Assembly: GCA_020444065.1 (NCBI GenBank)
Contig: JAHLLQ010000010.1
Span: 11,677 to 75,676, forward strand
Direction: 5' to 3'
DNA from: a bacterium
Lineage (GTDB): Bacteria > Sumerlaeota > Sumerlaeia > SLMS01 > JAHLLQ01
Length of the DNA stretch: 64,000 nt
Shown here: positions 1-64,000 of the stretch, one piece after another
Numbering within the stretch: position 1 is the first letter of the stretch
How the letters are laid out: each line of letters opens with the position of its first letter
Notes under the pieces: model-generated
Seen by the model: the letters and a program-made list of their open reading frames with translations, nothing else
What the model was told of the DNA's origin: nothing
Database searches by the model: none
Made by a program: the position numbers and the translations under genes

Positions 1-134
1 ATCAGCCGCGGGGTGGGAACGAGCGCTTTGTACTTCCGCTGGAACTGCCGGCCGGAGATTGTGCTGGCGACGTTGCACGTGCCGAGGTAGGGGGGCTGGA
101 CTTTCCTTGGGCAAGGAGTAGGGACATTGTTACG

Positions 135-1175
135 TTGAGAGATTCTGAAGCCTGTCGAAGCCCCTCTCGCAAACGTCTTTTAGGGCTTGAAGCTCCTCGG
201 CGGCAGAAGCGATTGTTGAATTGTGGATGTACCATGAGACGCAATTATGACTGGGATGTTTGTGCGATGCTGGTTGACCAGTCACAAGGCATTGACAAGA
301 CACGGCTTGCAGCGATTTCCGCGCTATTCAGCGCGGGAGTTTTGCGCAGATTGATGCAGCCCAGCCCAAATGAAGGCCTTTGTCGGCTCGTCCAGCAATC
401 AGGCCTTTCCTCAGCGCTTGGACCCGATGCGCCTCTGGCCGATTTCCTCGAGGCGGCTCATAGAGTTCTTGAGAGGCCCGCCTATCGAAATGAATACACC
501 TACAAATCCGCTATCACACAGAAGCTGCTTCTGGGTCGCCACTCCTTGAAAACGGCTACTCTGTTGAGCGAGTTTCGAGTCCGAAATTCCGTGGCAGACC
601 TAGTAATATTGAATGGTACATCGACGGTCTACGAGATAAAATCTGAACGTGATTCCTTAGACAGATTGTCGGGACAGTTGAGAGATTACCAGGAGGTCTT
701 CGCCAACACCTACGTTGTCACCGGCCCCTCACGAAGAAATCAAGTGTTGGAATTGCTCCCCTGTGGCGTCGGACTCCTAATACTCACTGAAAGAGGCACC
801 CTCTCACGAGCGCGCGCTGCGATCTGCGGAGCAGCCAGCATCAATCCAAGGACTATCTTCGATTCCATCCGAACGCAAGAAGCAATGGAAGTGCTTCGAA
901 TGTGCGGGAGGCCGGTGCCTGATTTGCCAAATACGAGAATACGATCGGCGCTTGCAGAGGCCTTTACGGACATAGAGCCTATCGAATTGCATCGGGCTGT
1001 TGTTTCCGTTATGCGCAAGACGCGAAGTTCGGAGTCTCTGAGAGAGGTCCTCTCCCGCCTGCCTCGTTCCTTACATGCTTTCGCGCTTTCCGTGAGAATG
1101 CGTAGACAGGACAAGACGCGGCTACTCCAGGCAATGAAATTGCCGCTGAAGGAATATCTGAAGAGGAGACTGTAA
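135..1175 (+). CDS. PD-(D/E)xK nuclease-fold protein, sce7726-like; first gene of a 3-gene operon. True start may be ATG at 234 (gives ~314 aa)
   Basis: 346-aa ORF. Core motif VADLVILNGTSTVYEIKSERD fits D-x(n)-E-x-K of restriction-endonuclease-like fold. Stop overlaps next start (TAATG at 1173-1177). Region GC visibly lower than rest of window. Confidence 0.55.
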   Translation: MRDSEACRSPSRKRLLGLEAPRRQKRLLNCGCTMRRNYDWDVCAMLVDQSQGIDKTRLAAISALFSAGVLRRLMQPSPNEGLCRLVQQSGLSSALGPDAPLADFLEAAHRVLERPAYRNEYTYKSAITQKLLLGRHSLKTATLLSEFRVRNSVADLVILNGTSTVYEIKSERDSLDRLSGQLRDYQEVFANTYVVTGPSRRNQVLELLPCGVGLLILTERGTLSRARAAICGAASINPRTIFDSIRTQEAMEVLRMCGRPVPDLPNTRIRSALAEAFTDIEPIELHRAVVSVMRKTRSSESLREVLSRLPRSLHAFALSVRMRRQDKTRLLQAMKLPLKEYLKRRL

Positions 1176-2140
1176 TGGGTATCTACTACCCGTACTACCG
1201 AGGGAAGCAGTTCGAACTGAGCTCAATCCGCGAATGCGCCGAGATTATGGCCACCTGTGGATTCGTTCCCATTATCGAGCCCGTACGAGAATCCACCAGG
1301 GCGCTAGAGCGGACACTGCGAGCCGTTGCCGATTTTGGGGGACAAGCGATCGTTATCTTGAATCCAGTGCATGGGGAGCGAATGGATGATCAGGAATCCA
1401 CTCTTCGCCTCCTGCGTTCAATAGATACCAGAAGCGGTGGACTCGTGGTTTGTGGATTCCTGCTCACTGGCGACACGGCACTGGATCACATAGAGGAACT
1501 CGTTCGATCTGCACGTGATTTGCCAATCGCGTTTATTCACTATGGTTTTGGGTCTCCCATGGAGTTGTCAGGACTAATAAACAGAATCGCACCAGGCTCT
1601 ATTCAGATCTTCGAGGATCAGCATTGTGGAATGCTGTATCGGAGACATTTCCGAGACAAGGAAATCAGAGTTCTTCTGCATGATGGCTTCGTGAGGCGCC
1701 AGCGAAATAGCGATTATCCTCCAAGAGACTTCTTTTCAGAACTGCATCTTACATATCCCGACCAAGGAGCCACGGGCTTTGGGGACTTCTTGATCGTCGG
1801 AGATGAATACTCGGATGGCGGCGGGCCAGCCTATGCGGTGACAATTCACATTTCATACATTGACCGGACTCAGGAAGACCAGATGTATGTATCCCACTTC
1901 ATGTCTCATCGTCGGGATGACCCGACAGATCCGGCAGGGAAATTCGCCGAGGCCTTGCATGAGTTGATGTCTGAATTGGATAGACCCAATTGCCAAATCT
2001 ACGACACAGAAGCCATGAGAGAATTTCGAGACCTACACACAAGGGGCCACTTCCCCGGACTTGGTTATGTCAAGAAGCTCTCAATGAACCACCATGTCCA
2101 GACACTTGCCGGATTCTTTAGAGGGGGCACCACGCGATGA
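1175..2140 (+). CDS. T4 Beta_protein-family protein (sce7725-like), function unknown; second gene of operon
   Basis: 321-aa ORF. N-terminus MGIYYPYYRGKQFELSSIRE matches the characteristic Y-x-P-x-L/Y-K/R-x-K-x-G-E-x-x-A/S-L start of the Beta_protein/sce7725 family. ATGA overlap with downstream gene at 2137-2140. Confidence 0.6.
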   Translation: MGIYYPYYRGKQFELSSIRECAEIMATCGFVPIIEPVRESTRALERTLRAVADFGGQAIVILNPVHGERMDDQESTLRLLRSIDTRSGGLVVCGFLLTGDTALDHIEELVRSARDLPIAFIHYGFGSPMELSGLINRIAPGSIQIFEDQHCGMLYRRHFRDKEIRVLLHDGFVRRQRNSDYPPRDFFSELHLTYPDQGATGFGDFLIVGDEYSDGGGPAYAVTIHISYIDRTQEDQMYVSHFMSHRRDDPTDPAGKFAEALHELMSELDRPNCQIYDTEAMREFRDLHTRGHFPGLGYVKKLSMNHHVQTLAGFFRGGTTR

Positions 2141-3168
2141 AGTGCTGCCCAAATTGCATCGGGGACACTTGGATTGAGGAGGAGATGTCGTACATCTGGT
2201 CGGAGCAAATGGACAAATGCGACTACTGCGATAGAGAGAATGTCCGGGTTTTTGATCCCATTCTGATGCGGAATTGCTTTGAGTTGGTTCTTTCGGCCTA
2301 CCGGAAAGACAATGGCGGAAGACCGATTCTCGAACTGCTCATGGATGACTGGGCTCTGTTTCCCCAACTCCCACCCGATAGAGCGACGGCATTGCTCACC
2401 GAAGTCCTGGATGATCAAGCGATTGGGGTTGATACGTACATACCGCGGGATTCGTTCTCATCGAATAAGATTGAGGCGTGGGAAGAATTGAAGGTCGAAC
2501 TCAAACATAGAAATCGCTTCTTTCCAGCCTCTCGTATGGACCACGATAGGCTCCGGAATTTACTAGACTTTCTAATTCTGCAAGACAGTCATCCGTCACG
2601 AACATGGTTTCGCGCGCGGCTGCAGGCTGGTACTGCTGCCTACTCCGAGTCAGAGATGGGTGCACCACCAGAGGATACAGCATCGCATGGCCGTGCCAAT
2701 CCGGCGGGAATTCCATACCTTTATCTGGCTTCAGAACCCGAGACTGCGCTTTCTGAGATTCGTCCCCATGTGGGAGACTTGGCAACGGTTGCCAATGTGG
2801 CACTGAGAAAGAGACTCAAGATAGTCGATCTTCGTCATCCTCGGAAGACGGTTTCTCCACTCTCGGTGACAGATGAATCGGAGGTCGCGCAGTTGAGAGT
2901 GGATATCGGCTTTTTGGAGAAACTCGGAGAGGAATTATCACGGCCTGTCCTCCCGAATGTGGCTGCTATCGACTACATTCCTACGCAGTATCTCTGCGAG
3001 TTGATCAAGACGTTCCATTTCGATGGCGTGATGTATGCCAGTTCTGTTGGAGAAGGTGACAACTTAGCCCTTTTTGAGCCTGAAGCTGCTGTCTCGGAGA
3101 TCAACAATCCAAAGACATACCAAGTAATCCGCGTGTCCGTTGATGCATCGCCAGTCTCATCTTTGTAG
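2137..3168 (+). CDS. Zn-ribbon N-terminal domain (HEPN/RES-NTD1-like) fused to RES-domain toxin-like protein; third gene of operon
   Basis: 343 aa. N-terminal CPNC...CDYC zinc ribbon. RES hallmarks: HGRANPAGIPYLYLASEPETALSE (R..E), and YIPTQYL...FDGVMYASSVGEGDNLALFEP C-terminal block typical of RES (PF08808). Confidence 0.72.
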   Translation: MKCCPNCIGDTWIEEEMSYIWSEQMDKCDYCDRENVRVFDPILMRNCFELVLSAYRKDNGGRPILELLMDDWALFPQLPPDRATALLTEVLDDQAIGVDTYIPRDSFSSNKIEAWEELKVELKHRNRFFPASRMDHDRLRNLLDFLILQDSHPSRTWFRARLQAGTAAYSESEMGAPPEDTASHGRANPAGIPYLYLASEPETALSEIRPHVGDLATVANVALRKRLKIVDLRHPRKTVSPLSVTDESEVAQLRVDIGFLEKLGEELSRPVLPNVAAIDYIPTQYLCELIKTFHFDGVMYASSVGEGDNLALFEPEAAVSEINNPKTYQVIRVSVDASPVSSL

Positions 3169-3260
3169 GGGGACTCCTTCAATAAGGCAGATGACCAGAC
3201 AGGCAGATATGTGCTCCAACATCTATCGGCATCTCCAGTGGCAGTGAATTAATCCAGCTG

Positions 3261-4172
3261 TTACCGGCATGTTCCAGCCGATTCGGACAGATTCTCAATC
3301 AGTCCAATCAATTCCAAAGTTGAACACAGAACTCCAATGGCGGCATCAGGGGGGGCGCCTTGTTTGTCCCATTGTTTGAGGGGGGCGGTTTCGGTGGCGG
3401 TGAGGAGTTGGAGGGCCTCGGCGCGGGTTTCTGGATTTATCATTTCCGGCGGGGCGGTTTCGAGGACCTGGCGCGTGAGGCGGGTGAGGCGGATCATGCG
3501 GTGGAGTGGGAATTTGGTGCGGCGGGTGGCGTTGTCGACGTCGATGCGCATCCAGTCGCCGGCGGGTTGAATGACGATGTTCTCGAGATCGAGGTTGCGT
3601 GTGTAGAAGCCTTCGCGTTCGAGCATGGTGACGGTGCCGAGGACTCGGACGAGTTCGGTGAGGCAGTTGTCGCCGGGGCCGGTTTTGTTAATGACGTTGG
3701 CGAGGCCGGTGCCGGGTAGGAAGGGCATGATCTCAATGACCCAGTCGTGCGATCGGTCGGGGAGCAGTCCGAGCGCAAGGAACGGGCAAAGCGGAAAGTC
3801 GGGATTGGCGGCGCGCTCGCGGTCGATGGCTTTGGCCAGGTCGGTGAGGACTTCGACGCGGTCTTTGGGGTCGCGGAATTGCGCGAGCTTGAGTGCGACT
3901 TTGCCGGTGATATCGGAGTCGGTCTGCCAGGTGATGCCGAGAGCTTTTTTCCAATCGCCGCGGAGTTCGGTTTCGTAGACGGCGCCGACATTGCCGACGG
4001 CGATCATGTTCGGGGCGTGGAGGATGTCGCCGAGTTCGCCAACCATGGCGGTGACTTCGTTTGCGAGGCGACGTTTTTTGGCGCTGCGCGAGTTGTTGTA
4101 ACGCACGGTGGCGTAGGCGGCCCCGACGAGGATGATAACGACGACGGCGAAGAGCAGCGGAAGGGGTGGCAA
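3261..4172 (-). CDS. N-terminally membrane-anchored protein-kinase-like protein with degenerate catalytic loop (possible pseudokinase)
   Basis: 303 aa. N-terminal TM helix PLPLLFAVVVIILVGAAY. Gly-rich-loop-like VGNVGAVYE. TRNLDLENIV where canonical kinases have HRDLKPENIL. RIDVDNA in DFG position. Confidence 0.45.
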   Translation of the reverse strand: MPPLPLLFAVVVIILVGAAYATVRYNNSRSAKKRRLANEVTAMVGELGDILHAPNMIAVGNVGAVYETELRGDWKKALGITWQTDSDITGKVALKLAQFRDPKDRVEVLTDLAKAIDRERAANPDFPLCPFLALGLLPDRSHDWVIEIMPFLPGTGLANVINKTGPGDNCLTELVRVLGTVTMLEREGFYTRNLDLENIVIQPAGDWMRIDVDNATRRTKFPLHRMIRLTRLTRQVLETAPPEMINPETRAEALQLLTATETAPLKQWDKQGAPPDAAIGVLCSTLELIGLIENLSESAGTCR

Positions 4173-4289
4173 GGCCGGGCTCCGTTTGTTGGAATGGGGT
4201 GAGCATCCACCACGGACCGGAAGGCGCGCAAGCCTTCATGAATGGCGAGGGCCCGCGGGGAGACCAATGGGATCGACATGGGTTTTTGT

Positions 4290-4301
4290 GGGGGGGGGGG
4301 G
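4290..4301. repeat. G12 homopolymer tract in divergent promoter region between kinase-like gene and lpxD
   Basis: Sequence tgtgGGGGGGGGGGGGaggg read directly at 4290-4301. Confidence 0.9.
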
Positions 4302-4312
4302 AGGGAAAGTTA

Positions 4313-4351
4313 TTAGTGGCTAGTGATTAGTGACTAGTGGCTGGTGGCGAG
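4313..4351. repeat. Heptanucleotide tandem repeat (GTGGCTA/GTGATTA/GTGACTA...), ~5 units
   Basis: ttaGTGGCTAGTGATTAGTGACTAGTGGCTGGTGGCGAg. Same repeat family recurs at 5905, 53524 and 53698. Confidence 0.85.
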
Positions 4352-4449
4352 CGCGGGGGAGCTGGGGTTGTACGCTTCTGTTGACGGTCACCGGCGGGGG
4401 GCGGTTCTTTGGGGGCGCTGGATTTGAACTCTTCGCAGGTACGGATTCG

Positions 4450-5487
4450 ATGCGCAAAAACGACAAGCCGATATTGCTCTCCGAGCTGTGTAGCCGGGTG
4501 AATGTTCCGATGCCGGAGGGCCGGCCGGATCGAGAGATTACGGGAATTACGACGTTGGATCTGGCGGGGCCGACGGAGGCCTCGTTTGTGATCCGGAGGA
4601 AGCTGGTGCCGCGGGCGCTGGAGTCGGAGGCGGGGGTGATTCTGGTGCCGCCGAGCCTGCGGATAGATGATGAGCGGGCGGTGACGGTGCCGGAGGTATG
4701 GGCCGGGGTGCTGGTGCTGCTGGAGCATTTCTATCCGGCGCTGCCGCCGGAGGCCGTCGTTCATCCGACGGCGATCGTGCCGGAGTCGACGACGCTGGGC
4801 GACCAGGTGAGCATCGGGCCGTATTGTGTGCTGGAGGAGAACGTGACGATCGGCGCTCGGACGCGGATCGGGGCGTTCAATTCGATCGGCCGCGATGTGT
4901 CGATCGGGGCGGATTGCCGTCTGCACGATCGGGTGACGCTGGCGATCGATACGCAAGTCGGCGATCGGGTGATTTTGCATTCGGGCGTAGTGATCGGCGC
5001 TGATGGCTTCAAGTACGAGGTGATCGGCGGCCGGTTGCTGAAGGTGCCGCAGGTCGGTAACGTGGTTATCGAGGATGATGTGGAGATCGGGGCGAACTCG
5101 ACGGTGGATCGGGCGAGTTTTGCGACAACGCGGATCGGCGCCCGGACGAAGATCGACAACATGGCTCACATCGGTCACAATGTGGAGGTCGGGTCGGATT
5201 GCCTGATCGTGGCGCAGGTTGGCGTGGGCGGTTCGTCGAAGATCGGTCGCGGCGTGATCATTGGCGGACACGCGGGGATCGCTGACAATACGGAGATCGG
5301 CGACGGTTCGAAGATCGCGGCGATGGCGGGGCTTCACGGCAAGATCCCACCGCGGTCGGTTCTGGCGGGTGCGCCAGCGATGGACGCGAATGTGTGGCGG
5401 AAGATGGCAGCGATTAATCGCAAGTTGCCGGAGGTGTGGCCGAAGCTGCGTCGCATCGCGGACGATCTGAACGAAAACCACGACTAG
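4450..5487 (+). CDS. lpxD: UDP-3-O-(3-hydroxyacyl)glucosamine N-acyltransferase
   Basis: Left-handed beta-helix hexapeptide repeats (IGARTRIGAFNSIGRDVSIGADCRLHDRVTL..., VEIGANSTVDRA). N-terminal LpxD-type domain. Start chosen at ATG 4450 (MRKNDKPILLSEL); upstream part of the track ORF is probably not coding. Confidence 0.85.
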   Translation: MRKNDKPILLSELCSRVNVPMPEGRPDREITGITTLDLAGPTEASFVIRRKLVPRALESEAGVILVPPSLRIDDERAVTVPEVWAGVLVLLEHFYPALPPEAVVHPTAIVPESTTLGDQVSIGPYCVLEENVTIGARTRIGAFNSIGRDVSIGADCRLHDRVTLAIDTQVGDRVILHSGVVIGADGFKYEVIGGRLLKVPQVGNVVIEDDVEIGANSTVDRASFATTRIGARTKIDNMAHIGHNVEVGSDCLIVAQVGVGGSSKIGRGVIIGGHAGIADNTEIGDGSKIAAMAGLHGKIPPRSVLAGAPAMDANVWRKMAAINRKLPEVWPKLRRIADDLNENHD

Positions 5488-5494
5488 AGGCTGT

Positions 5495-5920
5495 ATGGAA
5501 GACTTTGTCGCGATTACGACGGGGACGCTGAGTCTGGATGCGGTGGTGGAAGCCATCGGGCACCAGGCGCTGGCGGAGGCTCCGCCTGGCTCGGACCGGG
5601 AGGCGGGTGCGCTGGTGACGTTTTCGGGCATCGTGCGCGAGACCGAAGGCGATCGGAAGATTCCAAGCCTGCAGTATGAGCACTATCCGCGCATGGCAGA
5701 GAAGGAAATGGGCCGTTTGGTGGAACGCGCGCGCGAGAAGTGGGAGCTGCGTCGCGTGGCGATGGTTCATCGCGTGGGAGAGGTCCCGGTGGGCGAGTCG
5801 TCGATTGTTGTGGCGGTGAGCGCCGGCCATCGTCCGGAAGCGTTCGAGGCTGCACGGTTCCTGATCGATGAGTTGAAGAAGAGTGTGCCGATTTGGAAGA
5901 AAGCACTGGCGAGTGATTAG
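5495..5920 (+). CDS. moaE: Molybdopterin synthase catalytic subunit
   Basis: 141 aa. Motifs TFSGIVRE..., MVHRVGEVPVGESSIVVAVSAGHRPEAFEAARFLIDELKKSVPIWKK typical of MoaE. Confidence 0.8.
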   Translation: MEDFVAITTGTLSLDAVVEAIGHQALAEAPPGSDREAGALVTFSGIVRETEGDRKIPSLQYEHYPRMAEKEMGRLVERAREKWELRRVAMVHRVGEVPVGESSIVVAVSAGHRPEAFEAARFLIDELKKSVPIWKKALASD

Positions 5921-5931
5921 TGGCTAGTGGC
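5905..5931. repeat. Heptanucleotide tandem repeat (GTGATTA GTGGCTA GTGGCGA) overlapping moaE stop
   Basis: ggcgaGTGATTAGTGGCTAGTGGCGAGTaagag; stop codon of moaE lies inside the repeat. Confidence 0.8.
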
Positions 5932-5966
5932 GAGTAAGAGCAGAAGAGTGCTGGTGGTGTTCTCTG

Positions 5967-6599
5967 ATGATTCGTTGGGTTTACGGTGTTCTGGTGGCTG
6001 GGCTGCTGGCGGGGTGTGGTCCGCTGGTGAGCGATCCGGATGCGCTTCCGGAGCGGTCGGGGCCGCCTGTGGTGGGGGTGGATGCGCGGAATTTGCGGAC
6101 GGAGTTGCGACGCACGCCGGTGGCGGTGGGCGATGAGGTTCCGTTTCTTATACTAACGGATCAGCTTGGAAATGATGTGTCGACGGTGGAACTGACGACG
6201 AGTCAGGATACGGTGATGATTTTCCTACCGCCGATGGATTCGCCGGCAGTGCGTCCGGCGGTGCAGTGGGTTCGCCAGAATCGCGATCTGGTTAAGACGC
6301 GTGGGGCGGAGGTTGTGCTGGTGACACCGACGCCGCCGGAGGTGAACGGGCCGCTGGCGAAGGCAGAGGATTTGCACGTTGCGGTGCTGTCGGATCCGAG
6401 CGGTTGGGGGGCGCGTGCTTTCGGGTTGGCGCATCGCAGTTCGACGTCGGGCGTGAATCGTCCGTGGACGGTGATCGCGGGGCGCGAAGGGCGCGTGTAC
6501 GCGGCGCAATCGGGATTGATGGAGGTGACGGAGGTCATCCAGACGCTGGCCGTTCGCCCGACGGGCGAAGACGGCGGCGTGTTCGACTTGATCAAATGA
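5967..6599 (+). CDS. Thioredoxin-fold (AhpC/TSA-like) lipoprotein lacking the peroxidatic Cys
   Basis: Lipobox LLAGCGP. Redoxin-like order of hydrophobic blocks (VPFLILTDQLGNDVS...VMIFLPP...GAEVVLVTPT...LSDPSGWGARAFG...WTVIAGREGRVYA) but no CxxC or peroxidatic Cys. Confidence 0.4.
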   Translation: MIRWVYGVLVAGLLAGCGPLVSDPDALPERSGPPVVGVDARNLRTELRRTPVAVGDEVPFLILTDQLGNDVSTVELTTSQDTVMIFLPPMDSPAVRPAVQWVRQNRDLVKTRGAEVVLVTPTPPEVNGPLAKAEDLHVAVLSDPSGWGARAFGLAHRSSTSGVNRPWTVIAGREGRVYAAQSGLMEVTEVIQTLAVRPTGEDGGVFDLIK

Positions 6600-6615
6600 A
6601 CCCGAGAAACGATCG

Positions 6616-8910
6616 ATGACTGCGACGGGCGACGGGCAGGTCCCGCAAGAGGGATCGGGCGCAGAGTCGACAGCGCGTGTGTCGACGGAAGCGACCGGCC
6701 CGACGGGCAAGCGACGTCGCGGTCCGAGCGGAACGGGTCGGCGCAACTTGTGGGTGACGTTGCTGCTCGGATTGTTTCCCGCGGTGTTCTTGTCTCTTGT
6801 TCCGATTCCAATTCTCGAGCAGGCGGAGTGGGCAACGTATGATGTGCGCCTTCGGCTGCGAGACGCGATTCAACCACAACCGATTTCAGAGAAGCTGGTG
6901 CTTGTCGGGCTAAATGAGAAAGACAGCGCCGACATGGGCGATGAGATTGCGTCGCGCGAGGCGTACATTCGGCTGCTTGGGAACCTGCACGAATGGGGCG
7001 CGGAGATGGTTGTGTTCGATATCTTCTTCGAACGCACAAAGGATCACGACGATATTCTCTCCTGGCGCATGAATGAACTGCCGACGGTGTTGGCTTACCG
7101 GATCGATACGAATTTCGCTCCGGGGCTGCCACCGGGCGAGCCGCCGGAAGAGTTGGCGGAGTTGTTGCCGCTGGCAGAGAAGGGGACGGACGCTGCGGAG
7201 TTGGAGGCTTTGTTTGTCCATTCGCTGGCGGAGTACGAGGGGCAGTTGGCGCAGTATCGTCAGCAGGCGATGCAGTCGGCGGAGCCAATGTCTCCGGAAG
7301 AAGAGGAGGCTCTGGCGTTGCGGCTGACGTGGACGCGCGCGATTCGCCGGTTGCTGGCGGAGCGTTGGATGGAGCTGTCGATCGGGCGTCCGTTTGAGTC
7401 GCAGCCGGGTGCGAATCCGATTGAGGCCGCGTCGCCGATCATGGTGTCGCCGACATTGCTGACGACGCCAAACGGAATGGGCATCGCAAATATCGAGAAG
7501 AGCGAAGGCGCCGTGGTGCGTTCGATTCCGCTCGTGTTCGCGTTCCGCAATATGTTGTACCCGAATCTGGATCTGGCGGCGTTGTGCGAGCATTACGGTA
7601 CCCGGTTTCGCGATGTGGAGATCGATTGGGGCGAGGCGATTACGATTCATCCGACGCGCAACGCAGAAGAGCCGGTGCGGATCCCGATCGATGATCGCGG
7701 ATATTATCTGGTGAACTACCGCCAGGGTGAGGACTTTCTGCAGCGGCCATCGAACCCGAGTCTGTTGCTGGGGATGGGGTACTTTCCGGAGGAAGCGGCG
7801 AACCGCCACATTCGGGAACGGATGAAGAACGCGATTGTCTTCGTTGGCGAGTTGGTTGCCGGTGGGCGCGAGACGGACGTGGAGCCGATTCCGTTGCAGC
7901 CGGCGTTTCCGATGGTGGGTGTGCACGTGAATGTCGTGGACAATGTGCTGCGCGGAGATTACGTGCGGCGAACGCCGGTGTGGTTCGACTGGTTGTTACT
8001 GATGGTTCTGGGTGCGGGGGCAGGCGTGTTGTTCTTCCGTTCGCCATTCCGTGTGGCGGTGCGCGTGACAGTATTGGGCGTTGTGTTCTACCTTGCGGCG
8101 GCGGTGCTTCTGTTCGGTACGGCCGGGTGGGTTCTGCCGATTGCACGTCCCGTGTTGGCAGCAATGTTCTGGACGGTTTTCCTGTTCGCTTACATCGTCG
8201 GTGTGGCGGAACGAGATCGTCGGTTGGTGCGCGACGTGTTCCTGCGGTCGGTTTCGCCGCGCATCGGCGAGGAAATCCTGAAGAACTACGACAACGAGGC
8301 GATCTGGGGCTCGAATCGAGAGCTGACGGTCTTGTTTGTCGATATTCGTGGCTACACGACGTTGAGCGAGCGGCACGATCCGGAGGTTGTGCTGGGGATT
8401 CTCGACGGGTTTTACGACACGGTATCGGAAATTGTCTTTCGCCACGAGGGCCAAGTGAACAAGTTCATAGGCGACGCGGTGATGGCGCTGTTCGGAGCGA
8501 TTCCCGAGGAACCGCCGAATCACGCAGAGCGGGCTTTGCGCGCGGCGATCGAGATTCAGAAGGCAATGAGCGCGTTCGGCGAGAGGGATGATTTGCGGGC
8601 GCAAGGAATCGAGTTGGCGACGGGCGCCGGCATCAATACGGGGGAAGCGGTTGCGGGTCTGGTCGGTCGGCGCAAGATTCGCATCGAGTTCACAGCAATC
8701 GGCGACGTTGTGAATCTGTCTTCCCGGTTGCAGGGACTTGCCACGACGAACGAGATCGTTGCGGGCTCGCAAACAATGGAGATTCTGGGCGGGCCGGATG
8801 CGGCGATTTTTGGCGATCTGAATTGCCAGGTTGAACAGACTGAAGGCGTATACGTGAAGGGGAAGTCGGAAGAGCAGGTTGTGTATAAGATTCGAGTGAT
8901 GAGTTCCTGA
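6616..8910 (+). CDS. CHASE2 sensor domain - class III adenylate/guanylate cyclase
   Basis: 764 aa. N-terminal TM plus CHASE2-like region, 3 C-terminal TM helices. Cyclase core LTVLFVDIRGYTTLSE...KFIGDAVMALFG...GINTGEAVAGLVG...FTAIGDVVNLSSRLQ. Confidence 0.85.
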   Translation: MTATGDGQVPQEGSGAESTARVSTEATGPTGKRRRGPSGTGRRNLWVTLLLGLFPAVFLSLVPIPILEQAEWATYDVRLRLRDAIQPQPISEKLVLVGLNEKDSADMGDEIASREAYIRLLGNLHEWGAEMVVFDIFFERTKDHDDILSWRMNELPTVLAYRIDTNFAPGLPPGEPPEELAELLPLAEKGTDAAELEALFVHSLAEYEGQLAQYRQQAMQSAEPMSPEEEEALALRLTWTRAIRRLLAERWMELSIGRPFESQPGANPIEAASPIMVSPTLLTTPNGMGIANIEKSEGAVVRSIPLVFAFRNMLYPNLDLAALCEHYGTRFRDVEIDWGEAITIHPTRNAEEPVRIPIDDRGYYLVNYRQGEDFLQRPSNPSLLLGMGYFPEEAANRHIRERMKNAIVFVGELVAGGRETDVEPIPLQPAFPMVGVHVNVVDNVLRGDYVRRTPVWFDWLLLMVLGAGAGVLFFRSPFRVAVRVTVLGVVFYLAAAVLLFGTAGWVLPIARPVLAAMFWTVFLFAYIVGVAERDRRLVRDVFLRSVSPRIGEEILKNYDNEAIWGSNRELTVLFVDIRGYTTLSERHDPEVVLGILDGFYDTVSEIVFRHEGQVNKFIGDAVMALFGAIPEEPPNHAERALRAAIEIQKAMSAFGERDDLRAQGIELATGAGINTGEAVAGLVGRRKIRIEFTAIGDVVNLSSRLQGLATTNEIVAGSQTMEILGGPDAAIFGDLNCQVEQTEGVYVKGKSEEQVVYKIRVMSS

Positions 8911-8924
8911 AAGGACCAATTCCG

Positions 8925-9629
8925 ATGAAGTACTCTCGGGCGTTTTTACTGATGATCCTGGTGGCGGCGATGTTCGCGACAACGGGATGCAAGCACGCCG
9001 TGACGTTCGAGCGTCATGTGCCTTACCAGGCGCCAGATTACTACGATGCGCCACTGATCGTGGTCGTTCCGAACGACATCGACGAGGTGCAGTATTCGGC
9101 GCGGCTTGGGCTGTTTCCAGAGCCGAAGTCGTTTAAGATTTTCTACGGCCAGGCTCTGAAGGAAGAGACGGCGGCGCGGTTTGCGCGCATGTACAATCGC
9201 ATCGTCATCATCGACGAGATGATGTACGAAGAGGCGACGGACCCGGTCACGGCTTCCATCCAGGGAACCGAATTGAACATGGGCACGTACGACTACGAGT
9301 TCGACAGCGCGTCGGAAATCGATGCCGATCTGCTGAAGATTCTACAGAGTCCGGACGGGTATCTGCTGCGGTATCGATCGATCGATTTCTATATGGAGGA
9401 CAAGAAGACGATCCTGTCCGTGAATGCGGAATTCACGGATCGGTTCACGGGCCAGACGCTGTTCGAGGGGCGGATCTCGGGCGCAGGCGATTCGATTATC
9501 GAATATAACGCGATCGGAAATCTGAAGCAGGAACTGAAGCGTTCGACGATCGGGGCCTGCACGGCAGTGCTGGTGCGATTAAGTCGAACGATGGTCGACG
9601 GTATCGAGGGTCCGCAGTACCGCGGATAG
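8925..9629 (+). CDS. Hypothetical lipoprotein
   Basis: Signal peptide plus lipobox (ATTGCKH). AAAGGA RBS upstream. No recognisable domain. Confidence 0.5.
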   Translation: MKYSRAFLLMILVAAMFATTGCKHAVTFERHVPYQAPDYYDAPLIVVVPNDIDEVQYSARLGLFPEPKSFKIFYGQALKEETAARFARMYNRIVIIDEMMYEEATDPVTASIQGTELNMGTYDYEFDSASEIDADLLKILQSPDGYLLRYRSIDFYMEDKKTILSVNAEFTDRFTGQTLFEGRISGAGDSIIEYNAIGNLKQELKRSTIGACTAVLVRLSRTMVDGIEGPQYRG

Positions 9630-9705
9630 GGCTCGGCAATCCTGGCATTTGAATGGCTTTACAGACCCTTGCGGGGCACGCGCACCGGCGCATTGCCCCG
9701 CGACG

Positions 9706-10743
9706 ATGATGATTATGACCGATGAGAATGGTACCAACCAGGAAACATTTACCGCCCCGCCGGAATCGGCGGGCGTTCGGCTCGATACGTGGCTGGGCCG
9801 GCGGCAGGAGGTTCACAGCCGGACGTTCTTTCAGCAATTGATCAAGGACGGCCGAGTTCTGGTGAACGGCGAACCGGCGAAGCGCAGCATGACCCTGGAG
9901 GGCGGCGAGGAGGTGACGATTGACTTCCCGCCGGCGGAAGATCCGTGGCCGCATCCTCAAGATATCCCGATCGATGTGTTGCACGAGGATGACGATATCA
10001 TCGTCGTGAACAAGGCGTCGGGGATGGTGGTGCATCCGGCAGCAGGTAATCCGGACGGGACGCTGGTGAATGCGTTGTTGCATCGCTTCCCGGATCTGCC
10101 GGGGATCAACGGTGTGAAGCGCCCGGGGCTCGTGCATCGGTTGGACCGTGAGACGAGCGGTGTGCTGGTGATCGCGAAGAACGACCAGGCGATGAAGATT
10201 CTCTCGGGCCAGATTCGCGAGCGGATCATGAAGCGGCGCTACCTGGCGCTGGTGATCGGCGAGCCGGATTGGGATGTTCACACGGTGGAGGCGGCGATCG
10301 GTCGTCACGAGCATTATCGCATCAAGCGTTCGGTGGATGGCGCGGGTGCGAAGAACGCGATCACGCACTTGCATTTGCTGGGGCGGTTGCGCGGGTTTTC
10401 GTTGCTGGAGTGTCGGCTCGATACGGGACGGACGCACCAGATTCGCGTGCATTGCACGCACATCGGTCTGCCTATTGTGGGCGATGAATTGTATGGTGGG
10501 ACGCAACACCGTGCGCTTGAGAAGGTTCGTAACGAGGAATCGGAAATCCGGACGGCGTTCCTGCGTTTCGGTCGGCCGTTTCTGCACGCGCGGTTGCTTC
10601 GATTCCGTCATCCGGCGGATGGCCGTTGGGTGGAATTCTGTGCACCGATTCCGGATGATATGAAGACTTTGTTGGAAGTGCTGGTTCCACGAATCGACGT
10701 GGAGCGTTTGATGCCGGAAACCGGCGATGAGGATGGTTCATGA
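9706..10743 (+). CDS. rluD: 23S rRNA pseudouridine synthase, RluA/RluD family with S4 domain
   Basis: S4 domain (RLDTWLGRRQEVHSRTFFQQLIKDGRVLVNGEP). Catalytic motif HRLDRETSGVLVIAKN. Start set at ATGATGATTATG 9706; the track ORF starts at TTG 9649. Confidence 0.85.
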   Translation: MMIMTDENGTNQETFTAPPESAGVRLDTWLGRRQEVHSRTFFQQLIKDGRVLVNGEPAKRSMTLEGGEEVTIDFPPAEDPWPHPQDIPIDVLHEDDDIIVVNKASGMVVHPAAGNPDGTLVNALLHRFPDLPGINGVKRPGLVHRLDRETSGVLVIAKNDQAMKILSGQIRERIMKRRYLALVIGEPDWDVHTVEAAIGRHEHYRIKRSVDGAGAKNAITHLHLLGRLRGFSLLECRLDTGRTHQIRVHCTHIGLPIVGDELYGGTQHRALEKVRNEESEIRTAFLRFGRPFLHARLLRFRHPADGRWVEFCAPIPDDMKTLLEVLVPRIDVERLMPETGDEDGS

Positions 10744-11783
10744 GTGACGCGCGATGGAAGCACCTGGGGCTTGGGTATCTCGTTGCAGCGGTCTTCGTGA
10801 TGGTCGCGTCTGTGGGTTTTGCGCAGGCGCCGCCGATGAAGGGGGTGGCGCTGGGGTTGTATGCGTCGGATCCGGATTATGACTACGGGTATGCGATCAA
10901 GGAGATCGCCGACACGGGCGCGAATACGGTCAGTCTGCTGGTGGTGTTGATGCAGGAGAACGGGACGTCGTCGCGGATGTATGCGCGGCCGGGACGGACG
11001 GTGCCGGATGCGACGTTGCGGCGGACGATGGCTGAGGCACGCGAGGCGGGGCTGGATGTGATGTTGTTTCCGATCGTGCTGCTGGAAGACCCGGGCGAGG
11101 ACGAGTGGCGCGGCAACATGCAGCCGGAATCGATCACGACGTGGTACGATACGTATCAGCGTTGGATGGTTCACTATGCGCGGATCGCCGCGGAAGGCGA
11201 TGCGGCATGGTTCAGCATCGGAAGCGAGTTGTCTTCGCTGGAATCGGACGATGGTTACTGGCGCGAAACGATCGCAGCGGTGCGACAGGAGTTCCCCGGC
11301 AAGTTGTTGTACTCGTGCAACTGGGACCACCTGACGGGGCCGTCGTGGTGGGATGCGCTGGATGCGATCGGGCTGTCATCGTACTACGAACTGGCGGATG
11401 ACCTGGATGCGTCGCAGGAAGACCTGAATGAATCGTGGATTGAGTGGCGAGACTGGATTCTGGCGTGGAGGTTGCGGACGACTCCGGACAAGCCGCTGAT
11501 TCTGACGGAGGTGGGTTATCCTTCGCTGGACGGCGGCGCAGTCTATCCGTGGAACTACACGCTGGAGTCGGAGGTCGATCTGGAGGAACAGCGTCGCGCG
11601 TACGAGGCTTTCATCAATGCGTGGGACGGGCGCCCGGAACTGGATGGCGTGTTCTTCTATGAGTGGCTGGATTTCAAGGGCGGTTCGCAGCGGGGATATT
11701 CTCCGCGCGGGAAGCCGGCGGAAGTACACTTGCGGACCTGGTACGAGGGCAGCCAGTCTCCGGCGACCAGCGAGGGGCAGTAA
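10740..11783 (+). CDS. Secreted clan GH-A (TIM-barrel) glycoside hydrolase, GH113/GH26-like
   Basis: Signal peptide. IGSELSS (acid/base Glu in the G-x-E position) and LTEVGYPS (nucleophile Glu) spacing typical of clan GH-A. ATGA overlap with rluD stop. Confidence 0.5.
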   Translation: MSDARWKHLGLGYLVAAVFVMVASVGFAQAPPMKGVALGLYASDPDYDYGYAIKEIADTGANTVSLLVVLMQENGTSSRMYARPGRTVPDATLRRTMAEAREAGLDVMLFPIVLLEDPGEDEWRGNMQPESITTWYDTYQRWMVHYARIAAEGDAAWFSIGSELSSLESDDGYWRETIAAVRQEFPGKLLYSCNWDHLTGPSWWDALDAIGLSSYYELADDLDASQEDLNESWIEWRDWILAWRLRTTPDKPLILTEVGYPSLDGGAVYPWNYTLESEVDLEEQRRAYEAFINAWDGRPELDGVFFYEWLDFKGGSQRGYSPRGKPAEVHLRTWYEGSQSPATSEGQ

Positions 11784-11811
11784 CGGATCATCAACCTGGA
11801 GGACGATACCG

Positions 11812-12159
11812 ATGCCGATGACTTTTCCGGCGAACACGCGGCTGATCAACACGCCGCTGCCTTACATGGATGAATTCAATGAGCACATCGGGGAGGCGCT
11901 GAAGGCGGCGCCGGCAATTCCGCCCGAGACGATGGCGCGGCTGTACGCGGCGGCGCTCGTGCCGTATTACCATTTCTGTCAGGAGCGCGGGGAGCAGTTG
12001 TGGCCGCCGCCGGATCAGACGCGGGAGCGGCTGACGTTCGAGTGGGGTCGGCTGTTCAAGCCGGATTTCGGTCGTGCGGATATCGTGGCGGTGATCAAGT
12101 GCCTGGCCGAGCGCGGTTCGAGCGGGGAGACGTTGATCAAGTATGTGTTGGGCGGCTGA
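11812..12159 (+). CDS. Hypothetical protein (115 aa)
   Basis: GGAGGA RBS 10 nt upstream of ATG 11812. No known domain recognised. Confidence 0.45.
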   Translation: MPMTFPANTRLINTPLPYMDEFNEHIGEALKAAPAIPPETMARLYAAALVPYYHFCQERGEQLWPPPDQTRERLTFEWGRLFKPDFGRADIVAVIKCLAERGSSGETLIKYVLGG

Positions 12160-12196
12160 ACCAAGGCGTTCTCATCAAACTGCGTGATATGAAATC

Positions 12197-12235
12197 GCCC
12201 CATCGAGTTTGAAGCTCGATGGGGCGTTGAATTTG
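12197..12235. terminator. Bidirectional rho-independent terminator hairpin
   Basis: CGCCCCATCGAG-tttgaag-CTCGATGGGGCG perfect 12-bp stem followed by ttgaatttgtg. Sits between convergent genes. Confidence 0.7.
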
Positions 12236-12256
12236 TGATCTGCAGTCGCCAGTGTC

Positions 12257-12442
12257 TTACATCCAGTGTCTGGCCCAGACGTGGGCGGAGCCGCACCATC
12301 GCCATTCGATCGGGATTGAGAGGCTGACGGTCCACACGATCATCGTGATGAACATCGAACAGCCGGTGAGGAATGCCCGCGTGGCGTGATATGCGCGGCG
12401 GGTTTTTTCGAATGTTCCTGTGCCTTCCGATTCCTCGTTCAT
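12257..12442 (-). CDS. Small hypothetical membrane protein (61 aa)
   Basis: One predicted TM helix (SMFITMIVWTVSLSIPI). Weak evidence only. Confidence 0.25.
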   Translation of the reverse strand: MNEESEGTGTFEKTRRAYHATRAFLTGCSMFITMIVWTVSLSIPIEWRWCGSAHVWARHWM

Positions 12443-12491
12443 GGCGGCGTCTCCTTGTCGGGATCTGACCAACTGGGTGGGAGAGACCGGG

Positions 12492-13184
12492 TTACTTCGC
12501 AGGGATGAAGAGGCGCTGTCCCTTGAGGGGGCGCGCGCCAGGCGGAAGGTGGTTCGCCTTCTTCAGCGCGTCGAGGCTGACGCCGTTCTTCGCGGCGATG
12601 GACTCGAGGGAGTCACCGGATTCGATCGTGTAGTAGTGGCCGCGCGGGGTGGTCGGCTTGGGAGCCGGCTTCGGTGCGGTCGAGACGGCCACGGTCTTCA
12701 CGGCGGGCTTGGTCTGGGTCTTGGTTTCGTGAACGACGGGTTTGGGCTCGGTCCTGGTTTCCTGGGCAGCACTGCGAATGGTCTCGCGGATGATGTCCTT
12801 GTCCGAGGAAGCACCGGCCAGCGGGGGAGAGCCGTGGGTGCTGGTGGCGGGCTTGCTGGCCGAGGCGATGACGGTCTGGCCGGTCTCGAGCTTGGAAAGG
12901 CGAGCTTCGAGCTGCTCGATGCGGTTCACCACGTCGATTTCGCCGGAGGCATCGGGGGACAGCGCACGCAGATTGGAGACCTGATCCTTCAGGACGGTCA
13001 CATCACCCATGAGGGTACGGACTTCTTTGACGAGTTCCTGATTCTCGGTCTTCATCTCGTCGACTTCCGCGAATTTCTTGCGAATGACGGGCGAGTTTTC
13101 GGGTTTGGCGGAACAGGCCGCCATCGACAGTACAACGATGGAAATTGCGAGAAACTTGAACAACCAGAGCGTGCGCCGGAACAT
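12492..13184 (-). CDS. LysM-domain lipoprotein with coiled-coil region
   Basis: N-terminal lipoprotein signal MFRRTLWLFKFLAISIVVLSMAAC. Coiled-coil segment. C-terminal LysM (YYTIESGDSLESIAAKNGVSLDALKKANHLPPGARPLKGQRLFIP). Confidence 0.65.
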   Translation of the reverse strand: MFRRTLWLFKFLAISIVVLSMAACSAKPENSPVIRKKFAEVDEMKTENQELVKEVRTLMGDVTVLKDQVSNLRALSPDASGEIDVVNRIEQLEARLSKLETGQTVIASASKPATSTHGSPPLAGASSDKDIIRETIRSAAQETRTEPKPVVHETKTQTKPAVKTVAVSTAPKPAPKPTTPRGHYYTIESGDSLESIAAKNGVSLDALKKANHLPPGARPLKGQRLFIPAK

Positions 13185-13340
13185 GGAAGGGACTCCTTTT
13201 GGGACGGGGCGAAGTGCAGAATTGCGGGCGGTGCTGTGCGCAATGAGCCCGCTGCATCCGTACCGATCACCGGAACCGAGCAAATCGAACAACGACAAGA
13301 AAAAAATCAGGCGCGTTGGAAGTTTTTTGAGGTCAGACGT

Positions 13341-14174
13341 CTAGCCCTGGCCAAGTTCCTTCGACCGGTTGGTTGCGGCTTCGATAGCAGCGACCATGGT
13401 TTCGAGGAATTTGCCTTCTTCGAGGACTTCCATTCCGGCCTGGGTCGTGCCGTTGGGGCTGGTAACCTGGCGGCGGAGTTCCTCGGGGGTGAGGCGGTGT
13501 TGCTTGGCCATGAGAGCGGAGCCGTAGACCATCTGGAGGACGAGACGATGGGCGTCTTCCTCGGGGATGCCAAGCTTCCGACCGGCCTTGTAGAGGATTT
13601 CGATGAGGTAGAAGACGTAGGCGGGCCCGGAGCCGGTGAGGCCGGTGATGGCGTCCATGAGATCGGGTTCGACGACGGCAGTGACGCCGACGCTGGCGAA
13701 GAGGGCCTGGGTGAGGAGGACGTCCTCGTCGGTGGCGTGCTCGCCGGGGGAAACAGCCGTGGCGCCGGCCTGGATCAGGGCCGGGGTATTGGGCATGGTG
13801 CGAACGACGCGCGGCTTCGGGTTCAGGTCGTTGCGGATCTCGTTCTCGATCGTCTCGGTGCGTGTGCCGGCGATGATGGAGATGAAGAGGTGCTCCGAGC
13901 GTGTGAAGGGGGCGATCTCGGTGAGGACGCGGCGCTGGTCCTGGGGCTTCACGGCAAGGAGGACGATGTCGCATTCCTCGACGATAGCCTGGTTGTTTTC
14001 CTTTGGGACGACGCCGAGGGAATCGGCCAACTGGGCCAGGCGGTCCTTGCGGACGTCGGACATCATGATGCGGCTGGGCGAAACGAGGGTGGCCGCGGTG
14101 ATGCCGCGGGCGAGGGCCTCGGCCATGTTGCCGGCGCCGATGAATCCGATTTGTACGTGATGCAGTCTCTTCAT
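13341..14174 (-). CDS. proC: Pyrroline-5-carboxylate reductase
   Basis: 277 aa. NAD(P)-binding IGFIGAGNMAEAL; P5CR C-terminal dimerisation motifs (SPNGTTQAGMEVLEEG). Confidence 0.9.
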   Translation of the reverse strand: MKRLHHVQIGFIGAGNMAEALARGITAATLVSPSRIMMSDVRKDRLAQLADSLGVVPKENNQAIVEECDIVLLAVKPQDQRRVLTEIAPFTRSEHLFISIIAGTRTETIENEIRNDLNPKPRVVRTMPNTPALIQAGATAVSPGEHATDEDVLLTQALFASVGVTAVVEPDLMDAITGLTGSGPAYVFYLIEILYKAGRKLGIPEEDAHRLVLQMVYGSALMAKQHRLTPEELRRQVTSPNGTTQAGMEVLEEGKFLETMVAAIEAATNRSKELGQG

Positions 14175-14192
14175 TGTACCGTCTCCGTGATC

Positions 14193-15659
14193 TTACTTCA
14201 CTCTCCAGAAGTTCCTCGAGAACAGAACGAGAATGGCGAACAGTTCCAATCGACCCAGGACCATGAAGAGCGAGAGGAGCCATTTCGCCGGGAGCGATTG
14301 ATGCGCGAAATTCGCAGTGGGCCCGATGGCGTCGAGGCCGGGCCCGATGTTGTTCAGCGTTGCGACGACGGAACTGATCGATGTGAGAACCGATTGGTGC
14401 GGCATTGCAAACGCAATGGCTACACTGCCCAGGATCGCGATGCCCATGTAAAGGAAGAAGAACGCGAGAACTTCGCGAACTATGTCATCCCCGATGGGAC
14501 GACCACCGAGTTTCAGGCGACGCACACGGCGCGGGGAGATTTTGCTTTGGATTTCGTGGTAACCAGCTTTGAAGAGAATGATCCAACGAATGACCTTCAG
14601 TCCGCCGCCGGTCGAACCGGCGCAGCCACCGAAGAACATCAGAATCAGCAACATGATGCGCGCGGCGTTCGGCCATTGCTGGAAATCGACTGTTCCAAAA
14701 CCGGTTGTTGTTTTCAATGCGACGACGGTGAAGAAGGCGTCGCGAAAATTGAAGGAACCGGGTTTCGAAACGGCGGGCGTTTCGTGCACGTAGAGGAGGA
14801 CGGCAATGACAACCGCGGAACCTATGATGATCGAAATGTAACTTAGGAATTCCGGATCGCGGAAGTAGTCAAATCGGCCCTGGACGGCGCGTAGGTGGAG
14901 ACTGAAGTTCGTGCCGGCAATGACCATGAAGATGATAATACACCATTCGATCATGGGGCTGGCGAAGGCAAGAACGCTGGTGTTCTTTGTGGAGAAACCG
15001 CCGGTCGCCATGGTGGCCATCGCATGGTTGATCGCGTCGTAAAATGACATTCCAAGTATCATCAAAGCGATGGCTTCGATGACGTTAAAGGCAATGTAGA
15101 TTTTCCACAGCGCAACGGCTGTGTCTTTGATGCGTGGGGTGAGGCCTTCGGGAACGGGGCCGGGGACCTCCTGCTTAAACAATGCGCGACCACCGACACC
15201 GAGCATTGGAAGAATCGCGACAAACAAAACAATAATCCCCAGGCCACCGAGGAAGTGTAAGAAGGAACGCCAGAGCAAGATCGATTTCGGATGATCTTCT
15301 ATGGTTGTGAGAATTGTCGATCCTGTGGTGGTGAGGCCGGACATGCTTTCGAAGTAGGCGTCGGTGTAGGTCGGGGCGACTCCGGTAAGGAAGAGCGGGA
15401 GTGCGGCAACGCCAGCGGCGAGAATCCACCCGAGGCCGACGATGGCGAGCGCTTCGCGCCGAAAGACATCCCCGGTCGCATCCCGACCGATCAAATAGAG
15501 AATGACGGCAAAGAGGAATCCGCCGGCCATGGCTTCTGCGATGCGGCCGAGAGCGTGCCATTCGTTATAGTAAATCGCGAAGGGTACAATGAGGACTTCG
15601 AGAAGGGTGAGAAACCCGAGCAGAATTCCGAGATAGCGACAGAGGAGTCGAATATTCAT
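14193..15659 (-). CDS. trkH: Trk/Ktr family potassium uptake transporter, membrane subunit
   Basis: 488 aa polytopic. Selectivity-filter-like MSGLTTTGSTIL and KTTTGFGTVDF motifs. Confidence 0.85.
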   Translation of the reverse strand: MNIRLLCRYLGILLGFLTLLEVLIVPFAIYYNEWHALGRIAEAMAGGFLFAVILYLIGRDATGDVFRREALAIVGLGWILAAGVAALPLFLTGVAPTYTDAYFESMSGLTTTGSTILTTIEDHPKSILLWRSFLHFLGGLGIIVLFVAILPMLGVGGRALFKQEVPGPVPEGLTPRIKDTAVALWKIYIAFNVIEAIALMILGMSFYDAINHAMATMATGGFSTKNTSVLAFASPMIEWCIIIFMVIAGTNFSLHLRAVQGRFDYFRDPEFLSYISIIIGSAVVIAVLLYVHETPAVSKPGSFNFRDAFFTVVALKTTTGFGTVDFQQWPNAARIMLLILMFFGGCAGSTGGGLKVIRWIILFKAGYHEIQSKISPRRVRRLKLGGRPIGDDIVREVLAFFFLYMGIAILGSVAIAFAMPHQSVLTSISSVVATLNNIGPGLDAIGPTANFAHQSLPAKWLLSLFMVLGRLELFAILVLFSRNFWRVK

Positions 15660-15677
15660 AATATCGCGGCGGCGCCC

Positions 15678-17048
15678 CTAGCGTTCCGGAATCGATCCGG
15701 GTTGGAACAGGCGATCGAGTTCATCGGCCGCGGCGGCTTCGGCGATGGCGATGACGATGTCGCCGGGGCGAATGATACTGTCACCGCGCGGAATGGTGAC
15801 ATCGAGGCCGTGCACGACGGCGCCGACGAGTGTGCCCTTTGGAAGTTCAATGTCCTTCAACGGCTGGCCGACGATCGCGGATTTGGAAACCGCCTGGTAT
15901 TCGTTGACCTCGATCTGGCCTTCTTCCAGCAGCGTAACGGAGCGAATCTTTCCCTGCTTCACGAGAGTCATGATTCGATTCGCTGCGACGATGCGCGGAG
16001 AGATGGCGACATCGATACCGACCTTCTCCACAACGCGAACGTAGTCGGGTCGATCGATCAAGCATGCGGTGCGATCGACTTTGAGTTCCTTTGCCAGGAG
16101 TGCGGACATGACGTTTGATTCATCGTCTCCGGTGGCTGCGATGAAGGCGTCCATCTTGTGGATTTGTTCTTCGCGAAGGAATTGAATATTCGTGCAATCG
16201 CCATGCAGCATGACGGCGCGGTGAAGGCGCTCGCCGGCAAGTTCGCAACGGGCGCGATCGGTATCGATCAGATAGACCTGGTGATTGCGTTCTTCCAATT
16301 GCTCGGCAAGGTACAATCCCGTTTCGCCGGCCCCTGCGATTGCCACACGAAGACGTTTCGGGGGACGAATTTCCTGCTCGGTATCGAATTCGGGATGAAT
16401 GCGATCGAGGACTTCGGGAAGTCCGATCAATGTCACGCGATCTCCGGTTTCTAACATGGTATCGCCGGACGGAGTAAATGTTTTTCCTCCGCGGCGAATG
16501 TTGGCGATGAGCATTCCGGAGGGGAACTTGAGGTCCTTCAGTTGGCTCATCGAGAAGGGGCTGAAGGGCGACATAAGAACAGTTCGCAGTTCGAGTCGGC
16601 CGCGGGCGAGCGACCGGACTGCAAGGGCCGCGGGGTTTTCTACAAAACCAACCAGCTCGAGTGCCGAGAGAATCTCCGGCGAAAGCAACAAGTCGATGCC
16701 GAGCGGATCGCGGAAGTTAACATCGGCCATATCAAGGTAGAATCGCGAATGGACGCGCGCGACGACTCGTGGGACGCCGATTCGCTTCGCCACGTAGGCC
16801 GCGATCAGGTTGGTATTGTCCTGGTCGGTGACGGCGAGAAGCAAGTAGGGCTGCTCGCCGGCGAGGGCTTGCTTCAAAACATCCGGATCGCATCCGTTTC
16901 CGGAAAGAGTCTGGATGTCGAGGTGGTCTTCGAGATCGCCGAGTCTTCGCGAATCGGAATCGACGACGATGACGTCGTGCCGATCGCGCGTCAGATGGCT
17001 GGCAATGTTCGAGCCGACGGTTCCGGCTCCTACGATTACGATGCGCAT
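15678..17048 (-). CDS. trkA: Trk system potassium uptake protein, NAD-binding (tandem RCK domains)
   Basis: 456 aa. Two Rossmann motifs (IVIVGAGTVGSNIA; VAIAGAGETGLYLA) plus RCK_C domains. Confidence 0.9.
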   Translation of the reverse strand: MRIVIVGAGTVGSNIASHLTRDRHDVIVVDSDSRRLGDLEDHLDIQTLSGNGCDPDVLKQALAGEQPYLLLAVTDQDNTNLIAAYVAKRIGVPRVVARVHSRFYLDMADVNFRDPLGIDLLLSPEILSALELVGFVENPAALAVRSLARGRLELRTVLMSPFSPFSMSQLKDLKFPSGMLIANIRRGGKTFTPSGDTMLETGDRVTLIGLPEVLDRIHPEFDTEQEIRPPKRLRVAIAGAGETGLYLAEQLEERNHQVYLIDTDRARCELAGERLHRAVMLHGDCTNIQFLREEQIHKMDAFIAATGDDESNVMSALLAKELKVDRTACLIDRPDYVRVVEKVGIDVAISPRIVAANRIMTLVKQGKIRSVTLLEEGQIEVNEYQAVSKSAIVGQPLKDIELPKGTLVGAVVHGLDVTIPRGDSIIRPGDIVIAIAEAAAADELDRLFQPGSIPER

Positions 17049-17060
17049 AGACGGACTCTC

Positions 17061-18482
17061 TTAGAAGGCGCCCTTGCCTTTCAAGACGGCGGGCACGGTG
17101 CGAATCAGAATCTCTGTGTCGAGCAAGAGCGACTGATTCTTAATATAATAGAAGTCGTACTCCATATTCAAATGCAGCGGCAGGTTTTTTCGCCCGACAA
17201 CTTGCCAGAGGCCGGTGACGCCGGGTTTCACGTCGAGGCGGCGCTTCTGCCATTCTTCATATTGCTCGACGATGAAGGGCATTTCGGGACGCGGCCCGAC
17301 CATGGACATATCGCCCTTCAGAACGTTCCACAGTTGCGGCAGTTCGTCGAGGCTCGTCTTGCGGAGCCAGCGTCCGACGCGGGTGATGCGCGGGTCTTCC
17401 TGGCTGGTCGGCGCGACAGCATAGGCCTCCGCATTCGTGTGCATGGTGCGGTATTTGTAGAGACGGAATTTGCGTCCATCGCGTCCAACGCGTTCCTGCG
17501 CGAAGATTGCCGTGCCGGGCGAGTCCTTTCGAATCCAAAGGACGATCCACCAATGGAAGAGCAGGATCCAGGTGGCGACTCCGATCAGGGAGACGCTGAG
17601 ATCGAAGGCGCGCTTTGCGACGGCCTGGTGAATCGGCAGGTGGCCGTCGCGCAGCGTGACGACGGGGAACTGCGCAATTTCATCGACCTTCGCGCGCGAT
17701 GTGATAACGCCAAACAGGTTGGAGACGAGTTGAATGCGGAGGCCTCGGAGTTCGCTGAGGCTGATCAGGTTGAGTTGCTCGTCGGGCGAAAGGTGCGGAA
17801 CGGCGAGGAAGACTTCTTCGATTTGATGGCGATGGGTGATTTCTTCGAGTTCGAAGGCATCGCCGAGCATGGGAATGTCTTTGGGGAGATCCGCGGAGTC
17901 CTGGTCGTTCGGATGGCGGACAAAACCAACCATCTCGAACCCAACGTCAGCGTGCCGGAGAAGGGACTCGTGGACCTCGGCGGCGAGTTCGCCGGTGCCG
18001 ACGATGGCAGCTCGGACGAGGCCGCGGCCGCGTTGGAAGGCGCTCCATTTGAGGCGACGGACGGCGGTCCGGCTGGCGTAGAGGTAGATAAACCCATACA
18101 GGCCGGCGAGCAGGATAACGGCGCGGCCGAGATCGAGTTCCTTCAGGAAGTAGCCGATCACCATCATGTAGAGCAGGTAGTGGTAGCTAGCCTTGATAAG
18201 GGCGCCCCACGCGTTAAGCGACGAAAGGCGCCGGCGAACGACGTACAGGCCAAACAGCGAGCAGTTAATCAGGCCCGTGAGGACGACGAGAGCGAAGGCG
18301 TGCTTGTAGGGTTCAAACTCGTTGATGGGACCCATCCAGCGACCGAGGGCGGCGCGCGATTCGTAGGCGATCCACCAGGACGCGCTGAAGCCGAGAATGT
18401 CGGCAACGACGAGAAGCACCGTGGGCCACGGTGTCTTCCAGATCGAACCGTTGTTCTTTGAATCGCGCATCATGGCGACCAT
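17061..18482 (-). CDS. Polyprenyl-phosphate sugar phosphotransferase (bacterial sugar transferase, WbaP/WcaJ-like, exopolysaccharide/LPS initiation)
   Basis: C-terminal conserved block [13 protein letters not shown]...[17 protein letters not shown]...[23 protein letters not shown]-terminal TM region. Start set at Met 135 of the track ORF (MVAMMRD); upstream Pro/Arg-rich translation judged non-coding. Confidence 0.8.
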
Positions 18483-18592
18483 TGCCCACCAGGACTGCCC
18501 ACGGGCGCAACCGAATCGATGCAGCAGGGGGTTCTCATTGTCCCATCTCGGAAGCGCTTGCGCTTCAGCGGGGAAGGCCGCACATTGCCGGT

Positions 18593-18922
18593 ATGGAGGC
18601 GCCCATGGCGAAGTCGACCCCTGAATCGGAACATCGTCTGCCTTACCAGGAGGCTCTTGGTTTGCTGGAGACGCGTGGGCTGGTGCCGGCGCTTGAGGCG
18701 GCGGATGCGATGCTGAAGGCGGCCCAGGTCGAGTTGCTGGGGCATGAGCGTATCGGCGGCGGCGTGGTGACGGTGATGATCCGCGGGGATGTGGGCGCGG
18801 TGCGGTCGGCGATCGATGCGGGAACAGAGGCAGCGCGCCGCGTGGGTGAGTTGCTGGGCGTTCATGTGATTCCGCGTCCCGCACGCGAGGTGGATGGCAT
18901 TCTGCCGGGGGATGGCGAGTAG
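18593..18922 (+). CDS. Bacterial microcompartment shell protein, BMC-H (PduA/EutM/CcmK-type)
   Basis: [77 protein letters not shown] is near-canonical BMC-H (PF00936). Confidence 0.8.
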
Positions 18923-18925
18923 GTC

Positions 18926-19786
18926 ATGTCGCTTTTCCGCAAAACCGCAACTTTCCTTGAAATGATCAAGTTTTCTCACTCGGTGTTCGCGCTGCCGTTT
19001 GCGCTGATCGCGATGCTGGTCGCGGCCCAGGGCTGGCCGAGTTTCGGGACGTTTGTGTTGATTATCATCGCTGCGGTGTCTGCGCGGACCGCGGCGATGT
19101 GCTTCAATCGAATCGTCGACCGTGAGATCGACTCGCGAAATCCGCGGACGCGCGGGCGCGCGCTGGTCACGGGCGAATTGAGCATGGCGTTCGCCTGGAC
19201 GGCGCTGATCGTGGCAATTGTGGTTTTCTATGCGGCGGCCGCGGCGTTGAACTGGTTGTGCCTGGCGCTGGCGACGCCGTGCCTGGCGGTGCTGCTGGGG
19301 TACAGCCTGACGAAGCGATGGACGCAGTATGCGCACTTCGTGCTGGGGGCAGCGCTCGGGTTGGCGCCATTGGGGGCATGGATCGCCGTGCGTGGGTCGA
19401 TCGGGCTGTTTCCGATTCTGCTGGGGATCGCGGTGCTACTATGGGTTGCGGGCTTCGACATTCTGTACGCGTGCCAGGACTTCGAGACGGACAAGCGCGA
19501 GGGCGGGTTGCACTCGATTCCGAAGCGCTACGGCCTGGCCGGAGCAATGGCGTACGCGCGGCGCGTACATGTGGGAGCGGTGGTGATGTTTCTTCTGGCG
19601 TGGCTGGCGGGCAGCCCACCGCTAGGGGTGCTGTTCCTGCTGGGAATTCTGGGTGTGACGCTACTGATCCGGCATCAGCACAGCATCGTGAGTCCGCGGG
19701 ATCTGTCGCGAATCAACGCGGCGTTCTTCACGGCGAACGGGTTGATCAGTATCGGGCTGTTTCTGGTGGCGTGGCTGGATGTTTGA
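18926..19786 (+). CDS. UbiA-family aromatic prenyltransferase (4-hydroxybenzoate polyprenyltransferase-like)
   Basis: 286 aa polytopic. Asp-rich motif NRIVDREIDSRNPRT and second motif YACQDFETDKREG. Starts 4 nt after BMC-H stop. Confidence 0.8.
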   Translation: MSLFRKTATFLEMIKFSHSVFALPFALIAMLVAAQGWPSFGTFVLIIIAAVSARTAAMCFNRIVDREIDSRNPRTRGRALVTGELSMAFAWTALIVAIVVFYAAAAALNWLCLALATPCLAVLLGYSLTKRWTQYAHFVLGAALGLAPLGAWIAVRGSIGLFPILLGIAVLLWVAGFDILYACQDFETDKREGGLHSIPKRYGLAGAMAYARRVHVGAVVMFLLAWLAGSPPLGVLFLLGILGVTLLIRHQHSIVSPRDLSRINAAFFTANGLISIGLFLVAWLDV

Positions 19787-19974
19787 GTTCGCCCCCTTCG
19801 GGGACGATTCAGAGCCAGCCAGTCTACCCCGAGTTCCCTGTCGGTCACTCGGGGTCATTCAGCTTGGCCGCCCTTCGGGCGACCGCATCCTGCGGGAGAT
19901 AGCCACGGATCTGTTTGGCAATCAAGCCGACGGGTTTCTGCGGGGGTTCAGGGCGCGAACGTTTCTTGGATAAA

Positions 19975-20215
19975 TCAAAGACTCTGGAGCTTGGGCAAGG
20001 ATCAGCCTTTGCCAAGGCTCCGGCGGACAAGGTGGAGCCGACGAGGCGCTCGCGAGGTGCTCGCTTGCCCTGGGCTGGTATGCTGAATCCCCCTTGGGGA
20101 TTCTTGGTCGCGCGTGGGCCAGGTTGATGGGTGGATGGAAGGAACGGAGAGGCGGCGTCACTGGGACTTGAGCAAGGATGCTCAGGTCACCTCAGTTCAC
20201 AAGCTCGCTTGCTGG
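19975..20215. repeat. Solo copy of the ~213-bp structured repeat family (see 24329-24912)
   Basis: ...gccctgggctggtatgctgaatcccccttggggattcttggtcgcg...cttgagcaaggatgctcaggtcacctc... aligns to the tandem unit at 24357-24569. Confidence 0.85.
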
Positions 20216-20221
20216 GTTACG

Positions 20222-21571
20222 TCATGGTTCGCGGTGGAGTTTGGCGAAGGGGGCGAGGGTGTAGAGGGTGCCTGTTGCCAGGGTGGTTTGGCCGTGGGCG
20301 CGGGCAGTGGCGAATGCGGTGTCGGCGGTGGGGGCTGTCTCGGCATTGAAGCCGGCCTCGCGGGCGATTTGGGCGAGGGTTTCGGGATCGGCTCCGCGGC
20401 CGCCGGGGACTTCGTAAGCGACGACGCGTGCGATCTGATCCGCCAGGCCGTGTGCGGTGAGTTCGGCGAGGAAACGGGCGGCGTCTTTGTCGCGCTGCAT
20501 GCCCCAGAGCAGTGTGAAGGGGCCGAGGGAGAGCTGGGTCAGCGCGGTGCCAAGGGCGGAGGCGCTGAGCGGGCAGTGGGCTCCGTCCAGGACAAGCGCC
20601 GGCGCGCCGGGCAGGACCTCGAGACGGCCGGGCCAGGAGACCTGTGCGGCTCCTTCGATCAAGTGATCTTCTTTCAATGTGATGTCTTGTGCACTGGCGA
20701 AGGCCTCCGCCGCGGCGATGGCCATGGAGAGGTTTCGTGCCTGGTGGTCGCCGAGAAGCGCCAGGCGAAGCCGGATTGTGCGGCCGCGCCATTGTACTTC
20801 GAGGATCTGGCCATCGATGCGGCGTTCGATGATTCGGACGGGGACGGGTTGGAGAATCCGCGCGCCAAGTTCCTGGGCACGGGCTATGGCGACTTCGCGG
20901 GCGCGCTGCTGGGGCTCCGTCTGAGGCTCGAAGATCACCACAGGGCGATGTGGCTTGATGATGCCGGCTTTTTCGGCGGCTATCAGCTCGATGGTAGAGC
21001 CGAGGAGGCGGGTGTGCTCCATGCCGATGGGCGTGATGACGGATACGATGGGGTCGATGATGTTGGTGCAGTCGAGACGGCCGCCGAGGCCGACTTCGAG
21101 GATCCCAGCAGTCGTGCAGCGGTGGGCAAATTCAATGAATGCAAGAGCCGTAAGTACTTCAAATACAGTGCGCAACGAATGCGTGTTGTCAAGCTGTTTT
21201 GCTTGTCGCTCTGTCAGATCGGGTCGGAGGCGTTCCAGGGCTGCTCCGAACTCGTCAAGCGGCCAGGGAGTGCCGTCGAAACGGAAGCGCTGGCCGTAGT
21301 GCTCAAGATGCGGAGAAGTGAAGAGGCCCGTGCGGGCGCCGGCAGCGCGGAGGATCGATTCGGTGAGGGCGGCGGTGGAGCCTTTGCCTTTGGTTCCGGC
21401 GATGTGGATCCAGGGTGTACGGCGGTGGGCGTTTCCGAGGCGCGAAACCCAGCCGCGAAAGCCGTCGAGGTTGTATTCCTGCTCGCCGTAGCGACGTGCC
21501 GCGGGTGTGCGTTCGAGGTCGGTCAGACGCTGAAGGAGTGGGAACTGAGTGGCGGCGGGATTGTCGGCCAT
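20222..21571 (-). CDS. folC: Folylpolyglutamate synthase / dihydrofolate synthase
   Basis: 449 aa. P-loop HIAGTKGKGST, Mur-ligase middle and C-terminal domains. Confidence 0.85.
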   Translation of the reverse strand: MADNPAATQFPLLQRLTDLERTPAARRYGEQEYNLDGFRGWVSRLGNAHRRTPWIHIAGTKGKGSTAALTESILRAAGARTGLFTSPHLEHYGQRFRFDGTPWPLDEFGAALERLRPDLTERQAKQLDNTHSLRTVFEVLTALAFIEFAHRCTTAGILEVGLGGRLDCTNIIDPIVSVITPIGMEHTRLLGSTIELIAAEKAGIIKPHRPVVIFEPQTEPQQRAREVAIARAQELGARILQPVPVRIIERRIDGQILEVQWRGRTIRLRLALLGDHQARNLSMAIAAAEAFASAQDITLKEDHLIEGAAQVSWPGRLEVLPGAPALVLDGAHCPLSASALGTALTQLSLGPFTLLWGMQRDKDAARFLAELTAHGLADQIARVVAYEVPGGRGADPETLAQIAREAGFNAETAPTADTAFATARAHGQTTLATGTLYTLAPFAKLHREP

Positions 21572-21572
21572 G

Positions 21573-22670
21573 TTACTCGGTCCGCTGACGGGACTGGCCG
21601 GCGAGCTGGCCGCAGGCGCCGCTGACGTCGAGGGCCTTGGACCAGCGGATGCTGGCGGTCAGGTTTGCATCGAGAAGAATCTGCTGAAAGTTCGCTATAG
21701 CTTCGTCTTCGGGGCGTTCGTATGGGAGCGCGGGATCGGGATTGAACGGGATGACGTTGACCTTGCACGGGACGCGTTTGACGAGTTTCGCGACTTGGCG
21801 CGCATGGGCAGCGGAGTCGTTGACATTGCCGAGAAGGACGTACTCGAAGGTGACGCGTTCGCGAGTCCGCAGGGGGAAGCGCGCGACCGTATCGAGCAGA
21901 TCCTCCAGAGGGTACTTGCGGGTGATCGGCATGATGTCCTGGCGCTCGGCGTTGGTCGGCGAGTTGAGACTGATCGCGAGGCCGACGCCAAGGTCGGCGG
22001 CGGCCAGCTTCTCCAGGCCGGGAATGATGCCGCTGGTGGAGACGGTAAGGCGGCGGTTCGAGATGTTGACGCCTTCCTGGTCGGTCAGGATCCGGACGGA
22101 GGCGATCACGTTCTCGGGGTTGAGCATCGGCTCGCCCATGCCCATGTACACGATGTTACGAAGGAAGCGGCCGTCGTCGAGCTGCTCGAGGTGGGCGCGG
22201 GTGATGAGGACCTGGTCGACGATCTCGTCGGGGGTCATGTTTCGGTAGAAGCCATTCATGCCGGTGACGCAGAATTTGCAGTCGACGGCGCAGCCAACCT
22301 GGGAACTGACGCAAAGGGTCATCTTGTCGGCGTTGTTGCCGCTGCCGGGCATGAGGACGGCTTCGACCTTGAGGCCGTCGCGGAGGCGAAGGAGAAACTT
22401 GATGCTGCCATCGGTTGAGACGAGGGCACGCTCGATGCCGTCGACTCCGCCGAGGCGCGTGTTCTCGATCAGCCACTGGCGCAGGTCGGCGGGCAGGTTC
22501 TTCATGGCGGCGATGTCGCGAACGCCTTTGCGATGCAGCCAATGGAAGACTTGCTTCCCGCGGAATGCGGGGAATCCGGCGTCCTCGATGAATTGAATGA
22601 GGTCCTCGCGCGGAAAGGCGCGAAGGGCGGGCCGGGGATCGGCGGCGTTTGTGGGGTTCGCGGTCGTCAT
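21573..22670 (-). CDS. rlmN: 23S rRNA (adenine2503-C2)-methyltransferase, radical SAM
   Basis: CxxxCxxC radical-SAM cluster (CAVDCKFC). Conserved MGMGEP and C-terminal Cys (GACGQL). Start set at internal ATG (MTTANPT). Confidence 0.9.
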   Translation of the reverse strand: MTTANPTNAADPRPALRAFPREDLIQFIEDAGFPAFRGKQVFHWLHRKGVRDIAAMKNLPADLRQWLIENTRLGGVDGIERALVSTDGSIKFLLRLRDGLKVEAVLMPGSGNNADKMTLCVSSQVGCAVDCKFCVTGMNGFYRNMTPDEIVDQVLITRAHLEQLDDGRFLRNIVYMGMGEPMLNPENVIASVRILTDQEGVNISNRRLTVSTSGIIPGLEKLAAADLGVGLAISLNSPTNAERQDIMPITRKYPLEDLLDTVARFPLRTRERVTFEYVLLGNVNDSAAHARQVAKLVKRVPCKVNVIPFNPDPALPYERPEDEAIANFQQILLDANLTASIRWSKALDVSGACGQLAGQSRQRTE

Positions 22671-22743
22671 GGGCGGCAGCTTCGTGATGAGTTCCGGGCC
22701 GAGCAAGGGCGATTATTCTTTCGGGTGAGGATCGAAGCAAGAT

Positions 22744-23736
22744 ATGAGCGCGATGGTCGTGTTCGTCTCGGTGGTGGCATCGGTGGTTCCGCTGACGGCG
22801 GTGCTGCTGGTGGTGTGGTGGCTGGATCGGTACGAGCGCGAGCCATTGTGGACGCTGGCGCTGGCGTTTGCGTGGGGGGCTTTCGGGGCGACGATGTTCT
22901 CGGCTCTGCTGGAGGTGATCCTGCAGGTGCCGGTGGCGTTCGTATTGGATGCGGAGCATCAGCAGTATTTTCTCGCGATTGTGGCGGCGCCGCCGATTGA
23001 GGAGTTCTTCAAGGGCCTGTTCATCGTCGGGCTGCTGTTCCTGGGGCGCTGGCTGGATAACCTGACGGACGGCGTGATCTACGGGGTTGCGGTGGGGCTG
23101 GGGTTCGCAATGGCGGAGAACTTCGCGTATTTCTTGCAGAGCTATGCAAGCGGCGGCGTGAGTGCATGGGTGACGGTGATCGTGTTTCGGACGCTGTTCA
23201 CGTCGGCGATGCACGCGGCGGCCACGGCGACTTTGGGTGCGTGCCTGGGGTTCGGCTGGCAACGGGCGATGCGGCCGGCTGGGATGGTCCTGCTGGCGCT
23301 GGGGGGCTATTCAGCGGCCGTCGTGATGCATTTCATCTGGAACAGCCTGGCAGTGTTGAGTGCGATGACGGAACACCTGGGGTTCAGTCTGATCGGCGCG
23401 ATGTTGATTGTGGGGGCGATTATCTTGTACCTGATCGTTCTGCAGGTGGCGTTGCATCACGAGCACAAGTTGCTGCTGCGGGAGTTGGAAGGCGAGGCGG
23501 CGCAAGGGTACTTCCCGGCGGAGCACGCGGCGGCCGTGGCGAGTTCGATCCGCCGGCGGCAGGACGATTGGCTGGATCCGCGAGTGGATCAGCATGCTTA
23601 TGTTGCGGTGGCGGTTCGGTTGGCCATGGCAAGAAGTCGGTGGAGATTCAGCCAGGGCCAGACTCGTGAGGAGTTAGCCTGGAGGATCAATGACTTGAGG
23701 AAGGAGCTGGCTAAGCTGCGCTACGACGTACTATAA
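22744..23736 (+). CDS. prsW: PrsW-family intramembrane metalloprotease (anti-sigma-factor protease-like)
   Basis: Polytopic. Signature EEFFKG, ENxxY (MAENFAYF) and HxxxN-like motifs. Confidence 0.75.
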   Translation: MSAMVVFVSVVASVVPLTAVLLVVWWLDRYEREPLWTLALAFAWGAFGATMFSALLEVILQVPVAFVLDAEHQQYFLAIVAAPPIEEFFKGLFIVGLLFLGRWLDNLTDGVIYGVAVGLGFAMAENFAYFLQSYASGGVSAWVTVIVFRTLFTSAMHAAATATLGACLGFGWQRAMRPAGMVLLALGGYSAAVVMHFIWNSLAVLSAMTEHLGFSLIGAMLIVGAIILYLIVLQVALHHEHKLLLRELEGEAAQGYFPAEHAAAVASSIRRRQDDWLDPRVDQHAYVAVAVRLAMARSRWRFSQGQTREELAWRINDLRKELAKLRYDVL

Positions 23737-23739
23737 GGT

Positions 23740-24260
23740 TTTTTAATGTTCTTCTTAAGAGAAAGCAGCAGTAGTACTAGGGCCTGTGAGAACAGGGGAG
23801 AACGCTTCAAGCGGCTGGATTTCTTCGAGTTAGATGGGGTTGCAGGTCTGGAAGAGCTGGGGACGGATTTGTGGGCGATTGTGAAAAGATAGTCGATGGC
23901 GCGCGCGTGTCCGAATTCACAGCCTTGTAGCAGTGGAAAGCCTGTGAAAAGTCCATCTGGGAAGAAAATCGAATATTAAGATTTGATTAACCTGGGGTTA
24001 CGGAATATTTGGGGGTGGGTTTCAACGGTACTCCGCGGATGAGCTTTTCCACAGAACTTATCCACAGGTGGGACAGTGCGAATCCGCGATTCATGATTTC
24101 ATGTAAGATCAATTTTTTCAATATTCTAAAGTGTTGTAACGTTATTTATATCCGTTCATAAATCGCGAGTAATTCACAGGGCCTGTGGATAACTTTTGTG
24201 CGAAAAAGTTTACGTTAATTGAGTCACTTTGGCGCGGCGATCTTTCGAGTAGTCTCATAA
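23740..24260. other. AT-rich intergenic island with DnaA-box cluster and DUE-like stretch: putative oriC (or strongly DnaA-regulated region)
   Basis: Perfect DnaA boxes TTTTCCACA 24045-24053, TTATCCACA 24058-24066, TGTGGATAA (rc) 24184-24192. 1-mismatch boxes near 23881, 23941, 24172. AT-rich run caattttttcaatattctaaagtgttgtaacgttatttatatccgttcataaatcg 24110-24165. Confidence 0.55.
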
Positions 24261-24328
24261 TTCGTGGGGGGTTGGGAGATGGGGGTGTTGCACGCCTTCA
24301 GCGTGCGGGGTCTGGGGACCTATGGACC

Positions 24329-24912
24329 CAGGGCGGCGCTCGCGAGGTGCTCGCTTGCCCTGGGCTGGTATGTTGAATCCCCGTTGGGGATTCTTGGTCG
24401 CGGGTGGGCGAGGTCGGCGGGTGGGTGGAAGGGACGGAGGGGCGGCGTCACTGGGGCTTGAGCAAGGATGCTCAAGTCACCTCAAGAAGACGTTGTTGCA
24501 GCCTTCCACTTTCGCCAAGGCTGCGGCGGACAAGGTGGAGCCGACGAGGCGCTCGCCAAGGGCTCGCCTGCCCTGGGCTGGTATGTTGAATCCCCGTTGG
24601 GGATTCTTGGTCGCGGGTGGGCGAGGTCGGCGGGTGGGTGGAAGGGACGGAGGGGCGGCGTCACTGGGGCTTGAGCAAGGATGCTCAAGTCACCTCAAGA
24701 AGACGTTGTTGCAGCCTTCCACTTTCGCCAAGGCTGCGGCGGACAAGGTGGAGCCGACGAGGCGCTCGCCAAGGGCTCGCCTGCCCTGGGCTGGTATGTT
24801 GAATCCCCGTTGGGGATTCTTGGTCGCGGGTGGGCGAGGTCGGCGGGTGGGTGGAAGGGATGGGGTGGGCGACGTCACTGGGGCTTGAGCAAGGATGCTC
24901 AAGTCACCTCAA
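24329..24912. repeat. Tandem array (~2.7 copies) of a 213-bp structured repeat; unit starts at 24357, 24570, 24783
   Basis: Exact 213-nt periodicity read directly. Each unit has hairpin A GAATCCCC-gtt-GGGGATTC and hairpin B TTGAGCA-agga-TGCTCAA followed by GTCACCTCAAG. Confidence 0.9.
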
Positions 24913-24935
24913 GAAGCTAGTTCGCGGGGCCTCAA

Positions 24936-27182
24936 TCAGGAGTCGATCTTCTTGAGGCGGGAGAAGTTGAGGGTGATTTCCTGGCTTCGGCCGTCGTCGA
25001 ATTCGACGTAGACTTTGGAGGCGCTGAAGCCGGCGGAGACTTCGGTGATGGTGCCGGGGCCGAGGACTGGATCTTCGACGCGATCGCCGACGTTGAAGCC
25101 GGCACGGCGGGTCTGCTTCGCGCGGCGCATGCCGGAGAGGGGCGAGACGGAGCTGCTGGCGGGGGAGCGGCGCGCCCAGGAGGAAGCGCTCGGGCGGCTG
25201 GAGTAGCCGCTGTATCGGCTGCGTCCGGAGAGGCCGAGGGTTTCCTGGCCGAGCTGGTCGAGGACTTCCTGCGGGAGCTCGCGCAGGAAGACGGATGGTT
25301 CGGTGTAATCCCATTGGCCGTAGGTCATGCGGCGTTCGGCGCGGGAGAGGTAAACGCGCCGGCGCGCGCGGGTGAGCGCGACGTAAAAGAGGCGGCGTTC
25401 TTCTTCGAATTGTTCCGGGTTATCGACGGTGCGGCTGTTGGGAAAGACGCCCTGGTCGAGGGCAACGATGAAGACGTAGTCGAACTCGAGGCCCTTTGCG
25501 TTGTGGACGGTCATGAGACTGACTTTGGGCGAGTCGTCGCGTTCTTCGCGTTGGGAATCGAGCGCCATGGTCTCGAGGAAGAACGCGAGGGAGTGGTCGG
25601 CGTATTCGGCCTCGAATTCGGAAACGACCGTTTCGAGTTCGTCGATGTTCTCGAGTCGCGCTGCGCCATCGAGGGATTCCGGATCGCCGACGCCCTGCTT
25701 TCGATAGTCCGTGTCTTCGAGGATCGCCTTCAAGATCTTCGATGTCGGTTCCTCGGCTGCCATGACGTGCCACTTCTTTACATCGGCAAGGAATTTCTCG
25801 AGCCCTTTACGGGCTTTACCTTTAAAGGCGTCTTCGGCGAGAAGTTGACGGGCGGCTTCGAATTGGCTGCAGCTCCGGAAAACGGCGCGCGAGGCGATAT
25901 CGGAGAAGGACTTTGCACCAATTCCACGCGTCGGAACGTTGACAATGCGTTGGAATGCAAGGTCGTTGGTTGGTTGATCGGCCAGGCGAAGGAAAGAGAG
26001 GAGATCCTTGATTTCGCGCCGTTCATAAAACCGCATTCCGCCGATGATGCGATAAGGAACCTTGGCGCGGATGAAGGCATCTTCAAATGGGCGCGAGATG
26101 CGATGGCTGCGATAGAAGATGGCGACATCCTCGGGGTTCGCATCCTGGGCGTAGAGGAGGGTTGAGATGCTCTTCGCAACCTGCTCGGCCTCTTCGCGAT
26201 CGTCCGTACCGCTGATTGTGTAGAATGGATCGCCAAGTTCCTTTTCGGTCCAGAGTTTCTTACCGATGCGCATCGAGTTGTTTTCGATGACGGCGCCGGC
26301 GCCTTTCAGAATGTTTCCAGCAGACCGATAATTCTGTTCCAGGCGGATGAGTTTTGTATCTGGGAATTCCTTCTGGAATCCAAGGAGATTGGAAACATCC
26401 GCGCCACGCCAGGAGTAGATCGACTGATCTTCGTCGCCCACGACGCAGATGTGATGATGGTCCTGGACGAGGAGTTTTACCAATTCGAACTGGCTGTAGT
26501 TAGTATCCTGGAATTCATCGATCAGGACATAGCGGTACTTGTCGGCCCAGCGTTTCCGAACTTCTTCGTGTTCGCGGAACAGGCGCACGCAACGGAAGAT
26601 GAGATCTTCGAAATCGAGCGCGTTATTATCATTCAACACGCGGTCGTAGTGTTCGTAGATTTCGGCGTAGGGAATCTCCGACGAGTCGAACTCCTCGCGG
26701 CACTCGGTCGGGGTCAGGAGTTTCATTTTGGCGAGTGTGATAAAGTGGAGCGCCTGGCCCGGTTTGACGCGCTTTGGGTCGATGTCGCAGGCCTCCATGG
26801 CTTTCTTCACGGCGGTCTGCTGGTCGTGCTCGTCGAGAATTGCAAAGTTCCGTTCGAGGCCTGCCGATGCGGCTTCGCGGCGCAGGATGGCAGCACAGCG
26901 GCTATGGAATGTCGAAATAGCCAGGGAGGGGTCGTCCGGGACACTCAGCAAATAGCAAATCCGCGAACGCATTTCTCGCGCGGCCTTGTTCGTGAATGTG
27001 ACGGCGAGAATTTGCCACAGCGGAATACCCACCACATGCGAAAGGTACGCAATGCGGTGGGTAATGACGCGGGTCTTTCCGCTGCCTGCGCCGGCGATGA
27101 CCATGAGCGGGGTGCCATGGTGCGTGACGGCTTCCTGCTGCTGCGGGTTCAGGTTTGCAAGGATTTGCTGTTCCAGATCCAT
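24936..27182 (-). CDS. uvrD: ATP-dependent DNA helicase UvrD/PcrA (superfamily 1A)
   Basis: 748 aa. Walker A GAGSGKT, helicase motifs, C-terminal Tudor-like tail. Start ATG overlaps upstream stop (ATGA). Confidence 0.9.
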   Translation of the reverse strand: MDLEQQILANLNPQQQEAVTHHGTPLMVIAGAGSGKTRVITHRIAYLSHVVGIPLWQILAVTFTNKAAREMRSRICYLLSVPDDPSLAISTFHSRCAAILRREAASAGLERNFAILDEHDQQTAVKKAMEACDIDPKRVKPGQALHFITLAKMKLLTPTECREEFDSSEIPYAEIYEHYDRVLNDNNALDFEDLIFRCVRLFREHEEVRKRWADKYRYVLIDEFQDTNYSQFELVKLLVQDHHHICVVGDEDQSIYSWRGADVSNLLGFQKEFPDTKLIRLEQNYRSAGNILKGAGAVIENNSMRIGKKLWTEKELGDPFYTISGTDDREEAEQVAKSISTLLYAQDANPEDVAIFYRSHRISRPFEDAFIRAKVPYRIIGGMRFYERREIKDLLSFLRLADQPTNDLAFQRIVNVPTRGIGAKSFSDIASRAVFRSCSQFEAARQLLAEDAFKGKARKGLEKFLADVKKWHVMAAEEPTSKILKAILEDTDYRKQGVGDPESLDGAARLENIDELETVVSEFEAEYADHSLAFFLETMALDSQREERDDSPKVSLMTVHNAKGLEFDYVFIVALDQGVFPNSRTVDNPEQFEEERRLFYVALTRARRRVYLSRAERRMTYGQWDYTEPSVFLRELPQEVLDQLGQETLGLSGRSRYSGYSSRPSASSWARRSPASSSVSPLSGMRRAKQTRRAGFNVGDRVEDPVLGPGTITEVSAGFSASKVYVEFDDGRSQEITLNFSRLKKIDS

Positions 27183-30100
27183 CAGGGTTTATCCAACCAC
27201 TCCTTGGACTTCTGGCGGAAGCGTTCGTGCGTATCGAGCGAGGGCGGACGCTTGGGTTCCTTGGGCGGGTTCTTTGCCAGTTCGTCGAGAACGACTTCGA
27301 TGCCCTTTTCAAGTTGGCGGTCGCGGCCGGCAATATCGTCTTCGGGCAAATTGTCGATGACGATATCGGGCGTCACGCCTTCATTTTCCATATTCCATCC
27401 GCGGCGATCGTCAAACCAACCGAACTCCGGAATCGTCATTAGGCCGCCGTCGACAAAGGGCTTGTCGGAACGAATGCCGATGATTCCACCCCACGAACGC
27501 GTGCCAATGATCGGGCCGAGATCAAAGATGCGGAAGGTCTCGGTGACGATGTCGCCATCGCTGCCGGCTCGTTCATTCACGAGGCAAACCATCGGGCCGG
27601 TGAAGACGGCATCGGGGTATGTCGAGACGTCGAAGTTGCGCACGTTCGAGTAGGCGTACAGCACACGGCGCAGACGATGGATGACGAGCTGGGATACGAA
27701 GCCGCCGCCGTTGTAGCGAACGTCGACGATCATGGCTTGCTTATCGCGCTGCGGGAACCAGGAGCGGAAGAACTCGATCATTCCCCAGCCGCTCATGTTC
27801 GGCAGGTGAATGTAGCCGACCTTTCCGTCGGTTTTGTCGGAAACGAATTCGCGATTCTCGTTAACCCACTGCTGGTAGCGAATCATGCGATCGTTTGTCC
27901 GCGGAACGATGCGAATCTCGCGGGCGCCTTCCATCTTGGGTTCGCTGTTTACTGTGAGGAGAACTTCGATGTTCGCCTGGTTCCAGAAGTAGCTTTCTGG
28001 GTCGCGGTCGGCGCTGACGCGTTCGCCGTTGATGGCCAGTAGGTAGTCGCCTTCGTTGACATTCAGGCCAGGGCGGCCGAGAGGGGCACGGAGATCGGGA
28101 TCCCAGTTGTAGCCTTTGAAGATTCTCTTAAACCGATAGGCGTTGTTCTCTGAATCGATTTCCAGATCGGCGCCGAGAATTCCCATGGCAACACCCGGGC
28201 CGGATTCCTGGTCCCCACCCCAAACGTAAGTGTGGCCGGTTCCGAGCTCGCCGATCACGTTACCGATCAAGTCGTTTAGTTCTGCGCGCGTAGAGAGACG
28301 ATCAACGAGCGGGCGGTACTTCTCAACTTCGGACTTCCAATCGGTGCCGGCCATGTCGGGCACGTAGTAGAAATCGCGCATGAGGCGATAAAGTTCATTC
28401 CAGATCTGGTGCCACTCTTCGGCGGGATCGACACGGAGGCGAAGGTCGCCGAAGTCGACGGCTTCGGTTTCGCCGGGGATGTCGTCGGTGCGGCTCTTGA
28501 CGACGTAGACGTTCCCGTTCGTTTCGACTGCGAGGTGTTTGCGGTCGCGGCTGACCATATATTGTGAAACTTCGGTGGCGAGGACGGTTTCTTCCGGATC
28601 GTCGTCTTTGTAATTGTAGGCCTTCAGCTGAGTGCCGAGGGATGTCTCTTCGAAGAGTTCTTCGTCCCCGAGTCCATTGTAACTTCCCGAGAGATAGATG
28701 ACGCGATCTTTGACGGCGGTCAGGCCATAAAGTTCCTGTGGGCGGATGTTTTCGAGAACGATCTGGCGATCTTTGATTCCTTCCCAGTCGATGACGACTT
28801 CTTCTGCGCTTTCGCTGTCGTCGTCTTCCCAATCCTCGTCAGCGTCTTCATCTTTCTCCTTCTTGTCCTTCTCGTCGTCTTCCTTGTCTTTGTCTTTTTC
28901 TAGATCTTCGTAATAGTCATTGGGGAAGAAAGGATTCTCCGACTCCTCGGAGAGGAGAACCATGTAGGGCTTTGTCATTGGGGCCAGGATGGTTTCGAAA
29001 TCGACCTGGCCGAGAAGCGGATCGAAGGTTCGGTTGGAAAGATAGAAGAGGTATTCGCCCTTCGGATCCCACGTGGGGCTGAAGGAATTATAGAATGCGT
29101 CGGTGATCGGGCCGGTTACGTCTTCCTTTGAATCATAAATGAAAATCTGCTGGTTGCGGGTTTCGACGTACTTCGCATAGGCGAGATAGCGGCTGTCGGG
29201 GGACCATTCGTATTCGTCGGTTTCCCAGATGTCGCTGTCGTCGACGGTATGAAGGGTGCGCGTTGTGAGATCGGTCCAGTAGAGCGTGCCGACTTGGTCG
29301 GCCCATGCCACGCTGGCGCCGTTCGGAGCGACGACGGGCGGGAAATGCCACTCGCCGTGATTTTCCATTTCTTCAGTAACGATGCCGAGTACTTCGCCCG
29401 TCTTGGCGTCTGCAATGTAAAGCTCTTCTTCGCCGCTGCGGTCGGACCAGAAGACGACTTTCTCGCCATCCTTGCCGGCGAAGACAGCGTCTTTTTCGCG
29501 CGATGAAGAAAGACCGTTTGTCAGCGAGAAGGGGCGGCCTTCTTTGGCGGGAAGGTTGAAGAGCTCGCCGCGTGTCGTGGCAACAAGGCGATCGCCTTCG
29601 GGCGAGAGGTCGAAGCTCTCCAGATAGCGGGAGGGGCTTGCGAAGCGTTCGCGGCGGCGTTGGCGTTCGGAAGGAATCAGAATTTCGACGCGCTCAGCGG
29701 AATCCGAGTCTGTGCTATAAAGATAGATGTCGGCGCCGTGCTGGAAGACGATTCGACTGTCGCCATCGGTTCCGGGGAAGCGTACATCGAAGTCGGTGAA
29801 GTTGGTGTGCTGGCGCAGATCGTTGCCATCTTCATCGAGCGACCAGAGATTGTCGCGGCCGCTGCGTTCGGAAACGAAGTAAATGCGGTCGCCAACCCAC
29901 ATCGGATCGGTATCGTGGCCGGGGAACTGGGTGAGTTCGCGGAACTTCCCGGTCTGAAGGTCGCCGATCCAGACGTCGTCGCTGGTGCCGCCCATGTAGC
30001 GCTTCCAGGTCGCCCAGGCGGTGGCGAGACGATTGAAGACGACGCGGCGGCCGTCGGGATTGACGGAGTTGAAACTGGCCTGGCCGAGGGGGAAGAGCTC

Positions 30101-30550
30101 GGATGGGCCGCCTTCGCGCGGCACGGTGTAGACGTGCGCGACGTAGAACGGATCATTGCGGGAACTGAAGAAGAGGATGGACTTGCCATCGGGGGTCCAG
30201 CCGGTGACGCGGTCGGTATAGCTGTTCCAGGTCAGCCGCGTGGGGGAGCCACCTTCGACGGGTATCGTGTAGACATCGTAGCTGCCATCGTAGTCGCCGG
30301 TGAAGGCGATCGTCTTCCCATCGGGCGAGAAGGCGGGCATCATTTCGTTGCCCGGGACGGTGGTCAGGTGTTCTGCGACGCCTCCGGAAACGGGGACTTT
30401 CCACAGATCGCCATCTGCGGCGAAGACGATTGTATCGCCGTGAATGTCTGGATAGTTATAGTAGCCTTCGTGTGCGGCGGTTGCGATGCTCGCCAGGAAG
30501 GCGAGGGCGGTGAACGCCAAAAGGGAGACGCGTGTGGCACGTCGTTCCAT
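27182..30550 (-). CDS. Tricorn protease homolog (beta-propellers + PDZ + S41 peptidase)
   Basis: Signal peptide. PD40/TolB-like propeller repeats (SPDGKTIAF...). S41 motifs DVRYNGGG and LVNERAGSDGD. Start set at MERRATRV (30550). Confidence 0.8.
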   Translation of the reverse strand: MERRATRVSLLAFTALAFLASIATAAHEGYYNYPDIHGDTIVFAADGDLWKVPVSGGVAEHLTTVPGNEMMPAFSPDGKTIAFTGDYDGSYDVYTIPVEGGSPTRLTWNSYTDRVTGWTPDGKSILFFSSRNDPFYVAHVYTVPREGGPSELFPLGQASFNSVNPDGRRVVFNRLATAWATWKRYMGGTSDDVWIGDLQTGKFRELTQFPGHDTDPMWVGDRIYFVSERSGRDNLWSLDEDGNDLRQHTNFTDFDVRFPGTDGDSRIVFQHGADIYLYSTDSDSAERVEILIPSERQRRRERFASPSRYLESFDLSPEGDRLVATTRGELFNLPAKEGRPFSLTNGLSSSREKDAVFAGKDGEKVVFWSDRSGEEELYIADAKTGEVLGIVTEEMENHGEWHFPPVVAPNGASVAWADQVGTLYWTDLTTRTLHTVDDSDIWETDEYEWSPDSRYLAYAKYVETRNQQIFIYDSKEDVTGPITDAFYNSFSPTWDPKGEYLFYLSNRTFDPLLGQVDFETILAPMTKPYMVLLSEESENPFFPNDYYEDLEKDKDKEDDEKDKKEKDEDADEDWEDDDSESAEEVVIDWEGIKDRQIVLENIRPQELYGLTAVKDRVIYLSGSYNGLGDEELFEETSLGTQLKAYNYKDDDPEETVLATEVSQYMVSRDRKHLAVETNGNVYVVKSRTDDIPGETEAVDFGDLRLRVDPAEEWHQIWNELYRLMRDFYYVPDMAGTDWKSEVEKYRPLVDRLSTRAELNDLIGNVIGELGTGHTYVWGGDQESGPGVAMGILGADLEIDSENNAYRFKRIFKGYNWDPDLRAPLGRPGLNVNEGDYLLAINGERVSADRDPESYFWNQANIEVLLTVNSEPKMEGAREIRIVPRTNDRMIRYQQWVNENREFVSDKTDGKVGYIHLPNMSGWGMIEFFRSWFPQRDKQAMIVDVRYNGGGFVSQLVIHRLRRVLYAYSNVRNFDVSTYPDAVFTGPMVCLVNERAGSDGDIVTETFRIFDLGPIIGTRSWGGIIGIRSDKPFVDGGLMTIPEFGWFDDRRGWNMENEGVTPDIVIDNLPEDDIAGRDRQLEKGIEVVLDELAKNPPKEPKRPPSLDTHERFRQKSKEWLDKP

Positions 30551-30732
30551 GATTCCATTACCTCTATGTGGAAGTCCGCCCTGGCATGGGCACGGGGCAG
30601 TGGACGGATGCAGCCATAGGGCGACGGGATGAGGCAAGGGGCAATCCAAGGCGCGAAGAGGGGTGTTTTGCGTTGAGGATTGGCTTGTTGCGTGGTTCTT
30701 GAGACTGAAGTTCTGTATTCAGGAGGTCACTC

Positions 30733-31599
30733 ATGGTTCGGCAGATCATCTGGTGCTGCGCGTTGGTTCTGGCAATGACGGGCTGTGTACACGTTTCTCA
30801 GGAGAGTAACATGGCAAAATCGAAGGACTATCAGACCGATACGTTTGTTTATCTGATCGAGGGGGTGCGTAAGGATTTTGCCAAAACGGGACCGAATGAA
30901 GAGGAAGGCGTTATCATTGGGAAGCACTTCGACTACCTGTTGTCGGCCACGAATGAAGGAAAGCTGATTCTGGCGGGGCCGTGCACGGACCTGAAGGCGC
31001 CGGGAATTGTAATCTTCAATGCGGCGAATATGGATGAGGCCCGGGCGTTTCTGGAGGGCGATCCGGCGGTGCAGGCGGGCGTGTTCCGCGGCAGTGTTCA
31101 TCCGATGTCGCTGGCGTTGTTGCGATCGCGAGACTATTTCCGTGGGCAGTCTTTGGGGCAGAAGTCGATTCGCAAGTTCGTGACCGTGGATGCTCCGGTC
31201 GAGGAGGTCTGGAAGGCCTGGACGACGGAGGAAGGGATTACGTCGTTCTTTGCACCGGCGGCGAAGATCGATCTGCGCGTTGGGGGGGCGTACGAGTGTT
31301 ACTTTCTGCTGGACGCTCCGGAAGGTTCACGCGGGGGCGAAGGGTGCAAGATCCTGAGCTACGTGCCGAACCGCATGTTGTCGTTCACCTGGAATGCGCC
31401 ACCGAGTTTCCCGAATGTGCGAAAGCAGTATACGCACGTGGTGCTGGAGTTCGCGCCTGCGGGGCCGAACAAGACGTTTGTGGAGTTCACGCAGCTTGGT
31501 TGGGGAGAGGGCGAGGAGTGGAACCAGGTGTATGAGTATTTCCAGAAGGCGTGGGATTCGGTTCTTGGAAATCTGAAGGAACGATTCAGCGAATCATAG
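30733..31599 (+). CDS. Lipoprotein with YciI-like domain fused to SRPBCC (AHSA1/START-like) domain
   Basis: Lipobox AMTGC. YciI-like block GKLILAGPCTDLKAPGIVIFNAANMDEARAFLEGDP. C-terminal AHSA1-like FVTVDAPVEEVWKAWTTEEG... Confidence 0.55.
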   Translation: MVRQIIWCCALVLAMTGCVHVSQESNMAKSKDYQTDTFVYLIEGVRKDFAKTGPNEEEGVIIGKHFDYLLSATNEGKLILAGPCTDLKAPGIVIFNAANMDEARAFLEGDPAVQAGVFRGSVHPMSLALLRSRDYFRGQSLGQKSIRKFVTVDAPVEEVWKAWTTEEGITSFFAPAAKIDLRVGGAYECYFLLDAPEGSRGGEGCKILSYVPNRMLSFTWNAPPSFPNVRKQYTHVVLEFAPAGPNKTFVEFTQLGWGEGEEWNQVYEYFQKAWDSVLGNLKERFSES

Positions 31600-31905
31600 G
31601 ATGTCGCGGTGCTTCTTGAGCCGGCGGTGCATTTCGCGGCGGCATTCGGGGCAGAGATTGAATTCGTGGTTTTCGTAGACCTGGTCGGAGGCCTCTTGGG
31701 CTTCGAGTTCGGACATGTGCTCGAGGCGCTCGATCAGATCGTCCCATTCGTCGGCGAGGTCCTCGCGCGATTTGTCGAAGATGTTGATGTTGGGGACTTC
31801 AGGTTCGGCGAAGACTTCGATGCGAACACGATAGAGGACTTCGTTCTCTTCGACCCATCGGCCGCAGTTTTCGCAGACGCGATCTGTCTTTTGTTCCTCT
31901 GACAT
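31594..31905 (-). CDS. Small zinc-ribbon protein (CxxC...CxxC), hypothetical
   Basis: 103 aa. CENCGRW ... CPECRRE. Acidic middle. Confidence 0.4.
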   Translation of the reverse strand: MSEEQKTDRVCENCGRWVEENEVLYRVRIEVFAEPEVPNINIFDKSREDLADEWDDLIERLEHMSELEAQEASDQVYENHEFNLCPECRREMHRRLKKHRDIL

Positions 31906-31913
31906 CGCGAGCC

Positions 31914-32333
31914 TCAGTCGTAGGTGCCCTTGCCGGGTGGCAGCGGGCGGTAGTTGTGTTTTTCCTTCAGGACCCGATCGATCTCGGCGCAGAGCTTTGT
32001 GATATCAATGGGTTTCTGGAGGAAGCCTTCGGCGTCCGTCCCCATTTTCCAGAATCCGCCGGGGAGCTCTTCGTTCGCCGTTGCGCCGGTCAGGATGATG
32101 ATGGGGATGTCGCGGAGTTGTTCCTCGTTCTTGATTTTCTCGGTCAGATCGAGGCCATTCATGCCCGGCATGCCGAGGTCCATGATGATGACGGCGGGAT
32201 GGTGCTCGTTGACCTTCTTCCACCCATCACTGCCATCGGTGGCTTCGACCACGCGGTAGAGCGGCTGGAGGCCGAGGCGGAGGACCTTGCGGACTTCCGG
32301 ATCGTCGTCGATGAGAAGAACGAGTGCGGGCAT
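31914..32333 (-). CDS. Single-domain response regulator (CheY-like receiver)
   Basis: LLIDDD...IIMDLGMPGMNGLDL...ILTG...KP receiver signature. Confidence 0.8.
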   Translation of the reverse strand: MPALVLLIDDDPEVRKVLRLGLQPLYRVVEATDGSDGWKKVNEHHPAVIIMDLGMPGMNGLDLTEKIKNEEQLRDIPIIILTGATANEELPGGFWKMGTDAEGFLQKPIDITKLCAEIDRVLKEKHNYRPLPPGKGTYD

Positions 32334-32434
32334 AAGCGGTCGCCGAATTCTGACGTTGAGGTGACGTACATCGAACCTGCGGCGGTTCTTATCGAAGGCG
32401 TCGCAACGACTGCAAAAGGAATTTGGGCGCGCGG

Positions 32435-34984
32435 TCAGGGCTGGTACTTGATGATGACAGCGCCGAAGGTGTGAAGGCGTGGGATCAGGAGGCGGACGAA
32501 GCCGTCGGTCTGTTCGAAGTCGACAGGGAAGGGCTGCATCATCGCGGGATCGTCGGGGCTGCCGTAGAGGACCTGCGTGACAGTGGCATTCGCCGGCAGA
32601 TTGATGGCGATTTCTTCGTTTGTGAGCGGTTTGACGTCGGGGCGAGGGGCGTTCCAGGTCATTTGCTCGCCGTTGTTGAGGAGCGTGACGGTGATTTCGC
32701 CGCGGTCGTTCTGGAATCCGCGAACGACCGTTCCCGGCATGTAGGACGTCGTTTCGTAATTGGCGACGTTGCGCCCGTGATTCCGTCCAAACAGCAGGGC
32801 GTCGAACATGTTGTAATCGCGAACGATTTGAACGTTTTGCAGCGGGATAGCCACGTTGTCCGGATAGTAGAGCGAGTTGAGGGCGTGCATCTGGTGGTTC
32901 AATTCATCGGGTTCGCCGACGACCATGAGGGATCCGCCGCCAGTCATGCAGATTCCCATCATGAGGCGCAGGCTGTCCGCGGGCCAGTAGGGGGGATCGG
33001 TGAAGCCGGCGTCGGGCGGGTACATTTTGAGGACGACGCGCTGACCGGCCGGTGCGCGGTGGCGATAGCAGATGTCGACGGTGTCTTCGAGGCCGCCCTT
33101 GCAACCGGCCCAATTTTCGATGAAGATGAAGTCGGTGATGTGGTACATTTTCTCGATTCCGAACTCGCAAACGCAGTTGAAGGAAACCGCCGCGTCGGAC
33201 TTCACGGCGTGAGACATTTCGTAAACGTCTTCGATGAACTCGGCGATGATTTCGGAGAGAAGGCGGCCGCTGTGTTTGCTGCCTTCGGAGTAGTAGCGTT
33301 CGTTTGCGGGATGGCCGTAGCTGTCGACTTCGAAGCCGTCGAAGGAGACAAGATCGTCGGGCGATTTGTCCAGTGTCCGGCGGAGTTCCTTGATGATGTA
33401 ATCGTGCCAAGGCGTGTCGTCGGCGATGGCCATCAGCCAGAACCAGACGGGCTCGCCGGCGGCTTTGGCTTCAGGGACGGTCGTGATGCGACCGTTGAAG
33501 ATGCGCGGTTCGCCGCCTGGCGTTGTCATCGGGTAGGGATGGGCTTCGTAGACGCTCTTCGATGCGGCATAGGCAGCGACATAAGCGATTGAGAGAATGC
33601 CGCGCTGGTGACCGGCGTCGATTTTGCCCTGAATATCTTTCGCGTAGACCTTGTTTCCAAAGAAGGGTTCGAACTCGTAGACTTCTTCGGTGGGCGCATA
33701 GTCTCCGTGAGCTGGGAAGTAATCGTAGAACTCGACGCCGTTGATGAACAACTTCGCGAGCATGTCGGCTTTCTTCGCGTAGTTGTCGGAAATCCGATTC
33801 CAGTTTGCGTAGAAGCCATAGCGCAAATCGTCGGGGATATCTTGCACGACGGGAAGGACGATGTAGTCGCGATCGAGAATCTTGTTGTTCTGGTCGAGGA
33901 GGACTTCCAGGCCCAGAGGCCCCTCGCGATCGGGCGTGGAGAGAGGGACGATCAGTTCGTTCTGAGCGATCGGAATTGTGGTCGAAAGCGTTGTAACAAG
34001 ATCGTTGGAGATGACGAGGCGAGCGTTGCATCCGTCGGACGGGAGTTCCCCAAAGCGAACAAGGAGCTGGTTCTTCTCGCCGGGCTTGATCCAGGTCTTT
34101 TCCAGTTCCACCGAAGAGATTCGCGGGCCGGTCATTGGGCGATCGAAAGCGGGGATTTTCGTTGGGTTGAGTTCGCGACCGGGAACTGTGCGGACGTATC
34201 GATCGGGAAGCAGAGAGCGCAGATCGAGCACCGTATTCTCGTCGACGTCGCGTGTATTGACGCTCGGATCGGCGAACCACTCAGCGTCACCGCTCGAGTC
34301 CTCGGCGACGAACTTGTAGCGGATCACGCCGGGCGAGAGATCGATCTTGCGATACCAAACGTCATTGGGGCCGGGGAACATGCGGAAGGCCGGATCATCA
34401 ACGACTCCATCACGATTGTTCCCCCAGGAGTTAAATGAACCGGCGAGGAAGACTCGTTCTGCATCGGGTTTGTGGTAAGTGAAGAGGAAAGCCTTGCCGT
34501 CATCGATCGGTTGTGGTGCGGCTGCGGTATTGAGGGAGATGTTGTACTTCGTGGCGAACTCCTGCGGCGTCATACCGGCTTCTTCGAGGACCGGGGCAAA
34601 GTAGATGGTCTGCTCGCCGGGCGATTCGATTTTGAAGCTCTTGCCCGGACCCACCCAACCATCGCCTGGATCGGCGTTCGTGTCGCAGGCCCATTCGTAG
34701 AGATGGCCCTTGCCCATGGGCAGGTTGACTGCGATCGACCACACGTGATCGCCGGCCGTCGCATCGCCGTGGGTTCCATCGTCGTACAGGGGATAGCGTT
34801 TGTAGTCATTCCAACCGGAGGCGAACCTGCCGGTCTCGGGATCGAAGTTGGCAGCGTAGTAGACGCGGTCGAGAGGTTGCTCGCGGAATGTGTCGTCGTA
34901 GACAAGCGTCACGGACGCGGCGGAGGCCGCCGTGCCGAGCAGCATGAACAGGCCAAGCGATTGAAGTGCTCCGTTCCTTCTCAT
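32435..34984 (-). CDS. Secreted multidomain carbohydrate-active protein: N-terminal CBM-like domain, CBM48/E-set-like domain, TIM-barrel with GH66-like DGFEVD...ENW motifs (paralog A)
   Basis: Signal peptide. SGWNDYKRYPLYDDGTHGD..AGDHVW block shared with two paralogs. WYRKIDLSPGVIRYKFV (CBM48-like). FDGFEVDSYG and IFIENW ~75 aa later. Start ambiguous (34984 or 35014). Confidence 0.5.
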   Translation of the reverse strand: MRRNGALQSLGLFMLLGTAASAASVTLVYDDTFREQPLDRVYYAANFDPETGRFASGWNDYKRYPLYDDGTHGDATAGDHVWSIAVNLPMGKGHLYEWACDTNADPGDGWVGPGKSFKIESPGEQTIYFAPVLEEAGMTPQEFATKYNISLNTAAAPQPIDDGKAFLFTYHKPDAERVFLAGSFNSWGNNRDGVVDDPAFRMFPGPNDVWYRKIDLSPGVIRYKFVAEDSSGDAEWFADPSVNTRDVDENTVLDLRSLLPDRYVRTVPGRELNPTKIPAFDRPMTGPRISSVELEKTWIKPGEKNQLLVRFGELPSDGCNARLVISNDLVTTLSTTIPIAQNELIVPLSTPDREGPLGLEVLLDQNNKILDRDYIVLPVVQDIPDDLRYGFYANWNRISDNYAKKADMLAKLFINGVEFYDYFPAHGDYAPTEEVYEFEPFFGNKVYAKDIQGKIDAGHQRGILSIAYVAAYAASKSVYEAHPYPMTTPGGEPRIFNGRITTVPEAKAAGEPVWFWLMAIADDTPWHDYIIKELRRTLDKSPDDLVSFDGFEVDSYGHPANERYYSEGSKHSGRLLSEIIAEFIEDVYEMSHAVKSDAAVSFNCVCEFGIEKMYHITDFIFIENWAGCKGGLEDTVDICYRHRAPAGQRVVLKMYPPDAGFTDPPYWPADSLRLMMGICMTGGGSLMVVGEPDELNHQMHALNSLYYPDNVAIPLQNVQIVRDYNMFDALLFGRNHGRNVANYETTSYMPGTVVRGFQNDRGEITVTLLNNGEQMTWNAPRPDVKPLTNEEIAINLPANATVTQVLYGSPDDPAMMQPFPVDFEQTDGFVRLLIPRLHTFGAVIIKYQP

Positions 34985-35020
34985 ATCGTCACCTCTCTGT
35001 TTGTTCCCTACCACTTCATG

Positions 35021-36175
35021 TCATTTGCGCGCCAGAAAATCCCACACGGCAGATGGGGCTGTCGTCTCGTCGAAGTTCAGGGTCTTCCACTCACCCGAGG
35101 AGTCGCAGAAGGCCAGGGTTGGTACACGATAGACTCCCATTTGAGCCAGTTCGGTTTGGAAATCGGGGTCGTCTCCAGACAGGAAGAAGAGCGTCTTTCC
35201 TGCGAGGAGTTTCTTTGCGTCCTCGTGAAGGAGGTACTTGCGTTCGAAGGCCCGGCAGGCAGTGTTTCCGTTCAATCGCACGTAGACGAAGACCGAGCCG
35301 CTGTTCTTGATCGCCTGGGCGACGCCTAGAGGGCTATAGGGCTGCCAGGAGTTGTTGGTCTGTGAGGATGTGTTCGATTGTTCGGCGGCCGGTGTGCGCA
35401 GGCGATCGAGGTTGATGATGGAATTGCCATCGCTGTCGGCTTCACGAACGTTGGGGTCGCCGATCCAGTCGAATTTGCCGTCGGTCTTCTCGAGGACGAA
35501 CTTGTATCTCTGCGGGCCGGTTGGGATATCGATCGCCTGGTACCAAAGACCGTTCGGAAGCGATTCCATCAGGCACGAGATATCTGTGATGACGCCGCTT
35601 TCGTTGTTGGCGAATTCGTTGAAGTCGCCTGCCAAGTAAACGCGGCGGGCCGATGGCGCCCAGACGCGAAAGAGAACCTTGCCCTGGTCGTTGAGGCGAA
35701 CGGGCGGGCCGGTGGTGGTCATATCGACGCCATATTGCTTGCTGAGTTGTTGGGGGGAGAGGTCGCTTTCGGGCATGATGGAATACGCGAGGACTTCGCG
35801 CGGCGTATCGTCGGGTACGCGGAAGGATGGGCATGGCCCGAGCCAGCCGTTAGAAGATTCCGAATCGGCATCGGCAGCCCATTCATATGTCTGTTCGGCG
35901 TTGGGCTGAATATTCAGTTTCCATCCCCAAACGTGGTCGCCGGCTTGCCGATCGCCATGCTGGCCGTCGTCAAAGAGTGGGAAACGTTTGAAATCGTTCC
36001 ATCCGGAATCGTACTCACCGGTACCCGGGTGCACATTCAGAGCACAGAAGATCTGTTCGTGAGGTGTCGGGTTTCTGCTGTCGTCGAAGATCAATGTCAC
36101 CTCGGCAGCGGATGTCGTTCCGGCCAATCCCAGGATGGCCAGAGCGGACAGAATCGATGTGGCTGTCTTTCTCAT
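35021..36175 (-). CDS. Secreted paralog B: same N-terminal CBM-like + CBM48-like domains, C-terminal thioredoxin-like domain, no catalytic barrel
   Basis: Signal peptide MRKTATSILSALAILGLAGTTSA. SGWNDFKRFPLFDDGQHGDRQAGDHVWG; LWYQAIDIPTGPQRYKFV. Start fixed at ATG 36175. Confidence 0.5.
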   Translation of the reverse strand: MRKTATSILSALAILGLAGTTSAAEVTLIFDDSRNPTPHEQIFCALNVHPGTGEYDSGWNDFKRFPLFDDGQHGDRQAGDHVWGWKLNIQPNAEQTYEWAADADSESSNGWLGPCPSFRVPDDTPREVLAYSIMPESDLSPQQLSKQYGVDMTTTGPPVRLNDQGKVLFRVWAPSARRVYLAGDFNEFANNESGVITDISCLMESLPNGLWYQAIDIPTGPQRYKFVLEKTDGKFDWIGDPNVREADSDGNSIINLDRLRTPAAEQSNTSSQTNNSWQPYSPLGVAQAIKNSGSVFVYVRLNGNTACRAFERKYLLHEDAKKLLAGKTLFFLSGDDPDFQTELAQMGVYRVPTLAFCDSSGEWKTLNFDETTAPSAVWDFLARK

Positions 36176-36195
36176 GTTGATACTCCCGGTCGTGA

Positions 36196-37089
36196 TTAAC
36201 CTTTCAATCCCGTCATGGCGATGCCTTCGATGAACGTGCGCTGTGTGAAGAAGAAGAGCACGACAATCGGCATAACCACGAGGGTTGAGGCGGCCATTAG
36301 CAGGTTCATATCGGTGCCGCCGTGTTTGCTTTGGAAGTGTTGCAGGCCAAGTGCGAGCGTGAACTGGTTCTGGTCCGTGAGGTAAATCAACGGGCCCATG
36401 AAGTCGTTCCACACCATCATGAAGGTGAAGAGTGCAACGACGGTGATGGCGGGTTTTGCGAGTGGTGCAACGATCAGGACAAATGTTCTGAACGGTCCGC
36501 AGCCATCGATTTCGGCGGCTTCGGTCAGGTCCTTCGGGATCGTCATGAAGAACTGGCGCAGCAGAAAGATGTTGTAGGCCGAACCGAAGAAGGCGGGCAC
36601 CCAGAGGGGCATGAATGTTCCGACCCAGCCAAGCGAGCGGAAGATGGAGTACATGGGAACCATGAGGACGGGGAAGGGAATCATCATGGTTGCGAGGCTG
36701 GCGGCGAAGATGGGATCGCGTCCGCGCCAGTTCACACGCGAGAACCCATACGCCGCGAGCGCGCAACTGACAACTGTGCCGCCGACACAGAGCACGCAAA
36801 GGTACAGCGTATTCATGGCGTATTTCCAGAAGGGGATCTTCTGGGTGGCTTCGATGTAGTTCTGCCAGCGGAATGGACTTGGGATCCATTGCGGCGGGAT
36901 CTGCATGGCCTGAGTGAGTTCCTTGAAGGACGTGGTCAGCATCCACAGGAATGGAAAGATGAAGAGAACCGAGAAGAGGATGAGCACGGCGTAAAGGGCA
37001 ACGCGATTAGCGATGTGCCCAAAATCAACGTTCTTCTGGCGTGGCGCGGCGGCGGGCGCATTCATGACGAGGCTCTCAGGTTCCGGCAT
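36196..37089 (-). CDS. Carbohydrate ABC transporter permease (MalG/UgpE-like)
   Basis: 6 TM helices. EAA-loop region and C-terminal LVVMPIVVLFFFTQRTFIEG. Confidence 0.85.
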   Translation of the reverse strand: MPEPESLVMNAPAAAPRQKNVDFGHIANRVALYAVLILFSVLFIFPFLWMLTTSFKELTQAMQIPPQWIPSPFRWQNYIEATQKIPFWKYAMNTLYLCVLCVGGTVVSCALAAYGFSRVNWRGRDPIFAASLATMMIPFPVLMVPMYSIFRSLGWVGTFMPLWVPAFFGSAYNIFLLRQFFMTIPKDLTEAAEIDGCGPFRTFVLIVAPLAKPAITVVALFTFMMVWNDFMGPLIYLTDQNQFTLALGLQHFQSKHGGTDMNLLMAASTLVVMPIVVLFFFTQRTFIEGIAMTGLKG

Positions 37090-37957
37090 AGTAGAGGTAC
37101 CTTCTTGAGACGAAATGTGCGACCGTGGTGAGCACCGCGATCATGAGGAAGAGAATCAATGCCATGGCGCAGGCGTAGCCCATGTTGAGGTATTTGAATG
37201 CGTGATCGAAGAGGTACATGGTGTAGAAGAGAGTGGAGCGCGCGGGGCCTCCGCCGGTCATGACGTACGGGACGGCGAAGACCTGGAGGACGCCGATGCA
37301 GCCCATGATGACATTGAAGTAAATGACCGGCGAGATCATCGGCAGCGTGACGTTGGCGGTTTTTTGCCACCAGTTGGCGCCGTCGAGCGTTGCGGCTTCG
37401 TAGAGGGCTTTGGGAACGTCCTGCAAGCCGGCGAGGTAGATGACGACCGCGTTGCCGACTCCCCAAAGACCGGTGAGGACAAGCGCGGGTTTCGACCAGG
37501 AAGTATCGCCGAGCCAATCGGGTCCGTTAATGTGTGCGAGGGAAAGCGCGTAGTTGATGACGCCGAATCGGCCGTTGAACATCCACTGCCAGAGGATCGC
37601 GAGCGCGACAAGCGGGACGAGCGACGGCAGGAAGAAGATGGTACGGAAGACGGAGCGGCCGATGACCTTTGCGTTCAGCAGCAGGGCCAGTCCGATGGAG
37701 AGAACCGTGCCGAGCGGGAGCGCGAGGAGGGCGAAGAAAACCGTGTTCCACAACGATTGCCAGAAGACCGGATCGGTGGAGAGGTCGCGGTAGTTTCCGA
37801 CGCCGATGAAGATCGGGTCCTTGAGCACGGAGTAATCGCAGAAGCTGTAGTAGAGCGCCATGCCGGACGGCAGGAGAATGAAGCAGGAGAGGCCGATCAG
37901 CCATGGCGCAATAAACAGAAGACCGGTGATGAGGCTGTTTCGTTCGCGTTGGGTCAT
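37076..37957 (-). CDS. Carbohydrate ABC transporter permease (MalF/UgpA-like)
   Basis: Polytopic. EAATLDGANWWQKTANVTLP EAA motif. Overlaps downstream permease start. Confidence 0.85.
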   Translation of the reverse strand: MTQRERNSLITGLLFIAPWLIGLSCFILLPSGMALYYSFCDYSVLKDPIFIGVGNYRDLSTDPVFWQSLWNTVFFALLALPLGTVLSIGLALLLNAKVIGRSVFRTIFFLPSLVPLVALAILWQWMFNGRFGVINYALSLAHINGPDWLGDTSWSKPALVLTGLWGVGNAVVIYLAGLQDVPKALYEAATLDGANWWQKTANVTLPMISPVIYFNVIMGCIGVLQVFAVPYVMTGGGPARSTLFYTMYLFDHAFKYLNMGYACAMALILFLMIAVLTTVAHFVSRRYLYYAGT

Positions 37958-39318
37958 TCTTCCGACCTCCACTCTTCTTTGCGTTCCTCGGCGATGCGTT
38001 TCCATTGTTGGAGCGCTCGGTCGAGTTTCGGTTGGATGCGTTCGCGCACGACGGTCAGGGCCTCGTCGGGTTCGGCTTTATCGCGCCAGATGAGGTCGAA
38101 CGCGTTGGTGAATTCATCGCGGAGTTCGTTGAAGATCTGCGTCTTGGGCGTGTAGCGCGCATTCGGCGATTCGGCCAGGTTGCGGAAGACGCGGATATAA
38201 GGATTTGGGTGTTGCTTGTAGAAATCTTCGGAGACTTCGCGCAGGGGTGAGAACTTGCGCTGGCCGAGGCAGAGCATTTCCATATTCTCCTGGCGCTGGA
38301 CGAACTTGATAAAGTCCCACGCTTCCTCTTTGTGGCGCGCGCCGCGTGGAATGACGAGGACGTCGGCTTCGCAGATCGTGACATCTTTCAGTTCCGGGTC
38401 GCTGGACGGGAACGGCGCGACGGCCCAATTGAGGTCGGGATTGTACTTTTCGACGAAGTTCGCCATCCAGACGCCCTGGAGCTCCATCGCGACTTTGCCG
38501 GAGATGAAGAGGTTTTGCGCGGAGCTGAACTGGCCGCCGGCGGACTGGAAGACCTGGAGGGTCTTGAAGCCGTACTTCTCGGGGTAGCTTTGTACCCAAT
38601 CGTAGGCGGCGATGTTCTCGGGCGAGTCCGTGACGATCTTTGTTCCATCTTTGCTGACGAGGCGACCGCCGAACCAATAGCACCAGCGCTCGTTCCACCA
38701 GCCGGGTTCGGTCGGGCTGAAGCCGAGCTGGGTGATCTCGCCGTCTTCGTCGATCTTGGTGAGCTTCGCGGCGTACTCGTCGAGTTCTGCGATCGTGCGC
38801 GGCGGCCGATTGGGATCGAGGCCGGCTTCGCGGAACATGTCTGTGTTGTAGTGCAGCGCGAGTGTGGCGGGTGTGCTCGGCAATCCCCAGATGAAACCGT
38901 GGTGTTCGCATTGCTCGCTGATGACGGGCAAGTAGCGGTCCATGTCGAAGCCGTCGCGTTCGATCAGTCCATCGAGCGGTTCGAGTGCGCCCATATCGGC
39001 GTAGGTGTAGAGTCGCCAGGCCCAGAAGCCGGCGACGTCGGGCGGGTTGCCTCCGGAGGTTGCGAGCAGGAGTTTCTGCTCGATCTGGCCGGTGCTGAGG
39101 AATTTGACGAAGACCTTGTCTTGCGATGCGTTGTACTTGTCGACGACGGCGCGCATCGCGTCCTTCTCGAAGTCCTCCCACTTTTCCCAGTACTCGACGA
39201 TGACGCGGCCATCCTCTGTGCGGTCGGGTTTTTCGCGCACGCAGGAGGTCAATCCAGTCATCGCGGCGACGAGCACCAGGCCGGCCAACAGAACGTTGAT
39301 TCGATTCTTGAGGCGCAT
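37954..39318 (-). CDS. Extracellular solute-binding protein (family 1) of sugar ABC transporter, lipoprotein
   Basis: Signal peptide/lipobox LTSCV. SBP_bac_1-like length and motifs. Start at ATG 39318. Confidence 0.85.
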   Translation of the reverse strand: MRLKNRINVLLAGLVLVAAMTGLTSCVREKPDRTEDGRVIVEYWEKWEDFEKDAMRAVVDKYNASQDKVFVKFLSTGQIEQKLLLATSGGNPPDVAGFWAWRLYTYADMGALEPLDGLIERDGFDMDRYLPVISEQCEHHGFIWGLPSTPATLALHYNTDMFREAGLDPNRPPRTIAELDEYAAKLTKIDEDGEITQLGFSPTEPGWWNERWCYWFGGRLVSKDGTKIVTDSPENIAAYDWVQSYPEKYGFKTLQVFQSAGGQFSSAQNLFISGKVAMELQGVWMANFVEKYNPDLNWAVAPFPSSDPELKDVTICEADVLVIPRGARHKEEAWDFIKFVQRQENMEMLCLGQRKFSPLREVSEDFYKQHPNPYIRVFRNLAESPNARYTPKTQIFNELRDEFTNAFDLIWRDKAEPDEALTVVRERIQPKLDRALQQWKRIAEERKEEWRSEE

Positions 39319-39425
39319 GGAATACGTCTTCCGAAAACGGGATGTGCTAACTTGTTCAAACCTTGATCGTGGTCGATTGTTCGGGAGGTGCAATCCCTGG
39401 TTCGCGATTCCGCGGCATAGTGCGT

Positions 39426-41267
39426 TTATCCGCCGGCGCCGGAGAGCGATTCCTTTTCGGATGTCGCATCGGCCAGGCCGTAGGCGCCGGTTCCGTATGC
39501 GATGGCATGGGCGACGAAGCCTGCGCAGGTTGCGAAGTGCTCGCCGCTTTCGGGAAGGCCGGTTTCGACGTTGATGCTCTCACAGGCAATGCCGTTGTCC
39601 ATCGGCGCACGGCGCAGGAGATCCAGTCCCTGTTCGACGCGGACGCCGCTGAGGATGCTGTTGCAGGCGCTGAGGATCCAGGGGTGCGGATCGCCGTCGG
39701 TGTGGCGATTACCGAGCTCGCTGAACGGTCCCGGCATGCAGTAGGGGTAGGCCTTGGAATAGAGGTGCTCGACCGTGCGGCGGAAGGTCGCGGCGTCTGC
39801 GCTGCACAACCCGTAGTAGGGGAGCAGAAGCAGGCTGCCGGCAGCCTCGTCGTACATCTCGCAGGAGCCCTTCAGGTCGGCGGCCCACTGATAGAGGCCG
39901 TTGCGGACAAGGTGGTGATCGATCGCCTTGGCAATGGCGTCGACTTCCGCGCGCGCCCATTCGGCTTCTGCGGGCTGGGTTTCTTCAAGAATCGGAATCA
40001 GCATGCGGAGGGTCTGGCGCACGAGTGCGTTGTTGTACGTCAGGACGTCGCGTCCGCCGACGATCAAGTCATCGGTCGGCATCAGTTCCGTGCGGTAGAG
40101 GGCTTCGCCGTCGACACGCCAGGACTTGAGTCGGCGAAGGAGTTCGCGAATTCCGGCGGCAATCTGAGGTTCGCGCCAGGCGGGGTCATCGGGATAAAGG
40201 GCGCACCACTGGCCGACGGCGAGGAGAGGGGCGACGAGTTCGTCGAGCTCGAAGCCATACTCGAGAATCTGGCCGTTGATCTGGCGACTGTGAATTCCGG
40301 CGTGCGGCAACTGCGGGCCGAAGGCGTAGCGAAGCAGTTCGCGGGCGTGCTCTCGGTCGTTTCGCAGAAGGAATGGATACAACCACAACAGCGAGTCGCG
40401 ATCCCAGTAGGCCGCGGACACGTAGTAGCGATGGCTGCGGGACGTCATGGAAACGACACGGCTGGTATCGAGAGTGCGCGCCATGGCATAGAACCGTGCG
40501 AAGTGCGCGTTGCGGTTGGCTTTCGCGGCCAGCCGGTTGTCGCCGGGCACCGGGATGGTGCGTTCAGCCAGCCATTCGACGGTCCGGCGCTGCCATTCCT
40601 TGATGGGGACGCGGTGGGTCTCCAGGTCGGCGGCGCGGGCTCCCACGCGAGACAGCCCCAGGCCAACGACGAGGTCCGCACGGCCCTGGCAATCGACCTC
40701 GATCGAGAAAGCGGAGAGCGTTTCGACGGGCCCGGTGCCGGCATTGAGGCTGTGCTCGCGGCCATTGGCGTGCAGCCGGTAGTCGGCGCCGCCCGGGGAG
40801 CGAAGAGAAATCGTAAAAAGGAGCGTTCCCGCGAAGATTTCGATCACGACGCCTGGGGTGTGAGACCAGTTGAAGTGCTGGATCCGGCAGACCCAATCGG
40901 GCAGCTCGTGGCGGACGTTGATCGTCTGGAAGATGCGGCCGATGTTCATGGTGAAGCGCGCCCCGCGGGGGCCTTCGGGGCCGCGATAGACGAAGAAGCG
41001 CTGGCGCGGCGGGGCGAAGACGCACCCGGCGCGGCCGCCATCGGTGTGCTCGAAGCACGGGATCCAGTGCTGGAGGAAGTGCCACTTCCAGGCGTCGGGT
41101 TCGGTCGCCATGGCGTCGCACGCCAGGAAAGGGGCGCCGTCGCCTTCGACGTCGATCAGCCCGTCGGCCTTCTCGAGGACGATGTTCATGCCTTCGATGG
41201 CGCCATCCGACTCACGAACGGTCGGGAGGGCGATGTACTCGTTTCCGGTTGGGTGATAGGTGGTCAT
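39426..41267 (-). CDS. (alpha/alpha)6-barrel glycoside hydrolase, GH125/GH63/GDE-like (family uncertain)
   Basis: 613 aa, no signal peptide. N-terminal beta-rich region then helical barrel with YYVSAAYWDRDSLLWLYPF (W-x-RDS motif as in GH125). Confidence 0.45.
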   Translation of the reverse strand: MTTYHPTGNEYIALPTVRESDGAIEGMNIVLEKADGLIDVEGDGAPFLACDAMATEPDAWKWHFLQHWIPCFEHTDGGRAGCVFAPPRQRFFVYRGPEGPRGARFTMNIGRIFQTINVRHELPDWVCRIQHFNWSHTPGVVIEIFAGTLLFTISLRSPGGADYRLHANGREHSLNAGTGPVETLSAFSIEVDCQGRADLVVGLGLSRVGARAADLETHRVPIKEWQRRTVEWLAERTIPVPGDNRLAAKANRNAHFARFYAMARTLDTSRVVSMTSRSHRYYVSAAYWDRDSLLWLYPFLLRNDREHARELLRYAFGPQLPHAGIHSRQINGQILEYGFELDELVAPLLAVGQWCALYPDDPAWREPQIAAGIRELLRRLKSWRVDGEALYRTELMPTDDLIVGGRDVLTYNNALVRQTLRMLIPILEETQPAEAEWARAEVDAIAKAIDHHLVRNGLYQWAADLKGSCEMYDEAAGSLLLLPYYGLCSADAATFRRTVEHLYSKAYPYCMPGPFSELGNRHTDGDPHPWILSACNSILSGVRVEQGLDLLRRAPMDNGIACESINVETGLPESGEHFATCAGFVAHAIAYGTGAYGLADATSEKESLSGAGG

Positions 41268-41300
41268 GAGATCTCTCGATAGGGTTCAGTTGGGGTTTGC

Positions 41301-41843
41301 TTACGGTCCGTAGCGGTGGATATCGCCGAAGGAGACGGTGCCGTTGGTCGGGTCGTACTGCACGGGATCGGGGCTGGACTGGAGGCTTTCCTCGAGATCG
41401 GGGCCGAGGCTTTGGAGGCGCCACTTGGCGCTTTCTGCGCCCTCGTGACCGGGGAAGGACTGCCAGACCTGTGGCAGGACGGTGGCGGTGTCTTCTTCGC
41501 AGAGGTAGTCGAAGGTCCGCAGGGGATTGTCGTTATTGGACAGATCCGGGAAGGGGTCCTTTGGAATGGAGGTCATGTAGGCGACCGGGGTGGTGAGGCG
41601 GACCAGTCGTTCGGCGAAGGTCAGGAAGTAGCGCGGGGTGCCGTTTTGGGAGGGCGGGTAGTGGTTGTGGTCGACCGCGTAGGATTCGACCGCCGTAGCG
41701 AGCGAGCGCATGTCTGCCTCAGCGCGGCTGACCTTCGAGCGGGTCTGGGCTTCGAGGAAGTTCGGGACGGCGATGGCCGCAAGAATAGCGATGATAGCAA
41801 CAACGATGAGGAGTTCGATCAGAGTGAAAGCTCTGCGATTCAT
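41301..41843 (-). CDS. Prepilin-type N-terminal cleavage/methylation domain protein (type II pseudopilin-like)
   Basis: MNRRAFTLIELLIVVAIIAILAAIAVPNF class III signal. Confidence 0.6.
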   Translation of the reverse strand: MNRRAFTLIELLIVVAIIAILAAIAVPNFLEAQTRSKVSRAEADMRSLATAVESYAVDHNHYPPSQNGTPRYFLTFAERLVRLTTPVAYMTSIPKDPFPDLSNNDNPLRTFDYLCEEDTATVLPQVWQSFPGHEGAESAKWRLQSLGPDLEESLQSSPDPVQYDPTNGTVSFGDIHRYGP

Positions 41844-41884
41844 GGGGCATTCCTCCAGCGGTTTTGTCGAAGCGCTTCAACCCA

Positions 41885-41900
41885 TGGGCGTCGTTTTTGG
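41885..41900. promoter_or_regulatory. Predicted LacI-family operator palindrome (GTCGAAGCGCTTCAAC)
   Basis: Near-perfect 16-bp palindrome around central CG, 40 bp upstream of the pilin/GH/ABC operon start. Confidence 0.55.
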
Positions 41901-41984
41901 AGCGTTTCTGCGAGGGCGGGAAGACCGGGCTTTGGTCGGGAGAATGGGATGTTTGCTTGAGGAGCAGCGCTGACGTTAGGTTTC

Positions 41985-42000
41985 GTGTAAGCGCTTCAAC
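41985..42000. promoter_or_regulatory. Predicted LacI-family operator (GTGTAAGCGCTTCAAC)
   Basis: Second copy of the palindrome, 100 bp further upstream. Confidence 0.5.
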
Positions 42001-42155
42001 TGGGCGCGTCAAGAGAAAGTCGTTGGGGGCGTGCGGAAAGGTCGCGGGGGAGACCGAGGGGGCGGAAGCGGTTGGATTCGCCAGGCGTGAATATGGGGGT
42101 GTCAGGAACGTAGGAGGGGCAGAGATGAGCACACCTGGATGGACGGAGGCGGAGT

Positions 42156-42380
42156 ATGGGTCTTCTGATGCTGGTTTGCGTGGCGATCGTGTACTATCGA
42201 GCCGCGGAACATGATGGGAAGTCGGGGGGACTGGCCGTTCTGGCGTGCCTGGGATTGTGGTGGCTGCTGGGTTGGGCGGGGCTCGGGACGCTGCTGACTT
42301 GCGTGGCGCTGCTGGTGATTCTCTTCCTGGTGTATCCGACGCTGCAGGTCCTGGGAGAGCTGCTCGTAAAGGGCAAGTGA
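42156..42380 (+). CDS. Small hypothetical membrane protein (74 aa)
   Basis: Two predicted TM helices. Weak evidence. Confidence 0.3.
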   Translation: MGLLMLVCVAIVYYRAAEHDGKSGGLAVLACLGLWWLLGWAGLGTLLTCVALLVILFLVYPTLQVLGELLVKGK

Positions 42381-42430
42381 AGCCGAGCGTTTTCTGTTTG
42401 ACAGCCGCGGGGTGTGGGGCTACGGGTACT

Positions 42431-42446
42431 GTTGAAGCGCTTACAT
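42431..42446. promoter_or_regulatory. Predicted LacI-family operator (GTTGAAGCGCTTACAT) upstream of the lacI-family gene (autoregulation)
   Basis: Same palindrome, 49 bp upstream of ATG 42495. Confidence 0.5.
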
Positions 42447-42494
42447 AGAGGGCCACCTTCCGGGGCGGCGACTTGCCCCAGCGAGCAGACTCCG

Positions 42495-43514
42495 ATGAAC
42501 AAGAAGAGATCGACGATCTACGACATTGCCAAAATGGCGGGCGTTTCCATTGGAACGGTCTCACGCGTGATGAACGGCAAGGACCGTGTCCATCCAGACA
42601 CGCGGGCGCGGATTCTGGCGCTGGCGGAGAAGTACAATTTCCGGCCCAGCGCCGCGGCCCGGGGTCTCGCTCTGAACAAGACCAAGACTCTTATGATGCT
42701 CGTCTCGGACGTGGCCAATGTTTATTTTGCGGAGTTGGCGAAGGAGATCAGCAAGGCGTCTCGCCAGGAGGGATACAAGATCTACCTGGGCGATTCGGAC
42801 GAGACGGTGGAGATCGAAGCGGGGTACTTGCGGGCGCTGCAGGATCGGAGCGTCGATGGACTGCTGATCGCGCCGCTGTCGACGGATGCGAATGTGCCGC
42901 TGTACGGTGACCTGGCGCGGCGCCATTTCCCGATGGTGTTCATCGATACGCACATCGAGGGCGTGGCGGCGACTTGTGTGAAGGTGGATAACGAGCGCGG
43001 TGCGGACCTGGCGGTGGAGTATCTGCAGTCGAAGGGCCGCGACCGGATTGGCTTCGTCAGCGGCGACATCGATTTCCAGACGAACAAGCTGCGGTTCCAG
43101 GGGTTCACGAAGAGCCTGCGAGCGCGGGGGCTGGCGGTGCGGGATGAGTATTTCGTACTGAACCAGCAGTTCCTTGCGACGGAGGGGTTCAGCGGCGTGG
43201 ATCACTTGCTTTCGCTGAGAGAGCCGCCGAATGCGATCTTCGCTTCGAGCGACTTGACAGCCATGGCGTGCGTTCGGGCCGTGTTGGAGCATGGGCTGCG
43301 CGTGCCGGACGATATCGCCGTGGTGGGCTTCGACAATCTGTCGATCAGTGCGCACATGGAGATTCCGCTGACGACCGTTGCGCAGCCGAAGGATCGGATT
43401 GGCGGCACGGCCGTGAAGGAATTGCTGGAGATGATCAACAACTCCGATCATCAGTCGTCGGAGGCGAAGCAGATATTGATCGAACCGAGTCTGGTGGTGC
43501 GCGAGTCCGCGTAG
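42495..43514 (+). CDS. LacI-family transcriptional regulator
   Basis: HTH TIYDIAKMAGVSIGTVSRVMNG. Periplasmic-binding-fold C-terminus. Confidence 0.85.
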   Translation: MNKKRSTIYDIAKMAGVSIGTVSRVMNGKDRVHPDTRARILALAEKYNFRPSAAARGLALNKTKTLMMLVSDVANVYFAELAKEISKASRQEGYKIYLGDSDETVEIEAGYLRALQDRSVDGLLIAPLSTDANVPLYGDLARRHFPMVFIDTHIEGVAATCVKVDNERGADLAVEYLQSKGRDRIGFVSGDIDFQTNKLRFQGFTKSLRARGLAVRDEYFVLNQQFLATEGFSGVDHLLSLREPPNAIFASSDLTAMACVRAVLEHGLRVPDDIAVVGFDNLSISAHMEIPLTTVAQPKDRIGGTAVKELLEMINNSDHQSSEAKQILIEPSLVVRESA

Positions 43515-43542
43515 AGTCCCCGTGTGATTTTCGAATGGTCAG

Positions 43543-43580
43543 ACAGAAACAAGAAGAGCCGAGGACAGGATGTTGTCCCC
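43543..43580. terminator. Bidirectional terminator-like nested hairpin
   Basis: AGAAGAGCCG-aGGACAggatgtTGTCCc-CGGCTCTTCT between convergent genes. Inner hairpin resembles the repeat-family hairpin B. Confidence 0.55.
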
Positions 43581-43615
43581 GGCTCTTCTGATTTCTTGCG
43601 AGGTTTCTGTCGTTC

Positions 43616-46240
43616 TCAGTGGGTCATCCAACCTTCGGCGCCGTGTACGGTGACGACGGGTTCGCAGGGAGAGGCGCCGTTGACAACGACATCGTCGATC
43701 TCCCACGGGCCGTCAGATTCGACGGAGGAGTCAGAGCCCCAACGCCAGGCGAGATGGATCGTCTCGTCGGCGTAGGAGCTCAGGTCGACGGCGACCTTGC
43801 TCATTGATGCATGCGTTCCGGTCCATGCGGACATGCCGCCGATCGGGCTGCCATATTCGGACGGGATCGTGGCGTCGTAGCCGCCGCTCGTGATTTCGGA
43901 TGTGAGCTGGCTCCAACTTGTCCCGCCATTCGTGGAGATCTCGAGAACGCCGCCGTCAAAGCCCTCTTCGAAGTAGTAGCGATGGTAGAATTCGAGCTGT
44001 GTTGCACTGGTAAACGGTCCGGCGACGAGACGAACATCTTCGATTTCAGGTTGCGGGGGATCGAAGCTGACGACGTGTGTGCCGCTGACGGCGGCGGTGC
44101 TTGTGCGAATCGCCCAACGATTCGTGCCTTGCTGCGCACTGGTCGTCCAGGCGTCGAACGTGCCTTCGAAGTCATCTGAGAAGATGCCGGAGCTTGGGTG
44201 TTTGAGAGCAAGCGACTCGACGTTCGAACCGCCGGTGTAGGTGAGGTTCAGGGAGAAGTCGATTTGGTCGCCGCAGGGGCGGTCGGCGCTGACGAAGAAT
44301 TCGAATGGTATAGAGCCATTGGCGGTCGCGCCGTTTGCGAGATCGGGATAGGTGGCGGTGTTTGTTTGCACAGTGATGTTTGGATCGGTCGTGGAGAGAA
44401 CGGCGGTGATATTCTGGGCGGTGGCCTCGGTGCTGAGCAGTTGGATGTTCATGAAGATTTGTTCGCCGGGTTCGATGACGCCGTTGTTGTTTCCTGCGCC
44501 GTCGCTGAAAGCCCAATCGTTAATGACAGGGAGCGGAAGAACATCGCAGTTCGGTCCGGTCGGGATGGTGTAGGTAAGAGTGGCGGTTTCCGAGGCTGAA
44601 ACGATTGCAAGTTGGAGCTTGATGTCGTTGCCGCAGGGGACGGTGCTGTCGACGGAAATGGCGTAGGCCGTGGTGTTTGTGCCATTTGCGCCGGATGCCA
44701 GATCGGGGAACTGGGAACTGGCCTGGTCGACCGTGACCCCAGAAGTCTGCGATGACAGTGTTCCGGAAATCCCCGTGATGGCGGAGGTGCCGGTGTTCTT
44801 GATCGACATGGTCAGGAGGATTCCGCTTTCGCCGCGTTCGATGATGCCATCGCCATCGCCGGCGGAGTCGTCGACGACGGGATCGCCGTTCTTGGCGAAT
44901 GCTCCGGTCCCGAGGCCATCAATGGCCGTCGCGCCGGTGTTTCCGGGATCGAGCCAGTCCTTCAGACGGCTGGTGGAAGAACCGCCGCCTTCCCAAGACT
45001 TGTAAAGGCGTCCATACCAGTCGGAACTGTCATTTCCGCAGGCCGCATATCCGCCGGTGAGGACGGCGACGATGCGGTGGTCGGGATTGAAGAGGGGAGA
45101 TCCGGAGGAGCCGCCTTCGGTGGTGCCAAGATCCCAATCGGTAATGCGAATGTGCGTGCTGTTGGCGTTGACCGTAGTATCGAGATAGTCGGTGATGGTC
45201 GTTTGATCGTTTTCGAAGCTGATGCGCTTCTCTTCAACGCTCGGGTGGTGAATGCCGACGACGGAGGGGGGGGCGACGTCGGTGACATCCCAGCCGGAGC
45301 GGAAGATGTCGTAGGCTTCCGGGATGGGATCATCGAGTTCGAAGAGGCAGAAGTCGGAGGATTCGTAGGAGGCGCGGTAGATGGCGCCGGTGTTGTATTG
45401 CGAGCGGGAGCCGTCGCCGTTGCTGCCGCTGGCCGCGCTGCCGACGGGGCGACAGGTGGAGTTCTCGTAGTTCCAATACACCACGATCGAGGGGGCGTTG
45501 CTGGAATTGATGCCGCAGTGATTTGCCGTCAGGAAGTAGGGAGTGAAATCGTTGGCGGTGTTGTTGACGGCTGCGCCGGAGCAGGTATCGATGCCCTGGA
45601 TGGTGTAGGCGCCGACGGAGCTGATCTGGTCGCGCCAGCCGTCGCCTTCGGGGCAGATGACGTCGACGTTACAGGATCCGGAGCGAAGCCCAAGTGCATC
45701 GGCCGGCGTGCGGAAGCCGTGACTGACTTGGGCGACTTCGAGTTGGAGAGCCTTCTCGGCCTTTGCAGGGAGGTTGACTTCGATGACGAGTTCTTCGCCG
45801 TCGACGATCGGGGTCCAGAGCTGCCTGTGCTTCTCGTTATCGGCGGCGGTGAAGGGGCCGTAGATTTCTTTGCCGTCGGGCGAGTAGATGTAGAGCTCGC
45901 CGCCTGCGGGCATGAAGTACGGGATGAATCCAATGTTCAGGTTTTGTGCGTCGGTGGAAAAGATGCGGGCACGCCAGAGACGCGACCCATCGCCGAGCGT
46001 TTCCCAGGTTCCGTCGGACTTGGCGTCGATCGCTGTGCCGATGGGTTCGGCAAAACGAAACGGCCCCATGCCGGTGTCAGGGGCCGCTTTGAGCAATGCG
46101 GCGTTGTTCTGTGTTGGCATGACGAAGGTCTCGACGGTGTCGAGGGGCGCTGCGCCTTTGATTTGCGAAGGCAGAGATGCTGCCGATGCCGAGGATGCCA
46201 GTATAAGAATGACGGCGAGGAATCGTAGTACGTTCTTCAT
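43616..46240 (-). CDS. Secreted trypsin-like serine protease (S1, lysyl-endopeptidase-like) with C-terminal repeated beta-sandwich domains
   Basis: Signal peptide MKNVLRFLAVILILASSASA. His motif TANHC and Ser motif GGSSGSPLF. C-terminal repeats. Start at ATG 46240. Confidence 0.6.
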   Translation of the reverse strand: MKNVLRFLAVILILASSASAASLPSQIKGAAPLDTVETFVMPTQNNAALLKAAPDTGMGPFRFAEPIGTAIDAKSDGTWETLGDGSRLWRARIFSTDAQNLNIGFIPYFMPAGGELYIYSPDGKEIYGPFTAADNEKHRQLWTPIVDGEELVIEVNLPAKAEKALQLEVAQVSHGFRTPADALGLRSGSCNVDVICPEGDGWRDQISSVGAYTIQGIDTCSGAAVNNTANDFTPYFLTANHCGINSSNAPSIVVYWNYENSTCRPVGSAASGSNGDGSRSQYNTGAIYRASYESSDFCLFELDDPIPEAYDIFRSGWDVTDVAPPSVVGIHHPSVEEKRISFENDQTTITDYLDTTVNANSTHIRITDWDLGTTEGGSSGSPLFNPDHRIVAVLTGGYAACGNDSSDWYGRLYKSWEGGGSSTSRLKDWLDPGNTGATAIDGLGTGAFAKNGDPVVDDSAGDGDGIIERGESGILLTMSIKNTGTSAITGISGTLSSQTSGVTVDQASSQFPDLASGANGTNTTAYAISVDSTVPCGNDIKLQLAIVSASETATLTYTIPTGPNCDVLPLPVINDWAFSDGAGNNNGVIEPGEQIFMNIQLLSTEATAQNITAVLSTTDPNITVQTNTATYPDLANGATANGSIPFEFFVSADRPCGDQIDFSLNLTYTGGSNVESLALKHPSSGIFSDDFEGTFDAWTTSAQQGTNRWAIRTSTAAVSGTHVVSFDPPQPEIEDVRLVAGPFTSATQLEFYHRYYFEEGFDGGVLEISTNGGTSWSQLTSEITSGGYDATIPSEYGSPIGGMSAWTGTHASMSKVAVDLSSYADETIHLAWRWGSDSSVESDGPWEIDDVVVNGASPCEPVVTVHGAEGWMTH

Positions 46241-46460
46241 TTCCCACTCCCGATAGTGAATAGCCAGCCTGCAATAGGACACAGTCTTCGTGTGTCGGAC
46301 GGCGGTCAATAACGAAGATGGACGACGGGAAATGTTCTTGTCGGGCCAAGAAGGTAACGATAGCACTCTGTGGAAAGACCGATTCAAATTGGACCGATAA
46401 CAGTTGACGCGCACAAATGGTAACGATAACTCTCGGGGCAACATTTTGTGAGAGATTCCC

Positions 46461-49400
46461 ATGACGCTATTTCGACTTGTTTCATCCGCTTTCCTGGCGT
46501 TGGCGCTCGCAGCCTCGGCCCAGGCAGAATCCATCAATGTGAATTTCACAGGAAACGGAGGAGCGACGGTTTCGGGAACAGCGGGGGTAATCCCGGCGGC
46601 GAATTGGAACAACGTGGGCGGCACGACCGGGACGCAGTCGGGGTTGCTGGATAGCGCTGGCGCGACGACCGGCGCCGCTGTGGATTGGCAGGCTCAAGCA
46701 TCGTGGTTCAGTGGCCACGGCGATCCATCGGAGAATGGGAAGCTGCTCGACGGGTATTTGGCAGTGCAGACGGATGCCTACGATTACGATGTGACCGTGA
46801 CGGGTATTCCTTATTCTTCTTATGATGTGTACGCGTACTTCGGGAATAACTCGGCGGGTGCGGACGGTGTTGTTCGCATCAATGGGAGCGGGACGCAGTT
46901 CTTCTATCAGACGGTGGGCGCTTCGTTTCCCGGGTTTGTGGAAGTGACGGAACGCACGAGCGATTCGCCGCAGACGGGGAACTTTGTGCTGTTCGAAAAT
47001 GTTGTGGGAGCGACGCTGACGATTCAGCAGGCGAACTACAACCTCGGACAGGACAGTGGCTTGATGGGTTTCCAGGTTGTCGATTCGGGCGCACCGGATC
47101 CGACGCTGACAGTGGACGCGTCCAGCTTTCTCACCAACGAAACATTGAATGTGCATTTCGCGTACGGGCCGGGCGGTGCGGACAATAACGTGGTGGCGGT
47201 TCCGCACGGCAGTGCGGCTTCGGCGACGCCGAACTTCCGTTACTACGTTGGGGGCGGGACATCGCCTTCAACGGGCGAGGTGTCGGGGACGTTGCCGTTG
47301 GCGAATGCCGGCGGATTGGGGCTTGGGTGGTATGATCTGTATTTTCTGAGCGATGCTGCGGGGTCTTCGATTCTGGCGGGGCCGGTGACGATCTTCGTGT
47401 CACCGCCAGACCCCGTCGTTGTGTCTGTGGGTCCGGCGGGTTCGTATGCGAGCACGGTGCCGAGCCATGAAGGAAGCGGGCCGATGGAGATGCTGTACGA
47501 GCGCGAGATCTACGTGACGCCCGATCGGCTGGGGGATCCGATTCCGACGAACGATTGGTGGACCGATCTGATTGGTTCCCAGTACGCCGGCCAGATGTGG
47601 GCGTATCCCCTCGTCGTGTCTGCCGACGCGGGCGGGGTGAATGTCTATTCGCCGCGCACATGGGACGGCGGCGGCGCGTGGATGAACGTCGACAGCCCGA
47701 TCCAGATCCATGGCGAGGTGGTCCCGGATCCGGATCCCTCGTTTGTACTCATCGCAGACTTCGAGGATGCAACGTATCCCATAGATTGGACGACGACCGG
47801 AACGGCTTTTGGAAGCGGCCCGGCAACAGGAGCGTTGGCGGGGCAATCGGCGGTCAGCGGTTGGACAGGGAACGGTTTCGTGAACAGCTTCAACGGCGGC
47901 GATGTGTCTATGGGCGCGTTGATTTCGCCGGATTTCACGATTCAGAGCGATTACATTCACTTCCAGATCGGCGGCGGGAATCATCCGGACTTGGCGGCCG
48001 TGCAATTGGTCGTTGGCGGTTCGGTAGTGCGTTCGAGTACCGGTGCGGATTCAGAGAACCTGACGTGGGATTATTGGGACGTGTCTGCGCTGGCGGGTCA
48101 GACGGCTCATATCGAGATCATCGATTTTGTCAGTGGCGGTTGGGGGCACATCCTGGCCGATACGATTTTCCAGAGCGACGATCTGAATGCGCCGACATCG
48201 ACGGGGACGACTTTCACGGCGGCGGATGCGCGAGCGGCGGATTGGGGCGACTGGACGGTGACGGCGCGTGTAGCGCAGACGGAGACGAAGTACATCGATG
48301 TGACGTTCGGTCACGGGCTGCCATACACATGGCTGGAGTTTGAAGACGTCGATCCGATTCTCGTGGTGGACAACGCGACGACGTTCTTCGACCTCGGTGG
48401 CTCGACGGTTTCGATGCCCACGACGACGGATTACGTCGGGATCGATTTCAATGGTAAGCCGTGGGGCTTGTTCCTGCCGGACAATACGATGATCGATTAT
48501 AGCGGGACGGAGATAACGCTGACATTCGCCGGTGCAGAAACGTGGGCGGTGCTGGCGGCGTTGCCCGTGGCAGCGGACCTCGCGGCCTTCTATGCAACGG
48601 CATTTGCGAAGCCGGTCGATAGCGTCTACTCGTGGACGTACGATCCGACGCAGGGAACGGTGACGACGAATTGGGAGTTAATGACGTCGCCGCTGAAGGG
48701 TTCTGGGACGGACCTGATCCAGGGCTGGATTCCGCATCACTATCGCGTGACGACGCGGGACTTCGCCTTCAACGGGCTGGAGTACGATACGCCGCGCGGA
48801 CGAATGCAGTGCGCGACGGGTCGGCAGTTCGAGATCGTTTACCCGTTCAATGGCATTCTGCCACACATTCCGCAGCCACAAATCAGTGGCCTGGCGAACG
48901 ACTACCTTGCGTCGCGAATGAACAACTATATCAGCGACTATGCGGGCGTGACAAACTACGGTGCGGAGACGTATTTTGGGGGGAAGGACATGCTGCGGTT
49001 TGCGCGTTATCTGTCGATGGCGCACTCGACAGGGCACGCGGCCGAGTCGACGTTGGAGGCCACTCTGCGAGGTGCGCTGGAGGATTGGCTGACTTACACT
49101 CCTGGCGAAACCGAGCACTACTACGCGTATTACCCGAATTGGAAAGCGCTGGTCGGGTTCAACGAGAGCTTCGGTTCTTCGGCCTTCACGGATCATCATT
49201 TCCACTATGGATACCTGACGCATTCGGCGGCGATTCTCGGGCTGTTGGATCCATCGTTCCTGACGGACTACGGCGAGATGGCGTCCCTTGTGGCGAAGGA
49301 GTATGCGAATTGGGATCGAGCGGATACGCGTTTCCCGTTCCTGCGTACGTACGATATCTGGGCGGGGCATTCATACGCGGGCGGATTGTCCGGGCCGACG

Positions 49401-50204
49401 GGGAACAATCAGGAGTCGAGTTCCGAAGCGATCAACTCGTGGGTGGGTGTTTTCCTGCTTGGCGAAGCGATGGGCGATGCGGATATGGCGGCTGCCGGGG
49501 CGATGGGATTCGCGATCGAGAGCCGCGCTGTGCAGGAGTATTGGCTCGACATGTACGGGACGAACTGGCCGGCGGCTTACGACAAGTCGGTGGTGGGGAT
49601 TCTCTTCGATGGCGGAAACGCGTTCGCGACGTACTTCAGCGGCGATCCTGCTTGGATTCACGGCATCCAGTGGATTCCGAGCTCGCCGACGTTCCTGGCG
49701 TACCTGGTGGAAGATCCGACATACGCAGCGCAGCACTACACGGACATGATGGCGGAGCGTGTGGACTTTGGTGAGTCGGCGACGATTGCCGGCATGGGTT
49801 CGAGCTTGGGGAACCTGGTGCTTGGTTACCTGCTGATGTTCGATGCGGACCAAGCCGCGGCGGAGTTGGATAGCTTGTATGCCGCGAACGATCCGGTGGC
49901 GACGGATGTGTTCACCGGTGGGCGTTCGTACTACTACACGCACTCTATGCGCACATTGGGTGCGTATCAGTTCGACTATCACATGAGTCTGCCGATGGGC
50001 GCGGTGTTCCACAACGATACGACGGCCACAACGACGTACTTGGCGTGGAATCCGACTGGGACAACCCAACAGGTTGAGGTCTTCCAAAGTGGGTCCAGTG
50101 TGGGGTGCTTCACCGCCGGTCCGGGGGAACTGACCGCGGTGACATCGCTCGATCCGACCTGCACAGGCGCCCAGGTGGGAGAGTGGCGGGTGCTGAACGA
50201 CTAG
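46461..50204 (+). CDS. Secreted GH81-family endo-beta-1,3-glucanase with N-terminal accessory domains (incl. LamG/ConA-like)
   Basis: Signal peptide. DHHFHYGYLTHSAAIL and NQESSSEAINSW blocks characteristic of GH81. Confidence 0.7.
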   Translation: MTLFRLVSSAFLALALAASAQAESINVNFTGNGGATVSGTAGVIPAANWNNVGGTTGTQSGLLDSAGATTGAAVDWQAQASWFSGHGDPSENGKLLDGYLAVQTDAYDYDVTVTGIPYSSYDVYAYFGNNSAGADGVVRINGSGTQFFYQTVGASFPGFVEVTERTSDSPQTGNFVLFENVVGATLTIQQANYNLGQDSGLMGFQVVDSGAPDPTLTVDASSFLTNETLNVHFAYGPGGADNNVVAVPHGSAASATPNFRYYVGGGTSPSTGEVSGTLPLANAGGLGLGWYDLYFLSDAAGSSILAGPVTIFVSPPDPVVVSVGPAGSYASTVPSHEGSGPMEMLYEREIYVTPDRLGDPIPTNDWWTDLIGSQYAGQMWAYPLVVSADAGGVNVYSPRTWDGGGAWMNVDSPIQIHGEVVPDPDPSFVLIADFEDATYPIDWTTTGTAFGSGPATGALAGQSAVSGWTGNGFVNSFNGGDVSMGALISPDFTIQSDYIHFQIGGGNHPDLAAVQLVVGGSVVRSSTGADSENLTWDYWDVSALAGQTAHIEIIDFVSGGWGHILADTIFQSDDLNAPTSTGTTFTAADARAADWGDWTVTARVAQTETKYIDVTFGHGLPYTWLEFEDVDPILVVDNATTFFDLGGSTVSMPTTTDYVGIDFNGKPWGLFLPDNTMIDYSGTEITLTFAGAETWAVLAALPVAADLAAFYATAFAKPVDSVYSWTYDPTQGTVTTNWELMTSPLKGSGTDLIQGWIPHHYRVTTRDFAFNGLEYDTPRGRMQCATGRQFEIVYPFNGILPHIPQPQISGLANDYLASRMNNYISDYAGVTNYGAETYFGGKDMLRFARYLSMAHSTGHAAESTLEATLRGALEDWLTYTPGETEHYYAYYPNWKALVGFNESFGSSAFTDHHFHYGYLTHSAAILGLLDPSFLTDYGEMASLVAKEYANWDRADTRFPFLRTYDIWAGHSYAGGLSGPTGNNQESSSEAINSWVGVFLLGEAMGDADMAAAGAMGFAIESRAVQEYWLDMYGTNWPAAYDKSVVGILFDGGNAFATYFSGDPAWIHGIQWIPSSPTFLAYLVEDPTYAAQHYTDMMAERVDFGESATIAGMGSSLGNLVLGYLLMFDADQAAAELDSLYAANDPVATDVFTGGRSYYYTHSMRTLGAYQFDYHMSLPMGAVFHNDTTATTTYLAWNPTGTTQQVEVFQSGSSVGCFTAGPGELTAVTSLDPTCTGAQVGEWRVLND

Positions 50205-50391
50205 GCACCCGCCACGCTTATCTTTCTTTTACAGTCTTACACGACAGCGCACCTTTGGGTGCAATGATGACAGATTTTCGCGTGCCGATGCCATAGGTTC
50301 GGGCGAAAACGCTTTGCGCCGTGGGTCCGGGGCGGCAGGGTACCGGGTATCGGCATCCTGTGCCGGCAGTCCTTGCAATGAGGCAGGTACC

Positions 50392-53300
50392 TATGAAGTT
50401 CCGCGCAATCACCACACTGATTCTGGGAGTTCTGGCGATGGCAGCTGGTACGGGTTGGGCACAAGACGTTCCGAAACCGAACTGGATCGAGCCGGGGAAG
50501 ATCGTGATCGGGAATGCACGATTCACGGCGATCACTCCGGAGTGCGTTCGGATGGAGTACGCGCCGGATGGTGGGTTCATCGATGCGCCTTCGCTGTTCG
50601 CGGTGAATCGCAATGCCATCTACAAGAACATGCAGAAGGAATCCGTGAGTCCGGATGGCGAGGTGGTGCTGGCGCTTGGGAAGATGCGGATCTTCTATCG
50701 CCCGGCAGGGGAGGGGTTCACGGCGGAGAACCTGCGCATCGAGATGAAGCGCGGCGACGATGTTGTTGTGTGGAAGCCGGGCGATAAGCAGCGGCTGAAC
50801 CTGGGTGGGACGATTCATACGCTCGACCAGGTGAAGGGGCCGGTTGATCTGGGCGAAGGCCTGTTGTCGCGCGATGGATGGTACCTGATCGACGATTCGA
50901 GGACGCAGCTCTTCACGAAGACGTGGGTGGAGTCGCGCCCGAAAGACGCGGGCACGGACTGGTATTTCTTCGGATACGGCGAAGACTACAAGGGGGCGTT
51001 CGAGGCCTTTACGGCGATCGGGGGCCGTGTGCCGATGCCGCGCAAGTATGTGCTGGGGAGCTGGTATTCGCGCTGGTGGGAATACAGCAGCGACGATTAC
51101 AAGCAGATCGTCCGTGAGTACGATAAGCATGATTTCCCGCTCGATATCATGGTGATGGATATGGAGTGGCACAAGGACGGGTGGACGGGCTGGTCGTGGA
51201 ACCGTGAGCTGATTCCGGATCCGGCAGGTCTGCTGAATTGGTTCCACGACGAGGGGCTGGCGGTGACGTTGAATGTTCATCCGCACGATGGCGTGAAGCC
51301 GCATGAGGATATGTACGAGGACTTCATGCGCGACATGGGGGCGGACCCGGAGACCGATGAGCCGATCCCGTTCGATGCCTCGAATGAGAAGTACATGCGG
51401 ACGCTGTTCAAACACACGCACGATCCGCACGAGAAGATCGGCGTAGATTTCTGGTGGTTGGATTGGCAGCAGGACGAGTACACGCGCGGAATGCCGGATC
51501 TGCTGAATTTGACGTGGCTGAATCTGATTTACTTCCAGCAGTCGAAGAAGGACGGCGAGCGCGGTTTGCAGTTCAGCCGTTGGGGCACGTGGGGCGATCA
51601 TCGGCATCCAATTCACTTCAGCGGCGATGCGGACACGGGATTCCTGATGCTGGGGTTCGAGGTTCCGTTTACGTCGACGGCGGGGAACGTGGGGTGTTTC
51701 TTCTGGTCGCACGACATCGGCGGGCACTTCGGCGAGCGTAACGAGGAGCCGTACACGCGCTGGGTGCAGTTTGCGGCGACGTCCGCGGCGATGCGGTTGC
51801 ATTCGGGAATTATTGAGTACTTGGATCGGCGTCCTTGGAAGTGGGAACCGCAATCGACGGAATCGATGCGGCGCGCGTTCCATCTGCGTTCGGAGCTGAT
51901 GCCGTACATCTATAGCAGCGTCTGGGAGTGCTATAAGGAGTCGTTGCCGCTGACGCGGCCCATGTACATCGAGTATCCGGACCTGGAGATCGCATACCGC
52001 AGCCCTCAGGAGTTCCTGCTGGGCGATGCGTTGCTGGCGGCGCCGATTGCATCGTACGGTTCGGGGCCGGGCAAGGTCGCAAGCCAGTTGGTGTGGTTCC
52101 CGAAAGGCACGTGGTACAACGTTTTCACGAACGAGAAATTCGACGGGAATTCGCAGCGCCTGGTGTGCGCGGATATCGACGAGTTTCCGCTGTATGCGCG
52201 CGGGGGCGTGCCGATTCCGATGCAGCCGTACACCCCGCGGATGGCGACGACTCCGTTAGACGAGTTGGTCGTGCGCGCGTGGCCGGGTGAGAAGGGCACG
52301 TTTATTCTGTACGAGGACGACGGCGTATCGCAGGGCTACGAGAAGGGCGAGTATGCGCTGACGGAGCTTTCGTACGCACGGACCGGCAAGTCGACAACCG
52401 TGACGATCGCGCCGGCGGCAGGGAGTTTCAAGGATCAGCCGGAGAAGCGTTCGTATCGCATCGAGTTGCCCGGTCTGCAGAAGCCGACCAAAGTGATGGT
52501 GGGCGATACGGCGGTGAAGGCGGATTACAATGCGACTTCCGGTACCGTGGTGGTTTCTGTGCCGGAGCATCCGATTCGGGAGCGTGTCGTGGTTTCGGTC
52601 GAGGCGGACTTGCTGGATCCGGCCGTTTATGCGAAGCGGGCATTGGATCGGCGCGTGGAAGGTGTGCTGGGCAAGCCCGGCGATTTGAAGACGGCGCTGT
52701 TGGAAACGAAAGACCCGCAGCTTGTGCGCGGGTTGATGGCGCTGGCGGGCGTCGGCATTGTGGAGAATCCGACGGCGTATCCGAAGCCGGAAGTGATCGA
52801 GCGACTCGTGAAGAACGACGACGCCTTGATTGATGCGGAGAAGTTCGTGGTCTCCTACGAGACGCACATCGCCGGCACCGACGATGTCGTGCAGGAGAAG
52901 CGCCGCACGGTTCGGCCGATCGGCGCGGTGACGGAGTTCAATCCGCCGTCGCTGGATGCGATGCAGCCGCCGCTATTCAAGAAGACAGTGGATTCGCGGA
53001 TGCTGAAATGTGAATTCGAGGGCAAGGAAATCGCCGGAGCACTGACGCTCGGCAGCCGCGAGAGTCTGATTCGCGAGTGGCATTACCTGGCGCCGCTGCC
53101 GTACGACGAGGACAAGGCGCTGGAGGATCAGGTTTATCCTCCGGAGGAGAAGCCGTTCCTGACAGATCCGACGGCGACGCACGAGGAGTACTCGATCGAG
53201 TGGAAGCCGATCGTTGCGAACGATCGCGGCATGGTGGAACTGCACGTGGCGATGCCGAAGGTCGAGGACAAGATCGCCTATGCGTACACGACGATCGAGA

Positions 53301-53542
53301 TGGATGAGGCGTCGACGGGTGTGCTCGGGTTCCGCAGCGACGATGGGATCGAGGCGTGGCTGAACGGCGAGCGGATTCACTATCACGACGTCCATCGCGG
53401 CGCGGGTCACGAGTGGGAACTGGTGCCGGTGACGCTGAAGGAAGGCGCGAATGTGCTGCTGCTGAAGATCAGCCAGGGGAATGGGAATTGGGAGTTCAGT
53501 GTGCTGACGAAGGGAAGTGAAGAGAGAGTGGCTAGTGATTAG
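50392..53542 (+). CDS. Secreted GH31-family alpha-glycosidase (alpha-glucosidase/alpha-xylosidase-like) with C-terminal beta-sandwich domains
   Basis: Signal peptide. GVDFWWLDWQQ (nucleophile region) and FWSHDIGGH (acid/base region). Confidence 0.8.
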
Positions 53543-53577
53543 TGGCTAGTGGTGAGTGGCGAGTGATTAGTGGCGAT
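53524..53577. repeat. Heptanucleotide tandem repeat (GTGGCTA GTGATTA GTGGCTA GTGGTGA GTGGCGA GTGATTA GTGGCGA) overlapping GH31 stop
   Basis: Read directly; 7 units. Confidence 0.85.
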
Positions 53578-53619
53578 CCGCCTTCGCCAAGGCTTCGGCG
53601 GACTTGCGGTGGCCAGTTG

Positions 53620-53690
53620 GTGTGTTGGGCGCAGGACGAGGTTTGTGGGAACGCTCTTGGACAAGGATGTCCAAGTCACCTCGAGGGAGA
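53620..53690. repeat. Partial copy of structured repeat family: hairpin TTGGACA-agga-TGTCCAA + GTCACCTCGAGG
   Basis: cgctcTTGGACAaggaTGTCCAAgtcacctcgaggg; stem differs from other copies by compensatory changes. Confidence 0.75.
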
Positions 53691-53697
53691 GAAAGAA

Positions 53698-53733
53698 GTG
53701 GCGAGTGGCGAGTGGCTAGTGGCGAGTAGGGAG
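53698..53733. repeat. Heptanucleotide tandem repeat (GTGGCGA x2, GTGGCTA, GTGGCGA)
   Basis: aaGTGGCGAGTGGCGAGTGGCTAGTGGCGAGtaggg. Confidence 0.85.
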
Positions 53734-53781
53734 AGGGCCTGTCGTCGCGCTATCTTTTGGTCCCGTTTGTCCTCTTGAGTC

Positions 53782-54168
53782 CTAGACAACGCCGCCGCCG
53801 GGGGAGTCTTCGTCTCGGATGAGGAGGAGGATGGCGGACTGGGAGACGACGAGGAAGTCTTCATCCTGGTAGCGGACTTCGACGGCTTCTTTGCGGAGGA
53901 AGAGGGCGTAGTCGCCGACTTCAGCCTGGACGGGGATGTAGCGAACGGGTGAGTCGCGGCGTTCCTGCCAGGGCTCTGAGGATTCGCTGGAGAAGTTGGG
54001 CATGGCGATGCCGGGACCAGTTTCAACGATGCGGCCGGACTGGACGGGCTCTTTGTCGATGACGCTCTGGGGCAGGTAGAGACCGACCTTGGTGCGTTCG
54101 GTGCCGGTGTCGGGTTTGATGAGCAGGCGGTCGCCAACCATCAGGATGTGTTTGTTTCCGATTTGCAT
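53782..54168 (-). CDS. GroES/Cpn10-family co-chaperonin-like protein with internal insertion (orphan, no groEL adjacent)
   Basis: HILMVGDRLLIKPDTGTERTKVGLYLPQSVIDKEPVQSGRIVETGPG matches the Cpn10 core. Extra ~30 aa before the C-terminal strand. Confidence 0.55.
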   Translation of the reverse strand: MQIGNKHILMVGDRLLIKPDTGTERTKVGLYLPQSVIDKEPVQSGRIVETGPGIAMPNFSSESSEPWQERRDSPVRYIPVQAEVGDYALFLRKEAVEVRYQDEDFLVVSQSAILLLIRDEDSPGGGVV

Positions 54169-54263
54169 GATCCCCGCAGATTCCATTCAAGCTGGCAGGA
54201 TGTAGCCCTGAGGGCGCGGGTGCCGTCAAGAGGGACGCGCGTGGATGCCGTGCGGGATAGACG

Positions 54264-54334
54264 CGCAAGCGCTTGAATAGAGATGCTCAATAGAGCGTGA
54301 ATGCGGTTGACAATTGCAATCAAAGCGCTTACGC
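54264..54334. promoter_or_regulatory. Two weaker LacI-type operator-like palindromes (cgCAAGCGCTTGaat; atCAAAGCGCTTACgc) upstream of or overlapping the annotated 5' end of paralog C
   Basis: Both share the AAGCGCTT core of the 41885/41985/42431 sites. Confidence 0.4.
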
Positions 54335-56611
54335 AGACAATCGGACAGTGGTGCGGATGATGGGAGAATTGCGGTGGCGCAGACAACTTTGAGACGGCTT
54401 CGATCGGCAATCGTGGGACTGGCGCTTGTGGCGCTTGCACCGGTGGCCATGGCGCGGACAGCGACGGTGTATTTGCGCTACGACAATTCGGATTCGAAGG
54501 CGCCGTATCCCCAGATGTTTGCGGCGGGTTCGTGGGACGAATCGGGGGCGTTCGACGATACCTGGAGCGGGTTCGAGCGGTTTGCGCTGTCCGACGATGG
54601 GCTGCACGGCGACGAGGCGGCAGGGGATGGAATCTGGGGCGGCGTGGCCGAGGTGCAGGCCGGAACAGGCGCGACGTTCATGTTTGCAGCGGACTGCGAC
54701 CAGTGCGGCGATAACGGGTGGATCGGGATCGGCCAGACGTTCGAGGTTCCGGACGATGTGGCGGCGATGGCCGTGGATTTCCACCTCGGCATTCTGTGGA
54801 TGCGGACGATGGGGTCGGTGGGCTGGATGATGGTGGGGTCGCCGTCGAAGGATGCGGTGCGCGGTGAATACGATCGGCCATTGCATCCTGTTTGCATTCC
54901 CTGCGCGGGAACGCACCCGACGGGGTTGGCGATCGCGCGCCTGATTCCGTGGCAGACGAAGGTGTCGCAATCGGAAACGGGGCGCATGCAGGTGGAGTTG
55001 AACAGCGCGGCTCGAATCAATCCCGGCGACGAGGTTCGGCTGGAGTTGTACTCGGTGGAGGGTGCGCTGCAGCGGCAGTATCAGAAGACGGCGGCGGCGC
55101 TGGTGACATTCGACATCGAGCCCTGTCTGCTGGAAGGCGGGTATCACTGCATCGCGACGATTGTGAACGGCGACAACGAGTACGATCGCGCGGATCGGGT
55201 GTACTCGGTCGTGAACGACATGTGGAACGATGTGCGGTATGGGTTCTACACGAACTTCGGCAGCGTCGGCGGAGACTATGTAAAGAAGACGGATATTCTC
55301 GTCGATTTGTATATTAACGCGATCGAGTACTACGACTACTTCCCGGCGCACGGAGTCTATGCGCCGACCGAGTTGATCTATAACGCGGAACCGTTCGGGG
55401 GGACGATCTATCTGCAGGACGTACTCAATAAGATGTCGGAGGCGAGGGAGAAGAACATTCTCAACATCGCGTACATCGCGGCCTACGCCGGTGCGCCGGA
55501 TCTGGTGAATTCGATTTCAAATTCCCATCTAACGAACTCGGCGGGGAACTGGCTGGCGTTCTACGGCGGCGAGGTTGGGATCGATTTCGAGTTGGACGGT
55601 CTTTGGTACTACCTGACGGCGTTTGCGCCGGATACTCCGTGGCGGACGTATTTGTGGGAGGAGTTGACGAGGACGCTGCAGGACAACGAAGGCGACTATG
55701 TTGCTTTCGATGGGTTTGAAATCGATACGTATGGATACACCGGAGATTACTATTCGGCGGGGAGTGCGTATAATGGGACGCCGATGAATACGATGCTGCC
55801 GCAGTTCGCGGCGGACGTGCGGGACCTGGTTCATTCGGTTAAGTCGTACGGCATGACGACGATGAATAACCTGGCGGAGCAGAATATCCTGCAGATGTTT
55901 GACAAGGTGGATTTTCTGTTTGTCGAAAACTGGAAATGGCACAAACCGAACTACCACCAGGTTGTCGAAATGGTGTACTACAACAGTAAGGAAAGCCGGC
56001 AACGGTTTGTTTCGAAGTCCTATCCCGCAGATACCGAAATGAATGTTACGGCGTGGCCCGCGGAGAACTTGCGCTATCTGATGGGCTCGCACCTGGCGGG
56101 AGGTGGAAGTTTCATGGTTGCCGGCGAGCCGCGGGAGTCGACCGGTCAGATCGGCGGGCTGAATTCTCTCTACTATCCGGACAACCAGCCGCAGAGCGAA
56201 GAGAATTACAGCATCATTCGGAATTACAATAAACACGACGCGGCACTGTATCGATACACGCATGGGAAGAACGTCGCGCGGCCGGGGAACGACCTGGCAA
56301 TTCCGGATTGCATGATCTATAAGACTCGGCCGGAGGACAGCAATTCGTACGTGTGGAACATCCTGCACAATAAGGACAATTGGCTGTGGGCGGTGCAGAA
56401 TAGCGATCCGGGCGTGATCGAGATTTATGAAATCACTTACGCGATGCCGGCGGGAGAGGCTCCCGAGGCGGTCTATTGGGGGACGCCGGATAACGACTGG
56501 ATGGTGTATCCGGTGGCGCTTGATTGGGAGTTTGAAAATGGGAATCTGCGGTTTGCGATTCCGGAGTTGCATTACTACGGGACGCTGATTGTGAAGTTCA
56601 GCCGACTGTAA
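54314..56611 (+). CDS. Secreted multidomain carbohydrate-active protein, paralog C of 32435-34984 (CBM-like N-domain + GH66-like TIM barrel)
   Basis: Signal peptide (LVALAPVAMA). SGFERFALSDDGLHGDEAAGDGIWGG. NDVRYGFYTNFG...YINAIEYYDYFPAHGVYAPTE aligns with paralog A. AFDGFEIDTYG and LFVENW. Track start is TTG 54314; GTG at ~54371 is more plausible. Confidence 0.5.
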   Translation: MQSKRLRRQSDSGADDGRIAVAQTTLRRLRSAIVGLALVALAPVAMARTATVYLRYDNSDSKAPYPQMFAAGSWDESGAFDDTWSGFERFALSDDGLHGDEAAGDGIWGGVAEVQAGTGATFMFAADCDQCGDNGWIGIGQTFEVPDDVAAMAVDFHLGILWMRTMGSVGWMMVGSPSKDAVRGEYDRPLHPVCIPCAGTHPTGLAIARLIPWQTKVSQSETGRMQVELNSAARINPGDEVRLELYSVEGALQRQYQKTAAALVTFDIEPCLLEGGYHCIATIVNGDNEYDRADRVYSVVNDMWNDVRYGFYTNFGSVGGDYVKKTDILVDLYINAIEYYDYFPAHGVYAPTELIYNAEPFGGTIYLQDVLNKMSEAREKNILNIAYIAAYAGAPDLVNSISNSHLTNSAGNWLAFYGGEVGIDFELDGLWYYLTAFAPDTPWRTYLWEELTRTLQDNEGDYVAFDGFEIDTYGYTGDYYSAGSAYNGTPMNTMLPQFAADVRDLVHSVKSYGMTTMNNLAEQNILQMFDKVDFLFVENWKWHKPNYHQVVEMVYYNSKESRQRFVSKSYPADTEMNVTAWPAENLRYLMGSHLAGGGSFMVAGEPRESTGQIGGLNSLYYPDNQPQSEENYSIIRNYNKHDAALYRYTHGKNVARPGNDLAIPDCMIYKTRPEDSNSYVWNILHNKDNWLWAVQNSDPGVIEIYEITYAMPAGEAPEAVYWGTPDNDWMVYPVALDWEFENGNLRFAIPELHYYGTLIVKFSRL

Positions 56612-56622
56612 ATCGAAAGAAT

Positions 56623-56663
56623 CCGGCTCGGGGAGGACGGCCCTTTGGGGAACCCCGAGCCGG
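56623..56663. terminator. Bidirectional terminator hairpin
   Basis: CCGGCTCGGGG-(19 nt loop)-CCCCGAGCCGG perfect 11-bp stem between convergent genes. Confidence 0.65.
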
Positions 56664-56725
56664 ATCTCCAGCGTCCGGCATCGATTGGGGAAAACGGGAA
56701 CCTCCCCCAGAGATGCCGGACTCTT

Positions 56726-57832
56726 TTATGCAGCGGCCTCAAATTCGTTTGTGAACCAGCGGCGGCGCAGCCAGAAGGATACGCTGACGAGCATGATCAG
56801 AACGGGGACCTCGACAAGCGGGCCGATGACGGCGGCGAAGGCGGCTCCTGACCCAATTCCAAAGACGGCGATGGCCACGGCAATCGCCAATTCAAAGTTG
56901 TTGCTGGCGGCGGTGAAGGAGAGCGTCGCGCTGCGCGAGTAATCGGCGCCCATCTTCCAGCCGAGGAAAAAGCTGACCAGAAACATGACGACGAAGTAGA
57001 TCAAAAGCGGAATGGCAATTCGCAAGACGTCGATTGGCAATTCCACGATCTGGTTTCCCTTCAGGCTGAACATAACAACGATCGTGAAGAGAAGCGCGAT
57101 GAGCGTGAGCGGGCTGATAAGGGGGATGAATTTGTGTTCGTACCAATCGCGGCCTTTTGCCTTGAGCATCAGGAATCGTGCGGCGATGCCGGCGAAGAAT
57201 GGAATGCCGAGGTAGATCAGTACGCTGGTCGCGATCTGGGCGATTGTAATTTCAACGACCGCGCCTTCGAGGCCGAACTGCGGCAGAAGCCACGTGATGA
57301 AGAACCACGCGTAGAGGCTGTAGAAGAGGACCTGGAAGACGCTGTTGAATGCAACCAGCCCGGCGCAGTATTCGGTGTTTCCTTTCGCGAGGTCGTTCCA
57401 GACGATGACCATCGCGATGCAACGGGCCAGTCCGATCATGATCAGTCCGACCATGTACTCCGGATAGCCGCGCAGGAAGATGACGGCGAGGGCGAACATC
57501 AGGATCGGCCCGATGACCCAATTCTGCAGAAGAGAAAGCCCGAGTATTTTCCAATCGCGAAAGACTTCACCGAGTTCTTCGTAACGCACCTTCGCCAGCG
57601 GCGGGTACATCATCAGGATCAGGCCGATTGCGATCGGGATGTTCGTTGTTCCGACGCTGACGGAATCGAGAAGTTTCTCGATCCGTGGGACGAAGTGCCC
57701 AAGCGCGACGCCCGCGGCCATCGCAATGAAGATCCACAACGTGAGGAATCGATCGAGGAAGGCAAGCCGCCCCCGGGCGTTCGTCGGCGAACACCCGGCG
57801 GCGCACGAGGAACCGTCTTCGATAGGACTCAT
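56726..57832 (-). CDS. acr3: Arsenite efflux transporter, ACR3 family
   Basis: 369 aa polytopic. Close match to the Acr3 family along full length ([16 protein letters not shown]...MYPPLAKV...). Start at ATG 57832. Confidence 0.85.
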
Positions 57833-57834
57833 TT

Positions 57835-58713
57835 TCAGCAATCTCCGCCACAGCAGCAAGGCTTGGGTTTCACGGCGCTGATGTTCATGCTCGCGATATA
57901 GTCGGCGAGGGTTTCGCCTTCGGCAATGAGGGAGTTCACGCGCGATGCGATGTGGTCTTTGGTTTCTTCCATTGCCTGGATGTAGCCGGGCTTCTCTTCG
58001 AGTTGTAAATCGACGAGTCCGGCTTCGGAAATGACGGCTTTGAGTTCGTCGACTAGGAGCGCGCCCGCGACGCAACCGACGAGTGCCTGCGCGTCGTTTC
58101 GGATGGCCTCGGGGAGCGGCTTCTTCAGCACGATGTCGCTAACAGCGATGCGACCGCCGGGACGGAGGACACGCGCGATTTCGCGATACACGCTGTGTTT
58201 GTCGGGCGAGAGGTTGATCACGCAATTGCTGATGACGACGTCGGCCGTGTTGTCGGGAAGGGGAAGGGCTTCGATTTCGCCGAGACGGAATTCGACATTA
58301 TTCAGGCCGGAGCGTTCGCGATACTTGGCGACGTTCGCGCGGGCCTTGGAGAGCATCTCGGGCGTCATGTCGATGCCGATGGCGCGGCCGGCTGCGCCGA
58401 CTTTGCGACCGGCAATGAAGATGTCGAATCCGCCACCAGAGCCGAGGTCGACGACGACTTCGCCTTCGCTCAGGCTGGCGAGCGCGACGGGATTGCCACA
58501 GGACAGACCCATGTTGGCGCCTTCGGGCAGGTTCGCGAGTTCTTCCTGGCTGTAGCCGACCGTGGCGGCGAGCTGCTCGGCCGTGTCGACCTGGCCGCCG
58601 CAGCAGGTGGGGCCGCAGCAACTGTCGGAGTCTGCGGTGGCGACTTTCGCGTAGCCGGCGCGAACGGTGTTTCGGATTTCTTCCTGGCGAGCCAGGTCAT
58701 CGTGGTTGGTCAT
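57835..58713 (-). CDS. arsM: Arsenite S-adenosylmethionine methyltransferase
   Basis: SAM motif [11 protein letters not shown]. Conserved Cys pairs (CCGPTCC, C-terminal CCCGGDC). Confidence 0.85.
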
Positions 58714-59177
58714 GTTGGCGTTCCTTTCAATTCAAGCAGTTCGCTCGGGAGTGTTTCGATGAATGTCCGTATTTGATCGCGCACGGTGCGATAGCATTCG
58801 AGCGCGGCGTCTTCGGTTTCAGCGGCGGCGGCGAGTTTCGGCGGATCGTCGAAGCCGCGGTGCACGACGCGGGTGCGTCCCGGGAATCGGGGGCAGTTTT
58901 CGTCGGCGTGTCCGCAAACGGTGACGACGACGTCGAACTCGACGCCGCGATCAAGGAGGGACTGGAGCGTCTTCGATTCCTGGCCGGTGATGTCGATGCC
59001 CGCCTCGGCCATGACGCGGATCGCGCTGGGGTTCTGGCCGTGGGCGACGATGCCGGCGCTGAAGGGCTCGACGGTGTCGCCGATCAGATGGCGCGCCCAG
59101 CCTTCGGCCATTTGGCTTCGGCAGGAGTTTCCGGTGCACAGGAACAGCACCTTTGGCCTTGAGCTTGTCGTGCGCAT
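58710..59177 (-). CDS. arsC: Arsenate reductase, low-molecular-weight phosphatase family
   Basis: P-loop KVLFLCTGNSCRSQMAEG. C-terminal half of a long spurious track ORF; start at ATG 59177. Confidence 0.85.
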   Translation of the reverse strand: MRTTSSRPKVLFLCTGNSCRSQMAEGWARHLIGDTVEPFSAGIVAHGQNPSAIRVMAEAGIDITGQESKTLQSLLDRGVEFDVVVTVCGHADENCPRFPGRTRVVHRGFDDPPKLAAAAETEDAALECYRTVRDQIRTFIETLPSELLELKGTPT

Positions 59178-59515
59178 AATTCCTCCGGTGAGAGGGCGAG
59201 GATTTGGGCCAGCGCCTGGCTGTCCTGGTCGATTTCGGGCTGGTCGGCCATGGCGGCCAGGGCCCATTCGAGCGCGCCGCGGGCGGCGGCGTCGGTGGCG
59301 GCGATGCGATAGTACGCCCAGCGGCCGTCCTTGCGGACGTCGACCAGACCGGCGGCGGCAAGCTGGGAGAGGTGCTTGGAAGTGGTGGACGGGGCGAGCT
59401 GGAGGAGCTCGTAAAGCTGGCAGACGCAGAGTTCGCCGCGCTCGGCCAGGGCATGGACGATGCGGAGGCGATTGCGGTCGGCGAGTGCTTTCGTGATGGC
59501 GAGGACTTGTCGCAT
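59084..59515 (-). CDS. arsR: ArsR/SmtB-family metalloregulator
   Basis: wHTH LADRNRLRIVHALAERGELCVCQLYELLQLAPSTTSKHLSQLAAAGLV. 3' end overlaps arsC start by ~94 nt in another frame. Confidence 0.75.
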   Translation of the reverse strand: MRQVLAITKALADRNRLRIVHALAERGELCVCQLYELLQLAPSTTSKHLSQLAAAGLVDVRKDGRWAYYRIAATDAAARGALEWALAAMADQPEIDQDSQALAQILALSPEELCARQAQGQRCCSCAPETPAEAKWPKAGRAI

Positions 59516-59531
59516 GGCTTGCCTTTCGTTG

Positions 59532-59549
59532 TTTCGCCAAATAGCGAAA
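59532..59549. promoter_or_regulatory. Imperfect inverted repeat TTTCGCcaaatagCGAAA, candidate ArsR operator
   Basis: Located 17-34 nt upstream of arsR start codon. Confidence 0.4.
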
Positions 59550-59599
59550 TGGAAGGTGGGGGGGAATGCAAGGGGAAAATGGGGGGGGCGAACTCGTAC

Positions 59600-60060
59600 T
59601 CAGCGGAGCGGCACTCGATCTCGTACTCGGCTTTGCGGGTGTTCGAGTACGAGAGCGAGTACGAGTACGTGTACGACGTGAAGCCGGCGGTCCCCGGTGT
59701 TGGAGTGCTCTTGAGGTGGCTTGAGCATCCTTGCTCAAGCGCCAGGGGTGGTGGTGGGTGCGCGGTGGTTGCGGGCGCCCCATCCGGGACGTGGGGGAGA
59801 AGGGGATCGGTGGGTCGCGCCGATAGCGCTCGGCAACGGGGCGCGGGAACCCAGGGCTTGCGCCCTGGGCTGGTATAGGGCGGGGCGTTGCCCCTTTGCG
59901 GGGGGAGTGAAGTGTTGGTGGGGTGGCGGGCTGCGCGGGGGCTTGGCCAGGGATGGCCAAGTCACCTCGAGGTGCTGGCGTTCCCGTACTCGGCTTTGGG
60001 GAGAGATCGAGTGTGAGTGCGAGTGCGAGTGCGAGTACGAGTACGAGGTGAAGCTGGGGC
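59600..60060. repeat. Composite repeat region: hexamer microsatellites (CGAGTA/GAGTGC)n at 59625-59678 and 59991-60046 flanking two copies of the structured hairpin element (one in reverse orientation)
   Basis: 59705-59745 gaggtggCTTGAGCAtcctTGCTCAAG (rc of hairpin B). 59860-59900 gccctgggctggtat + GGGGC-gtt-GCCCC. 59925-59965 TTGGCCA-ggga-TGGCCAA gtcacctcgagg. 59991-60046 gagtgtgagtgcgagtgcgagtgcgagtacgagtacgag. Confidence 0.8.
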
Positions 60061-60194
60061 GGCGGGTGTGATGCCGGCCGGAAGCCGGCGGTCCCATCCG
60101 CCTTCGCTCTGCGAGCTTCGGCGGACAAGGGAGCGCGGGTGGCCCGGATTTTGAGTGCCACGCAGACAACTGGTGCCTTGAGGAGGCTCTGCGC

Positions 60195-60446
60195 GTGATT
60201 TGGATTGTTCTGCTGATGATTGCGACGACGGCGATGCTGGCGGGGTTGGCGATGGTGGCGCTGAAGATTGGGCGGGATTCGGATGAGGAGTACGGGGCGT
60301 TGACGAAGAATCAGTTGCGCGCGCTGGCGTATGTGGTGGCGTTCTTCATCTGCCTGATCGCGGTGTATGTGGAATGGAAGGTTGTGATCGTGGAGCCGGA
60401 GGCCGAACGGGCCGAGCAGGCTCGGCAGGTGGAGATGACGGAGTAG
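60195..60446 (+). CDS. Small hypothetical membrane protein (83 aa, GTG start)
   Basis: Two TM helices, acidic C-terminus. Confidence 0.4.
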   Translation: MIWIVLLMIATTAMLAGLAMVALKIGRDSDEEYGALTKNQLRALAYVVAFFICLIAVYVEWKVVIVEPEAERAEQARQVEMTE

Positions 60447-60557
60447 GCGAGCAGCGACCGGCGATGAGAATCGCCGGTTTTTTCGTTCCCGGTTGCCCGC
60501 GGCGAGTTTCTGGTGTGATATCTGGGTTGGCTTTTGGATTTGTGAGAAGGGAGCGCC

Positions 60558-61031
60558 GTGGTGGGGAAATTCCCGAAGATCATCATGCTCATAGGTTGTC
60601 TGGCAGCGCTTTGTGTGGCATGCCATGTGAGTCCTCTTCTTCCTCCATGGAAGAAGAAGGTCACAGAGAAGGACATCGTGGGTGTCTGGAAACTCTCCGG
60701 CGAGAAGGAAAGAACAGGCTGCGACATTGATTTTATCGCGTATGCTCCGGTCGGTGCTGTCGTTTGGGCTGGGAAGTTGGAGGATATGCCCGATGAGTTT
60801 CCAGCGACATGGGAGTTTAGCTTTGCAGAGGTGGGATCCGCGAACTACACGGCAATCATGCTGCACCAGCCACCCCCGAGGCATGTCGGCTGGCCAATCC
60901 TCGATATGTACTGCGTCGATCGGTCGGGTAAACTGACGCTGCAATCTGCCGATCCGGATTCACTGATTCTGTTCACCAGGGTCAGAAGATCGGCTCCCAT
61001 GGTTATGAAGAAACTCGAGCGGGAAGAGTAG
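60558..61031 (+). CDS. Hypothetical lipoprotein
   Basis: Signal/lipobox LIGCLAALCVAC. Region GC visibly lower than the window average. Confidence 0.45.
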   Translation: MVGKFPKIIMLIGCLAALCVACHVSPLLPPWKKKVTEKDIVGVWKLSGEKERTGCDIDFIAYAPVGAVVWAGKLEDMPDEFPATWEFSFAEVGSANYTAIMLHQPPPRHVGWPILDMYCVDRSGKLTLQSADPDSLILFTRVRRSAPMVMKKLEREE

Positions 61032-61041
61032 AGGTCTCGAT

Positions 61042-61551
61042 ATGTCGGGCGATTGGCTGGGACTTGGGGTTTGTATGAAGAAGAAGATTCTGGTCATCGC
61101 ATTGTTGGCCGCTGCTATTGCAATGTGCATGGTCGCCATGTTGTTCGTGGCAAGACGCGTGCATAAGAAGGGCGGGCTGAGCAGCCTCCTGGACCCTCTG
61201 GATGTGTTGGTGGATTGGGTGTATAGCCTGGAGGATGTGCACATAGAGGACGATGAACTTCGAGGGGACAACTTGCTGGCGCCGCTGGCTGAGCTCGAAG
61301 GCGAGGCGATAGTTGTTCTCAATCTTGATTCAGGCCGCCACCGAATCGAACTGAATGGCGATTCGGCGGGCGATGTTCTCGAGAACGTGAAGGCGGCGTA
61401 TACCAACAGTGGGTGGGATTGTGCGTTCGCCGACGACCGTGTGGTTGAGATGCGGCAGCCGGAGGAATCTGTGAGATTCACGGCCTGGGAGACGTGCATC
61501 ACAATCAGTGGGAAGAATGGCGGGCGAGATACGGGTTCATTTGGTAGTTGA
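61042..61551 (+). CDS. Hypothetical membrane-anchored protein
   Basis: N-terminal TM ILVIALLAAAIAMCMVAMLFV. No recognised domain. Confidence 0.4.
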   Translation: MSGDWLGLGVCMKKKILVIALLAAAIAMCMVAMLFVARRVHKKGGLSSLLDPLDVLVDWVYSLEDVHIEDDELRGDNLLAPLAELEGEAIVVLNLDSGRHRIELNGDSAGDVLENVKAAYTNSGWDCAFADDRVVEMRQPEESVRFTAWETCITISGKNGGRDTGSFGS

Positions 61552-61713
61552 AGGGAGTGCATGGCTGCACCCCATCATGGGAGGAAGGAATGATCACCGC
61601 TTTGTTTGCCGCGCACGCTTTGCTGTTCTTTGCTATTCGGCGGGAGTGACGGCGCGGCGAACCAATGAACGTCAATCAAGGCTGAATCCCTCAAGAACTC
61701 TCTGTGAGCAAAG

Positions 61714-62388
61714 ATGATGGTTCTCGGAATTACGACTCAGAGGTATCTAGTGCTTTGTCGCAGTTGTTCGGTCACTTATCCAGGTGAGCTCGGCCCCGAT
61801 GCATACGAGGGGTTCCTCCTGCTTGATCAGCACTATGCCCCCGTTGGGTGCTGGCAAGTAGATGATTGGCTGTGGGAGGATCTGCGTATCCGTGTAATGG
61901 AATACGATCAGATGCATCCAGAGCGAAATCTGCAAATAGAGTCGATGCAGGCGACAAAGCGTCAAGTCCAGCGCGATCTTCTGCTAGGTATGGTATTAGC
62001 CGCGGAATCGAATCGTCCGGCATATCGCCTGCATTGTCTTCCGCCCTGTCCGAACTGTGGAGCACCCCCCTCCCCATACGCGCGGATTGGACACGCCAAG
62101 AGAAACTTGGAGCGTCTCACTGCGGTGAAATGGCGAACGCGCCATGAGAGCGATAGGACGACGTCCGCAATTGAGTTCCTCGACCATTTGCACGAGCATC
62201 CCCCGCTCGATCATGTCAGTGTCTGCACAGTCCCGTACGTGACCACATTCGAGCAGTCGATTGGCGACATGATGGCCGTCGATCGAGAAGTGGCAAGAGA
62301 GAGGATTAGAGAGTACTACACGCAGTTCGGCATGGAGCCTCCCGACATCACCGATGATGATTTCGAAGTGCCTGACTACAGGTTCTAG
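61714..62388 (+). CDS. Hypothetical protein (224 aa)
   Basis: ORF only. CxxC...CxxC-like Cys pairs (CRSC...CPNC). Confidence 0.4.
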   Translation: MMVLGITTQRYLVLCRSCSVTYPGELGPDAYEGFLLLDQHYAPVGCWQVDDWLWEDLRIRVMEYDQMHPERNLQIESMQATKRQVQRDLLLGMVLAAESNRPAYRLHCLPPCPNCGAPPSPYARIGHAKRNLERLTAVKWRTRHESDRTTSAIEFLDHLHEHPPLDHVSVCTVPYVTTFEQSIGDMMAVDREVARERIREYYTQFGMEPPDITDDDFEVPDYRF

Positions 62389-62515
62389 GCCTCGCTCCAT
62401 TCGGCTGGATCGCACGTTTCCGTTGATCCTGGGGGCGGTTGTGGCGTCCCAATGGGTGGTTCGATTGGTTTGAGATTCGCTCGCGGAGCCTGGGTTGGCC
62501 CGAGGGAGTTGTGGT

Positions 62516-64000
62516 TTGACGAATCAAGACACCAGTTCCGAATCGCCCGTGGAGGCGGCCGCGCCGTCGGTCGATGGGGGCGGTGTGCTTGCCGACGAGG
62601 GCTTGAAGCTGTCGGGCAGGAGCCGGACGTTTCTGCTGGTGGCGGTTGCGTTGGTGATCGCGGCGCAGGTAATTATCCGCAATGCCTGGCTGAGCGACGA
62701 TGCGTTTATCACGTGCCGGACGATCGACAATTTCCTGCACGGCTGGGGGCTGCGTTGGAATGTCGGCGAGCGCGTGCAGTCGTACACGCATCCGTTGTGG
62801 ATGTTCGTGAATCTGTGCGCGGTATGGGTGACGAGCGAGTATTTCTATACGCTGCTGGCGACGTGCCTGGTTTGTTCGTTGGGGGGGGTGACGATTCTGT
62901 TTCGCGACGCGGCACGTTCGGTGTCGGCGCTTGTGTTTGCTTTGATGGCGGTCGTGATGTCGAAGGCGTTCGTGGATTATTCCACGAGCGGTCTGGAGAA
63001 TCCGCTATCGCACTTGCTGTTGGTTGTGCTTCTTCATTTCCATCTAAAGAAGTCGGTTTCGACGCGGCAGTTCGCCGTGGCGTGCCTGGTGGGTTGTTTG
63101 ATTGTGTTGAACCGGATGGATCTGGCAGTGATCGTCGGTCCGATCATTCTGGCGATGTTCTGGCCGGGGCGTTCGTGGCGTTGGGTGGGGATTGCGTTGC
63201 TGGCGGGGTTGCCGTTTCTGGCGTGGGAGATTTTTTCGATTGTCTACTATGGGTTTCCTTTTCCGAACACGGCGTACGCGAAGATCGGATCGGGTTTTCC
63301 GAAGTCGTGGGTGGCGTTTCAGTCGCTTTTCTATTTCGTGAATTCGATCGAGGTCGATCCGGTGACGTTGTGCGTGACGATCGCGGCGCTGGTGGCAGCC
63401 GCGACGGTGCGGACGCGACAGAATATTGCGATGGCGATCGGGATTCTGCTGTACTTGTTGTACGTGGTGCGGATCGGCGGCGGTTTCATGTCTGGCCGGT
63501 TCTTTGCCGCGCCGTTCCTGGTGGCGGTTGTGATGATCACGTACCTGATTCGCGATCACTGGAAGTCTTGGATTCCGGCGGCCGCGGTGCTGGGGTTGGG
63601 GCTGTGCGCGCCGGTGCCGCCTCCGATGTTGAATTCGGAAAACGCAGATTGGAAGCATGAGTTCGAAAACGGCATCGCGGACGAGCAAGGCGTTTATCTG
63701 CCGACGCAGGGGCTGGTGACGGCGCAGCGATCGCGCGAGATGCCCGCGACGTTGCGGAGGGAGTTAGGGCTTGTGAAGCGGGATGAAGGACCGGCCATTC
63801 TCTATCATCCAAGTGTTGGGATCCTGGGGCTGTATGCCGGCCCCGAGGTTCATATCGTCGATCGCTATGCCTTGTGCGATCCGCTGCTTGCGCGTCTGCC
63901 CGCGGAGTATGAGGCCGATTGGCGCCCCGGTCACATGATTCGCGAAATGCCGTGGGGGTACTACGACAGTATCCGAACCGGGAAGAATGTGATTCAGGAC
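62516..64000 (+). CDS. Polytopic membrane protein, GT-C-fold glycosyltransferase-like (ArnT/PMT-like), 3' truncated by window end
   Basis: Open frame from 62474 to window end, absent from the track because it has no stop. >10 hydrophobic helices (RTFLLVAVALVIAAQVII..., LAVIVGPIILAMF..., IGILLYLLYVV...). Start codon uncertain (TTG 62495/62516 or downstream GTG). Confidence 0.5.
   Translation, partial: MTNQDTSSESPVEAAAPSVDGGGVLADEGLKLSGRSRTFLLVAVALVIAAQVIIRNAWLSDDAFITCRTIDNFLHGWGLRWNVGERVQSYTHPLWMFVNLCAVWVTSEYFYTLLATCLVCSLGGVTILFRDAARSVSALVFALMAVVMSKAFVDYSTSGLENPLSHLLLVVLLHFHLKKSVSTRQFAVACLVGCLIVLNRMDLAVIVGPIILAMFWPGRSWRWVGIALLAGLPFLAWEIFSIVYYGFPFPNTAYAKIGSGFPKSWVAFQSLFYFVNSIEVDPVTLCVTIAALVAAATVRTRQNIAMAIGILLYLLYVVRIGGGFMSGRFFAAPFLVAVVMITYLIRDHWKSWIPAAAVLGLGLCAPVPPPMLNSENADWKHEFENGIADEQGVYLPTQGLVTAQRSREMPATLRRELGLVKRDEGPAILYHPSVGILGLYAGPEVHIVDRYALCDPLLARLPAEYEADWRPGHMIREMPWGYYDSIRTGKNVIQD

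Follow-up and report, generated by a model that had tools for sequence, protein, structure and literature searches.

Three genes, here called A, B, and C, belong to a locus for sugar uptake in an uncultured bacterium of the Sumerlaeia type. The window, the whole stretch of DNA analyzed here, is 64,000 nucleotides long, and the genes and their neighbors, with predicted domain orders, are as follows:

32435-34984, minus strand: gene A, 849 aa (annotated as "hypothetical protein" in GenBank MCB2156836.1); signal peptide, CBM20-like module, CBM48, GH66 N-domain, (beta/alpha)8 barrel, C-domain
35021-36175, minus strand: gene B, 384 aa (GenBank MCB2156837.1); signal peptide, CBM20-like module, CBM48, thioredoxin-fold domain
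36196-39393, minus strand: sugar importer of the ABC type, immediately upstream of B (Pfam SBP_bac_1, BPD_transp_1)
36196-37089 and 37076-38005, minus strand: permeases of the importer
37954-39393, minus strand: solute-binding protein (SBP) of the importer
39426-41267, minus strand: GH125-like gene, upstream of the importer on the same strand
41301-41843, minus strand: pseudopilin-type gene, likewise upstream on the same strand
46461-50204, plus strand: GH81, upstream of C
50321-53542, plus strand: GH31; GH81 and GH31 (46461-53542) lie directly upstream of C
54374-56611, plus strand: gene C, 745 aa (GenBank MCB2156849.1); signal peptide, CBM20-like module, linker of ~80 aa with no domain assignment, GH66 region

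Gene A starts at an ATG at 34984, with the ribosome-binding site GAGAGG ahead, and gene B at an ATG at 36175, preceded by GGGAG. Both agree with an earlier note on this DNA. The start given there for C (54314) did not hold; C begins with a GTG at 54374, 60 nt inside the former reading frame and also preceded by GGGAG. This 745-aa form is identical to GenBank MCB2156849.1, and GenBank has no entry on record for a 765-aa form starting with TTG. A mechanically called 641-aa frame (35021-36946) that runs over a permease gene was rejected as an artefact. Read from the sequence, the N-termini of all three proteins resemble Sec signal peptides and have no lipobox Cys. The proteins are probably secreted, and the host is presumably diderm.

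A, B, and C are true paralogs, and their similarity is far beyond chance. A and B are 39% identical over 260 aa (E 9e-65), the barrels of A and C share 35% over 599 aa (E 7e-99), and the N-terminal module (N-module) of C matches those of A and B with E values of 1e-17 and 1e-22, respectively. The motif DDG..GD..AGD..W was found three times in 64 kb by a regex search of six frames, once per protein. These data bear out the earlier claim of three paralogs with a common N-terminal module. The longer block quoted for all three (SGWND...) is literal in A and B, but C has only a looser variant, DTWSGFERFALSDDGLHGDEAAGDGIW. YKFV occurs in both A and B, as had been stated. Two barrel motifs are also present in A (DGFEVD, 549-554; FIENW, 621-625) and C (DGFEID, 446-451; FVENW, 516-520), but their starts lie 72 and 70 residues apart, respectively, rather than about 75. 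Because orthologues of all three proteins occur in another Sumerlaeia genome, the paralogs are judged to be old, with no recent local expansion.

Profile searches identify A and C as divergent GH66 enzymes on a deep branch of the family. Pfam PF13199 (cutoff of 23.7 bits) matched A with 116.3 bits (1.9e-33, model positions 67-540 of 546) and C with 77.9 bits (8.4e-22). A profile built from 28 sequences of the A family matched the solved GH66 structures 8IU8 (3.5e-22, chain residues 20-575 of 576), 5AXG/5AXH (~1e-17), and CITase 5X7G (2e-16), and these matches span the N-domain, barrel, and C-domain. These sequence-level data support the GH66-type barrel previously suspected in A and C. Alignment of the profile to 8IU8 (FjGH66), whose domain layout has been described (PMC10316084), supports a predicted three-domain core:

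32438-34132, minus strand: GH66 region of A (PF13199 and family profile, approximate boundaries), with an Ig-like N-domain (aa ~285-375), barrel (~376-745), and C-terminal beta-sandwich (~746-849), all approximate
33323-33325, minus strand: codon of A D554 in FDGFEVD, predicted catalytic nucleophile, aligned with FjGH66 Asp293
33116-33118, minus strand: codon of A E623 in DFIFIENW, predicted acid/base, aligned with FjGH66 Glu355
~55019-56608, plus strand: GH66 region of C (PF13199)
55724-55726, plus strand: C D451, predicted nucleophile
55925-55927, plus strand: C E518, predicted acid/base

Asp293 and Glu355 are the catalytic residues of FjGH66 (PMC10316084). DGFE(V/I)D and (F/I)(V/I)ENW, earlier noted as reminiscent of such regions, map onto them as real catalytic regions. 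D421, D554, and E623 of A are invariant across the 28 family members. D554 and E623 are 69 residues apart, compared with 72 residues between Asp309 and Glu381 of PsCITase (PMC5408701). A and C are predicted to share the three-domain core of the GH66 endo-dextranases (FjGH66 8IU8, TpDex 5AXG, B. thetaiotaomicron BT3087, and S. mutans Dex), with both catalytic residues and the flanking motifs aligned and invariant in the A family. Like endo-dextranase genes, A-family genes are accompanied by genes for a GH31 and an oligosaccharide importer. However, this kinship was seen only by profiles. A single-sequence search with A matched no solved GH66 structure, and the BT3087 endo-dextranase equivalog model NF052487 gave 57.6 bits, below its cutoff of 730. 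Unlike the endo-dextranases, the A branch has a CBM48 ahead of the core, plus a CBM20-like module in Sumerlaeia, and pairs with an ABC importer instead of SusC/D. No characterized member of this branch was found in the literature.

The modules outside the GH66 core were assigned as follows:

34589-34915, minus strand: N-module of A (aa 24-132), predicted beta-sandwich (NF041940, AF2, Foldseek, hhalign)
35777-36106, minus strand: CBM20-like module of B
54452-54781, plus strand: CBM20-like module of C
34205-34507, minus strand: CBM48 of A (aa ~160-260, approximate boundaries)
~35396-35698, minus strand: CBM48 of B
35024-35356, minus strand: thioredoxin-fold domain of B (aa 274-384), resembling DsbD-gamma and Pfam Thioredoxin_7

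The CBM48 proposed earlier for A and B was recovered by PF02922 with 24.5 bits (E 3.4e-5) and 33.6 bits, respectively, above the curated cutoff of 22.4 bits. The A-family profile also matches the CBM of AMPK beta, and Pfam found no CBM48 in C.

The N-module had been considered novel and not assignable to a known CBM. Our sequence and structure comparisons instead indicate a divergent CBM20-like domain of the starch-binding type with no new fold, and the finding is therefore real but fairly ordinary. The described CBM type of the N-module stands beside a barrel that remains GH66. The AF2 model of the A module reached a pLDDT of 92, and its best 37 Foldseek matches in the PDB were all CBM20 domains (CGTase, beta-amylase, glucoamylase, and STBD1) with TM 0.5-0.6 and probability 1.0. 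By hhalign, the module was linked with 98.9% probability to small proteins scoring CBM20 or CBM48 in Pfam. The NCBIfam model NF041940 ("choice-of-anchor X") scored 27.0, 26.6, and 24.0 bits on A, C, and B, respectively, with B just short of the curated cutoff of 25 bits, and the B orthologue P0168 carries the same name in its PGAP annotation. NF041940 models a 37-residue motif to which no function is assigned; here it covers one loop (in A, DDGTHGDATAGDHVW, aa 68-82) of a complete ~109-aa CBM20-like domain. The same loop occurs in the CBM20- and CBM48-scoring families linked to the N-module. The module or its motif is present in ~1,000 protein clusters, and surface proteins elsewhere combine the module with CBM48, pullulanase X25, and CBM9.

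W58, W82, and W110 are the conserved tryptophans of the A module, and Trp occupies the positions of glucoamylase W543, W563, and W590 in all 24 aligned sequences. W543, W590, and W563 are the signature tryptophans of CBM20 sites 1 and 2, with the numbering checked against the 1AC0 alignment. The N-module therefore has its fold and three signature tryptophans in common with CBM20 domains (glucoamylase SBD 1AC0, CGTase domain E, and STBD1). In contrast to these, the loop before its W563 strand has 4 extra residues and contains DDGxHGDxxAGD, and an additional insertion lies near the first Trp (PETGRFASGW). Most N-modules have Glu in place of the site-1 Lys, K578, and the site-2 residues Y527 and Y556 are not conserved. 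Pfam gave no match for the isolated N-modules even at E 10, CBM_20 (PF00686) included. The DDG-HGD-AGD-W block would represent an elongated form of the CBM20 site-2 loop.

No catalytic barrel is present in B, and the thioredoxin-like domain described in its place proved correct. The B C-terminus was under the cutoff for PF13899 (E 6.8e-4), while its profile matched DsbD-gamma (E 2e-4). The AF2 model of this domain (pLDDT 90.8) matched thioredoxins and DsbD-gamma in Foldseek with TM 0.70-0.75. B has the fold, the sequence profile, and the cis-Pro loop (RVP) in common with DsbD-gamma and Thioredoxin_7. Unlike them, its thioredoxin-fold domain follows two CBMs within a single, probably secreted protein, and its CxxC is replaced by N-T-A-C, with C307 as the sole conserved Cys. 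Homologues have N-x-R-C (G-N-x-R/A-C) aligned to C-V-A-C of DsbD-gamma, so that Asn takes the place of the first Cys in B as well as in these homologues. Lacking CxxC, B is therefore probably redox-inactive. It appears to be a copy of A's N-terminal half, with the CBM20-like module and CBM48, fused to the thioredoxin-fold domain, and most likely serves as a non-catalytic glycan-binding accessory protein.

The gene order SBP, permease, permease, B-like, A-like is kept in two other Sumerlaeia contigs, and the GH125-like and pseudopilin order is matched in a Sumerlaeia locus (L001). We surveyed 35 GTDB loci holding an A-family gene. Importer orthologues adjoin the A-family gene in 16-19 of these; 19 loci contain an SBP homologue, which in 16 cases shows 45-70% identity. 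GH31 is found in 15-16 loci, a LacI regulator in 14, and GH13 in ~10. The pairing of an A-family enzyme with a transporter, often plus GH31, recurs in Verrucomicrobiota. Neighbors in other phyla include GH13 pullulanase- or neopullulanase-like enzymes and a GDE_C-like protein. GH81, a beta-1,3-glucanase family, occurs in 0/35 loci, and GH125-like genes, from an alpha-mannosidase family, in 3/35; neither is a conserved partner outside Sumerlaeia. The best solved relative of the SBP is 4R9F "MBP1" (7e-57), presumably a manno-oligosaccharide binder. The GH31 partner in Cerasicoccus is closest to the GH31 dextranase FjDex31A (6JR6, 1.5e-73). The GH31 of the window is closest to the alpha-1,3-glucosidase LlGH31_u1 (7WJ9, E 1.6e-117), which is nigerose-specific (PMC9061262).

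The locus is most likely an alpha-glucan utilization system, probably for an alpha-1,6-rich substrate. The full reading that we favor, and regard as reasonably probable, is that A and C act as secreted, CBM-tethered, retaining endo-alpha-glucanases of GH66, with B as an accessory and import by the ABC system. Catalysis would follow the classical double displacement, with the second Asp of FDGFE(V/I)D (A D554, C D451) as nucleophile and the Glu of (F/I)(V/I)ENW (A E623, C E518) as acid/base. Non-catalytic modules, the CBM20-like module in both enzymes and also the CBM48 in A, would hold them on the polymeric alpha-glucan. The released oligosaccharides would enter through the ABC transporter whose genes lie immediately upstream of B and A, and exo-enzymes such as the neighboring GH31 would trim them after import. 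The substrate would most likely be dextran or an isomalto-type glucan, possibly branched. GH66 and GH31 form the core of a characterized dextran PUL of Bacteroidota (PMC10316084). The same logic of an outer endo-GH66, non-catalytic glycan-binding proteins, an importer, and exo-glycosidases including GH31 is seen in FjDexUL (GH66, GH31, GH97, GH65, and SusCDE; PMC10316084). In contrast to FjDexUL, the present locus has an ABC transporter in place of SusC/D, a CBM-based binding protein in B, and a GH125-like gene and GH81 but no GH97 or GH65.

The classical ligands of CBM20 and CBM48 are alpha-1,4/alpha-1,6 starch or glycogen rather than dextran, which speaks against the favored reading. So does the inability of FjGH66 to hydrolyze starch or pullulan (PMC10316084). 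The misses by the single-sequence search, the BT3087 model, Pfam CBM_20, and the site-1 and site-2 residues point the same way. The GH125-like gene of the putative operon, the SBP relative 4R9F, and the pair of GH81 and nigerosidase-like GH31 preceding C also fit it less well. In a possible but rather unlikely rival reading, the fold and mechanism would be kept and the specificity would be new for GH66, directed at something other than linear dextran. Candidate substrates would be alpha-1,6 linkages in glycogen- or pullulan-type glucans, mixed alpha-1,3/alpha-1,6 or alpha-1,3/alpha-1,4 glucans (alternan, nigeran, and fungal-wall alpha-glucan), or even alpha-1,6-mannan. The remote relationship of the branch to characterized GH66, the family-wide CBM48, the pullulanase-like and GDE_C-like neighbors in other phyla, and the GH125-like gene, SBP relative, and GH81/GH31 pair just named are consistent with this. 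However, all hallmark GH66 motifs (RYGF, FYD(W/Y), FDGFxxD, catalytic E-x-W, and GE) align with dextranases, and the commonest partners, GH31 and a sugar ABC importer, resemble those of known dextran loci. The dextranase-like GH31 of Cerasicoccus and the poor conservation of GH81 and GH125-like genes also argue against a new specificity.

The CBM48-bearing deep GH66 branch spans Sumerlaeota, Verrucomicrobiota, Abditibacteriota, Armatimonadota, and Planctomycetota. We propose, as a doubtful suggestion, that this branch has a specificity not yet known in GH66, for alpha-1,6 linkages in glycogen- or pullulan-like glucans or for mixed-linkage alpha-glucans, and that in Sumerlaeia the capture protein B hands oligosaccharides to the ABC importer. 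If true, B would be a dedicated non-catalytic capture protein combining a CBM20-like module, a CBM48, and a redox-dead thioredoxin fold, and together with the new specificity this would constitute a PUL-like system outside Bacteroidota.

It is improbable that the N-module is primarily a surface or structural "choice-of-anchor" module, such as a Ca2+-stabilized spacer or attachment domain, instead of a carbohydrate binder, with B as a surface scaffold. The NCBIfam name reflects its presence in surface proteins with varied sorting signals, many matches are giant repeat or T9SS-sorted proteins without an enzyme domain, the motif is Asp/Gly-rich like calcium-binding loops, and the CBM20 site-1 Lys and site-2 Tyr are not conserved. 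Nevertheless, the three CBM20 tryptophans are invariant, this loop also lies inside bona fide CBM20- and CBM48-scoring domains, and the module is fused here to glycoside hydrolases and CBM48. Such a role would be compatible with the favored reading of A and C as GH66 endo-alpha-glucanases. It is very improbable that A and C are CITase- or CI4Tase-type transglycosylases whose cyclic isomalto-oligosaccharides are then imported by the ABC system: GH66 includes cyclizing glucanotransferases, and the A-family profile matches CITase 5X7G, but CITases have a CBM35 insertion in barrel loop 7 that sets product size (PMC5408701), Pfam shows no CBM35 in A or C, and the alignment spans the dextranase 8IU8 from end to end.

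The GH66 enzymes encoded here belong to a divergent branch of the family whose carbohydrate-binding modules (CBMs) form an unusual set, and a putative accessory CBM protein accompanies them. In GenBank, the three genes concerned (A, B and C; locus tags KQI84_18310, KQI84_18315 and KQI84_18375) are each described as "hypothetical protein [bacterium]".

32435-34984, minus strand: gene A, 849 aa, in GenBank
35021-36175, minus strand: gene B, 384 aa, in GenBank
54374-56611, plus strand: gene C, 745 aa, GTG start with GGGAG before it, exactly MCB2156849.1

Good ribosome-binding sites precede A and B, which lie 36 nt and 20 nt, respectively, from the preceding gene. For C, the TTG start at 54314 (the 765-aa form of the earlier note) has no GenBank record, and the GTG at 54374 was preferred. 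A 641-aa open reading frame at 35021-36946 was rejected as the B gene in favor of the GenBank form, since its first 257 residues overlap a permease gene in a different frame. A matched B at E 9e-65 (39% identity across the first 260 residues) and the enzyme part of C at E 7e-99 (35% identity across 599 residues). Between pairs of the N-terminal modules (N-modules) of the three proteins, E values ranged from 1e-17 to 1e-22. A regular-expression scan of the 64 kb in all six frames returned the DDG..GD..AGD..W motif exactly three times, once in each gene. The paralogy of A, B and C is unambiguous, and the pairwise matches and motif scan bear out the earlier proposal of three paralogs with a common N-terminal module.

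The barrel of A and C had been likened to GH66, and both Pfam and a family profile upheld this assignment. Glyco_hydro_66 matched A at 1.9e-33 over nearly the full model and C at 8.4e-22. As a single sequence, A found no solved GH66 structure with phmmer against the PDB, giving weak CBM20 matches only, and it scored 57.6 bits against the BT3087 endo-dextranase equivalog (cutoff 730 bits). The kinship of A to characterised GH66 enzymes is thus remote, and a family profile was needed to reach solved structures. The profile from 28 family members (alignment A1) matched the dextranase FjGH66 (8IU8) at 3.5e-22 across chain residues 20-575 of 576, and also matched the dextranase TpDex (5AXG/5AXH) and the CITase 5X7G. 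In the alignment with 8IU8, FDGFeiD pairs with FDGFHID and DFLFlEiW with DFLYTEVW. The catalytic residues of FjGH66 are Asp293 and Glu355 (PMC10316084), which are the counted chain positions D283 and E345 of 8IU8 plus the construct offset of 10. They correspond to D554 and E623 of A and to D451 and E518 of C. Because these residues align with the FjGH66 catalytic pair, the two motifs previously suggested as catalytic regions had been placed correctly. The catalytic Asp and Glu columns are invariant in the 28-member alignment, as is D421 of A, the Asp of an FYD(W/Y) motif. A CITase-type function of A and C was dropped, as neither Pfam nor the profile alignment revealed a CITase-type CBM35 insertion. 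One family member, the database homologue P0080 (736 aa, sharing 36% identity with A), is listed as a protein of the chytrid fungus Rhizophlyctis rosea; the explanation is either contaminating bacterial DNA in that assembly or horizontal transfer.

The N-module, described in the earlier note as novel and unassignable, is no new fold. Isolated N-modules found nothing relevant in Pfam and their sequence profile no match in the PDB, even at E 10 in both searches. NCBIfam NF041940 "choice-of-anchor X" scored 27.0 for A, 26.6 for C and 24.0 for B (cutoff 25), and choice-of-anchor X is also the PGAP name of the B orthologue P0168. A literature search on "choice-of-anchor" found nothing relevant to the motif. 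A profile of 15 N-modules (alignment A2) retrieved small proteins of 100-190 aa with precomputed Pfam domains CBM_48, AMPK1_CBM or CBM_20, and within these domains they carry MYDDGTHGDxxAGDGIW. With hhalign, the N-module matched both small-protein groups at 98.9% probability, extending across 95 columns for the CBM20-type group. The AlphaFold2 model of the N-module (pLDDT 92.1) gave CBM20 domains as all of its top 37 Foldseek matches in the PDB, with TM-scores of 0.5-0.6; among them were CGTase domain E, the starch-binding domains of beta-amylase and glucoamylase, and STBD1.

MAFFT was also used to align the N-modules to the starch-binding domain of A. niger glucoamylase, with its residue numbers verified on the 1AC0 alignment. 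At the positions of W543, W563 and W590, residues with established roles in CBM20, Trp stands in 24/24 sequences, and their counterparts in A are W58, W82 and W110. The block taken as novel is a version, longer by four residues, of the loop before the W563 strand. In the same alignment, the Lys578 position is mostly Glu in N-modules and the site-2 tyrosines are absent, so that binding by the N-module is plausible yet uncertain.

In a full HMMER scan covering 1.84 billion representatives, 1,019 proteins matched the N-module with E<=1e-3, of which 242 reached E<=1e-10. Among them are giant repeat proteins and surface proteins sorted by T9SS, where the module is combined with CBM9, pullulanase X25, CBM48 or LamG. 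In the GH66 branch, the module occurs solely in the closest Sumerlaeia-type orthologues, accounting for 4 of 35 loci with an A-family gene surveyed among GTDB species representatives. The C-barrel orthologue in L001, a related locus from a Sumerlaeia MAG (3647-6115, 822 aa, 48% identity), has no N-module and carries an extra C-terminal extension of ~230 aa. This absence indicates that the module was gained or lost between orthologues.

The CBM48-like domain reported earlier was confirmed in A and B, which both score over the Pfam cutoff. CBM48 is a feature of the whole A-type GH66 branch and is absent from C; a literature search on GH66 with CBM48 found nothing relevant to this branch. The last 111 residues of B gave a weak Pfam match to Thioredoxin_7. 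A four-sequence profile of this domain matched DsbD-gamma at E 2e-4, and its model (pLDDT 90.8) superposed on thioredoxins and DsbD-gamma with TM 0.70-0.75, in agreement with the thioredoxin-like domain previously attributed to B. At the CxxC position B has N-T-A-C and its homologues have N-x-R-C, a replacement that makes a classical dithiol function appear unlikely. A redox function of B was dropped on the same ground. Four B homologues were detectable, all Sumerlaeia-type, one of which, at 270 aa, has no thioredoxin domain.

The minus-strand genes run in the order pseudopilin-type gene, GH125-like gene, solute-binding protein (SBP) gene, two permease genes, B and A. Those on the plus strand run GH81, GH31 and C.

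37954-39393, minus strand: SBP, best solved relative 4R9F "MBP1" (7e-57)
39426-41267, minus strand: GH125-like protein, 613 aa, Pfam GH125 in the C-terminal half only (2.9e-10), weak match to 3QPF
41301-41843, minus strand: pseudopilin-type gene, N_methyl / T2SSG
46461-50204, plus strand: GH81 protein, 1247 aa, C-terminal GH81 domain (beta-1,3-glucanase family), head of the GH81, GH31, C string
50321-53542, plus strand: GH31, 1073 aa, ~390 extra C-terminal residues including DUF5110

Maltose/maltodextrin binders matched the SBP at ~1e-20, far behind 4R9F, which presumably binds manno-oligosaccharides. The GH125-like protein is 64% identical to the product of the syntenic L001 gene. The GH31 is nearest to LlGH31_u1 (7WJ9; E 1.6e-117 over residues 61-681), a nigerose-specific alpha-1,3-glucosidase (PMC9061262).

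The minus-strand order is reproduced in L001 and in a second contig, L002. In L001, the operon itself includes the C-barrel orthologue, and after A comes a GH13 with CBM48. Across the 35 surveyed loci, an SBP homologue was present in 19 (16 of them at 45-70% identity to the window SBP), permeases in 16-17, GH31 in 15-16, a LacI regulator in 14, GH13 in about 10 and a GDE_C-like protein in 8. The loci belong to Sumerlaeota, Verrucomicrobiota, Abditibacteriota, Armatimonadota, Planctomycetota, Lindowbacteria and one Spirochaetes MAG. The GH31 partner in Cerasicoccus is nearest to the GH31 dextranase FjDex31A (6JR6, 1.5e-73). A GH66 and GH31 pair accompanied by binding proteins and an importer is also how the dextran PUL characterised in Flavobacterium johnsoniae is built (PMC10316084).

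The reading with the best support, which we consider fairly probable, is that the whole forms an alpha-glucan utilisation system with the following general mechanism. A and C, predicted secreted retaining endo-glucanases, would be targeted by their CBM20-like and CBM48 modules, with B as a non-catalytic binding accessory protein. The ABC importer would take up the products, and GH31 and other exo-enzymes would trim them. By default the substrate would be alpha-1,6-rich, since alpha-1,6 is, to our knowledge, the sole chemistry of GH66. A specificity of A and C other than dextran is rather unlikely; in its favor are the starch/glycogen kind of their CBMs, the GH13 neighbours in related loci, the resemblance of the window GH31 to 7WJ9, the GH125-like gene within the operon and the relation of the SBP to 4R9F. 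A conserved fungal-wall locus, suggested by GH81, the alpha-1,3-glucosidase-like GH31 and the GH125-like gene, was rejected with regard to conservation, not to this organism, as GH81 occurred in 0/35 loci with an A-family gene and the GH125-like gene in 3/35, all among the closest relatives.

Automatic annotation already names orthologues "GH66 family protein" or "choice-of-anchor X domain-containing protein". If confirmed, the alpha-glucan reading would give GH66 a widespread environmental branch with different modules (CBM48, with or without the CBM20-like module), the choice-of-anchor X motif a structural interpretation (site-2 loop of a CBM20-type domain), and the uncultured phylum Sumerlaeota a concrete alpha-glucan utilisation operon. 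None of these points overturns current understanding.

The pseudopilin-type gene recurs at GH66-like loci of Sumerlaeia, Cerasicoccus (Verrucomicrobiota) and Abditibacteriota, including L001 (334-870) and the related loci L003 (5550-6263) and L004 (6663-7454, with DUF1559). Upstream of it in the window, two open reading frames of 281 and 296 aa (41719-43451, minus strand) matched neither Pfam nor NCBIfam and lack an L001 counterpart. A 1002-aa protein at 43616-46624 (minus strand) has a trypsin-like peptidase domain and a C-terminal region with matches to choice-of-anchor J and to M36-type metallopeptidase tails. A is followed by a response-regulator gene (31914-32333, minus strand), beyond which lies a 1155-aa tricorn-type protease (27182-30649, minus strand; PD40 repeats, Tricorn C1, PDZ and Peptidase_S41). 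GC skew is positive in all 2-kb bins of window positions 1-64000 (0.05-0.29) despite long genes on both strands.

Follow-up and report, generated by a model that had tools for sequence, protein, structure and literature searches.

The window examined here, a 64,000-nucleotide stretch of DNA from a bacterium of the uncultivated phylum Sumerlaeota, contains a gene for a LacI-family regulator that diverges from an operon encoding a sugar importer and glycosidase-like proteins, and the DNA between the two carries several palindromes that resemble the operators of that family. The locus raises the question of whether those palindromes, together with similar ones found at a distance upstream of another glycosidase-like gene, are the sites through which the adjacent regulator controls both its neighbors and itself. 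A sequence-only reading of the same DNA had proposed precisely such a regulon, comprising the operon, the regulator and a distant paralog of two operon genes; that proposal is now backed by a phylogenetic footprint in orthologous loci and by a weight matrix derived from foreign genomes, and remains a prediction. Five sites (s1 to s5) are accordingly predicted, with a probability of roughly 0.85, to be operators of the adjacent LacI-family protein, which would exert sugar-released repression at three transcription units.

The regulator and its predicted targets

The assignments previously made for the genes of the operon and for the LacI-family gene were upheld by searches against Pfam and NCBIfam, and are collected together with the coordinates of the remaining features in Table 1. 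The catalytic domain of the GH66 family (PF13199) was detected in paralog A (E 2e-33) and in the unlinked paralog C (8e-22), while paralog B was found to be 39% identical to the N-terminal, choice-of-anchor-X-like and CBM48-containing part of paralog A. The solved dextranase 5AXG was matched by a profile built from this GH66-like clade, but only at 2.4e-13, and with the NCBIfam model for endo-dextranase the GH66-like targets scored 57.6, far below its cut-off of 730; single-sequence searches of the PDB with the GH66-like and GH125-like proteins returned either nothing or one marginal match. Paralogs A and C represent a divergent GH66-like (dextranase-like) subgroup of putative activity.

Table 1. 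Positions of the features discussed in the text (window coordinates, unless a locus is named; bits and ranks refer to the ortholog-derived matrix)
Feature	Position	Strand	Basis or score
Predicted target operon, seven genes	32435..41843	-	Gene order kept beside LacI orthologs
Paralog A, GH66-like, 859-aa ORF	32435-35014	-	Pfam
Paralog B, choice-of-anchor-X-like N-terminal domain and CBM48, without catalytic domain	~35021-36175	-	
Permease 2	36196-37089	-	Pfam/NCBIfam
Permease 1	37076-38005	-	Pfam/NCBIfam
ABC solute-binding protein	37954-39393	-	Pfam/NCBIfam
GH125-like (alpha/alpha)6 protein, 613 aa	39426-41267	-	Pfam/NCBIfam
Pseudopilin-like protein (GspG/pilin-like), first gene of operon	41301-41843	-	Pfam/NCBIfam
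Candidate operator s1, GTCGAAGCGCTTCAAC	41866-41881		16.6 bits, rank 3 in window
Candidate operator s2, GTGTAAGCGCTTCAAC	41985-42000		15.8 bits, rank 4
-35-like TTGACG, putative operon promoter	42007..42012	-	Sequence reading and offset analysis
-35-like TTGACA, putative LacI promoter	42399..42404	+	Sequence reading and offset analysis
Candidate operator s3, GTTGAAGCGCTTACAT	42431-42446		17.5 bits, rank 2
LacI-family regulator, 339 aa	42495..43514	+	Pfam LacI HTH (PF00356) and Peripla_BP_1/3/4
Candidate operator s4, GCGCAAGCGCTTGAAT	54263-54278		13.8 bits, rank 5, weakest of five
Candidate operator s5, ATCAAAGCGCTTACGC	54319-54334		17.6 bits, rank 1
Paralog C, GH66-like, predicted secreted	54374..56611	+	PF13199, signal peptide
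Pseudopilin-like gene, locus L053	9134-9670		
Pseudopilin-like gene, locus L057	1993-2535		
Pseudopilin-like gene, locus L058	3657-4202		
Pseudopilin-like gene, locus L059	1269-1847		

The first gene of the operon, located directly behind the candidate operators, encodes a pseudopilin-like protein with a prepilin N-methylation motif (MNRRAFTLIELLIVVAIIAILAAIAVPNF...), and a gene of the same type also leads the operon in four of six orthologous loci (L053, L057, L058 and L059). To our knowledge, a substrate-regulated pseudopilin within a glycan utilisation operon is unusual outside PVC-type lineages.

The regulator gene begins at an ATG codon at 42495, rather than at the GTG codon at 42414 that opens the mechanically called reading frame, within which the helix-turn-helix (HTH) starts at residue 34; the corrected start is indicated by a database protein (P0001) that is likewise 339 residues long and 100% identical to the regulator. 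Its recognition helix (AGVSIGTVSRV) and hinge (ARGLA) are invariant among 12 orthologs, and hinges of the ARGLA type contact the central CpG step in the solved complexes of PurR and CcpA; the invariance of both elements fits a common DNA specificity, and a central CpG, among the orthologs. The closest solved structure is that of CcpA bound to cre DNA (1RZR, E 4e-53). The regulator nevertheless fails the CcpA equivalog model (TIGR01481 ccpA), with 191.5 bits versus a cut-off of 442.35, and the PurR and RbsR models of NCBIfam outscore that of CcpA, each remaining under its own cut-off. The C-terminus of the protein (...VVRESA) ends where those of PurR and CcpA end and does not extend into the tetramerisation helix of LacI, and for that reason the regulator is probably a dimer. 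No second LacI-family gene was found among the approximately 38 large open reading frames of the window that were scanned.

Palindromes in the window and beside orthologous regulators

Each of the three 16-mers originally reported occurs exactly once in the 64-kb window, and two further copies of their AAGCGCTT core, at 54267 and 54323, define s4 and s5. The position of 41885 previously given for s1 was in error by 19 nucleotides, its true location lying just outside the range that had been described. All five sites are even, 16-bp palindromes centered on AAGC/GCTT with a central CpG, and this observation sustains the LacI-operator architecture that had been attributed to them: approximately 90% of LacI-family motifs are even palindromes with a central CG, while 72% of such regulators are autoregulated (Ravcheev et al. 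2014, PMC4052901). Once the gene starts have been corrected all five are also intergenic, at distances of 22 (s1), 141 (s2), 48 (s3), 95 (s4) and 39 (s5) nucleotides from the respective start codons; sites of the family lie mostly 30-140 bp upstream of start codons (PMC4052901), a range that s1 and s2 just miss. The similarity between s1 and s2 is wider than the 16-mer itself, in that both display GGTTTyGT..AAGCGCTTCAAC followed within 0-3 nt by TGGGCG (41860-41895 and 41979-42010), which suggests either the local duplication of one operator or a recognised site that may extend beyond 16 bp.

The AAGCGCTT core is found six times in the window versus 1.09 expected, a count reached in one of 100 shuffled sequences, and the degenerate 14-mer TGNAAGCGCTTNCA, with at most two mismatches allowed, is found eight times versus 2.3 expected, a count reached in none of 100. 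The sixth core, at 18552, lies within a Bac_transf (sugar-transferase) coding gene, has non-matching flanks and scores only 10.4 bits on the matrix described below. Among 22 occurrences of the central hexamer AGCGCT in the window, six are located in the two intergenic regions of the targets, which total 838 bp (binomial P 3e-7), although one of those six, at 41966, is not operator-like.

Six loci from other Sumerlaeia genomes that encode orthologs of the regulator (L051, L053, L055, L057, L058 and L059; 53-69% identity) were then compared. In five of the six, the LacI-family gene diverges from an operon with the order (pseudopilin)-GH125-like-...-GH66, and in the remaining one (L055) it diverges from a lone GH66 gene. 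A candidate comparison protein with 43% identity (P0015) was set aside, as its gene resides in another context (URO-D, GH38). When the counts of all 64 palindromic hexamers in these six intergenic stretches (2,001 bp in total) were compared with those in the remaining 86.7 kb of the loci, AGCGCT was the sole strongly enriched hexamer between the LacI orthologs and their divergent operons: it occurs 16 times versus 0.8 expected (P 6e-16) and is present in all six regions, while the next best hexamer reached P 0.03.

Those 16 foreign AGCGCT sites served as the sole training set for a symmetrised, 20-bp weight matrix, with the consensus ATGTCAAAGCGCTTTGACAT. Applied to the window, this matrix returned as its five top matches s5, s3, s1, s2 and s4, in that order, followed by a match of 12.7 bits inside a UbiA coding gene. 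Second-order Markov simulations (150 sequences) gave an expectation of 0.43 matches per 64 kb at 13.8 bits or more, with a maximum of three in any simulation; at 15.5 bits or more, four matches were observed in the window versus 0.09 expected. The maximum score of a simulated sequence had a mean of 13.4 bits and a 95th percentile of 16.9, and most of the information in the matrix resides in the AGCGCT core, so that no single site is individually significant. The interior of the operon contains no match above 10.7 bits, and all five sites are confined to two non-coding stretches, one between LacI and the operon and the other ahead of paralog C, which together make up 838 bp, or 1.3% of the window. 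The sites exist, exceed chance by a wide margin, occur only in the relevant non-coding DNA, and recur in other genomes next to orthologs of the regulator and to GH66 paralogs.

Upstream of the LacI start, at a distance of 15-46 bp, a site is present in the window as well as in four of the other six loci. Autoregulation is not universal, because the site of L051 is degenerate and L058 possesses the core only. At the spot expected for such a site in L051 (9934-9953) is found a different palindrome, CTGCGTGACCCGTTACGCAG, in which the GCGT.A/T.ACGC arms are kept and the AAGCGCTT core has been replaced, and autoregulation there may have been lost or altered; the corresponding spot in L058 holds a bare AAGCGCTT core that overlaps TTGACC and scores below 10 bits. 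Searches beyond these loci were less specific. With the LacI protein as a query, genome contigs yielded only matches of up to 35% identity, from Bacillota and Actinomycetota, and no orthologs, while a search of metagenome contigs with the ortholog alignment yielded a best match of 38% identity and, with patterns that are too generic, a motif upstream in 4 of 75 loci; the latter would indicate only that this type of motif occurs with other LacI homologs.

The intergenic region itself measures 651 bp in the window, whereas those of the six orthologous loci measure 317-350 bp; its length in the window is approximately doubled by a hydrophobic reading frame of 74 residues between s2 and s3 (42156-42380, plus strand; MGLLMLVCVAIVYY...LVKGK). 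A public gene caller agrees with that frame; its product has no Pfam match, and the shorter intergenic regions of the orthologous loci have no called counterpart.

Geometry at putative promoters, and the unlinked paralog

The distances from the beginning of a TTGAC box to the center of the neighboring palindrome fall into two classes. In the first (17-21 nt), represented by s2, s5, the sites of L051, L058 and L059, and the LacI site of L053, the candidate operator lies over the spacer and a -10-like TAC... hexamer, and the offset is exactly 20 at s2, s5, L058 and L059. Thus s2 overlaps the spacer and the -10-like TACACG of the putative minus-strand promoter of the operon, and s5 overlaps the spacer and the -10-like TACGCA that follow a TTGACA box (54307-54312) before paralog C. 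In the second class (38-41 nt), to which s3 (41) and the sites at the LacI promoters of loci L055 and L059 belong, the palindrome approximately coincides with the expected transcription start, and s3 is the predicted autoregulatory site. Both classes are consistent with occlusion of promoters that are themselves putative. A strict sigma-70 scan of the two target regions called no promoter, because the -10 hexamers are poor, so that the promoter positions are drawn solely from the TTGAC boxes and the clustering of their offsets.

The remaining two sites are s1 and s4. The first, s1, precedes the ATG codon of the pseudopilin-like gene and its ribosome-binding site (GGAGGA, 10 nt away), has counterparts in L053 and L057 at 15 nt from the start of the pseudopilin-like gene, and is probably located in the 5' UTR as a predicted, conserved second operator. 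Terminator-like matches near s1 on the plus strand were dismissed, as no plus-strand transcription is expected there and the matches overlap the palindrome itself. The second, s4, is centered 56 bp upstream of the center of s5 and is predicted to be its probable auxiliary operator.

Paralog C is 35% identical to paralog A over the catalytic region. Its mechanical reading frame starts with a TTG codon at 54314, which would place s5 within coding sequence. An in-frame GTG codon at 54374 is preceded by a GGGAGA ribosome-binding site at a spacing of 6 nt and followed by a signal peptide (...LALVALAPVAMA / ...RRLRSAIVGLALVALAPVAMA), while an independent gene call (P0121, 732 residues, 100% identical) implies a start at 54413. 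Both alternatives are at least 39 nt past s5, as the sequence-only reading had anticipated when it placed the true start downstream of the site at 54319. The same reading had described the sites before this gene as weaker; their cores are indeed present and s4 is the weakest of the five, but s5 is the top-scoring site of all.

The claim that the distant paralog belongs to the regulon has gained support from three comparisons: (i) s5 is identical in all 16 positions to the candidate operator that precedes the GH125-like gene of L051; (ii) a GH66 paralog on another contig of the same metagenome-assembled genome (L061) carries, directly upstream in intergenic DNA, the two best matrix matches of 22.5 kb (19.1 and 14.9 bits); and (iii) the best homolog of paralog C in L055 (P0123, 46% identity) is the very gene that diverges from the LacI ortholog. 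The proposed membership of an unlinked paralog is thereby independently replicated, through the L061 sites and the arrangement of P0123. A GH66 homolog (L062) has no upstream site and is uninformative, as is L063 with regard to upstream sites, since it includes no promoter region.

Several neighboring genes complete the description of the window. Divergent from paralog C is a gene for a 134-residue protein (53782-54186, minus strand) with a match to Cpn10/GroES (E 2e-10) limited to residues 14-62 of its N-terminal half, and no adjacent GroEL gene was observed; the upstream ATG of this Cpn10-like gene is 76 nt from s4, in the intergenic region common to both genes, so that its control by the repressor is conceivable as well. 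The interval from the LacI gene to paralog C (43616-53542) contains genes for a trypsin-like/lysyl-endopeptidase-like protease, a 1247-residue GH81 protein (of the beta-1,3-glucanase family) and a 1073-residue GH31 protein, none of which has the motif upstream; the mechanical reading frames 43616-46624 (minus) and 46461-50204 (plus) overlap by 164 nt, and in the public gene call the protease is reduced to 874 residues. Near the opposite end of the window, a RES-domain protein (2137-3168, plus strand, E 2.5e-18) follows two reading frames without Pfam matches (135-1175 and 1175-2140), and this locus may be a RES-type toxin module.

The proposed switch and its alternatives

The regulatory model that best accommodates the five sites is drawn largely from the family, in that protein binding, the sign of regulation, the promoter positions, the dimeric state and the identity of the inducer are all inferred from what is known of its members. 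Without inducer, the repressor on s2 would cover the spacer and -10 element of the operon promoter, while on s1, which immediately precedes the ribosome-binding site of the pseudopilin-like gene, it would act as a downstream roadblock or as a cooperative partner of s2; on s3, over its own start site, it would produce negative autoregulation; and on s5, with the help of s4, it would cover the promoter of the unlinked paralog C. Binding of an oligosaccharide to its periplasmic-binding-protein-like domain would then release the DNA, and the inducing sugar would be one made by the secreted GH66-like enzymes and brought in by the ABC transporter of the operon. As a guess, the inducer might be an alpha-glucan or dextran-type product. 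Genes of the GH13 (alpha-amylase) family with CBM48 or CBM6/CBM35 domains adjoin the LacI/GH125-like/GH66 cluster in L058 (5630-7717) and L063 (5362-7854), and these point weakly to an alpha-glucan substrate.

The palindromes might instead be cre-like boxes, read by a global CcpA-like regulator or by another LacI paralog rather than serving as local operators, and many sugar operons would then be subject to carbon catabolite repression through them. Such a reading draws on the fact that AAGCGCTT is the center of the high-affinity cre consensus of B. subtilis, TGAAAGCGCTTTCA (PMC3463425), on CcpA being the nearest solved homolog of the adjacent protein, on the appearance of this type of motif ahead of a few unrelated LacI homologs from metagenomes, and on the possibility that a LacI-family paralog encoded elsewhere in the genome could share so common a motif. 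Against it stand the failure of the adjacent protein to reach the CcpA cut-off, the absence of any site at the GH81, GH31 and GH113 genes in the 64 kb scanned, and the association of the motif with the LacI ortholog group and its GH66- and GH125-like targets in seven loci, as well as the presence of a site at the regulator's own promoter, an arrangement commoner for local than for global members of the family (PMC4052901). Control by a global regulator or another paralog is consequently judged to be distinctly unlikely.

Two other classes of explanation were considered. The possibility that the palindromes form RNA hairpins affecting the stability or translation of a 5' UTR is suggested by s1 and its L053 and L057 equivalents, which reside in a probable 5' UTR at 2-10 nt from the Shine-Dalgarno sequence, and a functionless origin by duplication is suggested by the additional flanking similarity of s1 and s2 (GGTTTyGT...CAAC...TGGGCG). 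Most of the sites, however, lie on or ahead of putative promoters and would escape transcription, and what has been conserved is the bases rather than the potential for pairing, as illustrated by half-sites such as ATCAAAGC/GCTTACGC, which are imperfect and show no compensation; furthermore, a 6-bp hairpin with no loop or a loop of four nucleotides is weak. A chance origin of the sites is excluded by the enrichment of the hexamer in the orthologs, the matrix ranking and the simulations, and taken together the explanations based on RNA structure, chance or duplication are very improbable. AGCGCT and RGCGCY are, in addition, known type II restriction sites (of the AfeI/HaeII type), and a distribution shaped by avoidance elsewhere could in theory result from restriction-modification or methylation. 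There is no sign of avoidance in the window, where AGCGCT occurs 22 times against an 8-mer shuffle expectation of about one, and the conserved flanks extend to positions -7 and +7 at promoter sites beside the LacI gene in seven genomes, making this explanation hardly credible.

As operators of the adjacent LacI-family protein, the sites closely resemble those of local LacI/GalR sugar repressors of the type compiled in RegPrecise (PMC4052901): the motif is palindromic, of even length (16 bp) and centered on CG, located mostly 22-141 bp upstream; the regulator diverges from an ABC-transporter/glycosidase operon, has a site at its own promoter and is accompanied by several operators per region; and the predicted regulon is small and includes an unlinked paralogous hydrolase. 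It differs from the known local systems in its uncultivated host phylum, in its divergent GH66-like and GH125-like targets, and in its pseudopilin-like lead gene. With CcpA it shares a near-identical HTH and hinge (TIYDVAREASVSMATVSRVVNG...ARGLA versus TIYDIAKMAGVSIGTVSRVMNG...ARGLA), and s2 (TGTAAGCGCTTCAA) and s3 (TTGAAGCGCTTACA) share, by eye, the core and most of the flanks of cre (WTGNNARCGNWWWCAW / TGAAAGCGCTTTCA, PMC3463425), a match that represents a likeness of mechanism only. Unlike CcpA, it resides beside its own targets, is apparently autoregulated, and has sites in the window that are confined to one functional gene set; dependence upon HPr-Ser-P as a corepressor is unlikely. The regulator therefore appears to read DNA in the manner of the cre/CcpA type yet to behave as a local regulator. 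The pairing of sites, with one overlapping a promoter and one displaced (centers 119 bp apart for s1-s2 and 56 bp for s4-s5), recalls lac O1/O2/O3 and gal OE/OI. In contrast to LacI, the regulator has no C-terminal tetramerisation extension and the spacing of its paired sites varies among orthologs (119, 145 and approximately 157 bp); looping of DNA via a tetramer, which was considered, is unsupported for those same reasons.

Full-text literature searches found no description of a Sumerlaeota regulon and no match to the exact motif string, and a term search within the main Sumerlaeota genomics paper likewise yielded no regulon and no mention of LacI, GH66, dextran or pilins. The predicted system is a textbook LacI-type local sugar regulon, notable only for its uncultivated phylum, and adds no new mechanism of repression. 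That it goes beyond a routine sugar switch, with a cre-type repressor in Sumerlaeota co-inducing a pseudopilin-like protein with divergent GH66-like and GH125-like enzymes, is a doubtful proposition with a small chance of being correct; if true, a substrate-induced pseudopilus (T2SS or type IV pilus-like) would secrete the enzymes or capture the glycan, and the placement of an operator against a ribosome-binding site would reflect a distinct form of two-site roadblock control. What the analysis provides for the Sumerlaeota, a phylum without a cultured model, is a testable operator motif and a predicted regulon, the first such prediction among the literature searched. It helps to annotate a divergent clade of glycosidases, with the starts of two genes (LacI and paralog C) corrected, and it ties three GH66-like paralogs, a GH125-like protein, an ABC importer and a pseudopilin-like gene into one predicted functional unit.
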